Assembly: GCA_965637545.1 (NCBI GenBank) | Contig: OZ281501.1 | Location: 11,470,001-11,534,000, forward strand | Reading direction: 5' to 3' | DNA: 64,000 nt | From: Phallusia mammillata | Lineage: Eukaryota | Shown here: positions 1 through 64,000 of the stretch, one piece after another | Position numbering within the stretch: the stretch's first letter is position 1 | How the letters are laid out: each line of letters opens with the position of its first letter | Made by a program: the position numbers and the translations under genes | Notes under the pieces: model-generated | What the model was told of the DNA's origin: nothing | Seen by the model: the letters and a program-made list of their open reading frames with translations, nothing else | Databases searched by the model: none

Positions 1-1701
1 AGTTAAGTTTGCTTTTTATTGTCTCAATTGGCAAGTTTAAAAACGACTTGACTCAGACTTAGAACATAAGCCTATTTACATATAAATTTGTGTATGTGAA
101 TTGTGAACAGACTTACTGAGAGACTTGACTTTGGAACTTCACTTATGTTGTAACTTTACTTACCCATGTAAATTTAACAGATGATTGGTGTATCCATAAT
201 ATAAATAGAACTGTATTATTAGGTTGATGTGGTGTTTAGATCCGTTATTACTACATACAGGGCTGACTTTTTATACATACATTAACTTGAAGACAATGGT
301 TTGTTTGTAACATCGCCTGTTTGCTGTATGTTATAAAAATCTTAAACTCTGTAAACTACAAACTATTACAAATAGGGAAAATGACCTTTGGGTCAATTGA
401 ACTAAACTTGAGCTAGAAACGTAACAATAACTAGACTTACAATGCAGACTATAAATTTGACTTGAGATTCAACTCATAAGATTAGGCCAAGACCCCAAAA
501 AAATGACTAGGACTTTGTTGATAAGAATATTTGTTAAGATTAAACTCTTAAAAGTTACAATGTTTGTTTTAAGCCATAGTTATTGTTAAATGTCAACAAG
601 CTTGTATTTAGGGCTTCTGAAGAGAAGAAACCTCTTTTTAATTTGTTTCCCCCCCCCCAATTATAATACATTTCAGGTGTAAGCAAAGCCACACAATATA
701 TAACAAGCAGCAATACTAAAAAAGATGGTTTTAATTGATTTTATGATAGAAATAAGACAAGCTCCTAAAGTTGTTGTGACGAACTCATGCACCCTGTTTA
801 CTGAAAACGTAAACTGAGGAAAAAAGCGATATGAAAAAAAATCAGTTTGCATTTCACCATGTCTAACACTTTGAGTGCGTTTGACATAAATTAACGTCAA
901 CCTGCAATCTGCGCAAAACATCTTTTGACATAGATATACGTCAACCACACTGAAAGTGTTAGATATCAACATTACAGAGATTCATTTATACATCAGTTAA
1001 ACCCTACATCTTTTTTTCTAATATCCTGAAAGGCAAATAATGATGGTTCATTAAAAGTTTGTAATGCACCCTTGTATACCTTTTCGTACTGGTGCTCCCC
1101 ATGCATATTTTGTGCACACCCATTGAAGAGCACTGGTCTAGATTTAGAGCAGAAAAAATATTTTTGGGTTGGTTGTAGGTTAATGAACTGATTTACATCA
1201 GACATAATTTTTCTTTTGCAGGAAAAAATTCATAAAAACCTAAAGGGAAAACTATAACCAAGTTTTGGTCTACTGCATATTCTTACCTAACTGTACTAGC
1301 TTGTATTGTCATTTAGCACAGTTAGGGATGATTTATTGCACCTGTTTAAATTTTGTTTGACTGTTTTAAAACTGTTTTTGTAGATAACAATCTTGGCCCA
1401 ATCAAACATTATGGAGAAATAACATTATATTGACATTCCTAAAAGCTTCACACTTGGATTAAATTTTAAAATAAAATGAAATTGGATTAAAATTATTTTG
1501 TTCTATTAACCTTTTTGTCCATCTAAACATAAAAATGATTGCACCTAGTTAATATTGTTACCACTTTACATGTACATATGTGTTGTCTTTCATTCATTTC
1601 TGCATGCAGCAATAATTGTGTTGTTAAATGTTGTGTAAAGGTGCCCAATTGAAATAAGGTGACAGTTTTTGGCTAGCCATTGAATAGGATGTAGTTTGAA
1701 T

Positions 1702-1753
1702 TACATAGTAAGCCTCCTTTATGTACGTACATAGTAAGCCTCATTTATGTATG
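1702..1753. repeat. 26-bp tandem duplication (2 copies)
   Basis: TACATAGTAAGCCTCCTTTATGTACG at 1702-1727 and TACATAGTAAGCCTCATTTATGTATG at 1728-1753, 2 mismatches. Confidence 0.85.
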
Positions 1754-2119
1754 TACATGTATACAGTAAATTTAGAGGTCAGAAATCTGTAGAAAGAACA
1801 TGGCCAAATCCAAGACCCACAAAGTCATTGCAGTTGTACCAATTTTCTTCTTTTGATTCCATTATTTTTGTTTTTTACCACGTTTTTAAAACACTTGAGG
1901 TTGGAGTACTTTCATTAGAATATTTAGCTTTGATTTGCCAACGCAAAAATGAACAAAATATTGGTCAGTCACCATCACCTTGCAATTTCAGTTCATATTC
2001 ATGTCTGTGAACTAATTACAAGACCCAAGGTTAATGATTGTGATAAAACAGAAATATTTATTAGGTACAAATACATAATTGCAATACCGCAATTTGTGCT
2101 TGTTGTGGGTACCTATAAC

Positions 2120-2306
2120 CAGTGGTGGGATTCAAACTTTTTGTCAGCCGGTTCTATCACAAAAGTCATGTTTTTCGGCCGGTACTGTTACAACAAGTCA
2201 TATTTCCATTGACAGTAAGCAGTAATGCTAACCAGTTTGCTGATCTTATAAAATGTTGTGAGATGGCTCTATAGAACCGGTGCGAACCGACTGAATCCCA
2301 CCACTG
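2120..2306. mobile_element. Non-autonomous hAT-type MITE (187 bp)
   Basis: TIRs CAGTGGTGGGATTCA / TGAATCCCACCACTG and a perfect 8-bp TSD CCTATAAC (2112-2119, 2307-2314). A related copy lies at 58963-59111. Confidence 0.9.
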
Positions 2307-2630
2307 CCTATAACGCTTCTGATTGATTTTGTCTTAAAAAAAAGAAATGTTATAACCAAGATTATATATTTTAGCACATAGTGGCCCTATGAAATTTGGA
2401 AAGGTAAAATGTAATTTATTTTGAGTTATTGATATTTGTAAAAGTTTTTAAATGTGTTTTAAATTTGGTCATTTAAATTTGATTGATTTTTTATCTTGCT
2501 TGCATTGTATTTTTATGTTTAGAATGTTGCAGAAATTCTCCACTTTGTGGTGTTGCTTTGAATACTTTTCAAGTAAATACTTGTGATAAAGTTCAGCAAA
2601 CAGGAACTCAGACAGGCAGTGTGTCTGGTA

Positions 2631-2983
2631 ATGAAGAAAGGTTCTGATGAAAATTCATTTGATCTCCAATTAAGGCTACGGCGAAAACACTTTTTTCATC
2701 TTTCCATTGAAGAAGTCATTGCCCAAAGACCGACATGCTGCTATTCACAGATTTATAAAGGAATTAATATTCCACATAATATTCCTTTGACGAATGCTTT
2801 ATTTCCCTTTCCAAAGAAACACGAAATAAAATATAAAGAACAAATATGCAAACCTGTACCTGGCACAAGAAAAAACAACAAGTCTAATCGCTTCCAAGAC
2901 AAACTAGCAACAAATACTCTGGAAACACCCCTAACAAAATGGACAACTAAAGCTTCTCAGAATTTAATAACGCATGGAAGAAA
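2631..2983 (+). CDS. Putative upstream coding exon (alternative N-terminal extension) of the SCaMC gene
   Basis: Frame is open 2577-2987 with the first ATG at 2631. It ends AA|GTAAGT (phase 2), matching the phase-2 acceptor TTTGCAG|G at 3240 that reads in frame into ATG 3322. No recognisable homology. Confidence 0.35.
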
Positions 2984-3321
2984 GTAAGTGTGTACTAGTA
3001 TAAAGTTACCTCTAGTCATCTTGCATAGTAGTAAGAGTAAGTCATTGAATAGCCTCTGTGTTAAGCACCATTGTTTGGTTCTGCTTGACTGATTTATAAA
3101 TGCCGCAACCTTTATGTTTGCCTTTTTCTCTCATAGCTGTGTATACAAGGCTGGCCCACTTCCTGGGTTTTCTTGATTTGGAAGGATGTGTTGTTAACTT
3201 CTCAGGCTGTTATCAACAGATTTATTTGCTCCTTTGCAGGAAGAGCTTTGCTTCACAACTTGATTTGAAACCTTGCAGTCTAAATCTTAACGAATTGAGT
3301 TTACCAGAGGTTCATCACGCA

Positions 3322-6300
3322 ATGGGTAAAGAGGGTTGTCCACTAGTTATTTCACCTGATAAGGAGGCTTATTACATCAAAATATTTAAGCAACTTGATG
3401 TAGACAATGATGGCCGTGTTGATGTGGATGAACTTAAGCAAGCCTACAAGAAAATGGGTTTGCTTCAAGTGCCTGGACAAGCTGAGGTGAATTAAGTTAT
3501 TTACAATACTGAACTATTGAAAAAGTCACTATGTCAACAGATTTGTATACTCTTATTAATATGCAAATGAACTTTTGTAGTGGGAATGTACTTTGAATTG
3601 GTGCCATATTGTTTTTGCAGTTTCTACTTGCTTTTGATTATAGAATAGCATGAGATTTGATTAAAAATGTTTTTGCAACTACATAAACACTTCATTTCTG
3701 ATGGTAACTGATCTAGTCGTACCAATTAAGCTATAGACATTTATATGTATTATTGTATTATTCACAACTAGTTGACTAAATCACTTAAAAATATGTATAT
3801 TTTCAAAAAAATTTTGTGCAAGCAAGAATTAATCCAACATTCTTTGTACAAATCAAATTGTACAATGTAGAAATTTGTATCAGCAAGTGATATGAACAAG
3901 GATGGTGAGTTGGATGTTTCTGAGTTTGTCCGCTACCTGCATGAGCATGAAATGAAACTCAGCCTCATGTTTAAACGAATGGACCAAGACAAAGATGGTA
4001 TGAGTCAATGCCAAAACCTTGTTGATGTATGTGCTTGTTTGTGTCAGTTACCATTTTTTATTTCCAGGAAAACTGACACATACAGAACTGCGAGAGGCTT
4101 TACGATCTGTTGGTGTTGATGTTACCAAAGAGGAAGCTTTACAAATTACTCAAAGGCATGTTGACTGTTAGTGCTGGCTAAAAATATATTATGTAAAATC
4201 TAAAATCCTTCTTGATGTTTATAGTTTTTGACAAAGTTGAAATAAATTGAAACCACACTGTTGTTGTAAATGTTAAGTAATACATTTTTGTGAAAAAGCA
4301 CTTTACCAAATTGTGTTTAACAATTATCAAAGATACAGAAACGTCCTAATTTTGTTGGAAATTAAAAAATGCATGTGTGTGGGGATTCATTTGTTACTGC
4401 TTGCAGAAACATTATGCCATAAAATAATGTAAAAGTCATGACCCTACTGATTTTTTTAAACAAATGTTCATCCTTTGTAAAGTTCACAAATGGAGTTTGT
4501 AATTAATTATATGATACAATGTAATACACTACACATAAATTGGCAACATATAGAAAAACTACCTTTTAACTAAATTGATCCAATAAGTGCTTAAGTTTCT
4601 TAGTACCAAATGAAGTAACATGTTTGATGCTGTATGTTGCCCTTGTGGATGTAAATGCAAAATATTTTCAAGATGCCTATTTTGTATGCTTAGAATGGAT
4701 AAGGATGGTACCTCTACAGTGGATCTGGAAGAGTGGATTGCCCACCATTTGTTGCATCCTTCTGCTGACATCAAAGACATGATATCTTATTGGAAACATG
4801 GCACTGTAAGCAGTGTTATACTGCATAAAATGCTATTTAAAAAAAAACATTTGTTGAACTTGTGAACTTTAAGAGGGGACACATTGACTTCAAACTTCTT
4901 TTTTTTAATAGGCTGTCGGTGTTTTTTCAACATTATGTGTTTAGTAAATTATGTTGTAATTTAATGTAAGAGTTGAAGTTGGTACTACATCAAAGCAAAG
5001 TTGATGATTAGGTAGTTAAACTTGTGTTGTTTCTGCTTTAAAAATGGAAAGTTTGTGGTTGGGTTTGCTACCTAGGAATATTTTGATTACTAAGTAAGTT
5101 TTGATAGTGTTTTATTTCTGAAAACATCACAAACAAAGCTGAAAAAATAATTGGTGAACTTTATCTTCCAATTATTATCAGCTGTGATTCGAGATTGGTT
5201 AAGGGGCTGCTGCATTTCAATAATGCAATAGGGTAGGCTTTATGCTCAATAATTCAAAATATTTATTGTAAATAATTAACAGGTGAAATCAATGTTGCTG
5301 AATGCCTGCAATAAAGATTCGATAGTGTTACACATTTGGGAATTGAATAAGTCAAAAATTAAGCATGTAGTTATTAAAAGAAAATATAGGGTGCTGTAAT
5401 GTATGTTACATAATACTGTAATCACATCCCTCTCTCATCATATTTCAGAAATCATCATTTCCCAGCAACACTTTGTATTGACATAATGTTGTCAACTAAA
5501 CAGATCAGAACATATGCCTTTCCAGGTTATATCTAATAGAAGACTATGAATTTGTTACCTTTTCAGTACATAGACATTGGAGAGAGTCTGATTGTTCCTG
5601 ATGATTTTAGTGAGGAGGAAAAAGTATCAGGCTTGTGGTGGCGTCAACTGGTGGCAGGTGGAGCTGCAGGTGTTGTGTCCAGAACTTGCACTGCACCACT
5701 CGACAGACTTAAAGTTCTCATGCAGGTAACTAATATTAATAGAGTTTAATTCTACCTTCTGTGTTCCATTCCAGTAGTTCATCAGTTGCCAAACAATGTT
5801 TAAATTATAATAAATTTAGACAATTATAGATTTGTTTATTGTGCAATAACTGTTTGTAATTGTTGGTTAAGCAAGAAGAAAAGTTTTTTATACATGTGCA
5901 TTGCTGTTTTGTTTCAATGCAAAGTTTAAATGATTTACCCATTGGACACCTAACATATCTTGAACATGGAAAAGTCATAAAACTTCATAAACAACATCCA
6001 AGCGAGTTACTTTTTTCATAGCAAAGACCATAAAATGATATCTAACATATTGTTTAGGTTCATGCTTCTAAATCCAACAACCTTGGTATTGTGTCTGGCA
6101 TGAAATCAATGCTTAAAGAAGGAGGGATTAAATCATTGTGGCGTGGAAATGGAATCAATGTCATTAAGGTAAGTTGTTTTTTTAATATTTTTGCTTGCTT
6201 CACTGCATCAATTTCATTTAGTTTCAAGTGCAAGTGTTTTTAGGTGACCATGAGAAAAATATTAGCCCTATAAAATATGAGTAAAAATATGAACCAGAGC

Positions 6301-8630
6301 CAAATTTACATTATTTGGAACAGCAAATAACAACAATTAGACTTCAGCATTTATGGGTCTGGTACTTTAGTGTTGACATTTGTAGCTTTTTGTAACAAAT
6401 AAAAATTAAAGTACATTGGAAGTCCTTTGCACTCATCAGTTGTGTTTCATTTAGATTGCTCCTGAGACCGCTGTGAAATTTATGGCGTATGAAAAAATGA
6501 AATATTTGATTGGTGCTCAGTCACAATCAGAAATTGGTGCTCCACAAAAGTTCATTGCAGGGTCAACTGCAGGAGTCATTTCGCAAACCACAATCTACCC
6601 TATGGAGGTGATGTTGGCAGTCTTTGGTTGTATGAGTGTTTTTTACAGCCAGATTTTAACCTTAAAATCATTTATTTGGACCCAAATAGAAACATGGGAC
6701 CAGTTAAATGGAGATATGCGACCGGTGCAATTTACATCTACTGTTTGGACTAACCATACTTTACTTACATGGGCATCACCTTAATTGTGGGCAATGACCA
6801 CACTTATGGCCAGACAGTAAACTTTTCTCTTTTTATGAAGGTCATAAAGACTCGACTCGCCTTGCGTAAAACTGGCCAATACAAGGGTATTTTTGACTGT
6901 GCTGTGAAAGTCTTTCGACATGAAGGGCCAGGAGCTTTTTTTAAAGGTTATATTCCTAATTGTCTTGGAATCATACCATATGCTGGTATTGATCTATGCA
7001 TTTATGAGGTAATATGAATTTTGTTGCGGCCTACCTGTGTAAATGAGGTTTACTGGTTTCCTGTATAACCTGCTGGATAAATAAAAACTGGATTACTTAT
7101 GGTCAACATTAAATTGTTTTAGATTTTACATTTTTTTTTCGACATTTGTGAAGTCACAATTAAATATACAAGTTCTCATTTTGCAGACATTAAAAAATTT
7201 TTGGATAAAAAACTACAGTGCAGAGAAAGACAGACCATCTGTACCTCTGTTGCTTGCTTGTGGTACAATTTCTAGTACATGCGGACAACTTTCTAGTTAT
7301 CCTCTTGCCCTGGTCAGAACGAAGATGCAAGCCCAAGGTAAATAATACAATAAATTATTACATGTCAGAAGAAAATTCAGTGTGAAAAACCACTAAATCT
7401 GTCGCTATGTTTTATTTGTTTTATCAAAACAAATGCATTTCGCTATAAAAAGCATCATCAGTGTCTAAAAACAAAATAAAAAGCGGGATAAGAGCAAAAA
7501 ATGCAAAAAACACACACCACCAGACCAACCGCAAAAAGCCTTTCCTCTGTCTTACAGGACTGCAAATGCAGACCGGCAGGTATGGCGTTGATAAAACACA
7601 CGAAAAAAGGCGAGGAAAAGATAAGGGCGCAAAACGAAAAAACAAACACGATTGCAACAACAAAGCGATTGCAGTTAACGAACTGCCGGAAGGACCATCG
7701 CTTGAACATTTATTGTGGCGCCGGTTAAAATTAGCCATTTGTTTTCACAAATATCCAATTTTTCTGTCCGCGGTTCCTCCACAAAAACCACATTATAACA
7801 GAGCGCAATATCCAACTTTTTTTGAAAAAGTTGGAAATGTTTATTGTGGTAGTGCTGAAGAAGGGCCGCGCGGTCACCCCCTACACTTAAGTCGGACGTC
7901 CGCCAAACAAACCGATGTGAATTCCATCGGGTCGAAAACTTCCTCGCCTTTTTTCGTGTGTTTTATCAACGCCATACCTGCCGGTCTGCATTTGCAGTCC
8001 TGAAAGACAGAGGAAAGGCTTTTTGCGGTTGGTCTGGTGGTGTGTGTTTTTTGCATTTTTTGCTCTTATCCCGCTTTTTATTTTGTTTTTAGACACTGAT
8101 GATGCTTTTTATAGCGAAATGCATTTGTTTTGATAAAACAAATAAAACATAGCGACAGATTTAGTGGTTTTTCACACTGAATTTTCTTCATCTGATTTTA
8201 ATGACCCTGAATCGTCGCGGTCGTTTTACTTGAAAGGAGATTTCAATAATAAGAAAAGAATTACTACGTTATTACATGTCATTCATTTTCTCGCGAAATG
8301 TTAACATGTATGTTTTTAGCATCACTGCCAGATTCTAAACATGAGAAAGTTAGTATGGTTTCATTGTTCCGTTCCATTGTGCAAAACGAGGGAGTGTTCG
8401 GGCTCTACAGAGGATTGGCACCAAACTTCATGAAGGTATTTTTTACACCACACAGCGAAAATACTATTGTAACTTGCTGGAAGTCACAAATTGCTTGAAA
8501 TAATTATTGAAACTAGATTTCATGGTTTTTACAGCTTAACAACTGTTTTGTGTTTCAGGTGGTACCAGCAGTGAGTATTAGTTATGTGGTTTATGAAAAC
8601 ATGCGAATGCAACTTGGTGTGTACAGATGA
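3322..8630 (+). CDS. SCaMC: Calcium-binding mitochondrial ATP-Mg/Pi carrier (SCaMC; SLC25A23/24/25 family), 11 exons, 473 aa
   Basis: Exons 3322-3486, 3871-3997, 4068-4155, 4694-4805, 5567-5725, 6058-6168, 6455-6607, 6841-7008, 7187-7337, 8320-8435, 8559-8630 give 1422 nt with consistent phases. Four EF-hands ([36 protein letters not shown]) and three carrier repeats (PLDRLK, PMEVIK, PLALVR). AATAAA at 9168. Confidence 0.95.
7368..8189. mobile_element. Foldback-type element with 250-bp near-perfect inverted arms in SCaMC intron 9
   Basis: 7368-7617 is the reverse complement of 7940-8189 (one mismatch seen). The 322-bp spacer has an internal 11-bp hairpin at 7811-7835. No clear TSD and no credible coding capacity. 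Confidence 0.8.
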
Positions 8631-9570
8631 TCAATCAACACTGCCAATTATATAGATCTGCCTCATAGTTGAATGGGTTCATTGCAATGCTTGCAAACTT
8701 TGTAGGAATAAGAGTTAACTGTGTTTATTTTGCTGTAACAATTCATCATCCCAGTAAGATCCTATGCAAGTGTTTTGCTGAAGTAATTTAACAAGGAAAA
8801 ACATTCATCTAATTTCAGCCCCATATTACTCTATATTATTTATTTCAAACTGTGTAGAACTTTACTTCTGTTTTGGATAGTACAAGTTTTTGATGTTTTG
8901 CTTGTGATAAGTGGTTTGATGTTTCACTTTCCATGTATGCTTTTTTAGAACCATTACTAGATACTAACCAATAAAACAATCACAATGTTAAAAACATGCA
9001 AAACATAAACTCCTGACAAAACTGAACATGCTGACCATGGTTTATGAATACATTTTCGATGTCTCTGCTACTTTGCTGACCCTGTTTAATGTCAACAGTT
9101 TAAAGTGTGCAAACAATTATGTATCGTTGCTGGTGACTTTTTGTTCAGCGTTCATTGATATTTTATGAATAAAATTTGTTTTTTATACTTGATACTGTTA
9201 GAATATACCAGCTGTTAGGTACAAATGAAACACACACTTTTTATTATTTTCAAACCGAATTTTTGTGTAAAATAATTTGTGATACAATCTGACATTAATC
9301 ACAAAAACATCAGCAGCATTAAAGCAGGCACAACAGTACCTAATAACCACCATATGAAAGTAAAGTTAACATTTAAAATCAGTTATAGCACCACAAATAA
9401 CATTTTGCACACAAACCAACAACACATCATCTATATTGCTAGATTATGAAAAGTAAACTTAGTGTAGTCAGCTACACAGCAGCAAAAATCTGCCTGGTTG
9501 TTGACACTGTGGCAGTCCACATGTTACAAGAAGCAAATTACAGTTCATGAAGAAATTAATATGATAAACA

Positions 9571-10563
9571 TCAATGTTGCATAAAATCCAGTTTGCAATA
9601 TTCCTTCAGCTTTTCAGGCAGTTGGAGTTGATCGATTAATTTCATCTGCACTTCACAATCTTGTTCCGCAAATTCATGTGGATAGTTTCGTGACAACCCT
9701 TGTCGAATTGAATGTTTACTTAAGGCTTTAAGACTTGCAGGACTTTCTTTAAAGGCTAGCACTTCATAATGTCGAAAAAGATACTCTTTTTCCATGAAAG
9801 GAACATACAGGCATTTATGCGTTTGATGAACCTTTCCTGGTATTTGTGTATTGCCTAACCGGTCAGACAATTCAAGCCTTCTTCCTCGCCATGTGCGACC
9901 CTGTTCCAATGAGCCCATAGTTCTACCAATGTATAAAGGTTCTAAGTATGAACAGTCCATTCCACCAATGACGGAGTTGTTTGGTACATTTCCTCCATGA
10001 CATGGGATCCATTGCAAATAGTCATGATTGGAGCCCACAAGAACTTCGTATTTTGACGCAGATCTAACTCCAGTTCCGTATGGCACAAGCAAACACCTGA
10101 TGAACATTTAAACACTTATGAGCTAGTTTTATCGAGCAAGACCTAACCATGCTCTATAGCTTTGCACAATTTGGGTAGTATTTAAACACTTTCAAAAAGT
10201 TGCATTGGACTTGAAAGTTGAAACACCCAGGGCTTTACCTGTTCTTGGACAATTTTTACTCTTTACCCACACGGTTGGTATAAATTAAACATATCCCCTA
10301 TAGGACTTTATATGATAACTTTAGCTTCATACACACTTTTCACTAGGTATTATAACTCCTGGAGTTAACTCATTCCGATTTTCAACAAGTCTTGTTCTTC
10401 CAATATATGTTGTTTCTTCTGTCAGTGTTTTTCCTCCAACCACAGCACCATCGGGAATATAACCATCTTCGCCTTCTTCCCAACTAATACTGCTGGTAGG
10501 CACAGTTGTCAGACCAGAAAATTGATCTGATTCTATCATCGTCCAACGACCACAGTGCAGCAT
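9571..10563 (-). CDS. Two DM9 (DUF3421) repeats plus C-terminal SOCS box, 2 exons, 250 aa
   Basis: Exons 10563-10337 and 10096-9571 (phase-2 GT-AG intron). DM9 motifs W...G.IP..AVVGG...YIGR...PG...KCLLVPYG..YEVL and WIPCHGGNVPNNSVIGG.D..LYIGR...PGKV..KCLYVPF..YEVL. SOCS-like SPASLKALSKHSIR...IDQLQLPEKLKEY. No signal peptide. Confidence 0.8.
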
Positions 10564-11926
10564 TTGCGCCAGTTGTTTCTTAGCGCAGGTAAGAAATCTG
10601 GATGTTTACAGTTACAGCATTTGTAGGGTGACCAGAAAAAAATCAGCCGTGTAACAGCGCACCACTTTTCAGAACAAACATACTACTAACATTACTAAGT
10701 ACCAGCTAATAGACTCTTGTTTTGTCCGCGACAACCGCGAGTGTCAACAAACCTCACGGAATGTTGTTATCCTATCAGCAGGTGCTCTGATTGGCTAAAA
10801 CTGCGGAACGCCCGCCATAAAATCATGATGACGTATGACTTTGCATCCGAAGTTCCGAACCCCGACATAAAAATTATCACGTTGTTTTTGACATAAACTT
10901 TGTCAATGAGGCCGCGTCAGTAATCTTTAATTGTACATACCCTATGATAGTTTAAAAGCGCAAAATGCCTGTGGCGCGTAGGTGATCATAGATAACCTTC
11001 TGTCGTTTACGGTATATGTTATTGATTTGCAAACACACACAAAAATGTAGCCTCATTATAGTCTGTTTTGTAATGACAAAATCAGTTTCAGTGGCTCGAA
11101 AATATAGCACAGTCTTCAGCCAGAAGGTACCAAAAATAAAAAAATAACTCACATCCAAAAACGCTCCCATTAGATAAAAGATGCTAGGTCTACTGAACTG
11201 ACAGATGGCTAAGGAACTAAATTTTTGCTATTATAGTTTTAAAGTTATAGGCTATTTATTATGTTACATAACCCCAACCCCATTAGCCCTAACCATTTTT
11301 TCTTAAATATTTATCATTGCTCTTTACGCCCCTTGCGGGTATTTAGTAAATTTTGTCTGGAGTAAGTTCTTGTGTGGTGGAGCTCATAGGCGCCGAGTTT
11401 TACAAAAATGCAAGGTGGCGGACGTCAAACATGACGTCACTAATGCGTACAACCACAAAAACTTAAAGCCATACAACTTCCCAGAGAATGCAACGTTCGT
11501 CAAAATCAGAAAAAAACGGTATGTTTGAAATAATATGTAGCTGGCAATGACAACACGTTGCTGCTGCTATATATCACCTTAGAAAACCATAAATTACAAC
11601 ACATTTGCATTTTGCTCAACAATGACCGAACATTCACTTCACTGACAGACAATTGTGTGTTTGACGTCATGAACAAGCCACTAACCACAACAAGTTGTAG
11701 TTTTAATTTAAGCCACATTTTGTGGCTGAATCGCCAGCACGCTTGTTAAAGGGCAAAGTTGTTGCTATTATTCTTCAGATTTTACGATATTTCGTACTAA
11801 ACCGCTATATACTAACCACAATTTCCACGGTGGCCGCCACCATTCTTTACAAACCCAAGGTGGCGGCGCCACTCCGCGTCTATGGAGCTACTAACACCAT
11901 TCCTCTCGGGACACCCAACACCAAAG

Positions 11927-12566
11927 CAGGGCTGCCAATGAGAATTTTAACAAAACCCAAGACTCACAGCAAAATAACCCAAGAATTTAAATGAAAACCC
12001 AAGATTGTAAAATGTGGTTAGAAATCCAATTAATTAGTAAATTTACTCGTTTCATTGACAAATTTTTGCCAGTTTACAGTCCGGAAATGCAACTTTACAA
12101 ACTGGTAGGAAATGGTCAAAGGGAATATTATGTTCAATACAATATGCAGCAATCGCCAGTTCACTCTTGGCTGTTTGACGATCATCATCTGTTTTCTTTT
12201 TCATAAAATTAGTAATGTCTAGTCTACAGTATATTTAGAAGCTTTAAAACTTCTTTGATGGTTACCAGTTTTTATGTTTAACGAGCATTGGTTTATTTGC
12301 ATTTTTATGTGTAACGATGCTTTCACTGTATACTATCTAGAAAGAATTAAGGTCTAGAAAAGAGAGAAATTAAAAGAGATGATAAAATGGCCTAGTGCAG
12401 CTACCCGAAAAACTTTTCTCGTTAAGATAGTTCTTACATATATTTATTTCATCAATAGGACTCAAAACCCAAGAATTGCTATAATTTTCAAAATAAAACC
12501 CAAGAACCCAAGACGTCAAGTAAAAACCCAAGATCTTGGGGCAAAACCCAAGCTTTGGCAGCCCTG
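11927..12566. mobile_element. Non-autonomous hAT element (640 bp) inserted in the Penelope-like relic
   Basis: TIR CAGGGCTGCCAA / TTGGCAGCCCTG, perfect 8-bp TSD CACCAAAG (11919-11926, 12567-12574), and several subterminal AACCCAAG repeats at both ends. Confidence 0.92.
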
Positions 12567-13362
12567 CACCAAAGTCTATATAAAACACAAGTTGTCTAAC
12601 GTATTGTGACGCAATAAAGCCTATGGAACCATTTTGTGTCCAAAATGATACAGCGGGTATAGAAAACCAACACATAAATTGTCTGATTTTTATAACATGG
12701 AGAGCTTAGACGCGAATTTGATTCGCCAAATTGAATGAAAATTTCGGGTTCTAACATTTCAACGCAATATTAAAAGCTAAATTGCTGTTTTTCATGTAAG
12801 TTTGGCCGCTTAATTTTCATGTGAACTTTAAAAATTTGCGTTCAGCGAGCATTATCACGCTCAAATGTCAGGTGGCGTAGTCATCGCGCAGCATGGAAAA
12901 GATTTACCAGCACCAACACAAGGATGACAAAGCCGCGCTTTTTCACCATTACGAACAGAAGCATATGTCTGCGCTCGTTAAAAAACCAAACATCGCACAA
13001 TATATTTCGGTCATTTTTGCAGAACAACCTGTGCTACAAAATTTAGATATGGCCGAAGCAAAGTGGTTGGCGTTGATTAACCCAAAAATAAACATCCAGC
13101 GTATGATAATACCGCGTGTTCGCTATTCGTTTTCCACGCATTCCCCTCAATCCAATTACTGTCTTATCTTTTTCTGTACCTCCGCCCTTTTTCGGTTTTG
13201 CAATACACCTGCAGCAGACTGGAGAGTCCGATAGTAAACAGTTCGGCGTTCACTCTGGAAAGCTTGTTCACCAGTTGCATGTTATACTGGCAGCTTGTTT
13301 TAGTATTTTATTGTTTTTACTGTTTTATTATTCCATCGCTTTTATAACAGTATTGTATTCGC

Positions 13363-13413
13363 TTACAGAACTGAAGATGCCAAAACTTTTTGGTGAAATA
13401 AATATTCCGTGAA
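13363..13413 (+). ncRNA. Minimal type-I hammerhead-ribozyme-like motif (Penelope-type), copy 1
   Basis: Helix I TTACAGAA / TTCCGTGA (1 mismatch, 1 G-U); core CTGAAGA(T); helix II GCCAAA-ACTT-TTTGGT; GAAA-TAAAT-A|. Confidence 0.55.
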
Positions 13414-13881
13414 ACTATTGTGTACAACGGTTGATTCTGTTTGGCCTATGGTTTATTCACTGGGTTTTGAATTGTATCTCCAAATATACTCACGGTTAGG
13501 CTATTACGGTCGGGGTAAGGTATTAGAATATAAAATTCAATAGAACTAACCCAAAAATTTAATTACTAATGTAAAAAATGTTAAAACTTATTTACCAACC
13601 CAAACCCTCTTTAGCCGCTAAATAAAAATATCAGCTCTTTACGCCCCCTTGTGAAAGTGAATCTCCCGTGAGGTGTGGTGTTGAATAGCATGATAGCTCC
13701 ACGTTCTTGTGTCTGTTTATGTTTTTATGACAATATTTTAGTTTGTATTTCTGCTTTATTGGTATTCTATTGCACTTTTATTTACGCAGAAATTTCTGCC
13801 CAAAAAACGCGATTAGGCTAATTGTTTAATATTGATTTCCCATCGATTAAAAATGTGATTGAGTCCTTCAGGAGTTTGTAA

Positions 13882-16800
13882 TTAGCAGGTCTTGTTTTCC
13901 CCTTGTTTGACTTGTTTTATGCCACAAATTGTAGATTTTTTGCAATCTTCGTCACAATTTGATGTATCTTCACTCTTACTAATATATTGGTGGTAAAGTT
14001 GAAAGATAGCGTCGTTGTCCTCGAAACTACAGAACAATAATAATTTGTACGGTATTTTTGCGGTAGACTATAGAGTTTTACCCATCAACCAGCTTCTTTA
14101 CTTCGGAAAGACTGAGATTTGGCATTCCATAGTCTTTTGTAGTGGAATATTCAAGCTTCCATTCTGCTTTGTTTGAAACATTGGCGTCTATACATAAATG
14201 TATTAACTGGGTTAGATACTTGTAGGAGCAAGTTAAAACTACATTTATTCTGTATTATTACAAATATTCTAATTCTTCTCCGATGTTTTAACCTACCAGT
14301 AATATTGAGGTAGTAATTTTCAGCGTCGAGTAGCATGTGTGTCGATTCTGCGTAGTCTCCATCGATAGTATAAATTCGATATCCAGAGTTTAGATACGAA
14401 TAAGTTGTTGTGCCTGGACCCACCAGACCCACACTTACAGCCTTAGTTGGGTCGGTGGTGTCGTAATACAGTTTCAGTTCATCCTAAAAGTACCCCAAAA
14501 AGTAAAGAACAATTTGTAAAACGTAAATATATCATTTAATTGGCTTGGTTAACTGGAAAGCCGATAAATACATGTTTTTCTATAAAAGGTGAATGGGGTC
14601 AAATAATCATGCCCTTTTTTCAAAAATTGAAAATGCACGTTTGCTGTACCATAAATCGATGTTTCAAACTTATTTGTGTATAGTCACAACATTTTATTTT
14701 TATTTTTCCTCTATTTTTGGTTGGTTACGCCACTAGGCCTATAACATTATAAGCAGGCCAAGGTACTTGCATTTCTTACCGTATGTGCATGTCCAAAAAG
14801 ATGAGCGAGAATAGAGGATTGATAGCGTATCATTATATCGTAGTAATTTTTTCCCCACCATTCCATGCATCCGTCAACTGGTCTATGGGTGATGATCAAA
14901 ACCTTTTCTTTGTTATCCTCTGCCTGCAGATTGTAATAATTGTGTTCACAAGTAATAATTTTAGAAACGTTAATTAAATGCGTTACAATTCAAAACCCAG
15001 TGTATAAACCCTAGGCCAAACAGAATCAACCGTTGTACAAAATAGTTTTACGGAATATATATTTCACCAAAAAGTTTTGGCATCTTCAGTTCCTTATTCA
15101 AATAGAATTCTATTTGATGGATTTAAAATATATTGGAACATCAATACATGCAAGTAATTGTTTAAGATAAGAATAACGATAAACGAAGAAAAGGTTTTGT
15201 GCGGAATTTGCATCTCAATGCATATCTTGTGCTACACACACCGCTTGCAAAACTTGCACTAGCCAAGCGAGTTGGCCCTGTGGATCAACTGAATTTTCCC
15301 CAACCAAAAGCCACCAGGAATCGTCACTGCAATAGTTTGTGTTCAACGAAATTACTCGCAATCCTTTCTGGACGAGAGTTGTGTAAAAGCCACCTTGACA
15401 AAAATAAACAGTACATACGTGATAACTGTAAATATTGATCTTGCCTTTCGTTACTTCATTTACCTTTCGTTACTGTGTCAAGGTCCTCGTTTGGGATCCA
15501 GTGGGACCAGCTTTCGTACAAGGTTTGGTACAACCACTGGATGTCAGCCCCCGGTTCGTTGTAAATGGAAGATGGAGGGTACGAGTTAACAGGTGCACTT
15601 TCGTGGTTTCCAACAGCAGCATAAACCGGGGTATCTAAAAATTACTTATTTTTACACTCTATATTTACAGAAAGCAATAAAATGGTGATGTACGTAAGCC
15701 TTGTTTGTAAATTGTTGCTCGGAAAGGTTTTGTTACCGGGGAAGTATGTTGTGAGCAGATTTGTCCATCTTTGAATTTTGTCAATTTGATCTTGGCTTGT
15801 CTGGTTCCAAACGTCATGCGCTGGAATGTCACCTGTACATTGCCCAAATGTATGCACATTGGTTTTAAGACTTACCGTCAATGAAAAACGAAGACAGCAG
15901 TCTTATTACATAAAGTTACCTGTAAACATAATGAAATCCAACTTCTGGCTTTGCGCGCTTTCCATCATGCTTTCTACAGTCCACGGCGCCATGTCGCAGT
16001 TGCGATAATCGCCCCAAAGTCCGGCACCGTCGGTCGCTATGCAACATAAGCAAAATAACGGATATATTTATCAGGAAGCCATTAATAACTTTCTTACGGT
16101 CTGAAGGTGTGGGGTCGTTGTCCCTGCAGCACAAAGGTTCACCACACGTCGCACTTGCCCCTGCTTTGTATCTAATGTCCATGTGCATATCCGTAAAGAA
16201 CATAAACTTTGACGTTGGATTGTCCGCTAGGGGCTGAACGGGTGCTTCATCTGCTTCTTGCTTAGGCAAGGGGATTGGTATGCTCCATTCCGGAAGAAAG
16301 CCATCGGGCTTGGAAGTACATTTGTCTTCCATCAACCAATAACACATCTGTAAACGAAACGTTGTCAGAGCGTTTGTGTTATTGTAATTATTGTTTGCTT
16401 TTTACCTCTGTGGGCTTTAGATTGAATAGAACGTAAAAAACCTCCAGCTTGAATTCATCAACTGCCAGTTCACAAACCCGATTATCTTCAATATGGACCT
16501 AAAAACACCATTAAAGATAAACCACAGAGATCACTGCATTTTTTCAGATGCCACAAAAAAGGTTAGTGAAAACAATACACATTTTCTTGTAAATAACAAA
16601 ACATAGGTTTGTAAAAGCATCAAACCAATAAATGATAAGCTGAAGACAGTGCACACTGTTTCGACCTTATAACACAGGTTGTTTGTAACACTGCAAATTT
16701 TGATCTCATTAAAGTTTTGTGATTTGAAACCACGCTCTATTGACCTTTAAGTATATTTACCGCTTCGCAAACTGCAACAGCCAACGTTGCAATTATTTCC

Positions 16801-17223
16801 TCCCCAGTATTGGAATTAAGTACAAGTTGTACAGCTTTTACAGCAACTTCACACAGATCGCAGGTGAGCTTTTTGCTTGCAATCAGATCGTCAATTGCTT
16901 TTGATTTTTCCGACGTTAAAATATTGCCCTGTTGAAAAATCTTGCGCAGTAAAAGCAAAGCGACAGTTCTGTAGAAAACAAAAGCGCAATATATTTATGA
17001 CGGAAGTAAAAATGCGATCAAAATTTGTAACTTACTTTTCATGATCACGTTTGTTGTTATGTTTCTCAAATGTCATTACATTTTCATCATTTTCTTCACC
17101 TTCAAATACATCCAACCCAGCATAAATATTTTTGCTTGGCAACCTGAATGATTTTGCGTTGCCGTTTAGCAAACCGCAAACAAGTGCGATTAAAACTACC
17201 AACAAAACTCTGAATGCTCCCAT
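13882..17223 (-). CDS. SMPD1: Acid sphingomyelinase-like phosphodiesterase, 12 exons, 618 aa
   Basis: Exons 17223-17036, 16968-16761, 16498-16406, 16347-16098, 16036-15920, 15832-15737, 15634-15464, 15393-15242, 14923-14780, 14483-14297, 14187-14082, 14026-13882 give 1857 nt. Signal peptide, saposin-B cysteines, and metal ligands TDMHMD, TGDIPAH, GNHE, THRP, GHAH. Confidence 0.95.
14984..15092 (-). repeat. Second copy of the 109-bp hammerhead-bearing Penelope-type repeat, inside a SMPD1 intron
   Basis: Minus-strand 15092-14984 matches plus-strand 13368-13476 with 5 mismatches. Contains CTGAAGAT-GCCAAAACTTTTTGGT-GAAA-TATAT-A|TTCCGTAA with a palindromic helix III (ATATAT). Confidence 0.9.
15093..15108 (-). 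other. Exact genomic copy of the 16-nt ascidian (Ciona-type) spliced-leader exon ATTCTATTTGAATAAG, fused to the hammerhead repeat
   Basis: Plus strand 15093-15108 reads CTTATTCAAATAGAAT, the reverse complement of ATTCTATTTGAATAAG. It is followed by GAACTGAAG, not a GT donor, so it is not an SL RNA gene. It overlaps the 20-bp palindrome 15098-15117. Confidence 0.8.
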
Positions 17224-18160
17224 CTATTAAGTTTGATTACTCGATTAGTGCACTTTGAATTCACTTTATGATCAAAAACACATGTAAGATATTAAACAGA
17301 GTTCTCGACCGAGAACTTTATGTCATTTGCAACATCGTAAAACATTTAGTGCCTGCCAACACAATTTTACGTGCTGGTAAACGTTTTAATAATTCACTGA
17401 TTGTCCTCGTATTGCATACATTGGTATGTTTGTTAAGTTAAAATATTGTTTGCATGCCTCGACAGTCGCGTGATTTAACGCAAATACAAAATATTTGTTT
17501 TGTTTCAAAGGTCAGCAATTGCAAATACCCCCAACGAAATTGTAACCTACGTTTTTAAATTTCAGAAAAGGTCTGTACTAAATGTGTAGCGTAGCCTATG
17601 CAGCAAGAATTTTTACATTTAGGCCAAATAGGTTGTAAAATTTGCCATGATTAAACCATTTGGAAAATATTATGCGATTCACACTTTTAATCGTTTAAAA
17701 TGGGCTATCCTATCAGCAATAAACTGTCGGAGTAGATTTTACGGCCAGACATACATCTAATCCAATGGTTGTATCTAAATTACGCCTACCATATAGGTCG
17801 TCTTTTTGGACGACATGTCCCCTTTTCTAACAAAAAACAAGTTGTCCTCCGAGGACAAGAAAAATAGCCCAAATGTCCTCCTTTTTAAGGAATTTCTGAT
17901 TTACCAAACACATATGTGATAATTATGCCTTTAAAAACAGCCAAATATACATCTTCAGGCTATTTTTGAAAAAATACAGATTTTATGTTGTTCGAAAATA
18001 CAAGCACTTTAGCGTTATGATGTAATAAACGTTAAACTTTATCCAAACTGTTGTATACCGTCTAATTTCCGAAGTTTTTAGCTTTGGAGAGCTTTAAAGT
18101 ATTTTTTAACGTTCTTTTCAAAATTTGTTGCTTCTTTTTGGGGATGGGAATACGGTAGGC

Positions 18161-18188
18161 CCAATCTAAACCAGTGATGTGGGGTGAT
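18161..18188. promoter_or_regulatory. Candidate SREBP element (SRE-1) with adjacent CCAAT box
   Basis: GTGGGGTGAT at 18179-18188 (ATCACCCCAC on the minus strand) and CCAAT at 18161-18165, between the divergent SMPD1-like and sterol-desaturase-like genes. Confidence 0.3.
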
Positions 18189-19408
18189 ACGACCTGCAGC
18201 GGTTGACACAAATTTATTCGGTCGATCACATGTAGATTAAAATATAGTATTTGTGTGCGTTGAATAAAACTCTTTTGCTGGACATTTCGTTAAAAAAATT
18301 GGTCTCGTGTGGTTTTATTGGCTAGAAAGGCATTATACGCTCCAAGTAGGCCTACATACACGCGGCCGAAAATTTAAAAAGGCATTCAGAAAATTGTGTG
18401 AAAATGCTGGTGGTGAAGGCTATTAGGGTTGGGATGAGATTTATTGTTTTGAAAATAACAATGGACCAACTTCTAAACATAGTCCTTAAGCCTATCCCAG
18501 TCTAAATTTTAATTTATACTTTTACTCTTGGCGCTACCTATCGGCATGTAGAGTCTACATACATTGTAGACTACCAAACTTTGTCGGTTGAGAGTTTTTA
18601 CAACCGTTGGACCAGGGTTGCCAGGTGGTCTAAAAATCGGACAAAATCGATAACTTGTCTGAAATAATTTCATATCTCCATGATACTCACAGTTTTATAG
18701 TAATACCTGAAAACGTTTAGTGTTTGTCCCATACTTACACAAGCGGCGAAACTGTTAAAGGACACCAAATGCCACACAACAGTAATTCTGATAGCTTTTT
18801 AGAAACTCGGCCAACATTTTAAACAAAGTTATTGTCATGCTGAGGCTACATTCACCAGCCCTCCAAGTGGACCTGATTTGTAAAATGGAAGTACTTTATT
18901 GAGATGAGTAGTTTTCAACCCGTGGGTCTAAATACCCTTGGGAGTCGTTTGCCATTGTACTGGGGGTCGCGAAGCCTTTTTATTAGCAACAAAAAGTAAA
19001 ATGATTATGAGCAATAAAAGCAAAACGTTTATAAAGGCAACAATAATCGCTGAGTCAGTAATTTGCAGGAATATGGTGACTTTTTACCGTAAACGCCTAT
19101 GCTCCGTTGCGCCACTTATCGGAAATTCTTGGGCTACTGTGAATTCTTACGTTCGCAGCTCTACCTATCATAAAAGGACCAGGATAAAAATCACACAAAT
19201 TCATTTGAACTTGTTTATGACCATTACAATAAGAAATAAATGCTTTGTTACGTGCTTGTACGCAGAAAATAATTAGCTGCATGAAATTTTGCCACTGCGC
19301 GGTTGCTTAGTGTTTATTTGGGGCTGGTCGGCAGCCGTTTTAGTTTCAAACATTAGACTGTAGTTGCTTGTTAACTTATGTTTCCCTCGGTCGCGGAAGG
19401 TACCCGGG

Positions 19409-19556
19409 GGAATTATTTTTAATGATTTTCTATTATAAAACCTTATCCCAACCTTAATAGCACTAACCGTCAGCAATTTAACCCGATATTCAGCGGTTTT
19501 CACGACGTCCCGCCATCTCCCGCCCGTCCCGCCCATTCAGCGTTTTAGTGTCACCC
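19409..19556. mobile_element. Solo right end of the GGG-terminal MITE family seen complete at 39618-40029
   Basis: Shares TTAATGATTTTCTATTATAAAACCTTATCCCAACCTTAATAG...GTCCCGCCCATTCAGCGTTTTAGTGTCACCC with ~39850-40029. No left TIR found. Confidence 0.8.
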
Positions 19557-21521
19557 AAACACGCGGCACCATTACACAGATGGATTTGTTAACGAGATCT
19601 ATCAAAATTCCTTTTAAATGTAACATTTAATACAAAATGGGGTGCGTTTTATACTGTTTTTTAGAAATATTGTCGTTCAGTTACTGACAAAGTTACTGTT
19701 GTGGGACCAATTTTAGGAAATCGATTTAAGTGCAATTTATGAGGCCGTGCAACGATCAATATTGTCCAACCTACTTGGAATAAATCATGTGACTTTTATG
19801 TCAGACCGTCGATAATTAACCGGCAAGACCGTTTAGTGTGTATAAAGGTTATGCAACATAAGTGACGAGGGCACTGTGCTATTCTGTTCAAGCAAATATG
19901 ACAGGCGATTGGGTGCAAGAAAAAAGAAAAATAGGAAGTGGTGCGCTGTGAAATGACAACAAATGGTGCTTATGCTCAAAACGTTCAGTTGTTTGTGGTA
20001 GTTTCAAACCTTGCTGCAAAGTTGCAGCAGCTTGTGGCTCATATTTAGGATTGAGTGAAGCATGAATCGTGAAAAGATGATTTTGCGCAGGACATTACAA
20101 CGTTTTAGGGTCTTCAGTGCGTCTTTTGGTACTGTGGGTTGCGACAAAAGCACTTGAAGTAAGCAATTTTTCGGACTGGATTTCGAGTACACTTATGGCG
20201 GCATTTTTGACAACTCTGTTAGGAATCCCGCTGTTTCAAATTGAATGAGCTTTGTGTGGTTAACTGTAATTTTTAAACTTCAGTCATTTGAAATATTCAA
20301 CAATATCAATTATACTGTCGTCTCGAACGTGCATTTAGGCCTAGTTTAAACTAAGGGATAAGCGGCAACACAGATACATTTTATTGCAGATATTTCAGAC
20401 TTGTTTCGGTTTATAAATACACAGTAGGTTGGATGTTTTGATTCAAATTGCCTCTAGCAGAAGCATTTTCTCCAATCAAATTCCAGCACAAGATTAGACT
20501 CGCTTCGCTTGACACCCATACACCACTTACCGGTCTTGTTTGTAATACCTTATATAATATGCGAATTTAACAACAACTTCAAAGCTTGAACATTTGCTTT
20601 GCCCCAACGAAGTTCAACGTTGATCTCCATTACGATAAATCAAACACTGAACCACACAACTTAATGTCAATATCACTTGTAAATGTTTACTCAACCAGGG
20701 CTACGTTAGGTATCGCCTAAAATAGCAGCGCAACCTTTCACCGAATTAATGTACTTGGCAATGCAACCGGACGCTTGTCATTAAACGGCACATACGCTAC
20801 AAGAGTAGCTTGATTAGCGAGTCCAATCAAACCGATTCATGCGTGACTTGATAGGGTACCTTTTCGGTTGCCCTGGAAGTAAATACAAAGAGCTACACTG
20901 TCGTATATAGACCTACTCATTGAGCAAGGAAAGAATGTCTTTTGTATGCTTAGGTTTTCGACTTTTCTATGAAAGTAAGATGTTTGCAGAAAAAAGAAAA
21001 AGCGGCAATAAAAGGTCTTTGAAAGGTTATTGTAGAAAACTAAGTGGTGTGAAGAGGGTTTTTGTTATAATTTTGAGCACTTAACCGACAACTAAGGTTA
21101 ATGTAATGAGTCTTATTGTCATATAGTAACTGTGTGCTGCTATGATTGTACTATGTAGTCCTTTTTGTTTGTTTTTTCGCGCAAATAGACCATATGTGGA
21201 GGCTGTAGCAGAGAAATGCTGACAGCATATGGACAGGGCCTAGGCTAGGCTGTGCAGAACCTTAGCCCAAAATATATTTATGATCACAGAACATCCTTTT
21301 TAAAGCCTATGTTAACACCGTATTCTTTCATAAGGCTGTCAGCATTTCCGTTTACAATATTACCTTGTGCATGCTTGTAGACAAATATGTTAAGAGCACA
21401 AAGTGTGGCTTTTGTTACAGGCTCAGGGGTAGAAGCAAATATTGATTTAGTTTCTCGCATCTGTTTTTTTTCAAACAAACTAATTATTACATTACTTTGT
21501 GTTTAGAGGGCAAAAGTAACA

Positions 21522-24095
21522 ATGGATCCAAACAAAAGTGAAACAGATGGCTACGAATATCCTTGTGGGCAGGTACCAAAACTGAACGCTACGCTGCTGC
21601 GTTCCCTGTTCACGTTTAAGACCATGGCTGTAATCACCAGTTCTATAGCGCTGGCTCTTCTGGGGTCGGCTGCTCATGGTGACACCCTGCTCTTCGTAGT
21701 AATGTTATGGCGTAACTGGAATCAGTTCCACTTCTTCAGTACGTCTATAGAAAAAGACCTGGAAGACACAACAGGCAAGATTGAAGTCAACAACGCTTCT
21801 GATATATTACCAGTTGCCAACACATCGATGTCTTCCGGTCTGCTAGATTATTACTATCTCAAGGATATTCACTACTTTGTAGCATCATCACTTTTGGGAT
21901 CCTACGCCCTATTTTTTGTCGTTGGTGGCTTTTTGCAATGGTAGGTTAACACGTACAGAATACATCAAATATGCCCGTATTACTTGACACGCTCGTACAC
22001 ATATCGCCATAAAATATTTATAGATATTTTATAGACGTTTTTCATTCATTAAGCCTGATACCTATTAAATCTACGCGTGGGCAGAGTATTACGTGCAGTG
22101 CTTATTACCCAGCACAGAACGTTAAACATCGTATTTTGTCACGCAGGAACTATTATATTCGCCAGCGCAACCGCCCCCAGGATTGGAAATGTCAACCAAC
22201 CAGATTTCTTACCAAAGAGGTATACTTCAGATAGCTAATATTTGCCGTTTAGCACCCAACTTAAATTCCAAATATTTACATTGAAAAATGAGCACTGCAT
22301 TATAGATATGAGCCAAGTAACTTTTCAAAAATGTTCATTTTACTAGTAGTGCAATCCACAAGTTTTTATTTTTTTATTTTTAGAATGAACGTCACGAGTT
22401 CCTAATGGGTGTCGTGTGCCTTCTTTTCAACGGCAGTTTATCTGGAGTCACGTCTGCGTACGTTTACAATGGTGGCCCGTACTTGAAAGTATATTACGAT
22501 ATACAGGAATACGGGTGGATATACTTTATCTTCTCGACGGTGGCTTTATTTCTATTTCAAGACGCCGGGGCATATTACTACCACAGGTAGGTTGGTTGTT
22601 TCACGTTTTTGCGTAATTTAATTACCGACCGGCCCGTCTGTCCATACGTGAGAGGGCAGGAACAGAGGAAGTTACGCTCTGTGGGAAGTGCGGGAAGTCA
22701 TTCGTTGAATATCTGATGAATTAGACTTTGCATACTTCTGTTGTACAAAATCGGCCCAAAGTGTCCGACGCGTAACCACTCTCTTTTGCTCGATATATGT
22801 TTACTATTTGTTTGTCTTGTAATATTTGTTAATCCGTTATGCATCCCATGATTTTATGTGCAGAATGCTTCATTTTCCGTTTTTGTACCGAAACTTCCAT
22901 AAATGGCACCACCGATATCATAGCCCAACTGCATTTAGCGCTGTTGCAATGCATCCCGTGGAATCGCTGGTTTTTCAGGTAAACGATATTAAGAAACGGT
23001 AAAGTGCGCTAACAGGCGAACGTTATATTTTCAATCCAGCAGTGTTGCACGTACTGTCACCTTTGTTCTGGTAAATTTGTTGTGTTTCCGATAATTCTTG
23101 TTACGCTATCTCAAGGTCGATTGCTCGGTACTTCTTTATTCCTGTCGGTACTTCCTCATTAAGTCTGACAACAGCCATATGTAGTTGGTAACTTTGTTTG
23201 CTAAAACATCGATAAAACAATCATGACAGACGCGAAACGAAATTCGATCCCACATTAACTCGTTAAGTGCGAAATCTTATTTAAACGTCCCAGTCGCTTT
23301 TGTGTTTCCACAGTCAGGTGTAACGGTATCCACTGGTAGAAGCCGTTGATGCCTTTACTTCAAAAGGGCCGTGCTAAAACTAAAAAACTCCTTTTAAATT
23401 GGATACTCTACAATAGCTGCCGAAACGTGTTTTTGATTAAGTTGTTTTGGCGCGACTTCTTGAAGTCGTTACACGACAACGCTTAAATACATATGTGCAG
23501 TTAAACTGGTTTTTCTGTTTTAGATGATTCTGTTGTTTCCAATGGTGCTGTTTCCAATCCACTTTGTTTCTGTCGTTGGATGCTTTTACTACATTTACTA
23601 CTTTGGGCTAGTCGACCATTCAGGTGACCATATTGTGCATTTAATCTTTTATAACTAATTTTGATTTTAATCGATACTTTGGAGGTTGAGTCATTAACTC
23701 CCTGGAGAGAGTTTACTATTGGTTTTATGGGAAAAAATCGATCACCGCATGCAAATCAACATAAAACTCGATGTTATAGGGGAGCCGCCTGTACAGCAAA
23801 TATGGCCGTCACGCTTATTTATCTTTGAAGATCTTTTGCACATTGCTAAAACTTTACGAAGAAGGCTTTGTGTTTTTACTTTTGTAACTTTTTTGTAGGT
23901 GTTGATCTGACTTCAATTTGGCCATGGCAACCGCCGGTCATGTTTCATGACGATCATCACAAACATTTTCATGTCAACTTTGGCTTCAACACACTCTTAT
24001 TTGACCGATTCCACGACACACTGCGTCGCAAGGACCGAGAATACAGCGAGTCATTTTTTTACGGGAAGGGGCGGGAGTTGAAAAAGTCGAATTAG
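21522..24095 (+). CDS. Sterol desaturase / fatty-acid hydroxylase superfamily protein (lathosterol oxidase SC5D-like), 6 exons, 368 aa
   Basis: Exons 21522-21940, 22147-22219, 22384-22586, 22864-22978, 23524-23623, 23899-24095 give 1107 nt. His boxes HRMLH, HKWHH, HDDHH, plus DHSG, HPVE and NFG motifs and several TM segments. Confidence 0.9.
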
Positions 24096-25840
24096 TTTTG
24101 TATTTGATGACCTTGCAAGTTCAAAATCAGTTTTAATTTGACAGCCATTAGCAAACCGTTTTTAAATGATTACTTTAAATTGAAATAATTTACTTAAACC
24201 GTATTGACCTCAATTTATTGCAAGGCGTTAATGTGACTTAATTTGTCATTTTCCGTAACTGTTTGACATCAAGATTTCCCATAACTTGGAAGTTTCAACA
24301 TTAGCAGAGCCCAAGCTTGTTTGTTGGTGTGTTTACAATCCTGTTTTGCGCTATGTCATGATGAGCATAGGAACTTAGCTCTAAGCATACACAACCTTTG
24401 ATCGTTTTGCACGATGTAATGGCCAGTGATATCCGCGTTCCACAGAAGCTACTTCGAAACATAGAACTGAACCGATATGATAAATGGTCATCGGTTTTGA
24501 CGTTCTATACGTTTGTGCTGTTTGTTGGATTGGGCGGTATGATTTACTGGCTTGTTAGTTTTCTTGGTGCGTTTTAACTTTGTGCGATTGGGTGGTGACA
24601 TAAACTCGTGTTAGCCCACTGGTAATTGACGATTTTTCCTTTCATGACGTTACCTTTTCTCAGTGTTACTGCCTGCGTGATACACAAAAGTTTTCTCTAT
24701 TGATTACGTATTGGCGGCGATTTAAATTATTTACCTCTGTGAAAGTTCACGTATTCCGTCAAAGTTCGTTTTGAGTGTCCATCAGGTCTATGTTGTTGTG
24801 TTTTTGTCATTAGACAAAATGTGCAGTTGGTGTTGTGCAGTAAGCGCTTATGAAGTCCTGTTTCGACGAAACAGATATATGATTAGGCCTATTTGCATTT
24901 CATCACGAATCCAAGTATCAATATTAATAATTATAAGCATCTAAAAATAAAATATTTTTTAATCGCATAATATTCATTACTAAGCAAAATTGATATATTT
25001 TTGTCTGGCAAACAGTTTCAATGTGTTTAAGGCGTAATTTATTTCGATCGTGTTCCATCAAGTGAAATGTGATACTGTCGTTTTTTGCATGTGTGTACAA
25101 TACAAGCGTTGAACGATACCCTTAAATGCCCATATTGAAGCCCTTAACTAAACCCGGTGCTATTTGGGATTCATACCTAAACTGCAGAATCCAACGTTAC
25201 AAGCTGTTTCCAACGTTAATTATACGAATAAAGCATGAAACATGTAGATTAAAAGAAATATCTTGAAAACTTCACAAAGGTCATTTCAAAAGAACATCCA
25301 GCAGTATTCTGACATTATCAGCATTTTGTCATTGTTTCGTAGAACACGTAAAATACTATGTTTGAACACAGGCCCTTAATTTTTTTGTTATATTTCCGCT
25401 CAAAAATATAGCAAACTTTGTCGTTTAAACTAGACACTTACGTAAAAGTAAAAAGCGCGAACGTGATTAAAGTCACCCAGAAGGCTTCAGGATCGTTGTT
25501 TCGATCAAACTTTTCCAGTAATTCATCTACGTCACAGTGGTGTCAGAAGCAATGTAAATGTTTAACAACATAGCAAATACTTCTGCTCTTTGCAAAATCT
25601 TCGGTTGCTCAGGTTTTGGTGCACAAAAAGTGAATTCACTTAATATAGCTTCTTTTTAATATAGCTTCTTTTGTGCAGTTTACCCTAAAAGTCATGTACC
25701 TAAATCTTTATTTTAATAACTTTGAACCGATGTCGATCTGTTTCAGATAGCAGAAACAAGATAAAAACCCATTTTTTATTTTACAGACATATATATTACA
25801 CTTATGATCGTATTGCAGGTCCTATGGGTGTTGTCTGATG

Positions 25841-25878
25841 TGGGCTAATTAATTGACCAGTGGGCTAATTAATTGACC
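25841..25878. repeat. Duplicated 18-bp motif TGGGCTAATTAATTGACC (20-bp period)
   Basis: Identical copies at 25841-25858 and 25861-25878. Confidence 0.8.
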
Positions 25879-27473
25879 CGAAAATTAATGTTTCCTCTAA
25901 GGCGCACATGGGCCATTACCACGCGGCATTTGCGTTGTGGAATCTGGATGTTGAGCACTAATTGCAACATTGTCATTATAAAACCGAAAAACACTTTGTC
26001 AGTTTTTTTTACATGATCCTAGTATTAAATGTTTACAGAAATGTGTCCACTTTTTGGGCGACTTAATATGAGAGATTTCTTGACAGATTGACGTATACGT
26101 GGGATTATGTTAAAAGTTACTAGGGACGTAGGCTACATAAAATGTTTCCTGCAAATTTTTTGCGTAACCCACACAAAACGGTGCCATCGTCCCGCGGCAA
26201 TATTGGCAACAACTTTGTGTGACAACAAGACACCATTATCTAGGCAGGGATCTGCACACACTTTTCGGTGCGAACCAGAAATATACCTGTTGTGTTCAAT
26301 ATAGTTTTTTGTGTGAAAATAAGGAGCTTTATGTTATGACACCACATATCATACTTAGTTTAATAAAACACTCTAATCGCTAAAAGCTACTATTTTCTTG
26401 CCAAAAGGAATTTATGATTTGCTTTACTAGCGGTTTTATGTGTTCAACCTTGTTAAATAGCAAATCAACCTTTGGATTTATGACCTCTGATTTTCATGCT
26501 TGCCAAAACCAAATATTGACTCTGTGTGACATTTTGTTGGAAACCGTACCGAACTATCATGGTTTTATTACCGAAACGAACGCTCTTTTTCAATGCAATG
26601 CATAAGAAGAGCCATAGCAATGTTTTTTAAACAGTTTAACACGTTAGTTTTTCATTTAACATTTCTGGTAAATATGATATTTTCCAGATTGCAGTTCGTT
26701 TTACCTTCTAAAAAACAGTAATACTTTAACTTATGATTTTGTCCAAATGTATTGTGTACCAATGTGTGGGAATTGAACTCTTGGGTCCAAGGTATTGAAC
26801 TATTTGGTTCAAGGCAAGAACGTTACTAATATCTATGGTACCAGATCCATCTACAGAGACAGAAACTTCTAAACTTGCTTGGTAATTTTGAAAGTCTGGC
26901 TCTATGGCGCTTCCTGTCGGAGAAATGTTTTTTACAGCAAAGATTCGCATAACGGTCAATATGATGTGTTTTTTTTATCCGTACATTGAAGTCCAATTTA
27001 GTGTTTATTCTGACAAACATTATTACAAGCTTAAATTTTGTGTTTACCATCCTGAGGTGTTTTCCTCGCTTTTTTGACTTGATGCAAAGCATGCTGCTTA
27101 AGTTTTTTGACTTCCTTTTTTGACTTGATGCAAAGCGTGCTACTCAGTTTGTCGTAAAGGTCTAAGTTCCGTATAAACCCATCAGAACTAATCTGACAAA
27201 ATACTAGTTTGTGTGTGTGCTTACTGGAATACACCGCAACTTTAGAATCTATTGATGAGCGTGTAGCGACCCCTGTCGCTTATTTGTTTCTTACGAAGCG
27301 TTACGTTTGCCTTTTTCCTATTGTGCGTGTATTTTGCCTTTTTCGTTTGGTGCGCACGTTTGCTATGCGTTTGGTTTGACGCGTCATTCTATTATTTGCG
27401 ATTGAAATAAACGGACACTACATTTGGTGACCCCAAATCCAGAAACGACTTTTCTGGAGTTCATTAAATAAGC

Positions 27474-28157
27474 ATGTCAACCGACGGAGACACCCAGCAT
27501 GCTGTTGCGATCAAACTTCCGACTTTCTGGTCAGCAGAACCACGTGTTTGGTTCCAACAAATTGAGGCACAATTTGCATTAAAACACATAGTTGCAGACC
27601 AAACAAAGTTTTATTATGTAGTGTCCGCACTTGATCAAGATACAGCAAAGCGTATAATCGATTTATTGGAAGATCCTCCAGCAGAAAACAAGTTCGCATC
27701 AATTAAACAAAGACTGCTGGATTATTTTGATTTATCAAATCAAGAAAGAGCAGCACGCCTGCTGAACATTGCACCTCTCGGTGACAGAAAACCTTCTGAA
27801 CTTATGGACGAAATGCTAGCCCTAATGGGAAAACACCAGTCTTGCTTTCTATTCCAACATTTGTTTTTACAACATATGCCGGAAGATATTCGTATTGTCC
27901 TCGTTCAAAAAGATTTGGAAAACCCTCGCGATTTGGCAAAACAGGCGGATAGGTTATGGCTTGCTCGGACGAGCAACACAGACTACACCATTGCCAAATT
28001 AAGAAAGCAGAGGCAAGCTAAATCTACAACACTTTTCAACAGCAACGACAGTAGTCAATATTGTTTTTACCACCGGCGTTTCAAACAAGATGCACGACAA
28101 TGTCGTCCACCATGTGCTGCACAACAGGGAAACGCCAAGGCCGGTTGTCCACAATGA
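27474..28157 (+). CDS. gag: Gypsy Gag, 227 aa, with CHCC-type motif
   Basis: [22 protein letters not shown]-terminus; C-x2-H-x9-C-x3-C ([18 protein letters not shown]). Confidence 0.93.
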
Positions 28158-31100
28158 ATGGGACAACCGGCAAATCACACAACTTATTTTTCGTGTGGGA
28201 TCGAGCCTCTGGTTGCAACTTTCTCGTGGACACTGGTGCTGAAATCAGTGTCTTTCCGCCTTCTGGCTATGAAAGGAGAATGAACCACAAGGGACAAAAT
28301 CTCACAGCAGCTAACGGCAGCAATATAACAACCTACGGTTCCAAGTTAATTTCTCTTGATATTCCTTCCGGCGAGTTTCAATGGAAGTTTGTGCTCGCCG
28401 ACGTATCAAGGCCACTACTTGGAGCAGATTTCCTTCGAGCGCACGGTTTACTTGTTGATGTTAAACGGCAATGTCTGGTGCATGCTCAGTCGTTAACTAG
28501 CATGACCATAGGCAAGACAAACCGAGCGGCACCTCGCCTAAACGCAATTAGCAACGCACAATCAAGTTATGCCAAACTTTTGGCAAAGTTTCCGGACATA
28601 ACAACGCCACATTTTTCTGCAGTAATGCCAAAACATGGTGTGGAACATCACATTCCCACAAGCGGCCTACCAGTGCACTCTCGGGCAAGACGACTTCCAC
28701 CCGAAAAACTAGCCATTGCAAAGGCAGAATTTAGTAAAATGATGGAGCTGGGAATAGTCCGCCGTTCATCCAGTCCATGGTCGTCTCCACTTCATATGGT
28801 TCCCAAAACATCAGGTGGATGGCGCCCCTGTGGCGATTACAGGCGCCTTAATGCAGCAACACAACCAGACCGTTACTCGATCCCACATATCCAGGATTTT
28901 ACAACACGACTGGCAGGGGCTAAGATTTTTTCTAAAATCGATCTGGTTCGAGGATATCACCAGGTACCCGTTGCGCCAGCAGACATTTCCAAAACGGCTG
29001 TCGTAACACCGTTTGGGCTTTTTGAGTTTCTGCGTATGCCCTTTGGACTTAAAAATGCAGCTCAAGCGTTTCAAAGAATGATGGATACAGTTTGTCAGTC
29101 TTTAAAATTTGTGTTTGTTTACCTTGATGACATATTGGTTGCAAGTAAGTCGGCTAACGAACATCGCAATCATCTTCAGCAGCTTTTTAAACAATTAGCT
29201 GACCATGAACTTGTCATTAATCTGGCCAAATGTAAGTTTGGATTGACGGAAATCGATTTTCTCGGCCATCGCGTGGATAGATTTGGTGCCAGACCCTTAC
29301 CTGACAAAGTCAAGGCAATTCAAAGCTTTCCCAAACCTACCACTATTAAAGGCCTACAAGAATTTGCTGGCATGATAAATTTTTATCACAGATTTCTTCC
29401 TGGTGCAGCGCAAATCATGATGCCATTGTATGAAGCACTTTCGGGCAAACCAAAACACCTGGTTTGGAACAACACAATGCTTGCAGCATTTACCAAGGCT
29501 AAAAAGGCACTTGCTGCAGCAACGCTACTTCACCACCCTATACCTCAGGCACAAACCGCCCTGACGGTCGACGCGTCACAGTCAGCTGTTGGTGCTGTGC
29601 TTGAGCAAAACATTGGAGGTTGCTGGAGGCCATTAGCATTTTTCAGCAGGCATCTCAGACCATCAGAAACAAAGTACAGCGCGTTCGACAGAGAGTTACT
29701 GGCTTTGCATTTGGCAATCCGCCATTTTCGATACTTTCTTGAAGGGCGCAGTTTTGCTGCTTTTACTGACCACAAACCGTTAACGTTTGCGTTTGCAAAA
29801 GTGTCTGATCCATGGTCAGCGCGCCAACAACGCCACCTTACAGCAATATCCGAATTCACCACTGATGTTCGACACATCCAAGGGAAACATAATCAAGTAG
29901 CTGACGCATTGTCCCGGATAACTGTCTCAAGTCTACAAAAGGTGATGTTGGATTTCGATTACAAAGCTATAGCGAATGCGCAACTTCATAAAGAAGTGCA
30001 ATCATATCGTACAGCAGTTACAAACCTAAAGCTTGAGGACATAACTATTGGCAACTCTGGTTTAACACTGTTGTGTGACACTTCCACTGGCACTCCGCGA
30101 CCGATCATACCGCTTTCGCGGCAAAAGAAAGTATTCGACATTATTCACTGTTTGTCACATCCGTCAATACGCACGACGCGCAAGCTAATAGCTTCAAAAT
30201 TTGTGTGGCACGGGCTCAAACAGCAAGTAGGATTATGGGTTAAACAGTGTACAGCTTGCCAGAAATCAAAGATCCACACACACGTTCGATCAACTCTGGT
30301 GGATTACTCATTACCTCGTTCCCGTTTTGAACATGTTAACATTGACATTGTTGGCCCTTTACCACCGTCACAGGGCAAAACATATCTGCTGACAATAGTA
30401 GATAGGTTTACAAGGTGGCCAGAAGCAGTTCCCATGGCGGATTCCTTAACTCTAACTTGTGCCAGAGCTTTCCTTTCGGTCTGGATTTCACGGTTTGGAA
30501 TTCCAGCGCACCTATCTTCTGATCGTGGTCCGCAGTTCACGTCCCAGTTATGGTCAACGATAAGCCAACTGCTTGGAATACAACTTCATCTCACCACCAG
30601 CTTTCACCCTCAATCAAACGGATTAGTTGAACGATTTCATCGGCACTTAAAGAGTGCTTTGATGGCTCGCCTTTCTGGACCAAACTGGATTGACGAATTA
30701 CCTTGGGTTATGTTAGGCATTCGAACTGCCCCCAAGGATGATTTACAGACATCTTCAGCAGAGCTCGTATATGGCTCTCCAATCGCAGTGCCAGGAGATT
30801 TCATCTGTCGTGATGAATCAGCTCCCTCACAAATTTTACCTGCTCTACGGGATGCAGTCGACAAACTTCTACCAACTCCTATGTCCAGACACGGCAATGT
30901 CAAAACAGCAATACCACCAAGTCTGGCGGCTAGTGACTATGTGTTCATTCGGAGAGACACACATCGTCCACCACTGACAAAGCCATATGACGGACCATTT
31001 AAAGTGGTAGCGCGATCCAACAAAACTTTTACATTAAACATGGGAGGTAAAGAGAAGGTGGTATCGATTGACCGCCTTAAACCTGCACATCTTGACCTGA

Positions 31101-31159
31101 GTCAGCCAGTTGTTGTTGAGCAACCTCCTCGCCGCGGCAGACCACCCAAAAAAACATAG
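28061..31159 (+). CDS. pol: Gypsy Pol (protease-RT-RNase H-integrase) in the -1 frame relative to gag
   Basis: FLVDTGA protease; YLDD RT; TVDAS...DRELLA RNase H; HHCC zinc finger; D,D35E integrase (IDIVG, SDRG, NGLVERF); PYDGPF module; C-terminal RRGRPP. Confidence 0.96.
28127..28171 (+). promoter_or_regulatory. Programmed -1 ribosomal frameshift signal
   Basis: Slippery heptamer G GGA AAC (28127-28133) in the gag frame, 6-nt spacer, then an 11-bp perfect stem 28140-28150 / 28161-28171 whose 10-nt loop holds the gag stop. Confidence 0.88.
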
Positions 31160-31472
31160 CGTGCAACAAAACACAACCATTTTTTTGGACAAATACAGTG
31201 ATTTTTGTGTTTTTCTTGCGTAATGTAAAAACTTCTCGCTTCTGGAGGGGGGTTATGTAGCGACCCCTGTCGCTTATTTGTTTCTTACGAAGCGTTACGT
31301 TTGCCCTTTTCCTATTGTGCGTGTGTTTTGCCTTTTTCGTTTGGTGCGCACGTTTGCTATGCGTTTGGTTTGACGCGTCATTCTATTATTTGCGATTGAA
31401 ATAAACGGACGCTACAAGCGCTTTGATAAATGTGAATGTTGAGAGCGTTTGCCAAACAGTTAAAAGAAGAGT

Positions 31473-33134
31473 TTGGCTCCCACAGCCACCACTGCAAATG
31501 AAGGTCAAGAGCCTTTCGCTTTCGACCGAAATGTCGAGGTGGAAGCCCGCTTTAACCCTGGCCTGAAAAGACAGGAGATTTACGAAGTTTTACGGGCTAT
31601 CAGGTTCAATTTTCGAGCCGACTTGGACGGCATCATTCAACTGCCGAAGGGCCGAGTTACTTTTTATTGTAGCACGGAGGCGAAGGCCAAAGATCTAGCG
31701 GTCGCCCTGACCAACAGCCAAAGGGCGGATTACGCCACAGCCTACGCTGACAATCTAGTGAAGGTTGTCATGTCTCGCTGTCCCCCAGGGATTGATATGC
31801 GAGAAATCGTGGATTATTTGGACAGAACGTACGCTCCAGTCGAGCGTTCTTACAGAGTTAAAGACCCGATGAGCAAGTCTCTGGGGAAACGGGCTTTCTT
31901 TATGAAGAGATCCGTTCTCGCGGAAAACCCCATCCCAGAAAGCATCTTTCTAGGAAAGTGGTCAGTGTTAATGTTCTACACTGGCCAACCACGGGCTTGT
32001 GCCTATTGTCAGATCGTAGGCCATAAGAAGGAGGAATGCCCGTCGCTGCTGGAGCGTCAGGCACAGCAAACCCAAGAACAGCCTGATGTTCCAGCTGAAG
32101 CACCGGAGGAGATCGGAACAACATCCCCTCCCCAGACCTCGCGACAGGTGCTCCCTGGTCAGGTTGAGCGAGTCGGTGGTCTAGCCACGGAAACGGAGGA
32201 GATCGCAACAACATCCCCTCCCCAGACCTCGCGACAGGTGCTCCCTGGTCAGGTTGAGCGAGTCGGTGGTCTAGCCACGGAAACGGAGGAGATCGCAACA
32301 ACATCCCCTCCCCAGACCTCGCGACAGGTGCTCCCTGATCAGGTCGAGCGAGTCGGAGGTCAGAAGAAGGATACGGAGGAGATCGCAACAACATCCCCTC
32401 CCCAGACCTCGCGACAGGTGCTCCCTGATCAGGTCGAGCGAGTCGGAGGTCAGAAGAAGGATACGGAGGAGATCGCAACAACATCCCCTCCCCAGACCTC
32501 GCGACAGGTGCTCCCTGATCAGGTCGAGCGAGTCGGTGGTCAGAAGAAGAACAAGAAGGAGGAGGAGACAACAACGTCAGCCCCTTCATCGACCTCGCGA
32601 CAGGTGCTCCCTGAAAAGGTTGAGCGAGTCGGTGGTCCAACTACCAACCCCAGGAATCCGCGGTCGAAGCTCCCAAATATGGTTGAGCAAGCCGGTTCTC
32701 CTGGGCCCGCGCCAAGTGCGCCCACGACCTCAACACCCAGGATTACCCAAGGAAATGAGGAAGGGGTCGTCTCCCTTCCGGACACATCGCTTCCAGAGGA
32801 GATCATCACCCCACAGGAGGAAGGATACAAGATCGTCCGGAGGAGGAAACGACCAGCAGCGACACCGCCGAAGAACCGGACAAATTGCTGCCTTACAGCA
32901 TACGAAGGTAGAAACATGCGTTGTTTGTGCGGCACAATGCACATTAAGTGCAAATGTGGCACTTACGCCACAGAACAGAACTATAAAAGCCCATCGCAGT
33001 GTACTAATAAAAAGTGTAAAAGACTGCTAATACAATGCACTTGCGGAAATTGTTATAATTTAGCGGTCGATGAACGAATTCTCTGCTCATGCAAAGCTCG
33101 CATACCGTCAGATTTTAACGCCACCTTTTTTTAA
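31473..33134 (+). CDS. LINE ORF1 protein (zinc knuckle, 30-aa tandem repeats, Cys-rich C-terminus); begins with TTG
   Basis: 553-codon ORF with CAYCQIVGHKKEEC (CCHC), repeats at 32105-32640, and 13 Cys in the last ~80 aa. No in-frame ATG at its start. Confidence 0.8.
   Translation: MAPTATTANEGQEPFAFDRNVEVEARFNPGLKRQEIYEVLRAIRFNFRADLDGIIQLPKGRVTFYCSTEAKAKDLAVALTNSQRADYATAYADNLVKVVMSRCPPGIDMREIVDYLDRTYAPVERSYRVKDPMSKSLGKRAFFMKRSVLAENPIPESIFLGKWSVLMFYTGQPRACAYCQIVGHKKEECPSLLERQAQQTQEQPDVPAEAPEEIGTTSPPQTSRQVLPGQVERVGGLATETEEIATTSPPQTSRQVLPGQVERVGGLATETEEIATTSPPQTSRQVLPDQVERVGGQKKDTEEIATTSPPQTSRQVLPDQVERVGGQKKDTEEIATTSPPQTSRQVLPDQVERVGGQKKNKKEEETTTSAPSSTSRQVLPEKVERVGGPTTNPRNPRSKLPNMVEQAGSPGPAPSAPTTSTPRITQGNEEGVVSLPDTSLPEEIITPQEEGYKIVRRRKRPAATPPKNRTNCCLTAYEGRNMRCLCGTMHIKCKCGTYATEQNYKSPSQCTNKKCKRLLIQCTCGNCYNLAVDERILCSCKARIPSDFNATFF
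32105..32640 (+). repeat. 90-bp (30-aa) coding tandem repeat, 5 full copies plus 1 diverged
   Basis: Units start at 32105, 32195, 32285, 32375, 32465; unit EEIATTSPPQTSRQVLP(G/D)QVERVGG(LATET/QKKDT). Confidence 0.95.
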
Positions 33135-33180
33135 AAAAACTGTGTTACCTTATTGTTCCCCTTTTCATTCAAACGTTAAA

Positions 33181-36100
33181 ATGGCGCCGACCAGTTTTCT
33201 AAAAATCTGTACGCTGAATGTAAACGGCATAGGCCAGGCCTCCAAACGCCACGCCCTGTTCCGTCATCTGTCCTCTTTAAACTTTGACCTTTTTTGCCTC
33301 CAAGAAACCCACTCTACCCCCCAAACCGAATCCCTGTGGAAGTCCGAATGGACTTCCGGCCCAATCCTCTTAAACTCGGCACCGCACAAAGGCTCCGCCA
33401 GCGGCGGTGTCGCAGTTCTTCTAAACTCCTCTAGTATTTCCATTCTAAATTCTATTTCTGACTCCACCGGTCGTATTATTACGACCGACATATCTACCCG
33501 AACCCACACCATCCATATCGTAAACATTTATGCACCCTCCGGCAGTAAAAATCATCAAGCCCGCAACACCTTTTTCGACTCACTATACCCTTACATTAAT
33601 TCACCCCACCCTATCATCCTAACCGGCGACTTCAACTGTGTAGAAAACCCCTCTCTTGACAGATATCCCCCCAGCCATACCCACCCTCCTAATAAAACAC
33701 TACAGAACCTTCTAACAACCTTTCACCTCCAGGACTCTTTTCGGTTACTCCACCCCACCCTACGCCAATTCACCCGTCGAGCACCTAACACCCAATCCCG
33801 AATCGACCGCATTTACATATCTCCAGCCCTCATCCCAAAACAACACACCTTCCTCCCAACATCCCTTTCAGACCACGACCTTGTAATCCTTACCCTGAAC
33901 CTAGTCTCTGCCCCACCCAGGGGCAGAGGCACTTGGAAAAACAACGTCAACACCCTTCACGATCCTCACTTCCAAAAACACCTCCGACAACTTTACCCCG
34001 TATGGAAAACCCTTGCCCCATTCCACCCCAATCCCTTGGACTTCTGGTTGACCCTTAAAGTAAAATTCAAAAAACTTATCCAAACCCACTCAAAACGAAT
34101 TGCCCAAGAACAGCGTACCCATACCCACAACCTCCAGACCCAACTTAACACCCTTCGGCAAACCCTCAACGACGACCCTTCCTTGAAACACTACAAAACC
34201 TTCCTTGCTGTAAAAAATCCCTCGCAACTCTCCACCTCGACACCGCCCGATCCCATCTAATTAAGCTTCTGACCCCCATTTCAAACACATGGCAGACAAA
34301 ACCCTTTACTCACAACTCCTCCCCTCCAAACGACACCCCCCGATAACCGAACTGGAAAACGACCTTGGACTTCCCCTAACCACACCCAAGGAAATGCTTT
34401 CCCATACTCACCGTTTTTTCACAGACCTCTACTCGGACCAAAACAAACCTATCCCACCCCCGGACAATATCTTTTTGAAACAACCACTCAACCCCATACC
34501 GGAAGACCAAACCCAATCCCTATCCCAACCATTATCGAAAAGCGAAATAAAAAATACCATATCCCTTTTCCCAAACGGCAAAACCCCGGGTCCCGACGGT
34601 CTCAGTATCGAGTTTACTCGCTCTACTGGGACCTAATCGGGGCTGACCTCACCCAAGCCCTGGACTACGCGTACCTCAACGCCTATACCCCTTTAGATTT
34701 CAACCTTGGACACCTCACCCTAATCCACAAGAAGAACAACCCATCCCTCCTCACAAACTACCGCCCCATATCCCTCCTGAACGCCGACCTAAAAATACTA
34801 CAAAAAACCCTAAACCTCCGCATCAAACCCTTCCTTTCCCAGATAATTTCCCAAAACCAATTTGCACAACCCAATTCGACCACCTCCGACGCCACAACCC
34901 TCCTCCGCGACCTATTTCATGAAGCCACATCCCGTTCCTCTGATTCCTTTTTTGTTTCGCTCGACTTCCAAAAAGCCTTTGACTCCATTTCCTACACCTG
35001 GTTAAAATTACAACTTACCCGAAAACGTTTTCCCCCTACCTTTGTCAATTACATTCTTTCTCTGCAGACCACCGCTTACTCACACACCCTCCTCAATGGT
35101 TTTGCCACAACGGGCTTCCCGATCAGGAGAGGTGTCCGGCAAGGCGACCCGCTGAGCTTGACCCTCTTCCTGATTGCCATCGACCCATTACTCGCTGCCA
35201 TCCAAAACCACCCTTCGATATCACCTGTCCCAGCCCCTTGTCGAAACACACCAAAAGCAATCGCCTTTGCGGACGACGTCACCCTTGCGGTGGCCGGCTC
35301 CCATTCCCTAGAAACAGCCTTTCAATTAATATCCCGTTTCACCCTGATTACCGGCTTAGCCCTAAACCCCACCAAAACCCAGGCGATTGCTACCCTCTGC
35401 CCCCCAAACTCTCCAAACCTCCCCGATATCAACTGGAACCCGACTGTAATCACCCCTCTCAACATTCCCATCGGCCACCCCAAATCCATCACCGCAGCAT
35501 GGAGAAACGCCATCTGCTCCCTTAAAGAAACCTCCAAGTCCCTCAAACACCCTTTCCTCACCTACGACGCAAAGAGCATTTTAACCAAAACGCTGCTTCT
35601 CCCCAAACTCTCATACCTGGCACGAACCTACCCACTTCCACCCACGCAGCGAGAAACAGTCGATGGCATTGTGGTAGACTTCATTTCAGCCTACCCAAAT
35701 CCTCCCCTTCCAATAAAAACCCTATCCGCACGTCGTGACCTTGGTGGTTACGACGTCGCCAACATTCCCTTATACACAGACATTTTTTTTCTTGCACCCC
35801 TACGGAAATACCTCTTGCACAGAATTTTTGATACCCCGACAACACCCCAGCTTTCCCTACTCGAGTACCACGTTGGACACCCCATCTCCAGACTTTTTAA
35901 CCTCCGCACCAGAAACTACCTTCCCCACTCAAACAAACCTTCCCCCTTTTACCAGACCACTTTGTCGCTACTTGCAAAACTGAACCCAACACAATCCGAA
36001 CTGTTATCCCCAAAATCCAAACCACTCTACACTAGATTAGTCAACCCTGACCCCGACCCCACGAATCCCACCGATTGGTCCCTCATCCACCACCCAACCC

Positions 36101-36609
36101 CAACTACATTAAAAACCTTCAACTACCGACTGAAACAAAAAACCCTACCCCTACACTGTAAATTCACCATATTCTTTCTTGACAAGGACACAAACTGCTA
36201 CCTTTGCAACACCCATTTCGAAACCTACGACCACCTTTTCCACACCTGCCCCCAAATACAAAGCCTCCTCACCCTTGCAAAAAAAATCTTCACCAAAACA
36301 ACCGGAAATCCAACCACCTACTTTGACACCCCCTCCCACTATGAATTTATTAAACCCGACCACCCTTCAGCATCCGAACACACACTTATATCCCTACTGA
36401 ATTCAACCCTCTCCCATGCGATATGGAAAACCCGTAACAAAATAAAAGCCGAAACCAACTCCATCAGCCCCACACTTGACAAAGACCTAGCCCGATCCCT
36501 AATCCGCTCTTTACACTCTAAACTTTCTATCCAGCGGAACAGGCCAAACTCTATCCACTTGGAGGTCATGGCCAACGCCGTTAAAGCTATCAATTTGATA
36601 AAAATATAA
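33181..36609 (+). pseudogene. LINE ORF2 (APE endonuclease - RT - CCHC zinc finger), broken by three 1-nt deletions
   Basis: TLNVNG, LQETH, GDFN, SRIDRIY, SDH (APE); PGPDG, YRPISLLN, LDFQKAFD, RQGDPLS, FADD (RT); CYLC..HLFHTC. Frame changes near 34212-34217, 34273-34277 and 34613-34615. Confidence 0.92.
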
Positions 36610-38467
36610 AGTAATAAAGAATTAACTGTCGCGTCAAGCCCCAGAACCTTTCCTGTGCTTCAACACGAGTTTCATGCACTATTTATTGTATTTATTTTGC
36701 GTATCCCAAAAATCCATTTTGCATAAATCTATTCTTTACGTGTTTTTGCAAATCCGCGTGTAAATATACCATACGGCTTTTGGTCCTCCCATTTATATAA
36801 AAACAAGACTCTTATCCCTTCTATTACGTGTAACACTTTGTATAACAAGAAATTGTGCTACGCCTATCTCCACTTTGTGTAGTTGTTTTGCGCCTTTGGG
36901 CACTTCTCTGCGATTGAATGTGTTTTTTCTCCTGTTTGCACACGTAAAACAGCCTCGTTATGTACTGCCTCTGTGTTTCTTCCCATTAAAAAAATATCCC
37001 CGTATTTTCTTTAGAATTCTACCGCCTTTGTTTACATTCCTCTTTGCGTAAAAAAATCCCCTTGTATGATCTCTATTGTGTTTGTTTATTTTTCGCCCTA
37101 TTTACTATCTCTATATTTAAAATCTCGGTAAGCAGTTTTTTCCAAGGAATGCAGCCTGACTACCATGAATAAAAATGTACGCATTATGACGTCACATACC
37201 GTTGTAAACAAACTGGCGCCAGTTTGTGTTCTTGGTTTTAGGTAGGTAAGTTATATTGTGTACGCTCTCAAAAGGAGTTTGAGGTACTTATTAAACATTA
37301 AATGCGTATAAACACTCCCATATAAAAGATTCAATGTTAGGGTTGATTCTGATGAAGTTTTGCTCCTACTCGTGAACTTCACTGTCCTGTTTTTTTAATA
37401 TATGTACTCGAACTATTTTATTCAACATCGAATTTTTAACACAGTTGGGAGACCCAGCCATATTGCGACTTAAATGACTAACAAAACGGAACTGTTCTCC
37501 CTTTTTAAATGGAAACTTTTTCTGAGAAATGAAGACCACAAAGCTGTGCAAATGCCTTTTTATTTTTGGTATAAACTCCACCCAGAACCTACTACACCAT
37601 ACACAATGTTTTGATCATGCATTAATATCCTAACATAAAACACAGTTTACTGGCTAGTTTGAAGCAAACATGTTTGCGATTTTCTTAAAAAAGCATTTAA
37701 TCATACAATTGTAATTACAGAAGCCATATTTTTGTTTTAAACAAAAAAATCCATGTTTCACATTCTCTTTCACATTTCTGTTTTGTAACATTTTACTGTT
37801 TGTGCCAGTGCATTGCAAAAGGCTGTTTTATTCATAAATTAAACACACATAAAATATGAGTCCTTTAGTTATATGGAGTACAAGCCTGTGACTGTCATTA
37901 AAAAGGCAAATTAGGTAATCATATTGATTTTGAAATTGTATTGTAAATGAATCAATAAACAAACATCAGTTTTTCAAAAACTTCAGAAAGAAAATAAGGA
38001 ATATTTATTTTTATTACAATATTAAACTGAAAGTATACAATTTGATTGAAATAGGTACAGTAAAATTTGACCGTAGTGAGAAGGTTTTTACCAACAAAAA
38101 TACCAAAAACACATTTGCTGAAAGATGTGGCAGGTTTGTCAATTAGAACAAAAACCTCAAGTTATTGGTATATTTAGCTCCTGATGTTAATTAAACCTTA
38201 ACTGAGTCTTCCTCACAAAATGTAAAAATAACCCAATAGTACCAAGAAAAAAATCTGCACTCAGCATGCATAAAAACAGCTTCCATTATATAAACTATCT
38301 TCAAATGTCATTTGTGGTAAATATCATACAAGAAAAAAAAAAGTTTGTACTACTGTATTCGACAACCAAGTTCTAATTGGTTGGAGAAATGATTAATTTA
38401 TCAATGGGTAATAACCAACACCCAGACAATATGTAATCTTTATTCTGACTGCCTGTAGAATGTAGAC

Positions 38468-38628
38468 CAGTGGTTCTTAACCTTTTTTTTCTTTTTTTTG
38501 CACCCCCCTGGGTTTCTTAATTATATAGAATAGATCTAACCAACCTTAATGATTCAGCATCCCCGCACCCCCTAGGAACAGTTCTCACACCCCTTGGGGG
38601 TACGAGAACCCTTGGTTAAGAACCCCTG
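38468..38628. mobile_element. hAT-Charlie-type MITE (161 bp) nested in the 9-bp-TSD element
   Basis: TIR CAGTGGTTCTTAACC / GGTTAAGAACCCCTG (1 mismatch); 8-bp TSD ATGTAGAC (38460-38467, 38629-38636). Confidence 0.92.
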
Positions 38629-39617
38629 ATGTAGACATTGCTAAAGAAATACTAAACCTTTTCAACAAAAATAAAACTACCATGGCAACAGATTTACATA
38701 TTGTATGAGCAATAAATTTTGTACATTGGAAGAAAATTTAGTATAGCCATATACACTGCAAAAATACCTGCGCACAATTATCAGCCCGATAACACAGGCG
38801 TGCATGCTGGAGATTTTATGTGAGAGTGGGTTGCACAGAAAGAAAGTGTACTGCAAGTCTGCAACCAACAAAATCTGTATTAGAAAATAGAAAAAAAATG
38901 TTTTTAAGTATTTCTAGAAGTTGCACTTTTTTCAGTCATAAACACCATGCACTCACTGGATGACAATAGTAACTGACCAAATTTCTTGTTGATGCTATCA
39001 TCTTGTGTAAACACCACCTCATTGCAAGAAGCATCTTTTACTTGTTTATGAGATCTGTTTATAAATTCAGAATCAATATTGATGTAAAAACCTGAACTTT
39101 CTAAATTAGTAAAATTAGTAACTAAAAGTTAAGTTTTTATGAGGAACACAGTATGTACTATTTTGAGTGAGTATTCATTTTTTAAGGCAAGGGTCTTTGG
39201 TTAACTGGACATTTTTAATGAAGCAAAATCCTTTCAAAAATTAGGGTTTTTTTCTGTTAACTTGTGAAGTTTCTGTTATTTATGTCTGTTCTTAATCTGA
39301 CACAAAAAATATGTTTGTGTTCTGCCATCTGATACCTACCTCACACTTATTGGTTGATTTCTTGTCCCTGATTTCAACACCATTTTGTTGCTTTTGTAAT
39401 TGGCAGGCAAAATTGTTAAAGTTGAGCAATATGTTCCCAATGGTGATGGTCATGGCATGTCAGTCAGGAAAAAAGGTTTCGCCCATCAGAACCATATGCT
39501 TTCACCAGTGGCTGACTTGATGCTGTAGACTTAAAGGGCACATGACCTGTATTATACTATTTTAGTATACTATAAAATATTTTAAAATTTTAGTAAACTA
39601 TAGTACAGTGTAGCTGT

Positions 39618-40029
39618 GGGTGACACTAAAACGCTGAATGGGCGGGACGTCGCGGAAACCGCTCAATATCGGGTAAATTGCTGACGGTTAGTGCTATTAG
39701 GGTTAGGTTGAGGTTTTATAATAGTATATGAATCAAAAAATGTCCCTGCCTAAAACTTATTCAACTATTTCCTGACATTAGGCAAAAATGCTATGGCGGG
39801 ACGTCGCGGGAGATGGCGGGACGTTTCGGGCGCGGAATGTAGTGTTCGGCGGAATTTTTTTTAATGATTTTCTATTATAAAACCTTATCCCAACCTTAAT
39901 AGCTCCAACCGTCAGCAATTTAACCCGATATTTAGCGGTTTTCACGACGTCCCGCCATCTCCCGCGACGTCCCGCCCTCCATTCCGCCCATCCCGCCCGT
40001 CCCGCCCATTCAGCGTTTCAGTGTCACCC
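39618..40029. mobile_element. GGG-terminal MITE with 8-bp TSD (Merlin-like), 412 bp, nested in the 9-bp-TSD element
   Basis: 31-bp TIR GGGTGACACT(A/G)AAACGCTGAATGGGCGGGAC plus longer imperfect inverted arms; TSD GTAGCTGT (39610-39617, 40030-40037). Confidence 0.9.
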
Positions 40030-40789
40030 GTAGCTGTTCTTTATAGGCTACAGTCTTTCTAAAAAAACAAACAAAAATACATTGTGTGATATTAAACAGG
40101 TTGCAGACGATGTTCGCGACTTTGCGCAAAATAAATTACAATTCAAAATGTTATCCGTAAAGTTTTTTTAACAAAAATAGTTGGTGCAGACTGCAGACTA
40201 CATGTCACATTATAACAAGAAGCAACAAAACCGGTATCACCACGCGCCAAATTGAAACCAACTACCATGACGGAAACAATCACCTGGCTATAGTTACCGT
40301 AGTCAGGCTGCATTCCTTGGAAAAAAGTGATTACCTAAAATCTCATCGTATGTTTTCTATTGTCGTTGTTTACCTTTCGCTGTATCCACTATTTCTATCT
40401 TTAAAATTCCCCTCGTAAGTTTTCTATTGTCTTTGTTTACTTTACCAAAGAACACTATACACAGCAAAATCCATAGAAAACATTTAACGTCACGCATAAA
40501 TTTTCTTGTCAGCAAGGCAATTTAGAAATAAAAAATATTTAGTCGTTAAGCCAGGTTATTGAAAAAAACATCCAAAACCCTATCCTTTGCGTTGTTAAAA
40601 GCGTGCAAAGTCGCCCCATTTCACGCTCCATGAATTCTCGTGCGACAACTTGTGTTTGATAGATAGACTTTGATACACAGGAAGGCCAACTCATTGTTCT
40701 CGCCACGCATGAATGAGTCTTACCAAAGTTGTCAAGGACGAGCAAACAGTTTTACAGACGACAATACAAAATAACAACTTAACGATAAA

Positions 40790-43700
40790 ATGGGAGTTAC
40801 TCACTGTGCGGTGCCAGGATGCAGTTGGTCGGTTAAATACGCCAAGTTGAACAAAGTAAAATGTCCTACGTTTTTTACTGTACGTCGCCCAGAATTTGCA
40901 AAAACACAAGAAGATCGCGACCACCGGCAATGTCTCACCAACTTCATGCTTTCGATGAGGGACGCTCAATCCGGAGATATCTTTAAACATATGCTCCATA
41001 AAGAAACGTAAGTTTGTGTGTGACTTATTATAAATGTCGCCTTAAATACATTAGGCATTCAATTTTATTTCGCGTTTTGTAGAGCTGCTATTTGTGAGAA
41101 CCATTTTCATAAAGAAGATATAATAGTCACAGGTATGAGACGAGTATCATTGAAATGTGGGTCTAAGCCTTCTCTCAACCTGCCAAAGAAAGTTACACAG
41201 GGGCGGCTCGTGCGAGGGGGCTGCGGAGCTGCAGCACCCCCAGTATTTTTACTTGACATTCCTATTCCAAGTTGTTATACAAAACAATCTTTACATATAG
41301 TTTTTATGTTTGATCAGTGTATACTAAGAATAACTTTTATGGCATTAATCCTCATTTATTAAAATAAAATTAGTAAAAATTTTGTATTATTTAAAAAAAA
41401 ATTAAAAAAAAATCAAAATAATGATAAGTTATCTATGGCGGAGCTGCAGCTCCAGTTTCGTGACGTTTCATGACGTTTTCAGTTGTGCGCATGCGCACTT
41501 GGAAAAGCTACATGCCGGGCGTAATAGGCGAGAGGGGGCTGTGGCTCGCGCAGCCCCTCCCGTGACGTAGCGCTAGTTGTGTGGTCTGCTTCGCGTCAGT
41601 GAGCTCCAAAGCCAAACCCGTGTACTGTGTTTTTAAGTTCGACAGTGAGTGCAGTTAAATAATTATTTTGCTATCATTAAATTTATTGTTTGACTGTTAG
41701 TCGTGACTTTTTAAGATGACTGCAAGTGAGTTTCAGTTTTTACAGTTATCATTGAATTAAAAAAGTGTATCTAACACCTTGAAACAGAAAAAAGGTCATC
41801 TAACACCTTTAAAAGTCACAATTAAGCTTTATAATAAATAACTGAATTAAAAAGATTTGTGAAAGTATGGGACAAAACATCTGCTACTCCAATGTCATGC
41901 AGGAATAAGCAACAACAAGAAATACTCAGTTTTAGTTCCTATAATGCTACCAAAGAAAAATTAAATTTGTGACTGTGAAGTTAAATGCCTCACTGAAATT
42001 CAGGAAATATCAAATGCAGAACAAACAACTGCAAGCAACAGGAATTTTGAAATGAAGACAAAAAAAGAGTGAAGACAATTTAAAGTGTGGATTTCTTAAC
42101 ACACCATGTGGACAGTATTTGCAATCAAGTGCAATCATGTGTATTGATATAATGGACATGTACTGTTTGTCTAACCAGTAGCTGCTAAATTGCTTCACAG
42201 GAAGTGTTTCTTAAGAATGAACATTCTACAGACAAGATAGTAGTGACACCAAGCACATACTATTGTTGACAAAGAAAAGCTAGTTACTCAAATGAAAATG
42301 TTTCTGTAGATCTGATGTTTATGATTACTTTGAAAATAATTAATCTAGAGATGATGTTTTGACAAATTAAATTACTAGGATGAAAAATTCTTTTTTGCTC
42401 TTTCCATGATTTCTTCAAAGGCAAAACAGTTCTTTATAACACTGAAAAAGATGCCAATTTTTCTGAGGAACACCAATATTTCCAAAAGACTTGCACTTGC
42501 AGTGCTAGCTCTAAATAGAAAAAAGTTTCTTAATTGTCATTTGGAAATCAAGGAAAAAGCTATCAATTATCATGCCCAAACTATAACTTCATAATTCATT
42601 TTGGTTGGAAAAAGGAAGCACAAGATTTAAAAATATGGTTTAAATTTAAGTGAGAGTGTTGTAAATTTTAAAGCTTGAAGGCGTTTTGCACTTTTTATAA
42701 TAAGTGTTTTATAAGCTATTTGCCAGCAAGCAGCAATTATAGCAGTTAAGAAACTAAAATACAATTAATAGTCTGTACACAAAAATTCAAGAAAGATGTT
42801 TAAATGAACAAGTTCTGAAACCAATGTAATGTGGTTGTTAAATTTGTTAGTTATGATACCAATAAAAAGCTGTATGGCTAGTTTTTTTGTGTGACAATAA
42901 TCTGTGAAGTGTCATAGAATATGTTGAAAACGCTGACTGTGACTAAATTTACTTAAATGAAACATGACAATTTTTGTTGTCGAACTTCGACCTTTTTCGA
43001 CTCATTTATATCTATTTTTTCTATATTCCTGTTGTGTTTTACCGTATTTACAACCGCTTCGTTTCGAAGCTGTGCCACGTGTGTTTTTGTTTTTCACATT
43101 ATTACTGAACGTTATTGTGTTTGGCCCGTCGCTGTGCAAGTAAACAAAATACACAAATGATGCCGTCTGCTGTTTACAGTCGTGTACATTATTGCGTAAC
43201 AAAAATTACGTCACAATGGAGTTGCTAGTTAAGATTTGTATTACTTGTTTTTCTACACAAAACAAATGGCTAGAAAACTAGAAACGTAGCTTTTCAATAT
43301 ATTGCCAACTTATATATGTTCAGTAAAGGCTAAAATTTGTGGGGGCAGCACCCCCACAAATTTTAGGCACGAGCCGCCACTGAAGTTACACCTGGTGTAA
43401 AGGCAAGGAAAGCTCCAACAAAATTAGCACCTGCAAAGAAAATTTACCATGCAACCATTACCCAAATTATGCAGTCTGCTACAAAACTTGGAAATGCAAT
43501 GAAAGGTTACAAATGTTGTAATTCCCACTTTCTGGTGTATTTATTGATTCTAATACATGCAGATAATTGGATATTTTATCAGCAAAAAAATAGCTGTGTG
43601 TGTGAAATGAAGGAAGAAAATTACTTGGTTCCAAAATTAAGGTAATTATTAGTAATATAGTTTTCTGCAACTGAAATTTAAACCCATTGGAACTATTATT

Positions 43701-46638
43701 ATTCACGTTTTAGAGTGGTTATAGATGAAACCGTAAAGGTTTCTAGAATATCTTTGTATGGCTGGGATTACATTAATGGCAGTGGAGACAATATAGAAGA
43801 TCCAAAGTTTTCAACTTTACACTGCTTTTTAAGTGAGCAAATATTGTTAGTCTACTTTGTATAACTAAAAGACATGCAACTGGGCTCGAATTTTCAGAAA
43901 GTGTGGAAGCTTTGTCTTTGTGCAGAGGAGTAAGTCCAATTGATGACCAAATTTTAAATACCCATCCAACATTAAAATGGAATGGGACAAATATAATATC
44001 AGAGCACATTTACAGGACCAACAAGTGCAGAATAGTTGGTAAATATACAGTGTACTTAACAACGAGTTTACATGGCATTTAACAATTCCATATTGTTATG
44101 TCAGCAAGTGGTGGAGATGTAGTCTGTGCAGACTGTAAAAAGTACAACCAACAGGCAGGTGAGGACATGACACCAAATGACGAGGTAATTTGTAGAACAT
44201 AGCTGCAGTGCATTCAGCCATTATCCACCAGTTGTGCCACCCACTGTTTTGCACTATATAATGTTCATAGGTTGGACAGCAATTACTGGTTTGATGATCA
44301 TTTTACTACAATTCTGTGGCAGTTTTTTCACCAAGTTAAATAAACTCAACTTGATGAAATTGTTTTGTATTCTGCATGTGTTGCTTAAAATCCATGTGAA
44401 GTTCTTCAAATATTGTTGTTCAATACACATAAAATACAAATTATTGCAATGTTGAATATTGAAAATTTTGCAGCTTGAAAATGAGTCGAGATCTTTAAAT
44501 GAGTGGCAACAGTTGTTTTTGAAGCAACAAATCCGAAATTCTTATGTGCCTCCCAATGCTAGGAGATATCACCCTGATATGATAAGATGGTGCATTGAAT
44601 TGCATTGCCGTTCTCCTGCGGCCTATGAACATATAAAAAATAGCAATGTTTTGGTTTTACCTTCATCAGCTACAATAAAAAGTTACAGGTAAAAGTTAAT
44701 ACAAGACAGAATAACAAAATATGGATAGTAACATATTTGTATTTTCTCTTATCTTTAGAAATCAGATTTCCCATCAGCCAGGTTTAAATACACAAGCTAT
44801 TAAACAAGTAAAGAATGTTATGCAGCAATATAAAACCCTTCCAGGATACATAACAATGGATGAAATGAAAAGTAAGTGCAAAATTTTGTTCAATTGTGTC
44901 TGATGCCATTACTAATCAAATATGTTTGAAAAGTACGTGAAAACTTGGTGGTGCATGAAGGCAAGTTGATAGGATTTGTTGATTGGGGTGAACCAGATGC
45001 AACCAAATTAGCCTCACATATTCTTGGTAAGTTTAAATATTTGTAATTTAAATGTGTATGTCATAAACATAATATTGGACTTAACAAGTCTTTTTTTTGG
45101 TTAGTGTTTTATGTCCGAACTGTGAAAAGAGAAATTTCTTTGCCAATCGCTTGGTTTCCCACCCATGCCACACCAGCAAATGAATTGGCACTTATGTTTT
45201 GGCAAGTGCTGTTTGAATTGGAAAAGATCGGTATTGAAATTCATGCACTTGTGGCGGATGGAAATTCCACCAACCGAAAATGTTTTCTCTTGCTGAGTGG
45301 CCTAAAAAGTGTTCCACTGGACAAACCATTTGTTGCACCAAACCCATTTTCACAAAGTCGACAAATATTTATGTGTTCAGACCCCTCACATTTACTAAAA
45401 GTAAGTTGCTATTTGGTTTGTAGTAAAGATAAAAAAAACTAACATAACTTTTTTTGTTTTCAGACTGCACGGAATTCATTATTTTCATCAAAGCCTGGTG
45501 GTGCTCGCTACATGAACATGGGCACAGGGGAAGGTGACATTCTGTGGACTCATATTGTAACGTTATATGAGGAGGAACAAAAAAGCTCCATATTAAGCAG
45601 AACACGATTGACCAGAGCACACGTCAAATTAAATCCCTTCAGTAAAGTACAGTGTACTTTTAAACATTGTGTTGCATTTAAACAAATCTAACATATGTCA
45701 AGAATAGATGTACATGTACATTATGTACATATAAATGTAATGTAACCTAAGAGTTTATAAACGTGAATACTCTTACCAATTTATGGGCTCTGGTTGATTT
45801 TTAAACTTTCTACAGATGAAAGTGGGTCTTGCAAGGGAAATGCTAAGCTGGAAAGTGCTTGGAGACCATTAAGGGAGCATCAGGCACTTCACAGTTTGTT
45901 CTTCTTTTTGCAGAGTATGTTTCAGATGTTCACTCTTCTGAAGCAAAAGAAGATCATGTATAATTCATCTTTATGTTTCTTTTGCTTAGATGGTTTGACA
46001 TAATGAATTGCACCATCAAGTGTCCAATTCAATCTGTTGATGATCCAAGACTTGTCTTTCTGCAAACGTTTGTTAAAAAACTTATGACATGGAAGGTATG
46101 ATATTTACATACAGTGTTGCAGTCATTGAATGTTCACTTTTCAGAATTTGTTTCTGGTTCATTTTTTTAGAATCGTGTGGAACAAAACCACAAAGGAGAG
46201 GACAAGCGATTGCTTGCTGCACCAACCCTGGTGGGGTTGGTGTTCACAACAAATAATTTTATAGAATTATGTAGGCAACTTTTGCATAGACATGACATAT
46301 CATATGTCTGTCTACATACTTTCACCCAGGACAACTTGGAAGCATTTTTTGGCAACCTGGTATGTGCCCAGTCTAAATTTATGCACGACTTTCACTTCCC
46401 AAACCTGTACAAGCACTATATTATTATTAATGAAATGTTTTTATTATTATAGCGACAGCTTGGACGAAGGTCACAAAACCCAGATATCTTTCAGGCATCA
46501 TTTGGAATACAGCACATCACACAAAGAAAAATAATTAAACACGTAAAAGGTGGGAACACAACTTTTGGCAAAAAGAATGCATGGACCACAGTGTCAGAAG
46601 AGCCAATTGAAAAAAAGAAGCGTGCATCTTTCTTGTAA
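40790..46638 (+). pseudogene. Multi-exon P-element/THAP9-like transposase, disrupted by a hAT insertion and frameshifts
   Basis: THAP exons 40790-41007 and 41083 onward (CAVPGC...ICENHF...KPSLNLP); HTH exon 44474-44688 (RRYHPDMIRW..SPAAY..LPS); catalytic MDEMK (44759-44871), VADG and DPSHLLK (45105-45400), QDNLEAFFG (46171-46359); last exon 46453-46638. Frameshifts near 43850 and within 45816-45914. Confidence 0.9.
41198..43382 (+). mobile_element. Deleted hAT element (2185 bp) inserted in the THAP exon of the P transposase
   Basis: TIR CAG(G/T)GGCGGCTCGTGC; 8-bp TSD AAGTTACA (41190-41197, 43383-43390). Remnant ORF 42406-42594 (FFITLKKMPIFLRNT...RLALAVL) resembles the hAT C-terminal dimerisation region. 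Confidence 0.92.
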
Positions 46639-46850
46639 CTAAAAAAATCGTTAATACATTACAACAAGTTAAGAAATGGTACCATAGCACTGTCTGATGT
46701 GTGTGTGTGAAAATATTGCTATGTTGCTACATGTTCATAGCAGAAGAGTAGAAATACAAATAAAATACAATAAAAAACAACAACAGGAACCTGCAAAACA
46801 GAAACATCAACAAAATCAAATTACATAAATAACACATTATACATGTATGT

Positions 46851-47741
46851 TTATTTCCTTTTTAAATCACCTCTGAGACCCTTAGATCGATCATTTGATC
46901 CAACATATAGTTTTTCAAACAACTTTTTTGCGAATGCATGCAACAAAACTCTAACAAAAAGTTTCACAATATATTGCAACATACAACAGACACTTGCAGG
47001 TTCCTCATCAGACATGTCCTGAATTAAACTTTGAAAATTCATAAATTTTACATCACATATTATTTCCTCTGTAGCACTGTTAAAGTTAATGGCAGTTGGC
47101 TTTCCATTAGTCTGTCTTGTTATTTTTAAGTAAACATGTTGTAAAAAGAGAAGAAGTTCATCCGAAGGATATTTCAAACAGCCAGTAAATGTTTCCATTG
47201 TTTTGATTAGACTGCCATGTGGTTCTGACGCACAAATACACCCTATGGCTTCAGACAAGGCTGGGAATTTTGCCAATGTTTTCCGAATTAAAAACCCTCC
47301 AATATATTCAATGGTGTCGTTTTCAAATGCCTTTATTTGTCCATATGCGCACATTGTGACTGGTTCTTTGGTTTGATGAACAATTTTTGTGATGATATTT
47401 AAAAGACATTCTGCCGCAGAACCGTTGCTAAGATCAACATCAGAAAAATACTGTTTGGCGTTGAGGCACATTAAAGGAAACTTGCTTACAATTTCATCCT
47501 TGTTGTTGGTTTGTGCAAATGTTTTAAGCAAACTACCCACCAACTCCAAACCTGCGTTCGACAACTTCAATTTTAGATTCATTTCTGCAATGAATTGAGC
47601 TGGAAATGTAGATGTCTCAGTGCTCGATACACTTTGCTGTACAGAAAAGCCGGCGTCAGCTAGAACATCAATTTCACTGTCCATATTTTCGAACAATAGG
47701 TCCCTTATAACTTCCTCGGGTAAATTTAAGATTTCTTCCAT
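46851..47741 (-). CDS. Intronless 296-aa antisense ORF of the P element, resembling the P/THAP9 transposase C-terminal domain
   Basis: Intact ATG-to-stop ORF starting ~150 bp inside the right TIR. Motifs EYIGGFLIRK, GSLI...GCLKYPS, IVKLFVRVLLH and a basic terminus. The homology call is from recalled family patterns. Confidence 0.8.
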   Translation of the reverse strand: MEEILNLPEEVIRDLLFENMDSEIDVLADAGFSVQQSVSSTETSTFPAQFIAEMNLKLKLSNAGLELVGSLLKTFAQTNNKDEIVSKFPLMCLNAKQYFSDVDLSNGSAAECLLNIITKIVHQTKEPVTMCAYGQIKAFENDTIEYIGGFLIRKTLAKFPALSEAIGCICASEPHGSLIKTMETFTGCLKYPSDELLLFLQHVYLKITRQTNGKPTAINFNSATEEIICDVKFMNFQSLIQDMSDEEPASVCCMLQYIVKLFVRVLLHAFAKKLFEKLYVGSNDRSKGLRGDLKRK

Positions 47742-48080
47742 TCTTATCGATGTCTATGACCCAAATGTTTATCAAAAAGTGTAGTCTTTGCTACCTACTC
47801 CAGCCATTTTCCCGCTTTCTATCCAGCCTTGGTCAAGCGTGACGAATTGAAACGTCACAATGAGTTAGCCTTCCTCTGTATAGTGTTCTTTGACTTTACG
47901 CCGTAGCCACTATTTCTATCCTTAAATTTCCCCTCGTATGTTTTCTATTGTCTTTGTTTACTTTACGCCGCTACTACTATTTCTAACTTTAAAATTCCCT
48001 TTTTCTTTATTTTTATATCGTCTTTGTTTACTTCTTTGCTGTGTGTACGACTTCCATGTATCTGACCTTTCCTCGTATCC

Positions 48081-48081
48081 T

Positions 48082-48112
<31 letters not shown>

Positions 48113-48126
48113 TTATTATTATTATT
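48081..48126. repeat. (TTTA)8-(TTA)n microsatellite in the LINE 3' UTR
   Basis: Read directly from the sequence. Confidence 0.95.
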
Positions 48127-48990
48127 TTTTTCCTTTATTCCCCTCAAGTTACACTACGCGCGCACACTATTCTAATTTATACCCTTCTTAATCTATACAG
48201 AAAGATACGTTAAACAACCACCTATTGTACCCACCCACACTTGTAAACTATTAATTCTCTGTCTCTCCCTTTTTTTTTTTGACGTATTTTGTTCTTGTAT
48301 CGTGTTTCTTTTTTCGTAGCGAGTTAAGCGCTCGAATAAAAAAAATAAAAATAAAAAAACAGTTAAAGTTTACGAACACTGGTCTGTTTTTTGTTTTCTC
48401 AGAAAAAGTATTTGTGAGCGAATTGGTTGTTTGAAGCAGTTTTTTTGCTTTGTTTTCGCTTGATATTTATTGAAAACGGACATATTTAAGATCAAGCTAT
48501 GGTTGGCAATGAAACATATTCCTTTGCGGTAATATGATGTTTTGACGCCAAAGGTCATGTTTTAAATTGAAGATCAGTTGGACAGGAAACCGGCTTGTAA
48601 CCACAGGCAAAATCTTTGTCTCCGGTTGAACATAAGTTTTTTAAGAACCTTTCGTTCAAAGCTGTTAGGTTTACATCATGGACAAACTATTTAGTTGAGA
48701 GTTTATCATAGTGTCAGTTATGCCGCTCGTTGTATTGACAGCCACGTAGCGAGATGCCGTGGTCGTGTGTTTGTTATGATAGTTTCGCAACTACAAACCA
48801 AGCAGGCAAAATTGTAAAGCCCTTAGGATAAAGAACAAACGCATGTGCTGTGCTGTGCTGTTGGACTTGGACGAGCATCGGAAGTTTTGTTATCCTGCAA
48901 CATATTTTGAAAACCATCGTAGCCGCTCATTTATGTGTTTGTATGTTTAGTGTGCTATGTACTCTAGCTTGCTAGGTTGTCTTTCTATCT

Positions 48991-51900
48991 ATGACTATGG
49001 GCCAATCAACGTATGTCGGCGCCGTAATCAACTGCAGTGATTTCATAAACAAAAAAAGAAAAAGACGGATGTACAGGACTGCCCGATTAAAATTGTCAGT
49101 GGGAAAGATGTCGGTTATTCTGATGTTTTGCATGTTTACTTACGTTTTGGTGGACGACCAGCTTCATGTTCGTTCCCGTGCCGAAAGGGTGGAAATAAGT
49201 AAGTTTAAGAACAAGAATAATTTTGGTCATTTTTTTAGTTTTGAAATATATGAGTTGTAGTAGAGGGCACAATTTAGTCAAAGAAGTTGCATTGATAACG
49301 CAGAAAAATCTCCGAGTTTTTACACCAACAATAACCAGAAATTCAAACACTGCGTCGTATGCGAACGAAGGACATAAGATTAAACTTAAGCATTGGGTAT
49401 CAATCTAATCCCCTGAATGTTTTTATGATGCCACACAGCCAAAACACTGTTTGTTTGGTCAATTTTGCGGCTTGTAATCTGAATAGAACCACAGATCGCA
49501 TTGCGTCTCTATAATTACAAAACAAGTCACTGGCCAATGCCTCGGGCGATTTTGACCGATTTTCCTCTCTGATTTGACCAATCGGATTGCTGCATATTTC
49601 ATGTGAACGTCATAACATGATAAACCGTGTAACTTGGTCCGATAATGTTTTTTTTTGTATCTTCGTTCCTATCAGACCTATATTTATGGTATTATTTTTT
49701 CTATGTGATTGCACTGCATTCAAATGCTACTTGACACTTGGTTTTGAGTTATGCATTGGCGCAAATTCAAATCATTTTGTTCTTGTTAGGGTATACGTTT
49801 GGCGTGCAAAAAACGCTTGCAATTACGAAAATCACGCTACGTTTGAGCTAACAAATGTCGTACAATAAAGCTAAAGTTTAACGTTGTTAGCCACATTTAC
49901 TTCATTTAGTAATTATAAATGGAGAATGAAAAAAATATTTCCTATAGATGTCCCAAGGGAATGGCTGGAACATTTTCGCCAGGAACGATCACTCTTGCTC
50001 AACAACATCACTTTGCCAAGTCCAACTTTGACTGATACTTCAACCGACCAAAAACATGCGATCGACAATCGTTTAAAGTTCGCCCCCGAGAATGATGTGA
50101 CACCTGAAAGCAACCAAGATCCATCTTACATGACTGACGAACAAATAATCGCATCTGCCTTGTCAAGTTTTCCCCAGGTGCGGTTTTGATTGGACATTTG
50201 AATTCTTGCATTTTGTTCCTTAAACCGTTAAAAAACGCCTAAATTGATTTTAATCAAATGCTGTGTCCAGCACGCTTACACAGTTTACAATGGTTTGAAG
50301 TGTATGATTTTTTGAACTAGTGATGCACCGAACCCGCCTAAAAAGGTTCGGGCCGAAACCGAATAAAACCGCATTTCTTATGGGTGTTTTTAACTTAACC
50401 TTGTGTTGTTGATGCAAGTGAACTCAATTATGACAAACCAAAATCAATTTCACAATGCGAAAGCTTCACTAAACTTGTAATATTTCGCAGACAATGTGGC
50501 AGGTATTTTATAGATACAACAAATAGTTAATTTATGATGTTTCGTATTGGCGAAAATGAAAGTCGGGGTATTAATTCCATGCAATCAAAAAAGTCCAACT
50601 TGTTATTTTGTAATATTTGTGACAAAAATAGGTCTCACATAGTCACAGGTTTGTATTTCGTTTACATGTACATATTTAGGAGCCGCCAAACGTTCAATTC
50701 ATCTTTCACAACAAATTGCCCAAAAGTGGAAGCACAACGATGAACAACATTCTAAAGGTCCTAAGGCGCAAGAACAAGTAAGCACCGGATGAAGTTTACT
50801 GATCAATTTAACGTAATTAGTCCCTCCCATTTTGGTGTGTCAGTCTGCGTCCGATTTTTGGGCGCCTTTTTAAGAGCCGCCAGAAGTTGATTTTAGCGCT
50901 AGACGCTTTGTCTGTTTACAATTACATAATGGTTGGTAAAAAGCTCCTGGCACTTTTTAATGAAGGCAGTTGGTTTACCTCAACTATTGCACTAATATTT
51001 TTGCGTTTTCTTTTTTAAAAATCTTGCTTCGGAACAATTTTTTGCACTTGAAGAGTTGAAATATTTTCAAGATTTTAAGATGTTGATCTTGTGTATTTTG
51101 CAGGTTCAACTTTCTTAAAGTGGATTCAGCAGTGACACCTTTTCACGATACTGAAGGTTTTGTTGAGTTTATGAAGGATAAGATCTCTCCTCCCTACTTT
51201 TTGCTCAAACACCATTACTGGCTAAATTTTACCAGGTTGGTTTGGTTGCGACAATGAATCATCACTGTTTTTTTTTCACATTAAAAGTTACAGCGAAAAA
51301 AAACACAAATTATATTTATTTTTGCGGCACACCTTGCAGGCTACAAACACATAAAAAATATTCACGCATATTAATTTGCAACTGTATTGGGGTATGCCAG
51401 TCTGCTTTCAGTGACAAATAATATCGTAACCATGGTCTAGCTTTAAAACACGTGTCGTCAAGTCTTAAAACATAAGATAGCAGTTACGCCCTCTAAAAAT
51501 AGTATGTTGCGACACAGTGGTTAAAAAACCTCGTGATTGAAAATTTATTATTAGTAGTGTCGCTTGTTTTTTGTTTACTTGGTCAAGTGGCGTAGTAAAA
51601 AGACGTTAATCACGAGTGCAAAATTTACCTAAGAGTGCCTAAGTTATGGAAATCCCTGACAAGATAATGATGAGACCAAGCCTTCTTCCTACGGATAAGG
51701 CATTTGTTCAGTAGCAAATCAGACAAACCCAAATTTCTTCTGAATTTAGATTTGATATCGATCAACCAACTTATATCAACGTGGTTCGGCATCCTCTTGA
51801 CTGGTTTACCTCACATTATTACTTTCACCGTTACGGATGGAAACGAAAACCTGGATGTCGAATTCAAAAATGCGGAATGTCTGCCGAAGATTTTAATATG

Positions 51901-53787
51901 GTATGTTGTTTACTTTGTTGATAACATCATTGTTAACAATCATCTCATTACAATGAAGTGTTTGACTTCGACGTAAATTAAACAATACAATCTTTTGCCT
52001 AAATCGAAAACGATTTGCCTAAGCTTCTTCAATTAGGAGATAGAAACAAAGTGATCAAATTTTACCGTATTTTTGCAAATAATAACCCAAATATGAACAA
52101 ACCACTAGCTTTGCAAGGTATGTTGTGTCATATTGTTCCCTAAAACTTGTATTTAGACTGTTGACGAGTGCGTACAGAAACGGCACAGGCAATGCATCAC
52201 ACCCTGGATGTACATTCCCTTCTTTTGTGGGAGCGAGAAACAGTGCATTGAGTAAGTGTCTGCTTCCTTCATATTGTCTTTATAATTGAGGTCTGGCCAG
52301 TGGTTTAACTGACGTTGTAAATTAGCCGCGGGCTATTGGCAGTTTCTAACCTACGCGTTTTCCGGAAACATGCTGGAATGAACACTTGAAAAACGCCTTT
52401 AAAACCCCTTTCGCAAAATCGAAAACGTAAAAAGGAAATCGTTAGCAAGGTTGTTTTGCTGGATTAAAAATACGCGTTTAAAATAGGCTATATGCCTGTC
52501 ATTTGTATTTCACAAAGAATTAAGATATCATATGAAATACCTAAATAATCCTGTGATTCTGAGCATTAATAGACAGAGGTTTGCTTGTCCCCGTAATCCG
52601 ATTTACTCGACACGGAGTTTCACCAAATCACATTTGTTTGGCGTTTTATGAATGAAAGTAACGTCATGAAATTTTTGAAGGTGTTAACACCTACTTTGTG
52701 GTTTCTGTATTGTACATACCACCGCATTGCACATACCGCTACCAAATAAGTTGACGTCAGCTTACTTAACACTACAGTTATGGTAAAAACATAAGCTAAC
52801 CAACAATTTTGTTTTATTGTATCTCTCAATTTTATCCTTAACACCAACAACGTTTTGCTCGTTTTCGTGTGGCATAAACTGCAAAAAATAAAATATCAAA
52901 CAAATAAAGAAAATAAAATAAGTCACTGTTACAAGTATATGCCCCATTAAACCTTTTTGCTACATCAGTGCTTTTGTCCATGTATCAAGTTGTTGTCCAC
53001 GTGACTTCTTAACTTTGCGTTCCTTATGACAGGATTAACAGCGCTCAGCAAAAAAGACATTCATTACAAATTGCTAAACAGCGAATGGCAAATGACTACT
53101 ACCTTGTTGGAATTCTGGAACAGTTCGAGGACACGCTTAAAGTTTTCGAACACTTGCTGCCCAGTTATTTTGATGGAGCCACTGACGCGTGGAGAGGCGA
53201 CTGTGAGTTGTTGTTTTTTGGTGTTTTTTTTTATTTTGTCAAAAGCATGTTTGTATAAAACAACGAGGCAAACAAACTCAGACAGAAGTACTGTCATGCC
53301 AAGACAGAAGAACCATAACAAATTGCAGCGGTTACCCTAAAACCGCGAGTATTCTCAAATTGTTCATTGCAAACCAACAATTTCTTGGGTTTACTGCTGT
53401 TTTATAAATCAGAAAATTTCTTGTGGTTTGGTGTATCACTGTGCTAGTAGGTTGGATAGTAATAATAATTCAAGCTTTGTTTTTCTTACCATATTGCCCG
53501 AAATTAACACACGGTAAAGCTAGTAACAGTAACTGCCCTGAATTCAATGGTGAGACCTTATGACACCAAATATTCACACATTTTCTATGTTTTTAGTCGT
53601 GCAAGGGAAGCAGAACCAGAGTCGAACCGTTTACAAGAAAGAAATGAACGAGGAATCACGAAATTTCTTCACGCACGGCCCACTTAAGTATGAAATCGAA
53701 CTGTACGAGTTTGCAAAGAAATTGTTTGCAGCAAAATTGCAAAAACTTGGAATACCGGCAACGAACGAAGTCAGGGATATATCGTGA
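48991..53787 (+). CDS. Uronyl/heparan-sulfate 2-O-sulfotransferase-like type II membrane protein, 8 exons, ~443 aa
   Basis: Exons 48991-49198, 49891-50177, 50680-50777, 51104-51235, 51750-51900, 52157-52251, 53033-53202, 53597-53787 give 1332 nt. TM segment SVILMFCMFTYVLV; 5'-PSB HNKLPKSGSTT; 3'-PB RHPLDWFTSHYYF; VGILEQF; YEIELYEFAK. Start ATG uncertain. Confidence 0.88.
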
Positions 53788-54676
53788 TGGTTGATTTGCA
53801 CATTAATTACGATTTGTTCCAAGTTTTGATAGATTCTTCAACATAGTTTTTATCTGGTCTTGAAGGTCTAGAAGAGCTCTCCCACATACAACCTCTATGC
53901 AACACTACCAGCAGTCTGTCTCGTTTAATCCATTCTTACGAGTGGTTAAATATGGATTTTAAAATATTTTTACATTAATGGTTGTGACATTTTATATTGA
54001 AGACTGCAATAGTGTTATTTATTGTTTTGTAAAGCTTTTGAAGCATTTTATTACAACGTGATATCAAAGTAACAGTATTTATCTCGTTTGAAAAAGCGTT
54101 TTGGTGTATTCGTCTCTGATCAAATCAAAAGAATACGTTTATCTTTTACTCGTATCGAGTAACTCGATATTTAACCACATTTTATTATCATTTGTTTTTA
54201 CCTATACACGTCAAAATGACATCTTCGTTGTGCTAATAAATCCTCGAAAAACACACATTTTAAAATATGGTTGTTTATTGACATTCGGTATATGGTTTTT
54301 ATCAACCATTTTTATTCACCGAACTGGAACAGCATGGTACAATATATATGTAGGTTAGTAGCATATGACGAAAAATTATCTACTTTTAAGTTACAACAAA
54401 ACAGAAAAGGGAAATATTTTCTCATTAAATATTGACGCTTGACAGACAGACTAAGACGGGTAAAAATATTTACAGAACAGCACTAGACATATAAACCGGT
54501 CAAAAAAGCAAACAAAGCAAATGAAATCTTTCAAACAATTTATAAATTGTTTAAGTGTAACTAAAGCAAAACACATTAAGTTCATGGTACAGCAACCTAT
54601 TAGCAATCAAATTGATAACCAGTAAATCAATGTATTGTTGAATAACAGCAATTATGCTCTTACGGGCCTTGGAAGT

Positions 54677-57600
54677 CTATGCTTTTTCTTCATTTATCGG
54701 GTAAAGGTAGGATATGTTTGCAGATTCGGGTGCGGTTCGTTTCACTCTCACAGTTCCGAAGTTCTCGCTCTTTCCCTTCAGACAAACCTGCTTGCTTACT
54801 GCCACAAAATGCACTGAATTACCTAAAAACAAAACAAGTTGACAAATAATTAAGAGTGGTACTAAACTTTAAATTTTAATTTGGCCATAAACCATCGTGG
54901 GTTCGAATTCCACCACACCCTGGATTTTTTCATTCTCTCCCTTGCCATACAGCAATTCTCGGATTAATTGGATATGACGCCTTTAATATATGCCAAGCGT
55001 ACTATATTATTTGTGTTGAAGCACACTGTGATCGTTGGTCTCCACATATGTTTAGGGCTAATCCCAGTCATAAATGATATTTTTAATTTTATTTTATGGT
55101 CAAACGCTAATTTATGGTCAAACAGGCAACCCTCCCTAATACGTAGCTGACATATGCAATGGCACTTATATGATTCAACTTTTAGTACAGTTACCATAGT
55201 CTCTGTAGCCGAATTGTTAGAGCGCCATTCTCGCATAAGTCTTTTTGTCATGGGTTTGAATCCCACCGCAGGTTAGTTTTTGTAGCTTGTGCCTTACCAT
55301 TTGGTACTTGCGATTAAAAATGTTTAAGAATAACAAAGGTTTAATAATTTCGACTGTTTTTTTAGTTTGAAAACCAAGCACTGCAATGATATTACCAAAA
55401 ATCAACAAACCTTCTGTGCTGGTGGATTCACCGGGCAAGTTTACATTTTGGGTAGATTGACTGCTGGGACTTGTGGCATCCATGCTGCTGTTTTCTTGTA
55501 TTAGGTAACTGCCAGTACTCGAATGTACGCGAGTAATAACTCGACTTCCTAGGCGACTGAGAGGCTTCAGTACGCTGGTTCGGATTGGACTAAACCAGAC
55601 ATTGCGAAGCTCAGCTCGACGGACAGCAGTCAGTAGAAAGATGAGCAGGCCCTAAAATTATGATCAAATAACCCGAATTTTATTTTTGTACAAAAAAGGA
55701 AACATAAGTTAACAAATCAGAGTTTTAAATCGGGCCAGGCTTTTTGGGTACGCCTTAGGCCCGCCTTTACACTATACCAGGGGTTCCCAACCTTTTTACG
55801 ATCTCGTACCACTTGGACGCTCTGTACTGCCACGCGTACCACTTCTGGCAGAACAACTAATTTGATCGAATTATATTTTATTCAAAAGAATAATATTGGC
55901 CTACTAAAATAACACTAAAGACCCACAATTATTTTGTTTTGTTAACTGTCCACCAATTGGTCAGCAAAACCAGATAAATAAATGATAAAGTTGTGAATCC
56001 AGGTTTTTGTGAAAAAAGAACGGACGCTACTCGCGTACCACCTGAAAAACCTTCGCGTACCACTAGTGGTACGCGTACCACAGGTTGGGAACCCCTGCAC
56101 TATACGAATTATTTTTGCCGCATTTTACCAAACACTTTGTTTAAAAAGAATAGGTCCGGCGGGATGAAGCTTCAATTGCAGGCTGCTTACAACTGTGTAA
56201 CGGATGTATTTGTATGTAAACAAATCGACCCAACATGAAAGTTTAGTTTTGGCTAACAGACTGTCGGACCGTGTTATTAGCTTCTACATAAACAAATTGT
56301 ACGTGAAATAACCCAAAAATTGCAAACCTGCAAACTACTGAAAAAGGCAAAAAGCCAGGACATGACCGTGTAGTAATAAATGTCATCCGAAACCAATGCA
56401 AGATATCCGAAAATCCAGGAAAATCCCATGACCGTTAGCATTGTGACTGCAATCGTAATTTCGCGATTGAAATCTTTCTTTGATGCCAAGTTTTTCGTCT
56501 GCCAAAAAAACATCAATAAATAAGGTGTTGTGTCATAGAAAATTAAACAATATGACAAGATAATTTTCCTCGGACTTGGATAGAAAGACTACAAGTGCTA
56601 AAAATAATCGTTTGCATGTATAGTTCCAGTTGCAGTTCATACTAAGCTTATAAACTTTATAAAAATATTGGTGAAGTCAACGAATTCACTTTTGAAAATC
56701 TTAAAGGCTGTAGTAATAAAACAGTAACAGTAAATGCGTCATTTTTTCGATTTAATGTGATTTGCATCTAAATGACAGAACGTCATAAACATTGCAGAAC
56801 GTTGTAGTCTAAAGCTAGAAAATATTTGTTCCCACAAAAAGTGTGCAAATTAATTGACTATGCCACTGTTCTGGCATTTTGTCACAATCTAGTGAATTTT
56901 CACGATATAAATATACATACAATAAGTCTTCGCTTGCACAGCTTGGCTATAAGCATTCCAAACAAAGTACAGTTGAATAGAAACAGGGAGATGCAGGGAA
57001 TAATGAATCCAAATAATTGTGGAGAGCCGGTGATCCAGCAAACATGCCGTGAGCGATACATTGTGTGGAGTGGAGACACTTCTGTGAACAGTTTAGGATA
57101 AATGGTATCTATAACCGCCGTTCCAACGATCTTATATTTTATTAAATTAAAAACGTGTTTCTCATCAAGAAACATCCCATTATGTACGGGTTGGGATATC
57201 GAGAGTTGGCTCAGAAGGCTAGTCTAAAACTTACGATTTTCGTTGGTATTCTTTGTTTGGTTGCAAATGCGTACTGGAATGTCTTTTTCGTCATTGTGCT
57301 CGTCTTTCATCGTGCTGCTAAGCGCCAAAGTGATGACCACTATAATAGCTGGTCCAGCGTATCCAACAACACATGCCTTTGCCACAAAGTTTTTGATTTG
57401 CTTTCCGAACACCTAAATCACAAACTTTTCAAATAACAGCAAAAATTACACACATAAATAATAGACATTTACGTTCGCCAGGAGTGAATATACGCAGTAG
57501 CTGTAGATTGCCATCCAAAACCAAGCTGACAGCAAAGTATAATGAAGGAGTGCGGAAATTCCGGTGCACAAACTTTGGTATTTTGCTTGCCAAACACCTC

Positions 57601-60600
57601 CGACGAACAGGGCGTAAAACACAGCCAACACAATGCACAAGTGAAGAAAAACTTGCGTTTGAGGAAGACTGCGCAAATTCCTAACAAAACGAAACTCATG
57701 TAGTCAATAATAGTTAAAAATCGGTACCATGAGCGCGTTAAAAGCAAGTTCCTCTGAGTAAGCGAGTTTCGTGTCTGCTATCAAGTATCACAGTTTTATT
57801 CCATACACGAACTTTTTTGGTATGGAAGTGTACTTTTAGCGGCGGCCAAAGTAAGAAAAAATGTAGCATCACGTACCTTGCGGAAAAGTGAACCATAATG
57901 GTCGCACACAGACCAAGCAAAGACAAAACGCAACCGGTAGTGCTGACAACAGACAAGGCAAAATCGGTTGGCACATACTTGTGGTTCTATATTGAACAAT
58001 CGAAATATTAAAAAACGCAAAATTTTGTCTATAGTTTTTTTTTTACTTACCACTAGCATGGCAAAGCTTGTGAGGTGATCTGACTTGCAAGTAGTTGTGC
58101 CTTCCAATAAACACATTCCTTTATTCGAGTATTCACCGGATATTGGGTCAATGTATACACACTTTAGTTCAGTGTGAAGATACTGCAACAAACATAGGTA
58201 TTTGTTCACAAGTTCTCTTTTTAAAATGTCTCGACCGTTTTGTATCAAATGTAAGCAACCACTTATGTCATGCTCGCTATCTAAAGTGAGAGCCTTCGTA
58301 TTTTACATACCTGTAGTCTTTTTTGGTAGTTTGTTAAAATTACCTTTGTTAGTTTCAGATCGCAAGAAAATAGGCTCTTAAATGAAAGTCATTTACAAAT
58401 TACACCCCAAATCGTTTACTTGACGACGGCGACAATTCAGTTGTGATATTAGGCCTAGTTGTTTGTGGGCGACTTACCTCAAGTTTTCCTGGTACTGCAC
58501 TTTTTTCACTCTTGTGATTCAATCTGGTAAAGTTAATGCTCACAGGTCTAGCCAATTTTTTAATGTTTTTGAGTTTTCCTACATCAGCAGACACAACCTA
58601 TGCAATAGCACAATTTAACACACAGGCACAGCGATTTTTCGGTTACATTATCTTACCCAGTCCGTGCCGCTTTCGTTTGCGTCCCTGCCTTTGAAAATGG
58701 AAACAACTGAGTTAGCTTCACCGCTGGTACGGTTCGCAATTTCATAAACTTCAGATGGTATAAATATGGCAGCAGGTTGAATGAATCCTTTCAAATTATT
58801 AGATGATGTGTTCAGCTGGTAAAACATGTCCAAAAAGCCTTGGATTGCGGAAACGACAGGTCGTGATACCTAAAAAGCAGAACAAATATGCCAACTTCTT
58901 TGTTATCTTCCGTATTTTTAGTTAAGAAAGTACACGCTATCAGCGCGGCTATGGGAATTAAACAGTGGTGGGATTCGAAATTTTTGTCAGCCGTATCTTG
59001 CACAAAAAATCCATTGACAGTAAGCAATAATGCTGACCGGTTCGCTGATCTCATAAAATGTCGTGAGACGTTTCTATGAAACCGTTGCGAACCGGCTGAA
59101 TCCCACCACTGGTATTTAAATAAGATTTTTACTACAGCAGAGCAACTTTTTACTACTGTAGCCTAAAAACAGCGCAACAGGGCAGCTCCAATCACAGATA
59201 TAGGTTGTTGCTGCTCAAACTTTGTTCAAACAAAAAATTCCCAATTGAACAAAGATCAGAAATCCACACAACATTTTCAGTTTACTGTGTAGCGTTTGTA
59301 CCAATGCCCCGGGAACAATCGCGTCTGTCCCTAATTTGCTTGCAGTTTTACCGCCGCTTAATTGCTATTATCTTTAACTCCCTTTCTTTCACTGTTGTGC
59401 GGTAAGTCACGTCCCTTCTGTGAGTTTTATTTCACCTGACGGTGACTGTAAACCATAAACTATATTTGTCGAATAGTTGTGATATTTTACAGAGAATACT
59501 CATAAAATAGTTTGGTTTGCTGAGAATATTTAGAACCATGCATTATGTACCTATACTGTAGCCTTGATTTTTCGCTAAAATCCAAGACATGTCGGGGAAA
59601 TTTCGGACGTCTAGTAAACTTACATCAGCTACCAAAGGTAAGCTTTACTAGTTATTTTTTTAACAGGTCTATAATTTGTTTACATGCCTTGTCCCAGATC
59701 ATTTTTTTTTCATTATTATCTATAATTTGTAACATCGTAGAATCACTTAATACATACTTTGATCTCGACCAGTGCGTAACTAGTATAGTTTAGATTCGGT
59801 TTGAAAACTTTTTAAGTACGACTGAAAACCTTTGAACTTTTCAACTTGTTAAAGTAGTTATGAACTGTTACAACTGGCCATAATGTTAAATGCAAACTCT
59901 GCTGCGATACAAATGCGGTGTGCTGGGGTTTAACAAGATAAGCTGTATTTTATTTGGAAATTAAAGTGAAGACTGTTCCAATTTCTGTGTAATTAAACGT
60001 GGGCATATAATGTCTGTTGAATGCACTTTGACGATGTTCTACAACATTTTCATGTTTTCGTAGTGCATGTTATGTTTGACTACGAACATTTTCGTAAGTG
60101 ACAAGTTTGACCGAAAATTGTAAAAAATCGCTATTAATTGCTTCTTTCATCTGGTAACCCTGGGTCGAACCGTGTTTGATCGTACCTGGATACATGATGT
60201 TAATCTTGTTTTGTGTTTGTGAAATGCACGTGCTTACAATTATAATATAAATGAAACACCTTTCCAGAAATCCTAATGTTGCGATGATTTTGCTTACATA
60301 AGTAAATTAATACCGAAAAAACTTACGACAACAGCCACGTTCTCGCTTTCGATGGTTGTGATGTCTGTGTTGTTGCCTAAAGTTAGGTGTGAAGCAATAG
60401 ACTGCAATGACTCAATCAAACCCGGTTGTCCACTGCTGTCGTTGTTTTTGATGTTGGCCGTAGAAACTGAGCTTAGTGTGTGAACGAGATTGCTCAAAAT
60501 TGAAGTAGAAATCTAAAAAGTTAATGGCAAAGTTGGTAATGTTATTTCAGTAATGGTGAAGATATTGTCTTTTAGTATCAATTATTTTTGCGAAAACCAT

Positions 60601-63600
60601 GTTTATTGATTAAACATCTGTTCCAAAAAATACATATATGGCAACAAACTTTTATACGTATAACACATATTAGGACAGTGAAAATGCGTTCTCACGTTTG
60701 TTTGAGATTTGTTTAAAACGTTGTTGAGATTCTGGACGAAATTGCCCACATTTTGGGTGTCGTCATGAGTTAGGTTTTGACCGGTGACAAGAAGAAGAAC
60801 GAGACTCGTTTGATTTTCGATAGACGACTCATTAGCTGCAATATTCTGTCAAAAAATTGCTCAATAGGTTTTGTGGCATGACTTGGTACGCTTGCGTATC
60901 TACCACTTCGCTGTCTGCAACACTTTTTGCATGGCTTACAACAGAAATAATAGTCGCCTTTACTTTTTACTTAGATCCTTTTAATCCGTAGCGTGGGCTC
61001 TTTAAGATTTTTTAGCGTTTCTCAGGATATGTCTCCATCAGTTTTTTATGTTTACGTATAGGTTACGCGGCTCAGATCATTGAACCAAATGCGTCCGATT
61101 AATTTCCAAACCTGATGTGTAACGCCACCAAGTGTTACTGTGCAAGGGAGTTCAACGTAAGAACCGCGGTCAAATGAAGCGAGATGTGTTGTCTTGGAAG
61201 TGCTCGTCCTACACGTTAATGACGCACGGTAACGACCTTTAAATAGAATAGTACTGTCACACATACGTTTGTATTATGACGAGTAATAAAAGTTTACTAA
61301 CCGTTTGTGCATTTTTCGACACTAAACGCTTTTTGGTCTATAAAGGTCGTGTGAAAGGTGAGTCCATTGATACTCTCAGACTTGCATGTTGCTAAAAACA
61401 ATGTCGCAGTTTTATGGTAATGACGATCTTAGAAGTGCACTTGTAATGTGATATTAATGTTTACGTCTTTAGCATAGTCTATATTTTATTACAGTAAGTT
61501 AGTTAGTTAAGTAAGAAACTTGTTGCATTGTTTTTACCTGTTACGAAACGTAAAGTTTAAATTTAGAAAAATATACCAGACATACAAGTAGGCGGCATGT
61601 TTCTATGCGAGCTTCAAGTTCCCAGCTATACATAAAAAGCTCTACCATGCAGTTACTGATGTGATCGCTTACCAACACATTCGTTAGTCCTGTTGTCAAT
61701 TTCGTATCCGTCTTTACAGACGCAGGTCATGTTCTTGCAAATTGCGTTGATCAAACATTTTGGAATGCACTGGTCTTAAAAAAACATTTGTGCACTTGTG
61801 AATATACATAAATCAATAAAGTTCCCGTTATTTTATTTAAAATAATAAACACGTGCACTATTTCATTATGCAAGTATTTGTTTTGGACCGCAACTTTCTG
61901 TCTAAGTAATTCAATCAAAATACTTGTTTAATTACACAATTACAGTCTATAAAATTAATATATTTTGCCTATTTATTTTAAAAAATAGAATAAATTGAAT
62001 GTTGCAGTGAAACAACACAATTAGGATCAAATTAAAGTGGGATTAATGCAATGTCTGTGCATAGGATCTACATCTTAAATAAGCTTAGATAAACCTATCA
62101 CTTGTGTTCAGACAAACAATGTACAAACTTACAGAGGCAACATATTTTACATTTATTGGCATTTTTAGAGCACAATCATCAACACATACCAATAAATGTT
62201 TGCAATCATCAACACATACCAATAAATGTTTGATATTTTACTTAATTTCCAGGCAATGTTCTTGTAACTTTTTTAAAAATATTTAAAAAGCAAACAGTTT
62301 CTGCACAACTAAATGCCCAACTCAGTTAACGCTACCTAAATTGGCAACGGGAATCTTCTATTACTGTATTTGTACCATATACCTTCACATGTCCATCCAT
62401 CGCCGGAATAGCCTTCATTGCATGTGCATGTGTAAGACCCATCTGTGTTCATGCATGCGGCGTTTTTGCTGCAATTATTGTTTTTGAAAGCACACTCATC
62501 AAGATCTGTCAACATTTTTTATTTTGCTTTTTTTGGCAGCCGTCATTTGTCAAAAAATGCGTTATAAATGTTTGTTAATATTTCACTTAATTTCCAGGCA
62601 ATGTTTTTTGTAACTTTTAAAAAATATTGAAAGCACACAGTTTTTGCACAACTACATGCCCAACTTAGTTATAACCACTTAAATTGGCAACGGGAAACTT
62701 CTAATACTGTATTTGTACCATATACCTTCACATGTCCTTCCATCACCGGAATAGCCTTCATTACATCGACATGTGTAAGACCCATTTGTGTTCATGCATG
62801 CCGCGTTTTTGCTGCAATTATTGTTTTTGGAGTCACACTCGTCAACATCTGCAAACAAATGTCCCTTTTTGTTCAACTTTTGCAACCGCAATTTATCAAA
62901 AAATGCGTTATATTGGTGACATCAATGATAAAACAGATGCAAATTAAAAACAAACAAAAATAACAACATATTTTTAGGGTTCTTGCATCACCCATCTTTT
63001 CATGTAATAGTAACTACGAAAATTAACAAATCACATACCTTCACATGACTTTCCGTCACCCAAAAAGCCTGTTTTGCACATACATGTGTAAGATCCCTGG
63101 GTGTTGTTGCATGTGGCGTTACTGTTGCAATCATTTGTGCTTTTAGGAGAACACTCATTGACATCTATTTACAGCCGCAACATTAATAAACAAGACCATG
63201 GAATTTATATTTTAACATTGTTGCATTTTCTATACCGATGGCTTCGAAACGTTTCATTATTTTATTTATAACTGGCTCTTCTTAACTTTTTTAAACCAGC
63301 TGTCTAAATTGAATGTATTCAGCTGAATATCTATTCAAGCATAATGAAAGCTCAACTTAACAATGATTCAAAAGCTGTCTTGCTTGTATTCACCAAAGAT
63401 GATCAGGTTGTTAACGTAACCAACCCAAAATAACCTGCAGGGAATATTGCTCGGCAAATTGTACCGATGTACACACAACTCAACGCTCCTATAACTGCGC
63501 CATATGATTAATATCATAGTTTACAAAAATATTGTGAGCTATTGGCGTTTCCACCGAAATCGCTTTGCGAACCCCAGTTTGGGAACCGTTGTTAAACCGA

Positions 63601-64000
63601 GTAAACAACCGAGTGTACTGTACCTTTACATGACTTTCCATCACCAAAATACCCATCTGTACACGTACATGCGTAAGATCCTTCTGTGTTAGTGCATAAG
63701 GCCTGTTTGCTACAATCATTGGAGCTTTCGGATTCACATTCATTGTTATCTGGCAACAAATTATTTTAAGTGTATATGTAACTGTCATCAATGTGTGCAC
63801 ATGAGGTTTTGGTTGATTTTCAGGTTATATTTGATAAAGTAGGCTTTTGGATTAAAAAAAAAGGATTTTCCTGCAAAAATTATTACCTGTACTTCACAGT
63901 AACTACTAAGAATGGTCAGTATTTGTAATGCAGGGACAACTCAAACTTTTGTAAATCATACGTCTTACCACTGCAATTAAATCCATCTCCCATGTATCCC
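54677..64000 (-). CDS. Adhesion GPCR (EGF repeats - HRM-like - GAIN/GPS - 7TM); 5' end lies beyond the window
   Basis: EGF exons 64000-63969 (partial), 63749-63624, 63164-63039, 62848-62726, 62505-62383, 61774-61673. Then 61391-61302, 61236-61139 or 61112, 60845-60696, 60512-60327, 58815-58657, 58597-58478, possibly 58343-58311. GPS exon 58182-58051 (HLTSFAMLV). TM exons 57986-57877, 57680-57473, 57412-57235, 57108-56921, 56498-56328, 55651-55411. Last exon ~54822-54677 is uncertain. Confidence 0.9.
55199..55272 (+). repeat. Degenerate tRNA-derived SINE head
   Basis: A-box-like TAGCCGAATTGTTAGAGCG and B-box-like GGGTTTGAATCCC. A second B-box relic GGTTCGAATTCC lies at ~54899-54910. No intact cloverleaf. 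Confidence 0.45.
55778..56097. mobile_element. hAT-Charlie-type MITE (320 bp) in an adhesion-GPCR intron
   Basis: TIR CAGGGGTTCCCAACC / GGTTGGGAACCCCTG; 8-bp TSD CACTATAC (55770-55777, 56098-56105). Confidence 0.93.
58963..59111. mobile_element. hAT-type MITE, same family as 2120-2306
   Basis: TIR CAGTGGTGGGATTC / GAATCCCACCACTG and a shared internal CCATTGACAGTAAGCA.TAATGCT.ACC.GTT.GCTGATCT.ATAAAATGT. TSD degenerate. Confidence 0.85.
62173..62232. repeat. Perfect 30-bp tandem duplication
   Basis: CAATCATCAACACATACCAATAAATGTTTG at 62173-62202 and 62203-62232. Confidence 0.95.
62222..62910 (-). repeat. Tandem duplication (~343-bp unit) of an EGF exon plus its intron
   Basis: Exons 62383-62505 and 62726-62848 and the introns next to them are alignable ([31 protein letters not shown]). 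Confidence 0.9.

Follow-up and report, generated by a model that had tools for sequence, protein, structure and literature searches.

The locus examined here lies on the minus strand of a 64,000-nt stretch of Phallusia mammillata DNA (contig OZ281501.1, positions 11,470,001 to 11,534,000; hereafter the window), where a first-pass annotation had read a cytosolic fusion of two DM9 repeats to a SOCS box and had proposed it as a glycan-sensing adaptor of a ubiquitin ligase. This raises the question of whether such a gene exists and is expressed and, if so, what its product would recognize and which ligase machinery it would recruit.

The gene at 9571-10563 is real and expressed, with the bounds first assigned to it, as judged from its intact frame and from splicing in transcript contigs. 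Two minus-strand open reading frames, at 10327-10563 (with an ATG at 10563) and at 9571-10107, are joined through a GT..AG intron into a single frame of 250 amino acids (Table 1). The first coding exon carries a disordered N terminus and the initial part of DM9 repeat 1, and the second carries the remainder of that repeat, DM9 repeat 2, and the SOCS box. Transcript contigs from four public runs, which represent four studies, skip positions 10097-10336 exactly, and the splice joint reads "skips 240, CT..AC, cut +4" in all four; the intron is retained in one low-depth contig. The 5' ends of contigs from these runs fall between 10723 and 10802, giving an mRNA that spans from approximately 10802 to 9280-9365, and the contigs lie wholly within the window and contain no upstream exon. 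Because these are assembled contigs, they report splicing and presence rather than expression level or tissue. With the exon-2 query, P0001, a P. mammillata database protein (A0A6F9DIY2 / CAB3262865.1), matches at 99% identity, and the window protein differs from it at one residue (R212 in the window versus Q212). A two-exon, expressed DM9-SOCS gene is thus confirmed. Searching the 64-kb window by tblastn matched nothing beyond the gene and its own internal repeat, with no paralogue elsewhere in the window, whose composition is that of AT-rich eukaryotic DNA.

Table 1. Features of the DM9-SOCS gene, with positions in the window and the basis for each
Feature	Position	Strand	Basis
5' UTR, approximate transcript start 10753-10802	10564..10802	-	contig ends in four runs
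Coding exon 1 (residues 1-75 and two bases of codon 76)	10337..10563	-	ORF, Pfam DM9, contig splice joint, P0001 match
Intron, 240 nt, GT..AG, phase 2	10097..10336	-	joint in contigs of four runs
Coding exon 2 (from the last base of codon 76 through residues 77-250 to the stop)	9571..10096	-	translation, Pfam
3' UTR	9280..9570	-	contig ends between 9280 and 9365
DM9 repeat 1, residues 26-96, intron-interrupted	10036..10488	-	HMMER alignment to 5id8/5mh2/5mh3, internal repeat match
DM9 repeat 2, residues 103-190	9754..10017	-	HMMER alignment to CGL1 chains, internal repeat match
Loop insertion peculiar to the family, in repeat 2 (residues 136-160)	9844..9918	-	family alignment
SOCS box, residues 194-244	9592..9744	-	Pfam PF07525, tail profile, model helices
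BC box, P195-I206: S197-L198-x3-S202-x3-I206	9706..9741	-	sequence, family alignment
Cul5 box, I230-C243: L233-Q234-L235-P236...L239...Y242-C243	9595..9636	-	sequence, family alignment
Site A: CGL1 D22/K43/H52/E59 to Phallusia T46/V70/L79/V86; every side-chain contact lost			
Site B: CGL1 K114/Y123/E130/F55/A56 to Phallusia K164/Y173/E180/Y82/G83; intact			

Pfam searches at E<=10 found DM9 and SOCS_box as the sole domains of the protein, with no F-box, FBA, or ETX_MTX2/aerolysin domain, and both scored over their cut-offs. Exon 1 scored 39.9 bits for DM9 (PF11901) and exon 2 scored 73.1 bits (E 2.3e-20), and phmmer matched the protein to CGL1 chains at E 7e-6. The full-length AlphaFold model has a pLDDT of 79, rising to about 90 over the DM9 part, and Foldseek aligned it with oyster CGL1/CgDM9CP-1 (5mh3/5id8) at E 2e-10 with a TM score of 0.89 by target and 24-25% identity. 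Profile and predicted structure together confirm a DM9 pair with a CGL1-type fold.

The SOCS_box match (PF07525) covers model positions 1-39 of 39 and scores 25.6 bits on the exon-2 protein, rising to 29.1 bits (E 1.2e-6) when the tail is scanned by itself. With a gathering cut-off of 23.5 bits, the Phallusia score lies only slightly above the threshold, and the SOCS call was therefore tested at the level of the family. The tails of 20 relatives, when aligned, give the consensus SPxSLxxLCRxxI...IDxLPLPxxLKxFC, in which an LP-phi-P Cul5 box comes after a BC box, and a profile built from these 20 tails and run against all PDB sequences returned SOCS boxes as all of its top 14 matches. The SOCS boxes matched included those of ASB8 (E 8.8e-7), ASB9, SOCS4, ASB7, SOCS2, SOCS1, SPSB3, and SOCS3, each at its SOCS-box region near the C terminus of the chain. 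BC boxes follow the consensus [S/T/P]-L-x3-[C/S/A]-x3-[L/I/V], which the Phallusia sequence fits (S197-L198-KAL-S202-KHS-I206). P195 and L198 do not vary within the family, and Phallusia has Ser in place of the Cys that most relatives carry at the 202 position. The linker between the BC and Cul5 boxes is also about 10 amino acids longer in Phallusia than in compact SOCS boxes, and ascidian orthologues have insertions of 10-40 amino acids at this point; the substituted Ser and the longer linker account for a Pfam score that barely passes the cut-off. The two strings that the first-pass annotation had quoted from the SOCS tail, SPASLKALSKHSIR and IDQLQLPEKLKEY, are both present in the translation.

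Structural comparison of the tail was less discriminating. Helices occupy residues 198-213, 223-231, and 237-248 of the SOCS region in the full-length AlphaFold model, and a model of the tail alone is helical (pLDDT 73), with 3-4 helices across models. Foldseek ranked the SOCS boxes of ASB8/ASB7 first for the tail-only model, with TMq values of 0.50-0.54 that are not significant (E>1), and with the whole model it matched the DM9 part alone and returned no SOCS-box chain. As Foldseek gave no significant SOCS match, the call relies on sequence profiles, by which the C-terminal tail is a true SOCS box. The architecture originally proposed, two DM9 repeats and then a SOCS box, holds up on Pfam scores above cut-off, the PDB matches of the tail profile, and a canonical BC box.

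The fusion is not unique to Phallusia but is conserved in tunicates and sponges. An exhaustive profile search of 1.84 billion representatives yielded 1634 DM9-type matches, and among the best 150 of these, at least 36 (counted as clusters at 50% identity) have a SOCS tail, with 32 spanning the BC box through the Cul5 box. SOCS_box scored above the Pfam cut-off in most relatives scanned, reaching 36.5 bits. Ascidian members occur in Phallusia, Ciona intestinalis (paralogues LOC100184299 and LOC104265812), C. savignyi, Styela clava, and Clavelina lepadiformis (two paralogues); the larvacean Oikopleura dioica has a member with a degenerate tail that retains the BC box only, and the homoscleromorph sponges Oscarella lobularis and O. 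pearsei also have members. Many more were found on ENA, Logan, or NCBI contigs, often as single-ORF genes; some carry a second DM9 pair at the N terminus, and copies are sometimes adjacent.

This breadth bears on the alternative that chance open reading frames or a non-functional fusion have been mistaken for a gene, either as a prediction artefact or as a decaying pseudogene. The marginal Pfam SOCS score of a single sequence is the one point that could be raised for it, and nothing else speaks in its favor. Set against it are spliced transcripts in four studies, an intact frame that nearly matches the P. mammillata database protein (99% identity), orthologues (in Ciona and Clavelina, among others) whose alignment has 17 columns that are invariant and 31 that are nearly so, and a family of at least 36 clusters at 50% identity. 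The idea is extremely improbable, and we rejected it on the grounds of transcripts, orthologue conservation, and family breadth.

We used phylogenetic analysis to place the SOCS-bearing proteins among DM9 proteins generally. A maximum-likelihood tree was built from 86 DM9 pairs, and one of its branches separates all SOCS-bearing rows from 40 plain DM9 sequences; the support for this branch is moderate (SH-aLRT 82-87) and the alignment is short. The SOCS label is clustered far beyond what shuffling produces, with none of 500 shuffles as clustered. Inside the SOCS clade are 14 rows labelled as having no SOCS box, several of which are fragments and two of which have degenerate Oikopleura-type tails; 4 of the 14 proved SOCS-positive on a later scan of the tails, and two, P0051 and P0088, have no explanation. 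Because these rows include fragments and SOCS-positive sequences, the raw figure of 12 changes of the SOCS label on the tree is an overcount. Taken together with an insertion shared by the SOCS-linked proteins (described below), the tree favors a single origin of the fusion.

The compartment of the protein is consistent with this pairing of domains. A Kyte-Doolittle scan found no hydrophobic stretch resembling a signal peptide or a transmembrane segment (the highest 19-residue mean is 0.82, as is the highest 8-residue mean near the N terminus), in agreement with the signal-peptide-free protein first described. A protein predicted to have neither would reside in the compartment that SOCS-box function needs. 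The combination of a DM9 pair with a SOCS box, the lack of a signal peptide, and the evidence of expression makes a CRL5-type substrate receptor the natural reading of this gene, and a role as substrate receptor of an Elongin B/C-cullin ligase, with the binding to EloBC and Cul5 that this entails, is probable on these sequence features.

The mechanism that we propose is as follows. The protein would be soluble and either cytosolic or nuclear, and it would act as substrate receptor for an Elongin B/C-cullin-RING ligase, most likely one built on Cul5-Rbx2, with its SOCS box docking on Elongin C through the BC-box helix (L198) and its Cul5 box contacting the cullin. The N-terminal DM9 domain would serve as the recognition module, selecting substrates through one complete CGL1-type pocket (D123, K164, Y173, E180, and Y82/G83) and a Trp-bearing loop, the symmetric pocket of repeat 1 being presumably dead. 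The favored ligand would be a terminal glycan of mannose type, displayed in the cytosol by carriers such as retro-translocated glycoproteins, ruptured endolysosomes, or invading microbes, and the carrier of the bound glycan would then be ubiquitinated.

The ligase half of this mechanism can be compared with the ASB, SPSB, and SOCS receptors. Like them, the family has a C-terminal SOCS box of about 40 residues with BC and Cul5 boxes (family consensus SLxxLCRxxI and LPLPxxLKxF/Y), and the recognition domain comes first and the SOCS box last. Unlike them, the Phallusia protein uses a DM9 pair for recognition, the ascidian BC-Cul5 insertion adds 10-40 amino acids, and Phallusia has Ser for Cys and LQLP for LPLP. 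Known partners of the SOCS box include SH2, ankyrin, SPRY, WD40, LRR, and GTPase domains, and no lectin (PMC4812663). In the Phallusia Cul5 box, Gln replaces the first Pro of LP-phi-P; LQLP is common to both Phallusia-type sequences (P0001 and its close relative P0002), whereas most relatives have LPLP. The LP-phi-P motif is required for Cul5 binding, and SOCS1, whose Cul5 box is imperfect, shows no detectable Cul5 binding (PMC4812663), a precedent that raises the possibility that the Phallusia lineage binds Cul5 weakly.

On a rival reading, the protein would work in the cytosol in pattern recognition or signalling through DM9, and its SOCS box would mainly bind EloB/C, to set the protein's own stability or localization or to act as a competitive sink, with no productive Cul5 ligase formed in Phallusia. 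The Gln substitution in both Phallusia-type sequences, the SOCS1 precedent, and the Oikopleura-type relatives that keep the BC-box half alone all point in this direction, and an intracellular DM9 receptor with a signalling role is known from the oyster (PMC12379375). However, a textbook LPLP is present in 20 of the 37 family members scanned and LPIP in others; the remaining Cul5-box residues of Phallusia (P236, L239, Y242, and C243) are conserved in the orthologue alignment, and the fact that sponges and tunicates alike conserve the entire box speaks for assembly of a ligase. We regard a role mainly in EloB/C binding as unlikely. As for the CRL5 lectin adaptor originally envisaged, its receptor part is favored by the SOCS-box/DM9 architecture, but the Phallusia Cul5 box reads LQLP, not LP-phi-P.

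Recognition by the proposed receptor depends on the sugar sites of the DM9 pair. Mannose is held by CGL1 in a pair of pseudo-symmetric sites. Site A consists of Asp22, Lys43, and Glu59 together with His52, Phe126, and the backbone of Ala127, and the weaker site B consists of Lys114, Glu130, Tyr123, Phe55, and the backbone of Ala56 and has no Asp (PMC4932603). In CgDM9CP-1, D22A or K43A alone abolishes the binding of mannose and PAMPs (PMC5712788). We assigned the candidate Phallusia pockets from the HMMER alignment to the CGL1 chains and from the alignment of the internal repeats. Compared with CGL1 (PDB 5ID8, 5IDB, and 5MH0-3), the Phallusia protein has the same two-repeat DM9 fold, the same site-B residues, and likewise no signal peptide, but its site-A hydrogen-bonding residues are all replaced (T46/V70/V86). 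This mapping sharpens a contrast between the repeats that had been noticed at first reading, GGKT and PGV in repeat 1 as opposed to GGMD and PGK in repeat 2. By internal repeat alignment, D123 occupies the equivalent of CGL1 D22, and this residue, which has no counterpart in site B of CGL1, would give Phallusia site B the full set of contacts that CGL1 has solely in its strong site. Y82/G83 of repeat 1 complete the candidate repeat-2 pocket.

Across ten aligned orthologue-group sequences, which span 48-76% identity, K164, Y173, and E180 do not vary at all, and D123 and G83 are nearly invariant. K164, Y173, and E180 are also retained throughout the SOCS-linked clade, while D123 is missing or unaligned in most non-ascidian members, including sponge-like and paralogous ones. 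Given that repeat 1 folds without D/K/Y/E-type residues and repeat 2 keeps them, the retention of D123/K164/Y173/E180 argues for a constraint from ligand binding rather than from structure. Because Lys and Glu form part of the signature of DM9 repeats in general, finding them conserved need not point to sugar binding.

Phallusia also differs from CGL1 in the SOCS box appended to its DM9 pair and in a stretch of about 25 inserted residues that separates the "IGRT" and "PGK" strands of repeat 2, directly before K164. The insertion carries a conserved G-[RK]-T-W-[RQ]-G motif and is present in 24 of 24 aligned family members; CGL1 has about 4 residues at this site in the HMMER alignment, and most plain DM9 matches end their alignment here, at about profile position 130. 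Lying beside the pocket and specific to the SOCS clade, it could form a protein-binding surface or occlude the pocket.

These observations allow for a receptor of CRL5 type in which DM9 reads a protein degron or another non-glycan ligand through the GxTWxG loop and the surface around it, its lectin ancestry surviving as a mere scaffold. One of the two ancestral sugar sites has been destroyed, the conserved insertion is found in every SOCS-linked DM9 and is absent from plain DM9 lectins, which suggests a new specificity, and the sponge-like and paralogous members either lack D123 or do not align at it. There are parallels as well, in that oyster CgDM9CP-6 has a protein, 14-3-3 epsilon, as binding partner (PMC12379375), and that the characterized SOCS-box receptors covered in PMC4812663 all bind proteins. 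On the other side, K164/Y173/E180 are kept across the clade and D/K/Y/E in the ascidian orthologues, even though the fold tolerates their loss, and the DM9 proteins characterized in the cited literature all bind mannose or microbial glycans (PMC4932603, PMC5712788, PMC12379375), including an intracellular one, an oyster pattern-recognition receptor (PMC12379375). We consider a non-glycan ligand possible, although doubtful.

The glycan reading draws on the predicted pocket, which is complete and conserved in the ascidian orthologues, and on an analogous job performed on Cul1 by the F-box lectins Fbs1-3 (PMC6389600). If the protein is indeed a receptor, whether its ligand would be a mannose-type glycan is evenly balanced on this sequence evidence, and the full reading, a glycan-sensing CRL5 receptor, is plausible but somewhat short of probable. 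Its suggested targets (ERAD substrates, damaged lysosomes, and microbes) are speculative, drawn by analogy.

The analogy is with Fbs1/FBXO2, Fbs2/FBXO6, Fbs3/FBXO27, and plant F-box-Nictaba, which share the proposed logic of a nucleocytoplasmic lectin-type domain joined to a cullin-adaptor box; in these F-box proteins, which recognize sugars, glycans exposed to the cytosol are read as a signal for ubiquitination (PMC6389600). The adaptor system differs (SOCS/EloBC-Cul5 versus F-box/Skp1-Cul1), as does the lectin domain (DM9 versus FBA/SBD or Nictaba), and with no F-box or FBA detected by Pfam in the Phallusia protein, the resemblance is one of function and not of homology. The sugar-reading cullin-RING receptors covered in the same review are F-box proteins on Cul1 only, and it mentions neither SOCS nor CUL5 (PMC6389600). 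A literature search combining DM9 or natterin with the SOCS box, and using the gene identifiers, found no paper on the fusion or on these genes. The first-pass annotation did not list DM9 among the familiar SOCS-box partners. The fusion can nonetheless be found in public databases, where proteins of Ciona, Clavelina, Styela, and Oscarella carry it and bear automatically assigned names (for example, "SOCS box domain-containing protein" or "natterin-4-like"). DM9-SOCS is an uncharacterized, but not an undiscovered, combination of domains.

At its broadest, the hypothesis would make DM9-SOCS an old animal family of cytosolic lectin-fold Cul5 receptors, a counterpart of SCF-Fbs that ubiquitinates glycoconjugates exposed by ERAD, by the rupture of endolysosomes, or by intracellular microbes, and we put this forward tentatively, as the less likely outcome. 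If true, it would give the SOCS-box E3 receptors their first lectin-type member, and animals would have invented glycan-directed ubiquitination a second time, independently. A conserved family of this kind would bring a lectin-fold recognition module to the Cul5 system, and it would offer a candidate for glycan-directed ubiquitination in invertebrate chordates and sponges that can be tested by mutation, at D123, K164, and E180 in the pocket, at L198 in the BC box, and by exchanging LQLP and LPLP. Ciona and Phallusia are tractable embryological models, which makes the prediction directly testable.

ESM Atlas feature searches with P0001 and P0029 gave no usable match. The natterins, in which a DM9 or jacalin lectin is combined with an aerolysin-type domain, resemble the Phallusia protein in having an N-terminal DM9 and a C-terminal effector module, but the effector here is a SOCS box and there is no ETX_MTX2/aerolysin domain. 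A natterin toxin reading was rejected for these reasons, the pore-forming domain being absent in the Pfam scan. NCBI's automatic name for the Ciona orthologue, "natterin-4-like", is misleading given that the effector module is a SOCS box, and the DM9-SOCS assignment corrects this and other automatic names such as "uncharacterized".

Allelic differences at the DM9-SOCS locus emerged when the window was compared with the transcript contigs, assembled from four public runs, and with the database protein A0A6F9DIY2 (P0001). Among them are three nucleotide substitutions and one codon that differs between the window and the database protein, all listed in the table below; such polymorphism is ordinary in a highly heterozygous ascidian.

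Locations of the features discussed here (window coordinates unless a contig is named)
Feature	Location	Strand	Basis or remark
Exon of neighbouring transcript	8557-9187	-	Transcript contigs of 0.85-2.5 kb
Codon 212	about 9688-9690		R212 in window versus Q212 in P0001
T>C	10429		Window, transcript contigs and database protein compared
G>T	10600		Same comparison
T>C	10620		Same comparison
Gypsy-type LTR retrotransposon, coding region	27474-31156	+	Pfam domains of ORFs
Non-LTR (LINE-type) element, fragmented	33070-36606	+	Pfam domains of separate ORFs
296-aa ORF	46854-47741	-	Weak match to P-element transposase C-terminal domain
150-aa ORF with GPS (GPCR proteolysis site) motif	57799-58248	-	Pfam, 25.8 bits
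Pair of DM9-SOCS genes (products of 388 and 320 aa)	ENA contig L004:599-3963	Opposite	Adjoining each other

The DM9-SOCS gene is closely followed by another transcription unit on the same strand. Only ~100-180 nt lie between the 3' end of the DM9-SOCS mRNA and the downstream start of the neighbour's listed exon, and the neighbour's contigs continue by splicing to positions below 8557. Spacing this tight raises the question of an ascidian-type operon comprising both genes.

Elsewhere in the family, two DM9-SOCS genes adjoin each other on ENA contig L004, and local duplication of the family therefore occurs in that organism. The search of sequence representatives also recovered a divergent sub-group (P0143, P0060, P0141, P0159, P0123, P0152, P0145, and P0116), the members of which are Asn/Lys-rich proteins of 315-404 aa. 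In these proteins the DM9 pair precedes a BC-box-rich SOCS-like segment that lies mid-protein, at approximately residues 190-265, and beyond it the C-terminus is extended by as much as ~150 aa.

Two retroelements were identified in the window from their Pfam domains. The Gypsy-type element is located at the start of a GC-rich stretch at 28-36 kb, and its gag-like ORF, which carries DUF7041 (82 bits), is followed by a pol of 1032 aa with protease-like, RVT_1, RNase H and integrase domains. A 553-aa ORF at 31473-33131 had no match in Pfam. In the LINE-type element, an Exo_endo_phos match of 67.6 bits marks one ORF as encoding an APE-type endonuclease; the C-terminal part of the reverse transcriptase, together with zf-RVT, lies in a separate ORF. 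GC content in the region of this element is at most 52%, with a strongly negative GC skew (-0.2 to -0.5).

The P-element transposase match of the 296-aa ORF was sub-threshold in Pfam (20.6 bits; cut-off, 22.6). The GPS motif scored above its cut-off of 22.5 bits, and the ORF that contains it probably belongs, as an exon, to a gene of the adhesion-GPCR or polycystin type.

What the first reader, a model, noticed from the sequence alone, without database searches (positions are those of the whole stretch)
46453..47741. Split P transposase: the C-terminal domain appears to be a separate, convergent, intact gene
Seen: the plus-strand transposase stops ~65 aa after the catalytic QDNLEAFFG (46638). 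A 296-aa intronless ORF on the opposite strand (47741-46851) lies inside the same TIRs and is undamaged. Its second half reads EYIGGFLIRK...GSLI...GCLKYPSDELL...IVKLFVRVLLHAFAKK...LRGDLK. Known (from recall): P/THAP9 transposases continue past the catalytic core with a domain patterned Y.[AG]GY...K...SL....GL..PS..L...I...F...R. Inference: the element encodes a two-subunit transposase, with the C-terminal domain fused to a new ~135-aa acidic N-terminus and separately regulated, or a CTD-derived repressor or cofactor. This would be a two-gene P-element system I do not recall being described.
Basis: partly seen in the sequence, partly recalled or inferred. Interest (0 to 1): 0.8.

Follow-up and report, generated by a model that had tools for sequence, protein, structure and literature searches.

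The report
P transposon with separate CTD gene
A P-type jumping gene here splits its transposase between two genes that face each other: a catalytic protein that stops just after the cutting domain, and a separate 296-residue protein carrying the missing C-terminal domain. The same layout recurs in Ciona, Hydra and a coral, so it is a conserved design, and I found no description of it.

Summary

- **Element:** window 40673-47892 is a P-superfamily transposon with ~36-bp terminal inverted repeats (TIRs).
- **ORF1 (+ strand):** a spliced THAP–HTH–RNaseH/GBD gene that ends at 46638, about 65 aa after the catalytic QDNLEAFFG. RNA contigs confirm its last intron and show no later splice.
- **ORF2 (47741-46851, − strand):** intact and intronless. 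Residues 134-281 match the Drosophila P transposase C-terminal domain (CTD):
  - structure: Z 11.0, 2.4 Å over 114 of 118 residues, next best Z 6.9;
  - sequence profile against a fused THAP9-like transposase: 97.6%, E 4e-12.
- **Not a one-off inversion:**
  - all 19 co-located ORF1/ORF2 pairs in this genome are convergent;
  - the same layout occurs in Ciona intestinalis, Hydra vulgaris, Stylophora and metagenomic contigs, one with an intronless 947-aa CTD-less transposase;
  - 133 representative ORF2 relatives are almost all stand-alone proteins of about 300 aa.
- **Selection:** ORF2 is under purifying selection (dN/dS 0.19).
- **Binding:** a complex model supports ORF1-ORF2 binding (0.65 against 0.00 for the controls).
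- **This copy:** ORF1 is broken and only ORF2 is intact.

Whether ORF2 is an essential subunit or a regulator is untested. I found no paper describing this layout. The scan flagged the same idea elsewhere in this genome (s1-364014).

The parts
40673..40708 (.). Left TIR of the P-type element, truncated in this copy (lacks the outer 11 nt, CAAAGAACACT, that the chromosome-3 copy has)
40790..41008 (+). ORF1 first coding exon (start Met, C-x2-C half of the THAP zinc finger); exon end approximate
   Evidence: 70% aa identity to the Ciona copy; no Pfam hit on its own
41024..41197 (+). ORF1 second coding piece (C-x2-H half of THAP); exon start approximate; cut by the nested insertion
   Evidence: weak PF05485 THAP, E 0.026
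41198..43382 (.). Nested hAT-like non-autonomous element (16-bp TIR CAG(G/T)GGCGGCTCGTGC; 8-bp target duplication AAGTTACA at 41190-41197 and 43383-43390); absent from the two sister copies; disrupts ORF1
   Evidence: very high contig depth at its end
43391..43642 (+). ORF1 linker/coiled-coil coding region (approximate)
44456..44689 (+). ORF1 HTH exon (PF12017 Tnp_P_element, 23.4 bits against a cut-off of 23)
44748..45043 (+). Two small ORF1 exons (about 44748-44873 and 44933-45043), conserved in Ciona and the other families
45104..45400 (+). ORF1 RNase H N-terminal exon (PF21787, 33.4 bits); exon end fixed by the RNA joint 45400/45464
45464..45688 (+). ORF1 GTP-binding insertion domain exon (weak PF21788); exon start fixed by the RNA joint
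45776..45914 (+). ORF1 GBD exon carrying a private 8-nt deletion at 45848 (frameshift) relative to both sister copies and all RNA contigs; exon end fixed by the RNA joint 45914/45990
45990..46098 (+). ORF1 exon (end of the insertion domain)
46171..46359 (+). ORF1 RNase H C-terminal exon with the catalytic-Glu motif QDNLEAFFG
   Evidence: equivalent motif of relative L035 aligns to Drosophila TNP residues 512-561
46360..46452 (+). Last ORF1 intron (93 nt, GT..AG), confirmed in spliced contigs of three runs
46453..46638 (+). ORF1 terminal exon (61 codons plus TAA); the protein ends about 65 aa after the catalytic Glu, with no CTD
   Evidence: 86% aa identity to Ciona
46639..46850 (.). 212-nt AT-rich spacer between the two stop codons; holds AATAAA-type signals for both genes; covered continuously by an RNA contig
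46851..47741 (-). ORF2, intact intronless 296-aa gene (stop at 46851-53)
46854..46898 (-). ORF2 residues 282-296: basic tail (6 K/R in 15, pI 11) with the conserved GLR..LK+K motif
46899..47342 (-). ORF2 residues 134-281: all-helical domain homologous to the P transposase CTD (Drosophila TNP 617-734)
47361..47606 (-). ORF2 residues 46-127: family-specific helical module (pLDDT about 90). The equivalent of helix 106-123 is at the predicted interface with the ORF1 RNase H domain in the cnidarian pair.
47607..47741 (-). ORF2 residues 1-45: acidic, mostly disordered N-terminus with a conserved short helix (LPEEVIRDLLFENMD type)
47742..47856 (.). Subterminal region upstream of the ORF2 start; presumed ORF2 promoter (inferred, not shown)
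   Evidence: position only; RNA contigs reach the element end
47857..47892 (.). Right TIR, complete (CAAAGAACACTATACAGAGGAAGGCTAACTCATTGT read inward)
   Evidence: near-identical TIR in Ciona

Best explanation
The element is a P-superfamily cut-and-paste transposon from a clade that encodes its transposase as two polypeptides from two convergent genes inside one pair of TIRs.

Shown:
- ORF1 (spliced, plus strand) carries the THAP finger, HTH, and the RNase H fold split by the GTP-binding insertion. It ends just after the last RNase H helix, about where the Drosophila 66-kDa repressor ends.
- ORF2 (intronless, minus strand, starting about 150 nt inside the right TIR) carries the all-helical C-terminal domain with a basic tail. 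It is preceded by a family-specific helical module and an acidic N-terminus.
- The layout is conserved, ORF2 is under purifying selection, and both genes are transcribed.

Inferred:
- ORF2 docks on the ORF1 RNase H domain through its N-terminal module.
[quoted passage not shown] Both proteins would therefore be needed for transposition.
- Convergent, possibly overlapping transcription gives the element a way to set the ORF1:ORF2 ratio or to make antisense RNA.

The window copy itself is dead as an autonomous element. ORF1 carries a hAT insertion and an 8-nt frameshift, and the left TIR is truncated. Its ORF2 is still intact.
For: CTD homology
- PF12596 matches window ORF2 at E 6.8e-4 and 14 of 37 family members.
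- The family profile hits 6p5a_B, the P transposase CTD chain, at E 1.3e-3 and 2.9e-4.
- hhalign to the THAP9_C region of fused fragments: P0083 97.6%, E 4e-12; P0117 94.3%.
- AF2 model, pLDDT 83. VIA-align gives 6p5a_B Z 11.0, rmsd 2.4 A, 114 of 118 residues, next best Z 6.9. It is also the Foldseek top hit, prob 0.99.

ORF1 lacks a CTD
- Stop at 46638.
- RNA joints at 45400/45464, 45914/45990 and 46358/46452, and none later.
- The intronless 947-aa relative aligns to TNP up to residue 561 and ends 46 aa later.
- None of the 120 closest relatives listed (of 408 found) carries PF12596 or PF22824.

Conserved layout
- Three young copies and several families diverged to 30% aa identity in this genome: 19 of 19 co-located pairs are convergent.
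- One family on chromosome 5 has 37-bp TIRs bracketing both genes.
- Ciona intestinalis has near-identical TIRs.
- Hydra vulgaris, Stylophora pistillata and metagenomic contigs show the same layout.
- 133 representative ORF2 relatives are nearly all 200-400 aa stand-alone proteins.

Selection
- dN/dS is 0.19 at dS 0.67 between subfamily copies. pN is far below pS in all deeper pairs. At least 5 ORFs are intact.

Binding
- Complex prediction on the cnidarian pair (transposase 400-947 with partner 100-395) scored 0.65, best of 3 controls 0.00.
- The mark was reached by 51 of 78 solved complexes and 2 of 108 mismatched pairs (microbes). On eukaryotes it was reached by 39 of 65 and 2 of 126.
- The runs agree in at least 47% of contacts. 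Partner pLDDT is at least 42.

Drosophila background
- The CTD is joined by a disordered linker, contacts donor and target DNA and ends in a basic tail. The CTD-less 66-kDa form is inactive and acts as a repressor (PMC7776569).
Against: - No functional data exist, so a requirement for ORF2 is inferred only.
- The complex test was run on a cnidarian relative, not the window proteins. The partner's own fold was uncertain (pLDDT 42-45). A like complex (6P5A) is solved, so the pass may partly reflect memory.
- Window ORF2 scores 20.6 bits on PF12596, below Pfam's 22.6-bit cut-off.
- ORF2 evolves faster than ORF1 (about 51% against 70-86% aa identity to Ciona). That would also fit a regulator.
- The RNA evidence is unstranded contigs. 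They cannot show starts, ends or strand, and the transcribed copies seen carry frameshifts in ORF2.
- In the young subfamily two of three copies share a 7-nt ORF2 frameshift, so copies spread without their own working ORF2. This is compatible with supply in trans.
Confidence: 0.6

Rival explanations
1. ORF2 is an element-encoded regulator, not a subunit: a CTD-derived inhibitor or titrator, functionally like the KP or 66-kDa repressors. ORF1 would be a self-sufficient CTD-less transposase, and ORF2 would bind ORF1 or the DNA ends to damp transposition.
For: - ORF2 diverges faster than ORF1.
- Cnidarian versions add an N-terminal C2H2 finger, so the protein can be retargeted.
- Convergent transcription suggests regulation.
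- P elements are known to encode truncated repressors (PMC7776569).
- A passing binding model fits an inhibitor as well as a subunit.
Against: - In Drosophila, the form without the CTD is catalytically inactive (PMC7776569).
- A dispensable repressor should often be lost from autonomous lineages. Yet every co-located pair found keeps it, across cnidarians and tunicates and under purifying selection.
- The structural match covers essentially the whole CTD, including the basic tail.
Confidence: 0.22
2. The window's ORF2 copy has been co-opted by the host. It is the only intact gene in a decayed element and now serves a cellular function.
For: In this copy ORF1 is broken three ways and the left TIR is truncated, while ORF2 is intact. 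The two sister copies have frameshifted ORF2.
Against: - The copies differ by only about 1.5-1.8%, so an 891-nt ORF surviving by chance is unremarkable.
- The RNA contigs laid here carry the sister copies' deletions, not the window allele.
- No orthologous single-copy locus was shown.
Confidence: 0.05
3. ORF2 is a decaying relic of an old 3' inversion with no function, or ORF1 gains its CTD from undetected exons.
For: An inversion of the last exon is the simplest way to create the layout. Contig-level RNA data cannot exclude rare isoforms.
Against: - Open frames are kept at 30% aa identity, and dN/dS is 0.19.
- The start-proximal motif and the basic tail are conserved.
- Intronless ORF1 relatives end without a CTD.
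- There are no joints after 46452.
- No other CTD-like coding was found.
Confidence: 0.04

Closest known systems
Drosophila melanogaster P element transposase (87-kDa TNP; PDB 6P5A/6PE2) and its 66-kDa repressor
   Same: - Same domain set and order: THAP, HTH, RNase H split by a GTP-binding insertion, and an all-helical CTD with a basic tail.
- TIR-bounded element. The one copy with both ends intact (chromosome 3) shows a 7-bp duplication (up to 9 with boundary ambiguity), in the P-type range.
- ORF1 ends about where the 66-kDa product ends.
- ORF2 residues 134-281 superpose on TNP 617-734.
- In Drosophila the CTD is already a separable unit. It sits behind a disordered linker and, by my own knowledge of the element, is encoded largely by the exon after the regulated intron IVS3.
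   Different: - Here the CTD is on a different polypeptide, encoded on the opposite strand with its own start near the right TIR.
- It carries an extra N-terminal helical module and an acidic head.
- No IVS3-type intron retention is needed to make a CTD-less protein.
Vertebrate THAP9 / zebrafish Pdre2 (P-homologous, fused CTD; Pfam PF22824 THAP9_C)
   Same: Homologous catalytic core and CTD. The ORF2 family profile aligns to the THAP9_C region of fused transposase fragments. Some ORF2-type proteins carry precomputed PF22824 hits.
   Different: THAP9-type proteins are single polypeptides. THAP9 is a domesticated single-copy gene without TIRs (PMC7776569).
P transposons of Ciona intestinalis (Kimbacher et al. 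2009, Mol Genet Genomics 282:165; not readable here)
   Same: Almost certainly the same element family. The Ciona locus examined has near-identical TIRs, 70-86% identical ORF1 exons and an intact 301-aa ORF2.
   Different: I could not read that paper, so I do not know whether it noted the second gene. Reviews that cite it describe only transposase homology.
Two-gene eukaryotic DNA transposons: PIF/Harbinger (transposase + Myb-like protein), MuDR (mudrA/mudrB, convergent), ProtoRAG (RAG1-like/RAG2-like, tail-to-tail). From my own knowledge.
   Same: Works alike in outline: a catalytic DDE protein plus a second element-encoded protein needed for, or modulating, transposition. In MuDR and ProtoRAG the two genes are also convergent inside the TIRs.
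   Different: In those systems the second protein is unrelated to the transposase. Here it is a detached domain of the canonical single-chain enzyme.

Membership tests
P superfamily of DNA transposons | Terminal inverted repeats bounding the element | tested here: met
   36-38-bp TIRs define the ends across three copies. The window's left TIR lacks its outer 11 nt. Near-identical TIRs occur in Ciona.
P superfamily of DNA transposons | 7-8-bp target-site duplication | tested here: met
   The chromosome-3 copy with both ends intact is flanked by GTGATAC (7 bp, up to 9 with boundary ambiguity). Not testable on the window copy because its left end is truncated.
P superfamily of DNA transposons | N-terminal THAP zinc finger | tested here: inconclusive
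   The domain is split by an intron. Exon 2 gives PF05485 at E 0.026 and exon 1 gives nothing alone. C-x2-C and C-x2-H are visible in the translation. The intronless relative L035 gives E 0.0014.
P superfamily of DNA transposons | P-type HTH and an RNase H fold interrupted by the GTP-binding insertion domain, with the catalytic Glu motif | tested here: met
   PF12017 23.4 bits (cut-off 23); PF21787 33.4 bits (cut-off 24.6); PF21788 weak at 15.7 bits. All exons align to relatives. The relative L035 aligns to 6p5a_A residues 333-561, including the QD..E..FG motif.
P superfamily of DNA transposons | C-terminal domain on the same polypeptide as the catalytic core (canonical P/THAP9 architecture) | tested here: not met
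   ORF1 stops at 46638. No RNA joint lies downstream of 46452. The intronless relative ends 46 aa after the RNase H domain. The CTD is on the opposite strand.
P/THAP9 transposase C-terminal domain (PF12596 Tnp_P_element_C; PF22824 THAP9_C) | Match to the Pfam model above its curated cut-off | tested here: inconclusive
   Window ORF2 scores 20.6 bits against a cut-off of 22.6, E 6.8e-4. Family member P0004 scores 26.5 bits. 14 of 37 members match at E <= 0.01.
P/THAP9 transposase C-terminal domain (PF12596 Tnp_P_element_C; PF22824 THAP9_C) | Profile-level homology to the CTD of bona fide single-chain P-type transposases | tested here: met
   hmmsearch of the family profile against 6p5a_B gives E 2.9e-4. 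hhalign to the fused fragment P0083 (GBD, RNaseH_C, THAP9_C) gives 97.6%, E 4e-12. hhalign to P0117 gives 94.3%.
P/THAP9 transposase C-terminal domain (PF12596 Tnp_P_element_C; PF22824 THAP9_C) | Same fold as the solved CTD | tested here: met
   VIA-align gives Z 11.0, rmsd 2.4 A, 114 of 118 residues (model 134-281 against TNP 617-734), next best Z 6.9. It is the Foldseek rank-1 hit, prob 0.99, TM 0.64 by target.
P/THAP9 transposase C-terminal domain (PF12596 Tnp_P_element_C; PF22824 THAP9_C) | DNA contacts and requirement for catalysis | not testable with these tools
   Only a basic C-terminal tail (pI 11) parallels the Drosophila description (PMC7776569).

The most novel reading that the evidence does not exclude
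An ancient lineage of P-type transposons works as an obligate heteromeric transposase and predates the cnidarian-bilaterian split. It has a catalytic ORF1 and a detachable ORF2 that carries the CTD and binds DNA. Convergent, overlapping transcription acts as a built-in dosage or antisense control. The single-chain Drosophila P and THAP9 enzymes, including the IVS3-gated CTD exon, would then be the fused counterpart of this modular design, either descended from it or its ancestor.
Probability: 0.35. Interest if true: 0.85.

Novelty: new variant of a known kind. Interest (0 to 1): 0.72.

Why it matters
- **A natural domain-separation experiment.** P element transposase is a textbook enzyme, and its CTD is the part whose presence turns a repressor-like protein into an active transposase. 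A natural, conserved lineage with the CTD on its own gene lets one ask directly what the CTD contributes: assembly, target capture or regulation.
- **A new member of a small class.** It adds the P superfamily to the eukaryotic DNA transposons with two element-encoded proteins.
- **Annotation.** Hundreds of anonymous proteins of about 300 aa in cnidarian, tunicate and metagenomic data are explained as transposon genes. CTD-less 'P transposase' models should not be treated as truncated predictions.
- **Tool building.** A two-component system would allow separate control of the catalytic and accessory parts.

Tried and rejected
- **Single-sequence PDB searches.** phmmer against PDB with ORF2, the QDNLEAFFG exon and the tail exon found nothing meaningful. 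Profiles were needed.
- **First structure model.** The first AF2 model, from 6 sequences, was poor (pLDDT 66), and its Foldseek list ranked 6p5a_B only 16th. It was superseded by the 37-sequence model.
- **ESM Atlas.** The feature search gave only sub-threshold bacterial and viral clusters and is uninformative.
- **Spurious PDB hit.** The designed repeat protein 8ugc_A hit the N-terminal half of the profile. It has no significant single stretch and is low-complexity helical sequence.
- **Short Logan contigs** carrying ORF2-type genes showed no poly(A) tail or other mark that would prove they are separate mRNAs.
- **Literature.** Kimbacher et al. 2009 is not held. Seven full-text searches found no description of a second P-element gene. 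This is absence within the held library only, and Repbase reports are not covered.
- **Fused relatives.** A search for fused relatives to build a split-versus-fused tree returned only five proteins, so I made no tree and make no claim about which state is ancestral.
- **RNA contigs** cannot give strand, ends or levels, so I make no claim about promoters, poly(A) sites or relative expression.
- **One-off inversion, hidden CTD exons and chance ORF** were all considered and rejected (see the rivals).


Full report
**What is in the window**

The ORF listing shows a 296-aa ORF at 47741-46851 on the minus strand. It is the fourth-longest ORF in the window. An open frame of that length is expected about 4e-4 times by chance in this AT-rich sequence.

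On the plus strand, upstream, lie exon-sized pieces with Pfam hits to the P-transposase HTH (PF12017), RNase H N-terminal part (PF21787) and GTP-binding insertion domain (PF21788). The frame holding QDNLEAFFG runs into a GT..AG intron at 46360-46452. It resumes for 61 codons and stops at 46636-38.

**Limits of the element**

I compared the window with two sister copies, one on the same chromosome and one on chromosome 3.
- The shared sequence runs from 40673 to 47892, with inverted ends of about 36 bp.
- The chromosome-3 copy has both complete TIRs, starting CAAAGAACACTATACA, and a 7-bp flanking duplication.
- The window copy has lost the outer 11 nt of its left TIR.
- It also carries a nested 2.2-kb hAT-like element at 41198-43382 inside the THAP-proximal coding region. 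That element has a 16-bp TIR and the 8-bp duplication AAGTTACA.

Both genes therefore lie inside one pair of TIRs. The ORF2 start codon is about 150 nt inside the right end.

**State of the copies**

The three young copies are 98.2-98.6% identical.
- Each ORF1 is damaged differently: the window has the hAT insertion and a private 8-nt deletion at 45848, the chromosome-3 copy a 20-nt deletion, and the other copy an 8-nt insertion in the last exon.
- ORF2 is intact only in the window.
- The two other copies share a 7-nt deletion at 46977, and one of them has two further deletions.
- Comparison with diverged subfamilies and with Ciona shows that the window frame is the ancestral one.

**Transcription**

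Contigs of three small runs carry GT..AG joints at 45400/45464, 45914/45990 and 46358/46452, so these runs are RNA. The predicted last intron of ORF1 is real.
- No joint lies downstream of 46452.
- The ORF2 region is covered without gaps. One contig spans 46843-47892. Another runs from the last ORF1 splice straight through ORF2.
- Contigs give no strand, ends or levels, and the transcribed versions carry the sister copies' frameshifts. This shows that the family is expressed. It does not show that the window allele is translated.
- One joint, 44621/45776, has CT..AC ends, which is a GT..AG intron on the minus strand. This hints at a spliced RNA antisense to ORF1.

**Is ORF2 the missing C-terminal domain?**

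Four independent lines say yes.
1. **Pfam.** PF12596 matches window ORF2 at E 6.8e-4, 20.6 bits, just under the cut-off. It matches 14 of 37 family members, the best at 26.5 bits.
2. **PDB profile search.** A profile of the family hits chain 6p5a_B, the separately modelled CTD of Drosophila P transposase. The E-value is 1.3e-3 with 6 sequences and 2.9e-4 with 37. The alignment joins the EY(I/L)(A/G)GY..KK and HG.LIK motifs.
3. **Fused transposases.**
   - The profile search of 1.8 billion representatives picked up two fragments of single-chain P-type transposases.
   - In these the matched stretch follows the GBD and, in P0083, a recognised RNaseH_C motif, and coincides with PF22824 THAP9_C.
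   - hhalign gives 97.6% and E 4e-12 for one, and 94.3% for the other.
4. **Structure.**
   - An AF2 model built on the 37-sequence alignment has mean pLDDT 83.
   - Residues 134-281 superpose on TNP 617-734 with Z 11.0 and rmsd 2.4 A over 114 of 118 residues, and the next best chain scores Z 6.9.
   - Foldseek ranks the same chain first, with probability 0.99.

The last 15 residues are basic (pI 11), like the unmodelled basic end of the Drosophila CTD (PMC7776569). Residues 46-127 form a confident helical module with no clear structural relative. Residues 1-45 are acidic and disordered, apart from a short conserved helix.

**Does ORF1 really lack a CTD?**

In the window family the evidence is the stop codon, the absence of later splices, and the absence of any other CTD-like coding. 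A PF12596 search of the whole genome returns only ORF2-type sequences.

The cleanest case is a relative on a metagenomic scaffold (L035).
- It is an uninterrupted 947-aa ORF with THAP, HTH, RNaseH_N, GBD and RNaseH_C.
- It aligns to Drosophila TNP through residue 561 of the 569-residue chain A and ends 46 residues later.
- None of the 120 closest relatives listed (of 408 found), including named Hydra, Stylophora and Rhopilema proteins, carries a CTD family.

**Is the layout conserved?**
- **This genome.** It holds at least 75 ORF2-like matches, and at least five are open full-length frames at about 30% identity to the window protein. Combining these with the ORF1 matches gives 19 places where both lie within 10 kb. 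In all 19 the two are convergent, with ORF2 downstream of the ORF1 3' end. Detailed maps of eight loci confirm this, with only 40-200 nt between the stops in the compact ones. A chromosome-5 family has 37-bp TIRs enclosing both genes in 4.6 kb.
- **Ciona intestinalis.** The same family has near-identical TIRs, ORF1 exons 52-86% identical and an intact 301-aa ORF2, 51-55% identical. NCBI's gene model there splices ORF2 into sequence antisense to the transposase.
- **Cnidarians.** Hydra vulgaris and Stylophora pistillata have a CTD-less transposase followed by a convergent gene of about 375 aa. That gene matches the cnidarian ORF2-type protein, which adds a C2H2 finger at its N-terminus.
- **Databases.** Of 133 representative relatives of ORF2 at E < 1e-3, nearly all are 200-400 aa and match end to end. 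The family is essentially a stand-alone protein.

**Selection**

Between two subfamily copies that are not saturated (dS 0.67), dN/dS is 0.19. In all deeper comparisons pN (0.27-0.50) is far below pS (0.71-0.80). ORF2 diverges faster than ORF1.

**Binding**

I tested the intronless cnidarian pair, because the window's ORF1 is spliced and broken.
- VERDICT as given by the tool: the model supports binding; it does not show it.
- Score 0.65, best of 3 controls 0.00.
- The mark was reached by 51 of 78 solved complexes and 2 of 108 mismatched pairs. On eukaryotes it was reached by 39 of 65 and 2 of 126.
- The runs agree in at least 47% of contacts. The partner's pLDDT is at least 42, so its own fold is uncertain.
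- A related complex (6P5A) is solved, so memory cannot be excluded.
- The confident contacts join the RNase H N-terminal half of ORF1 to two stretches of the partner. One stretch maps to helix 105-122 of the window ORF2.

**Interpretation**

The best reading is a two-gene P-type transposon in which the CTD is supplied in trans.
- This fits the Drosophila enzyme. [quoted passage not shown] The CTD-less 66-kDa form is inactive and represses (PMC7776569).
- The main rival is that ORF2 is a regulator rather than a required subunit. Persistence of the gene in every lineage examined argues against a dispensable repressor, but does not exclude it.
- Co-option of the window copy, a functionless relic and hidden CTD exons are all unlikely on the evidence above.

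**Novelty**

Reviews and analyses of P/THAP9 that mention Ciona, Hydra or the CTD describe single-chain transposases. Seven searches found no account of a second gene.

The original Ciona paper could not be read, and Repbase is not searchable here, so prior mention cannot be excluded. Another first-stage note in this genome (s1-364014) proposes the same idea for another locus. That agrees with the genome-wide pattern found here but is not independent evidence.

I rate this a new variant of a known kind.

Noticed in passing
window 41198-43382: A 2.2-kb non-autonomous hAT-like element is nested in the P element. It has the TIR CAG(G/T)GGCGGCTCGTGC and the 8-bp duplication AAGTTACA. Its right end has extremely high contig depth in a DNA-like run, so it belongs to a high-copy family.
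   Followed up: partly
window 44621/45776 (joint in run X2); Ciona locus L032:10001-12952: A contig joint with CT..AC ends implies a minus-strand intron, that is, a spliced RNA antisense to the transposase gene. NCBI's Ciona model (P0001) likewise splices ORF2 into sequence antisense to the transposase and so replaces its last ~50 residues. This may be read-through or antisense regulation.
   Followed up: partly
window 43383 / 47857 (joint on opposite strands, runs X1 and X2): Contigs join the sequence just after the hAT insertion to the inner edge of the right P TIR in inverted orientation, at depth 36-60. This is unexplained. It may come from another locus where the two repeats abut.
   Followed up: no
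window 28100-31156 (+): An intact 1019-aa ORF with protease, reverse transcriptase, RNase H and integrase domains: an LTR-retrotransposon pol (Ty3/gypsy type) in the GC-rich part of the window. Observed only.
   Followed up: partly
window 33070-34257 (+) and 32104-32637: A 396-aa ORF with an AP-endonuclease domain (non-LTR retrotransposon). Just upstream is a 90-bp tandem repeat of 5.9 copies in a strongly C-skewed stretch.
   Followed up: no
L037 (G000:C5:14673500-14683400), 2808-7384: A separate P-type family, with ORF2 only ~30% identical to the window's. It has 37-bp TIRs plus subterminal inverted repeats, an apparently uninterrupted exon series for ORF1 and an open 286-aa ORF2, all within 4.6 kb.
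   Followed up: partly
L035, L042, L043; proteins P0139, P0066, P0081, P0097: Cnidarian ORF2-type proteins carry an N-terminal C2H2 zinc finger, where tunicate ones have an acidic head. The accessory protein has therefore swapped its N-terminal module between lineages.
   Followed up: partly
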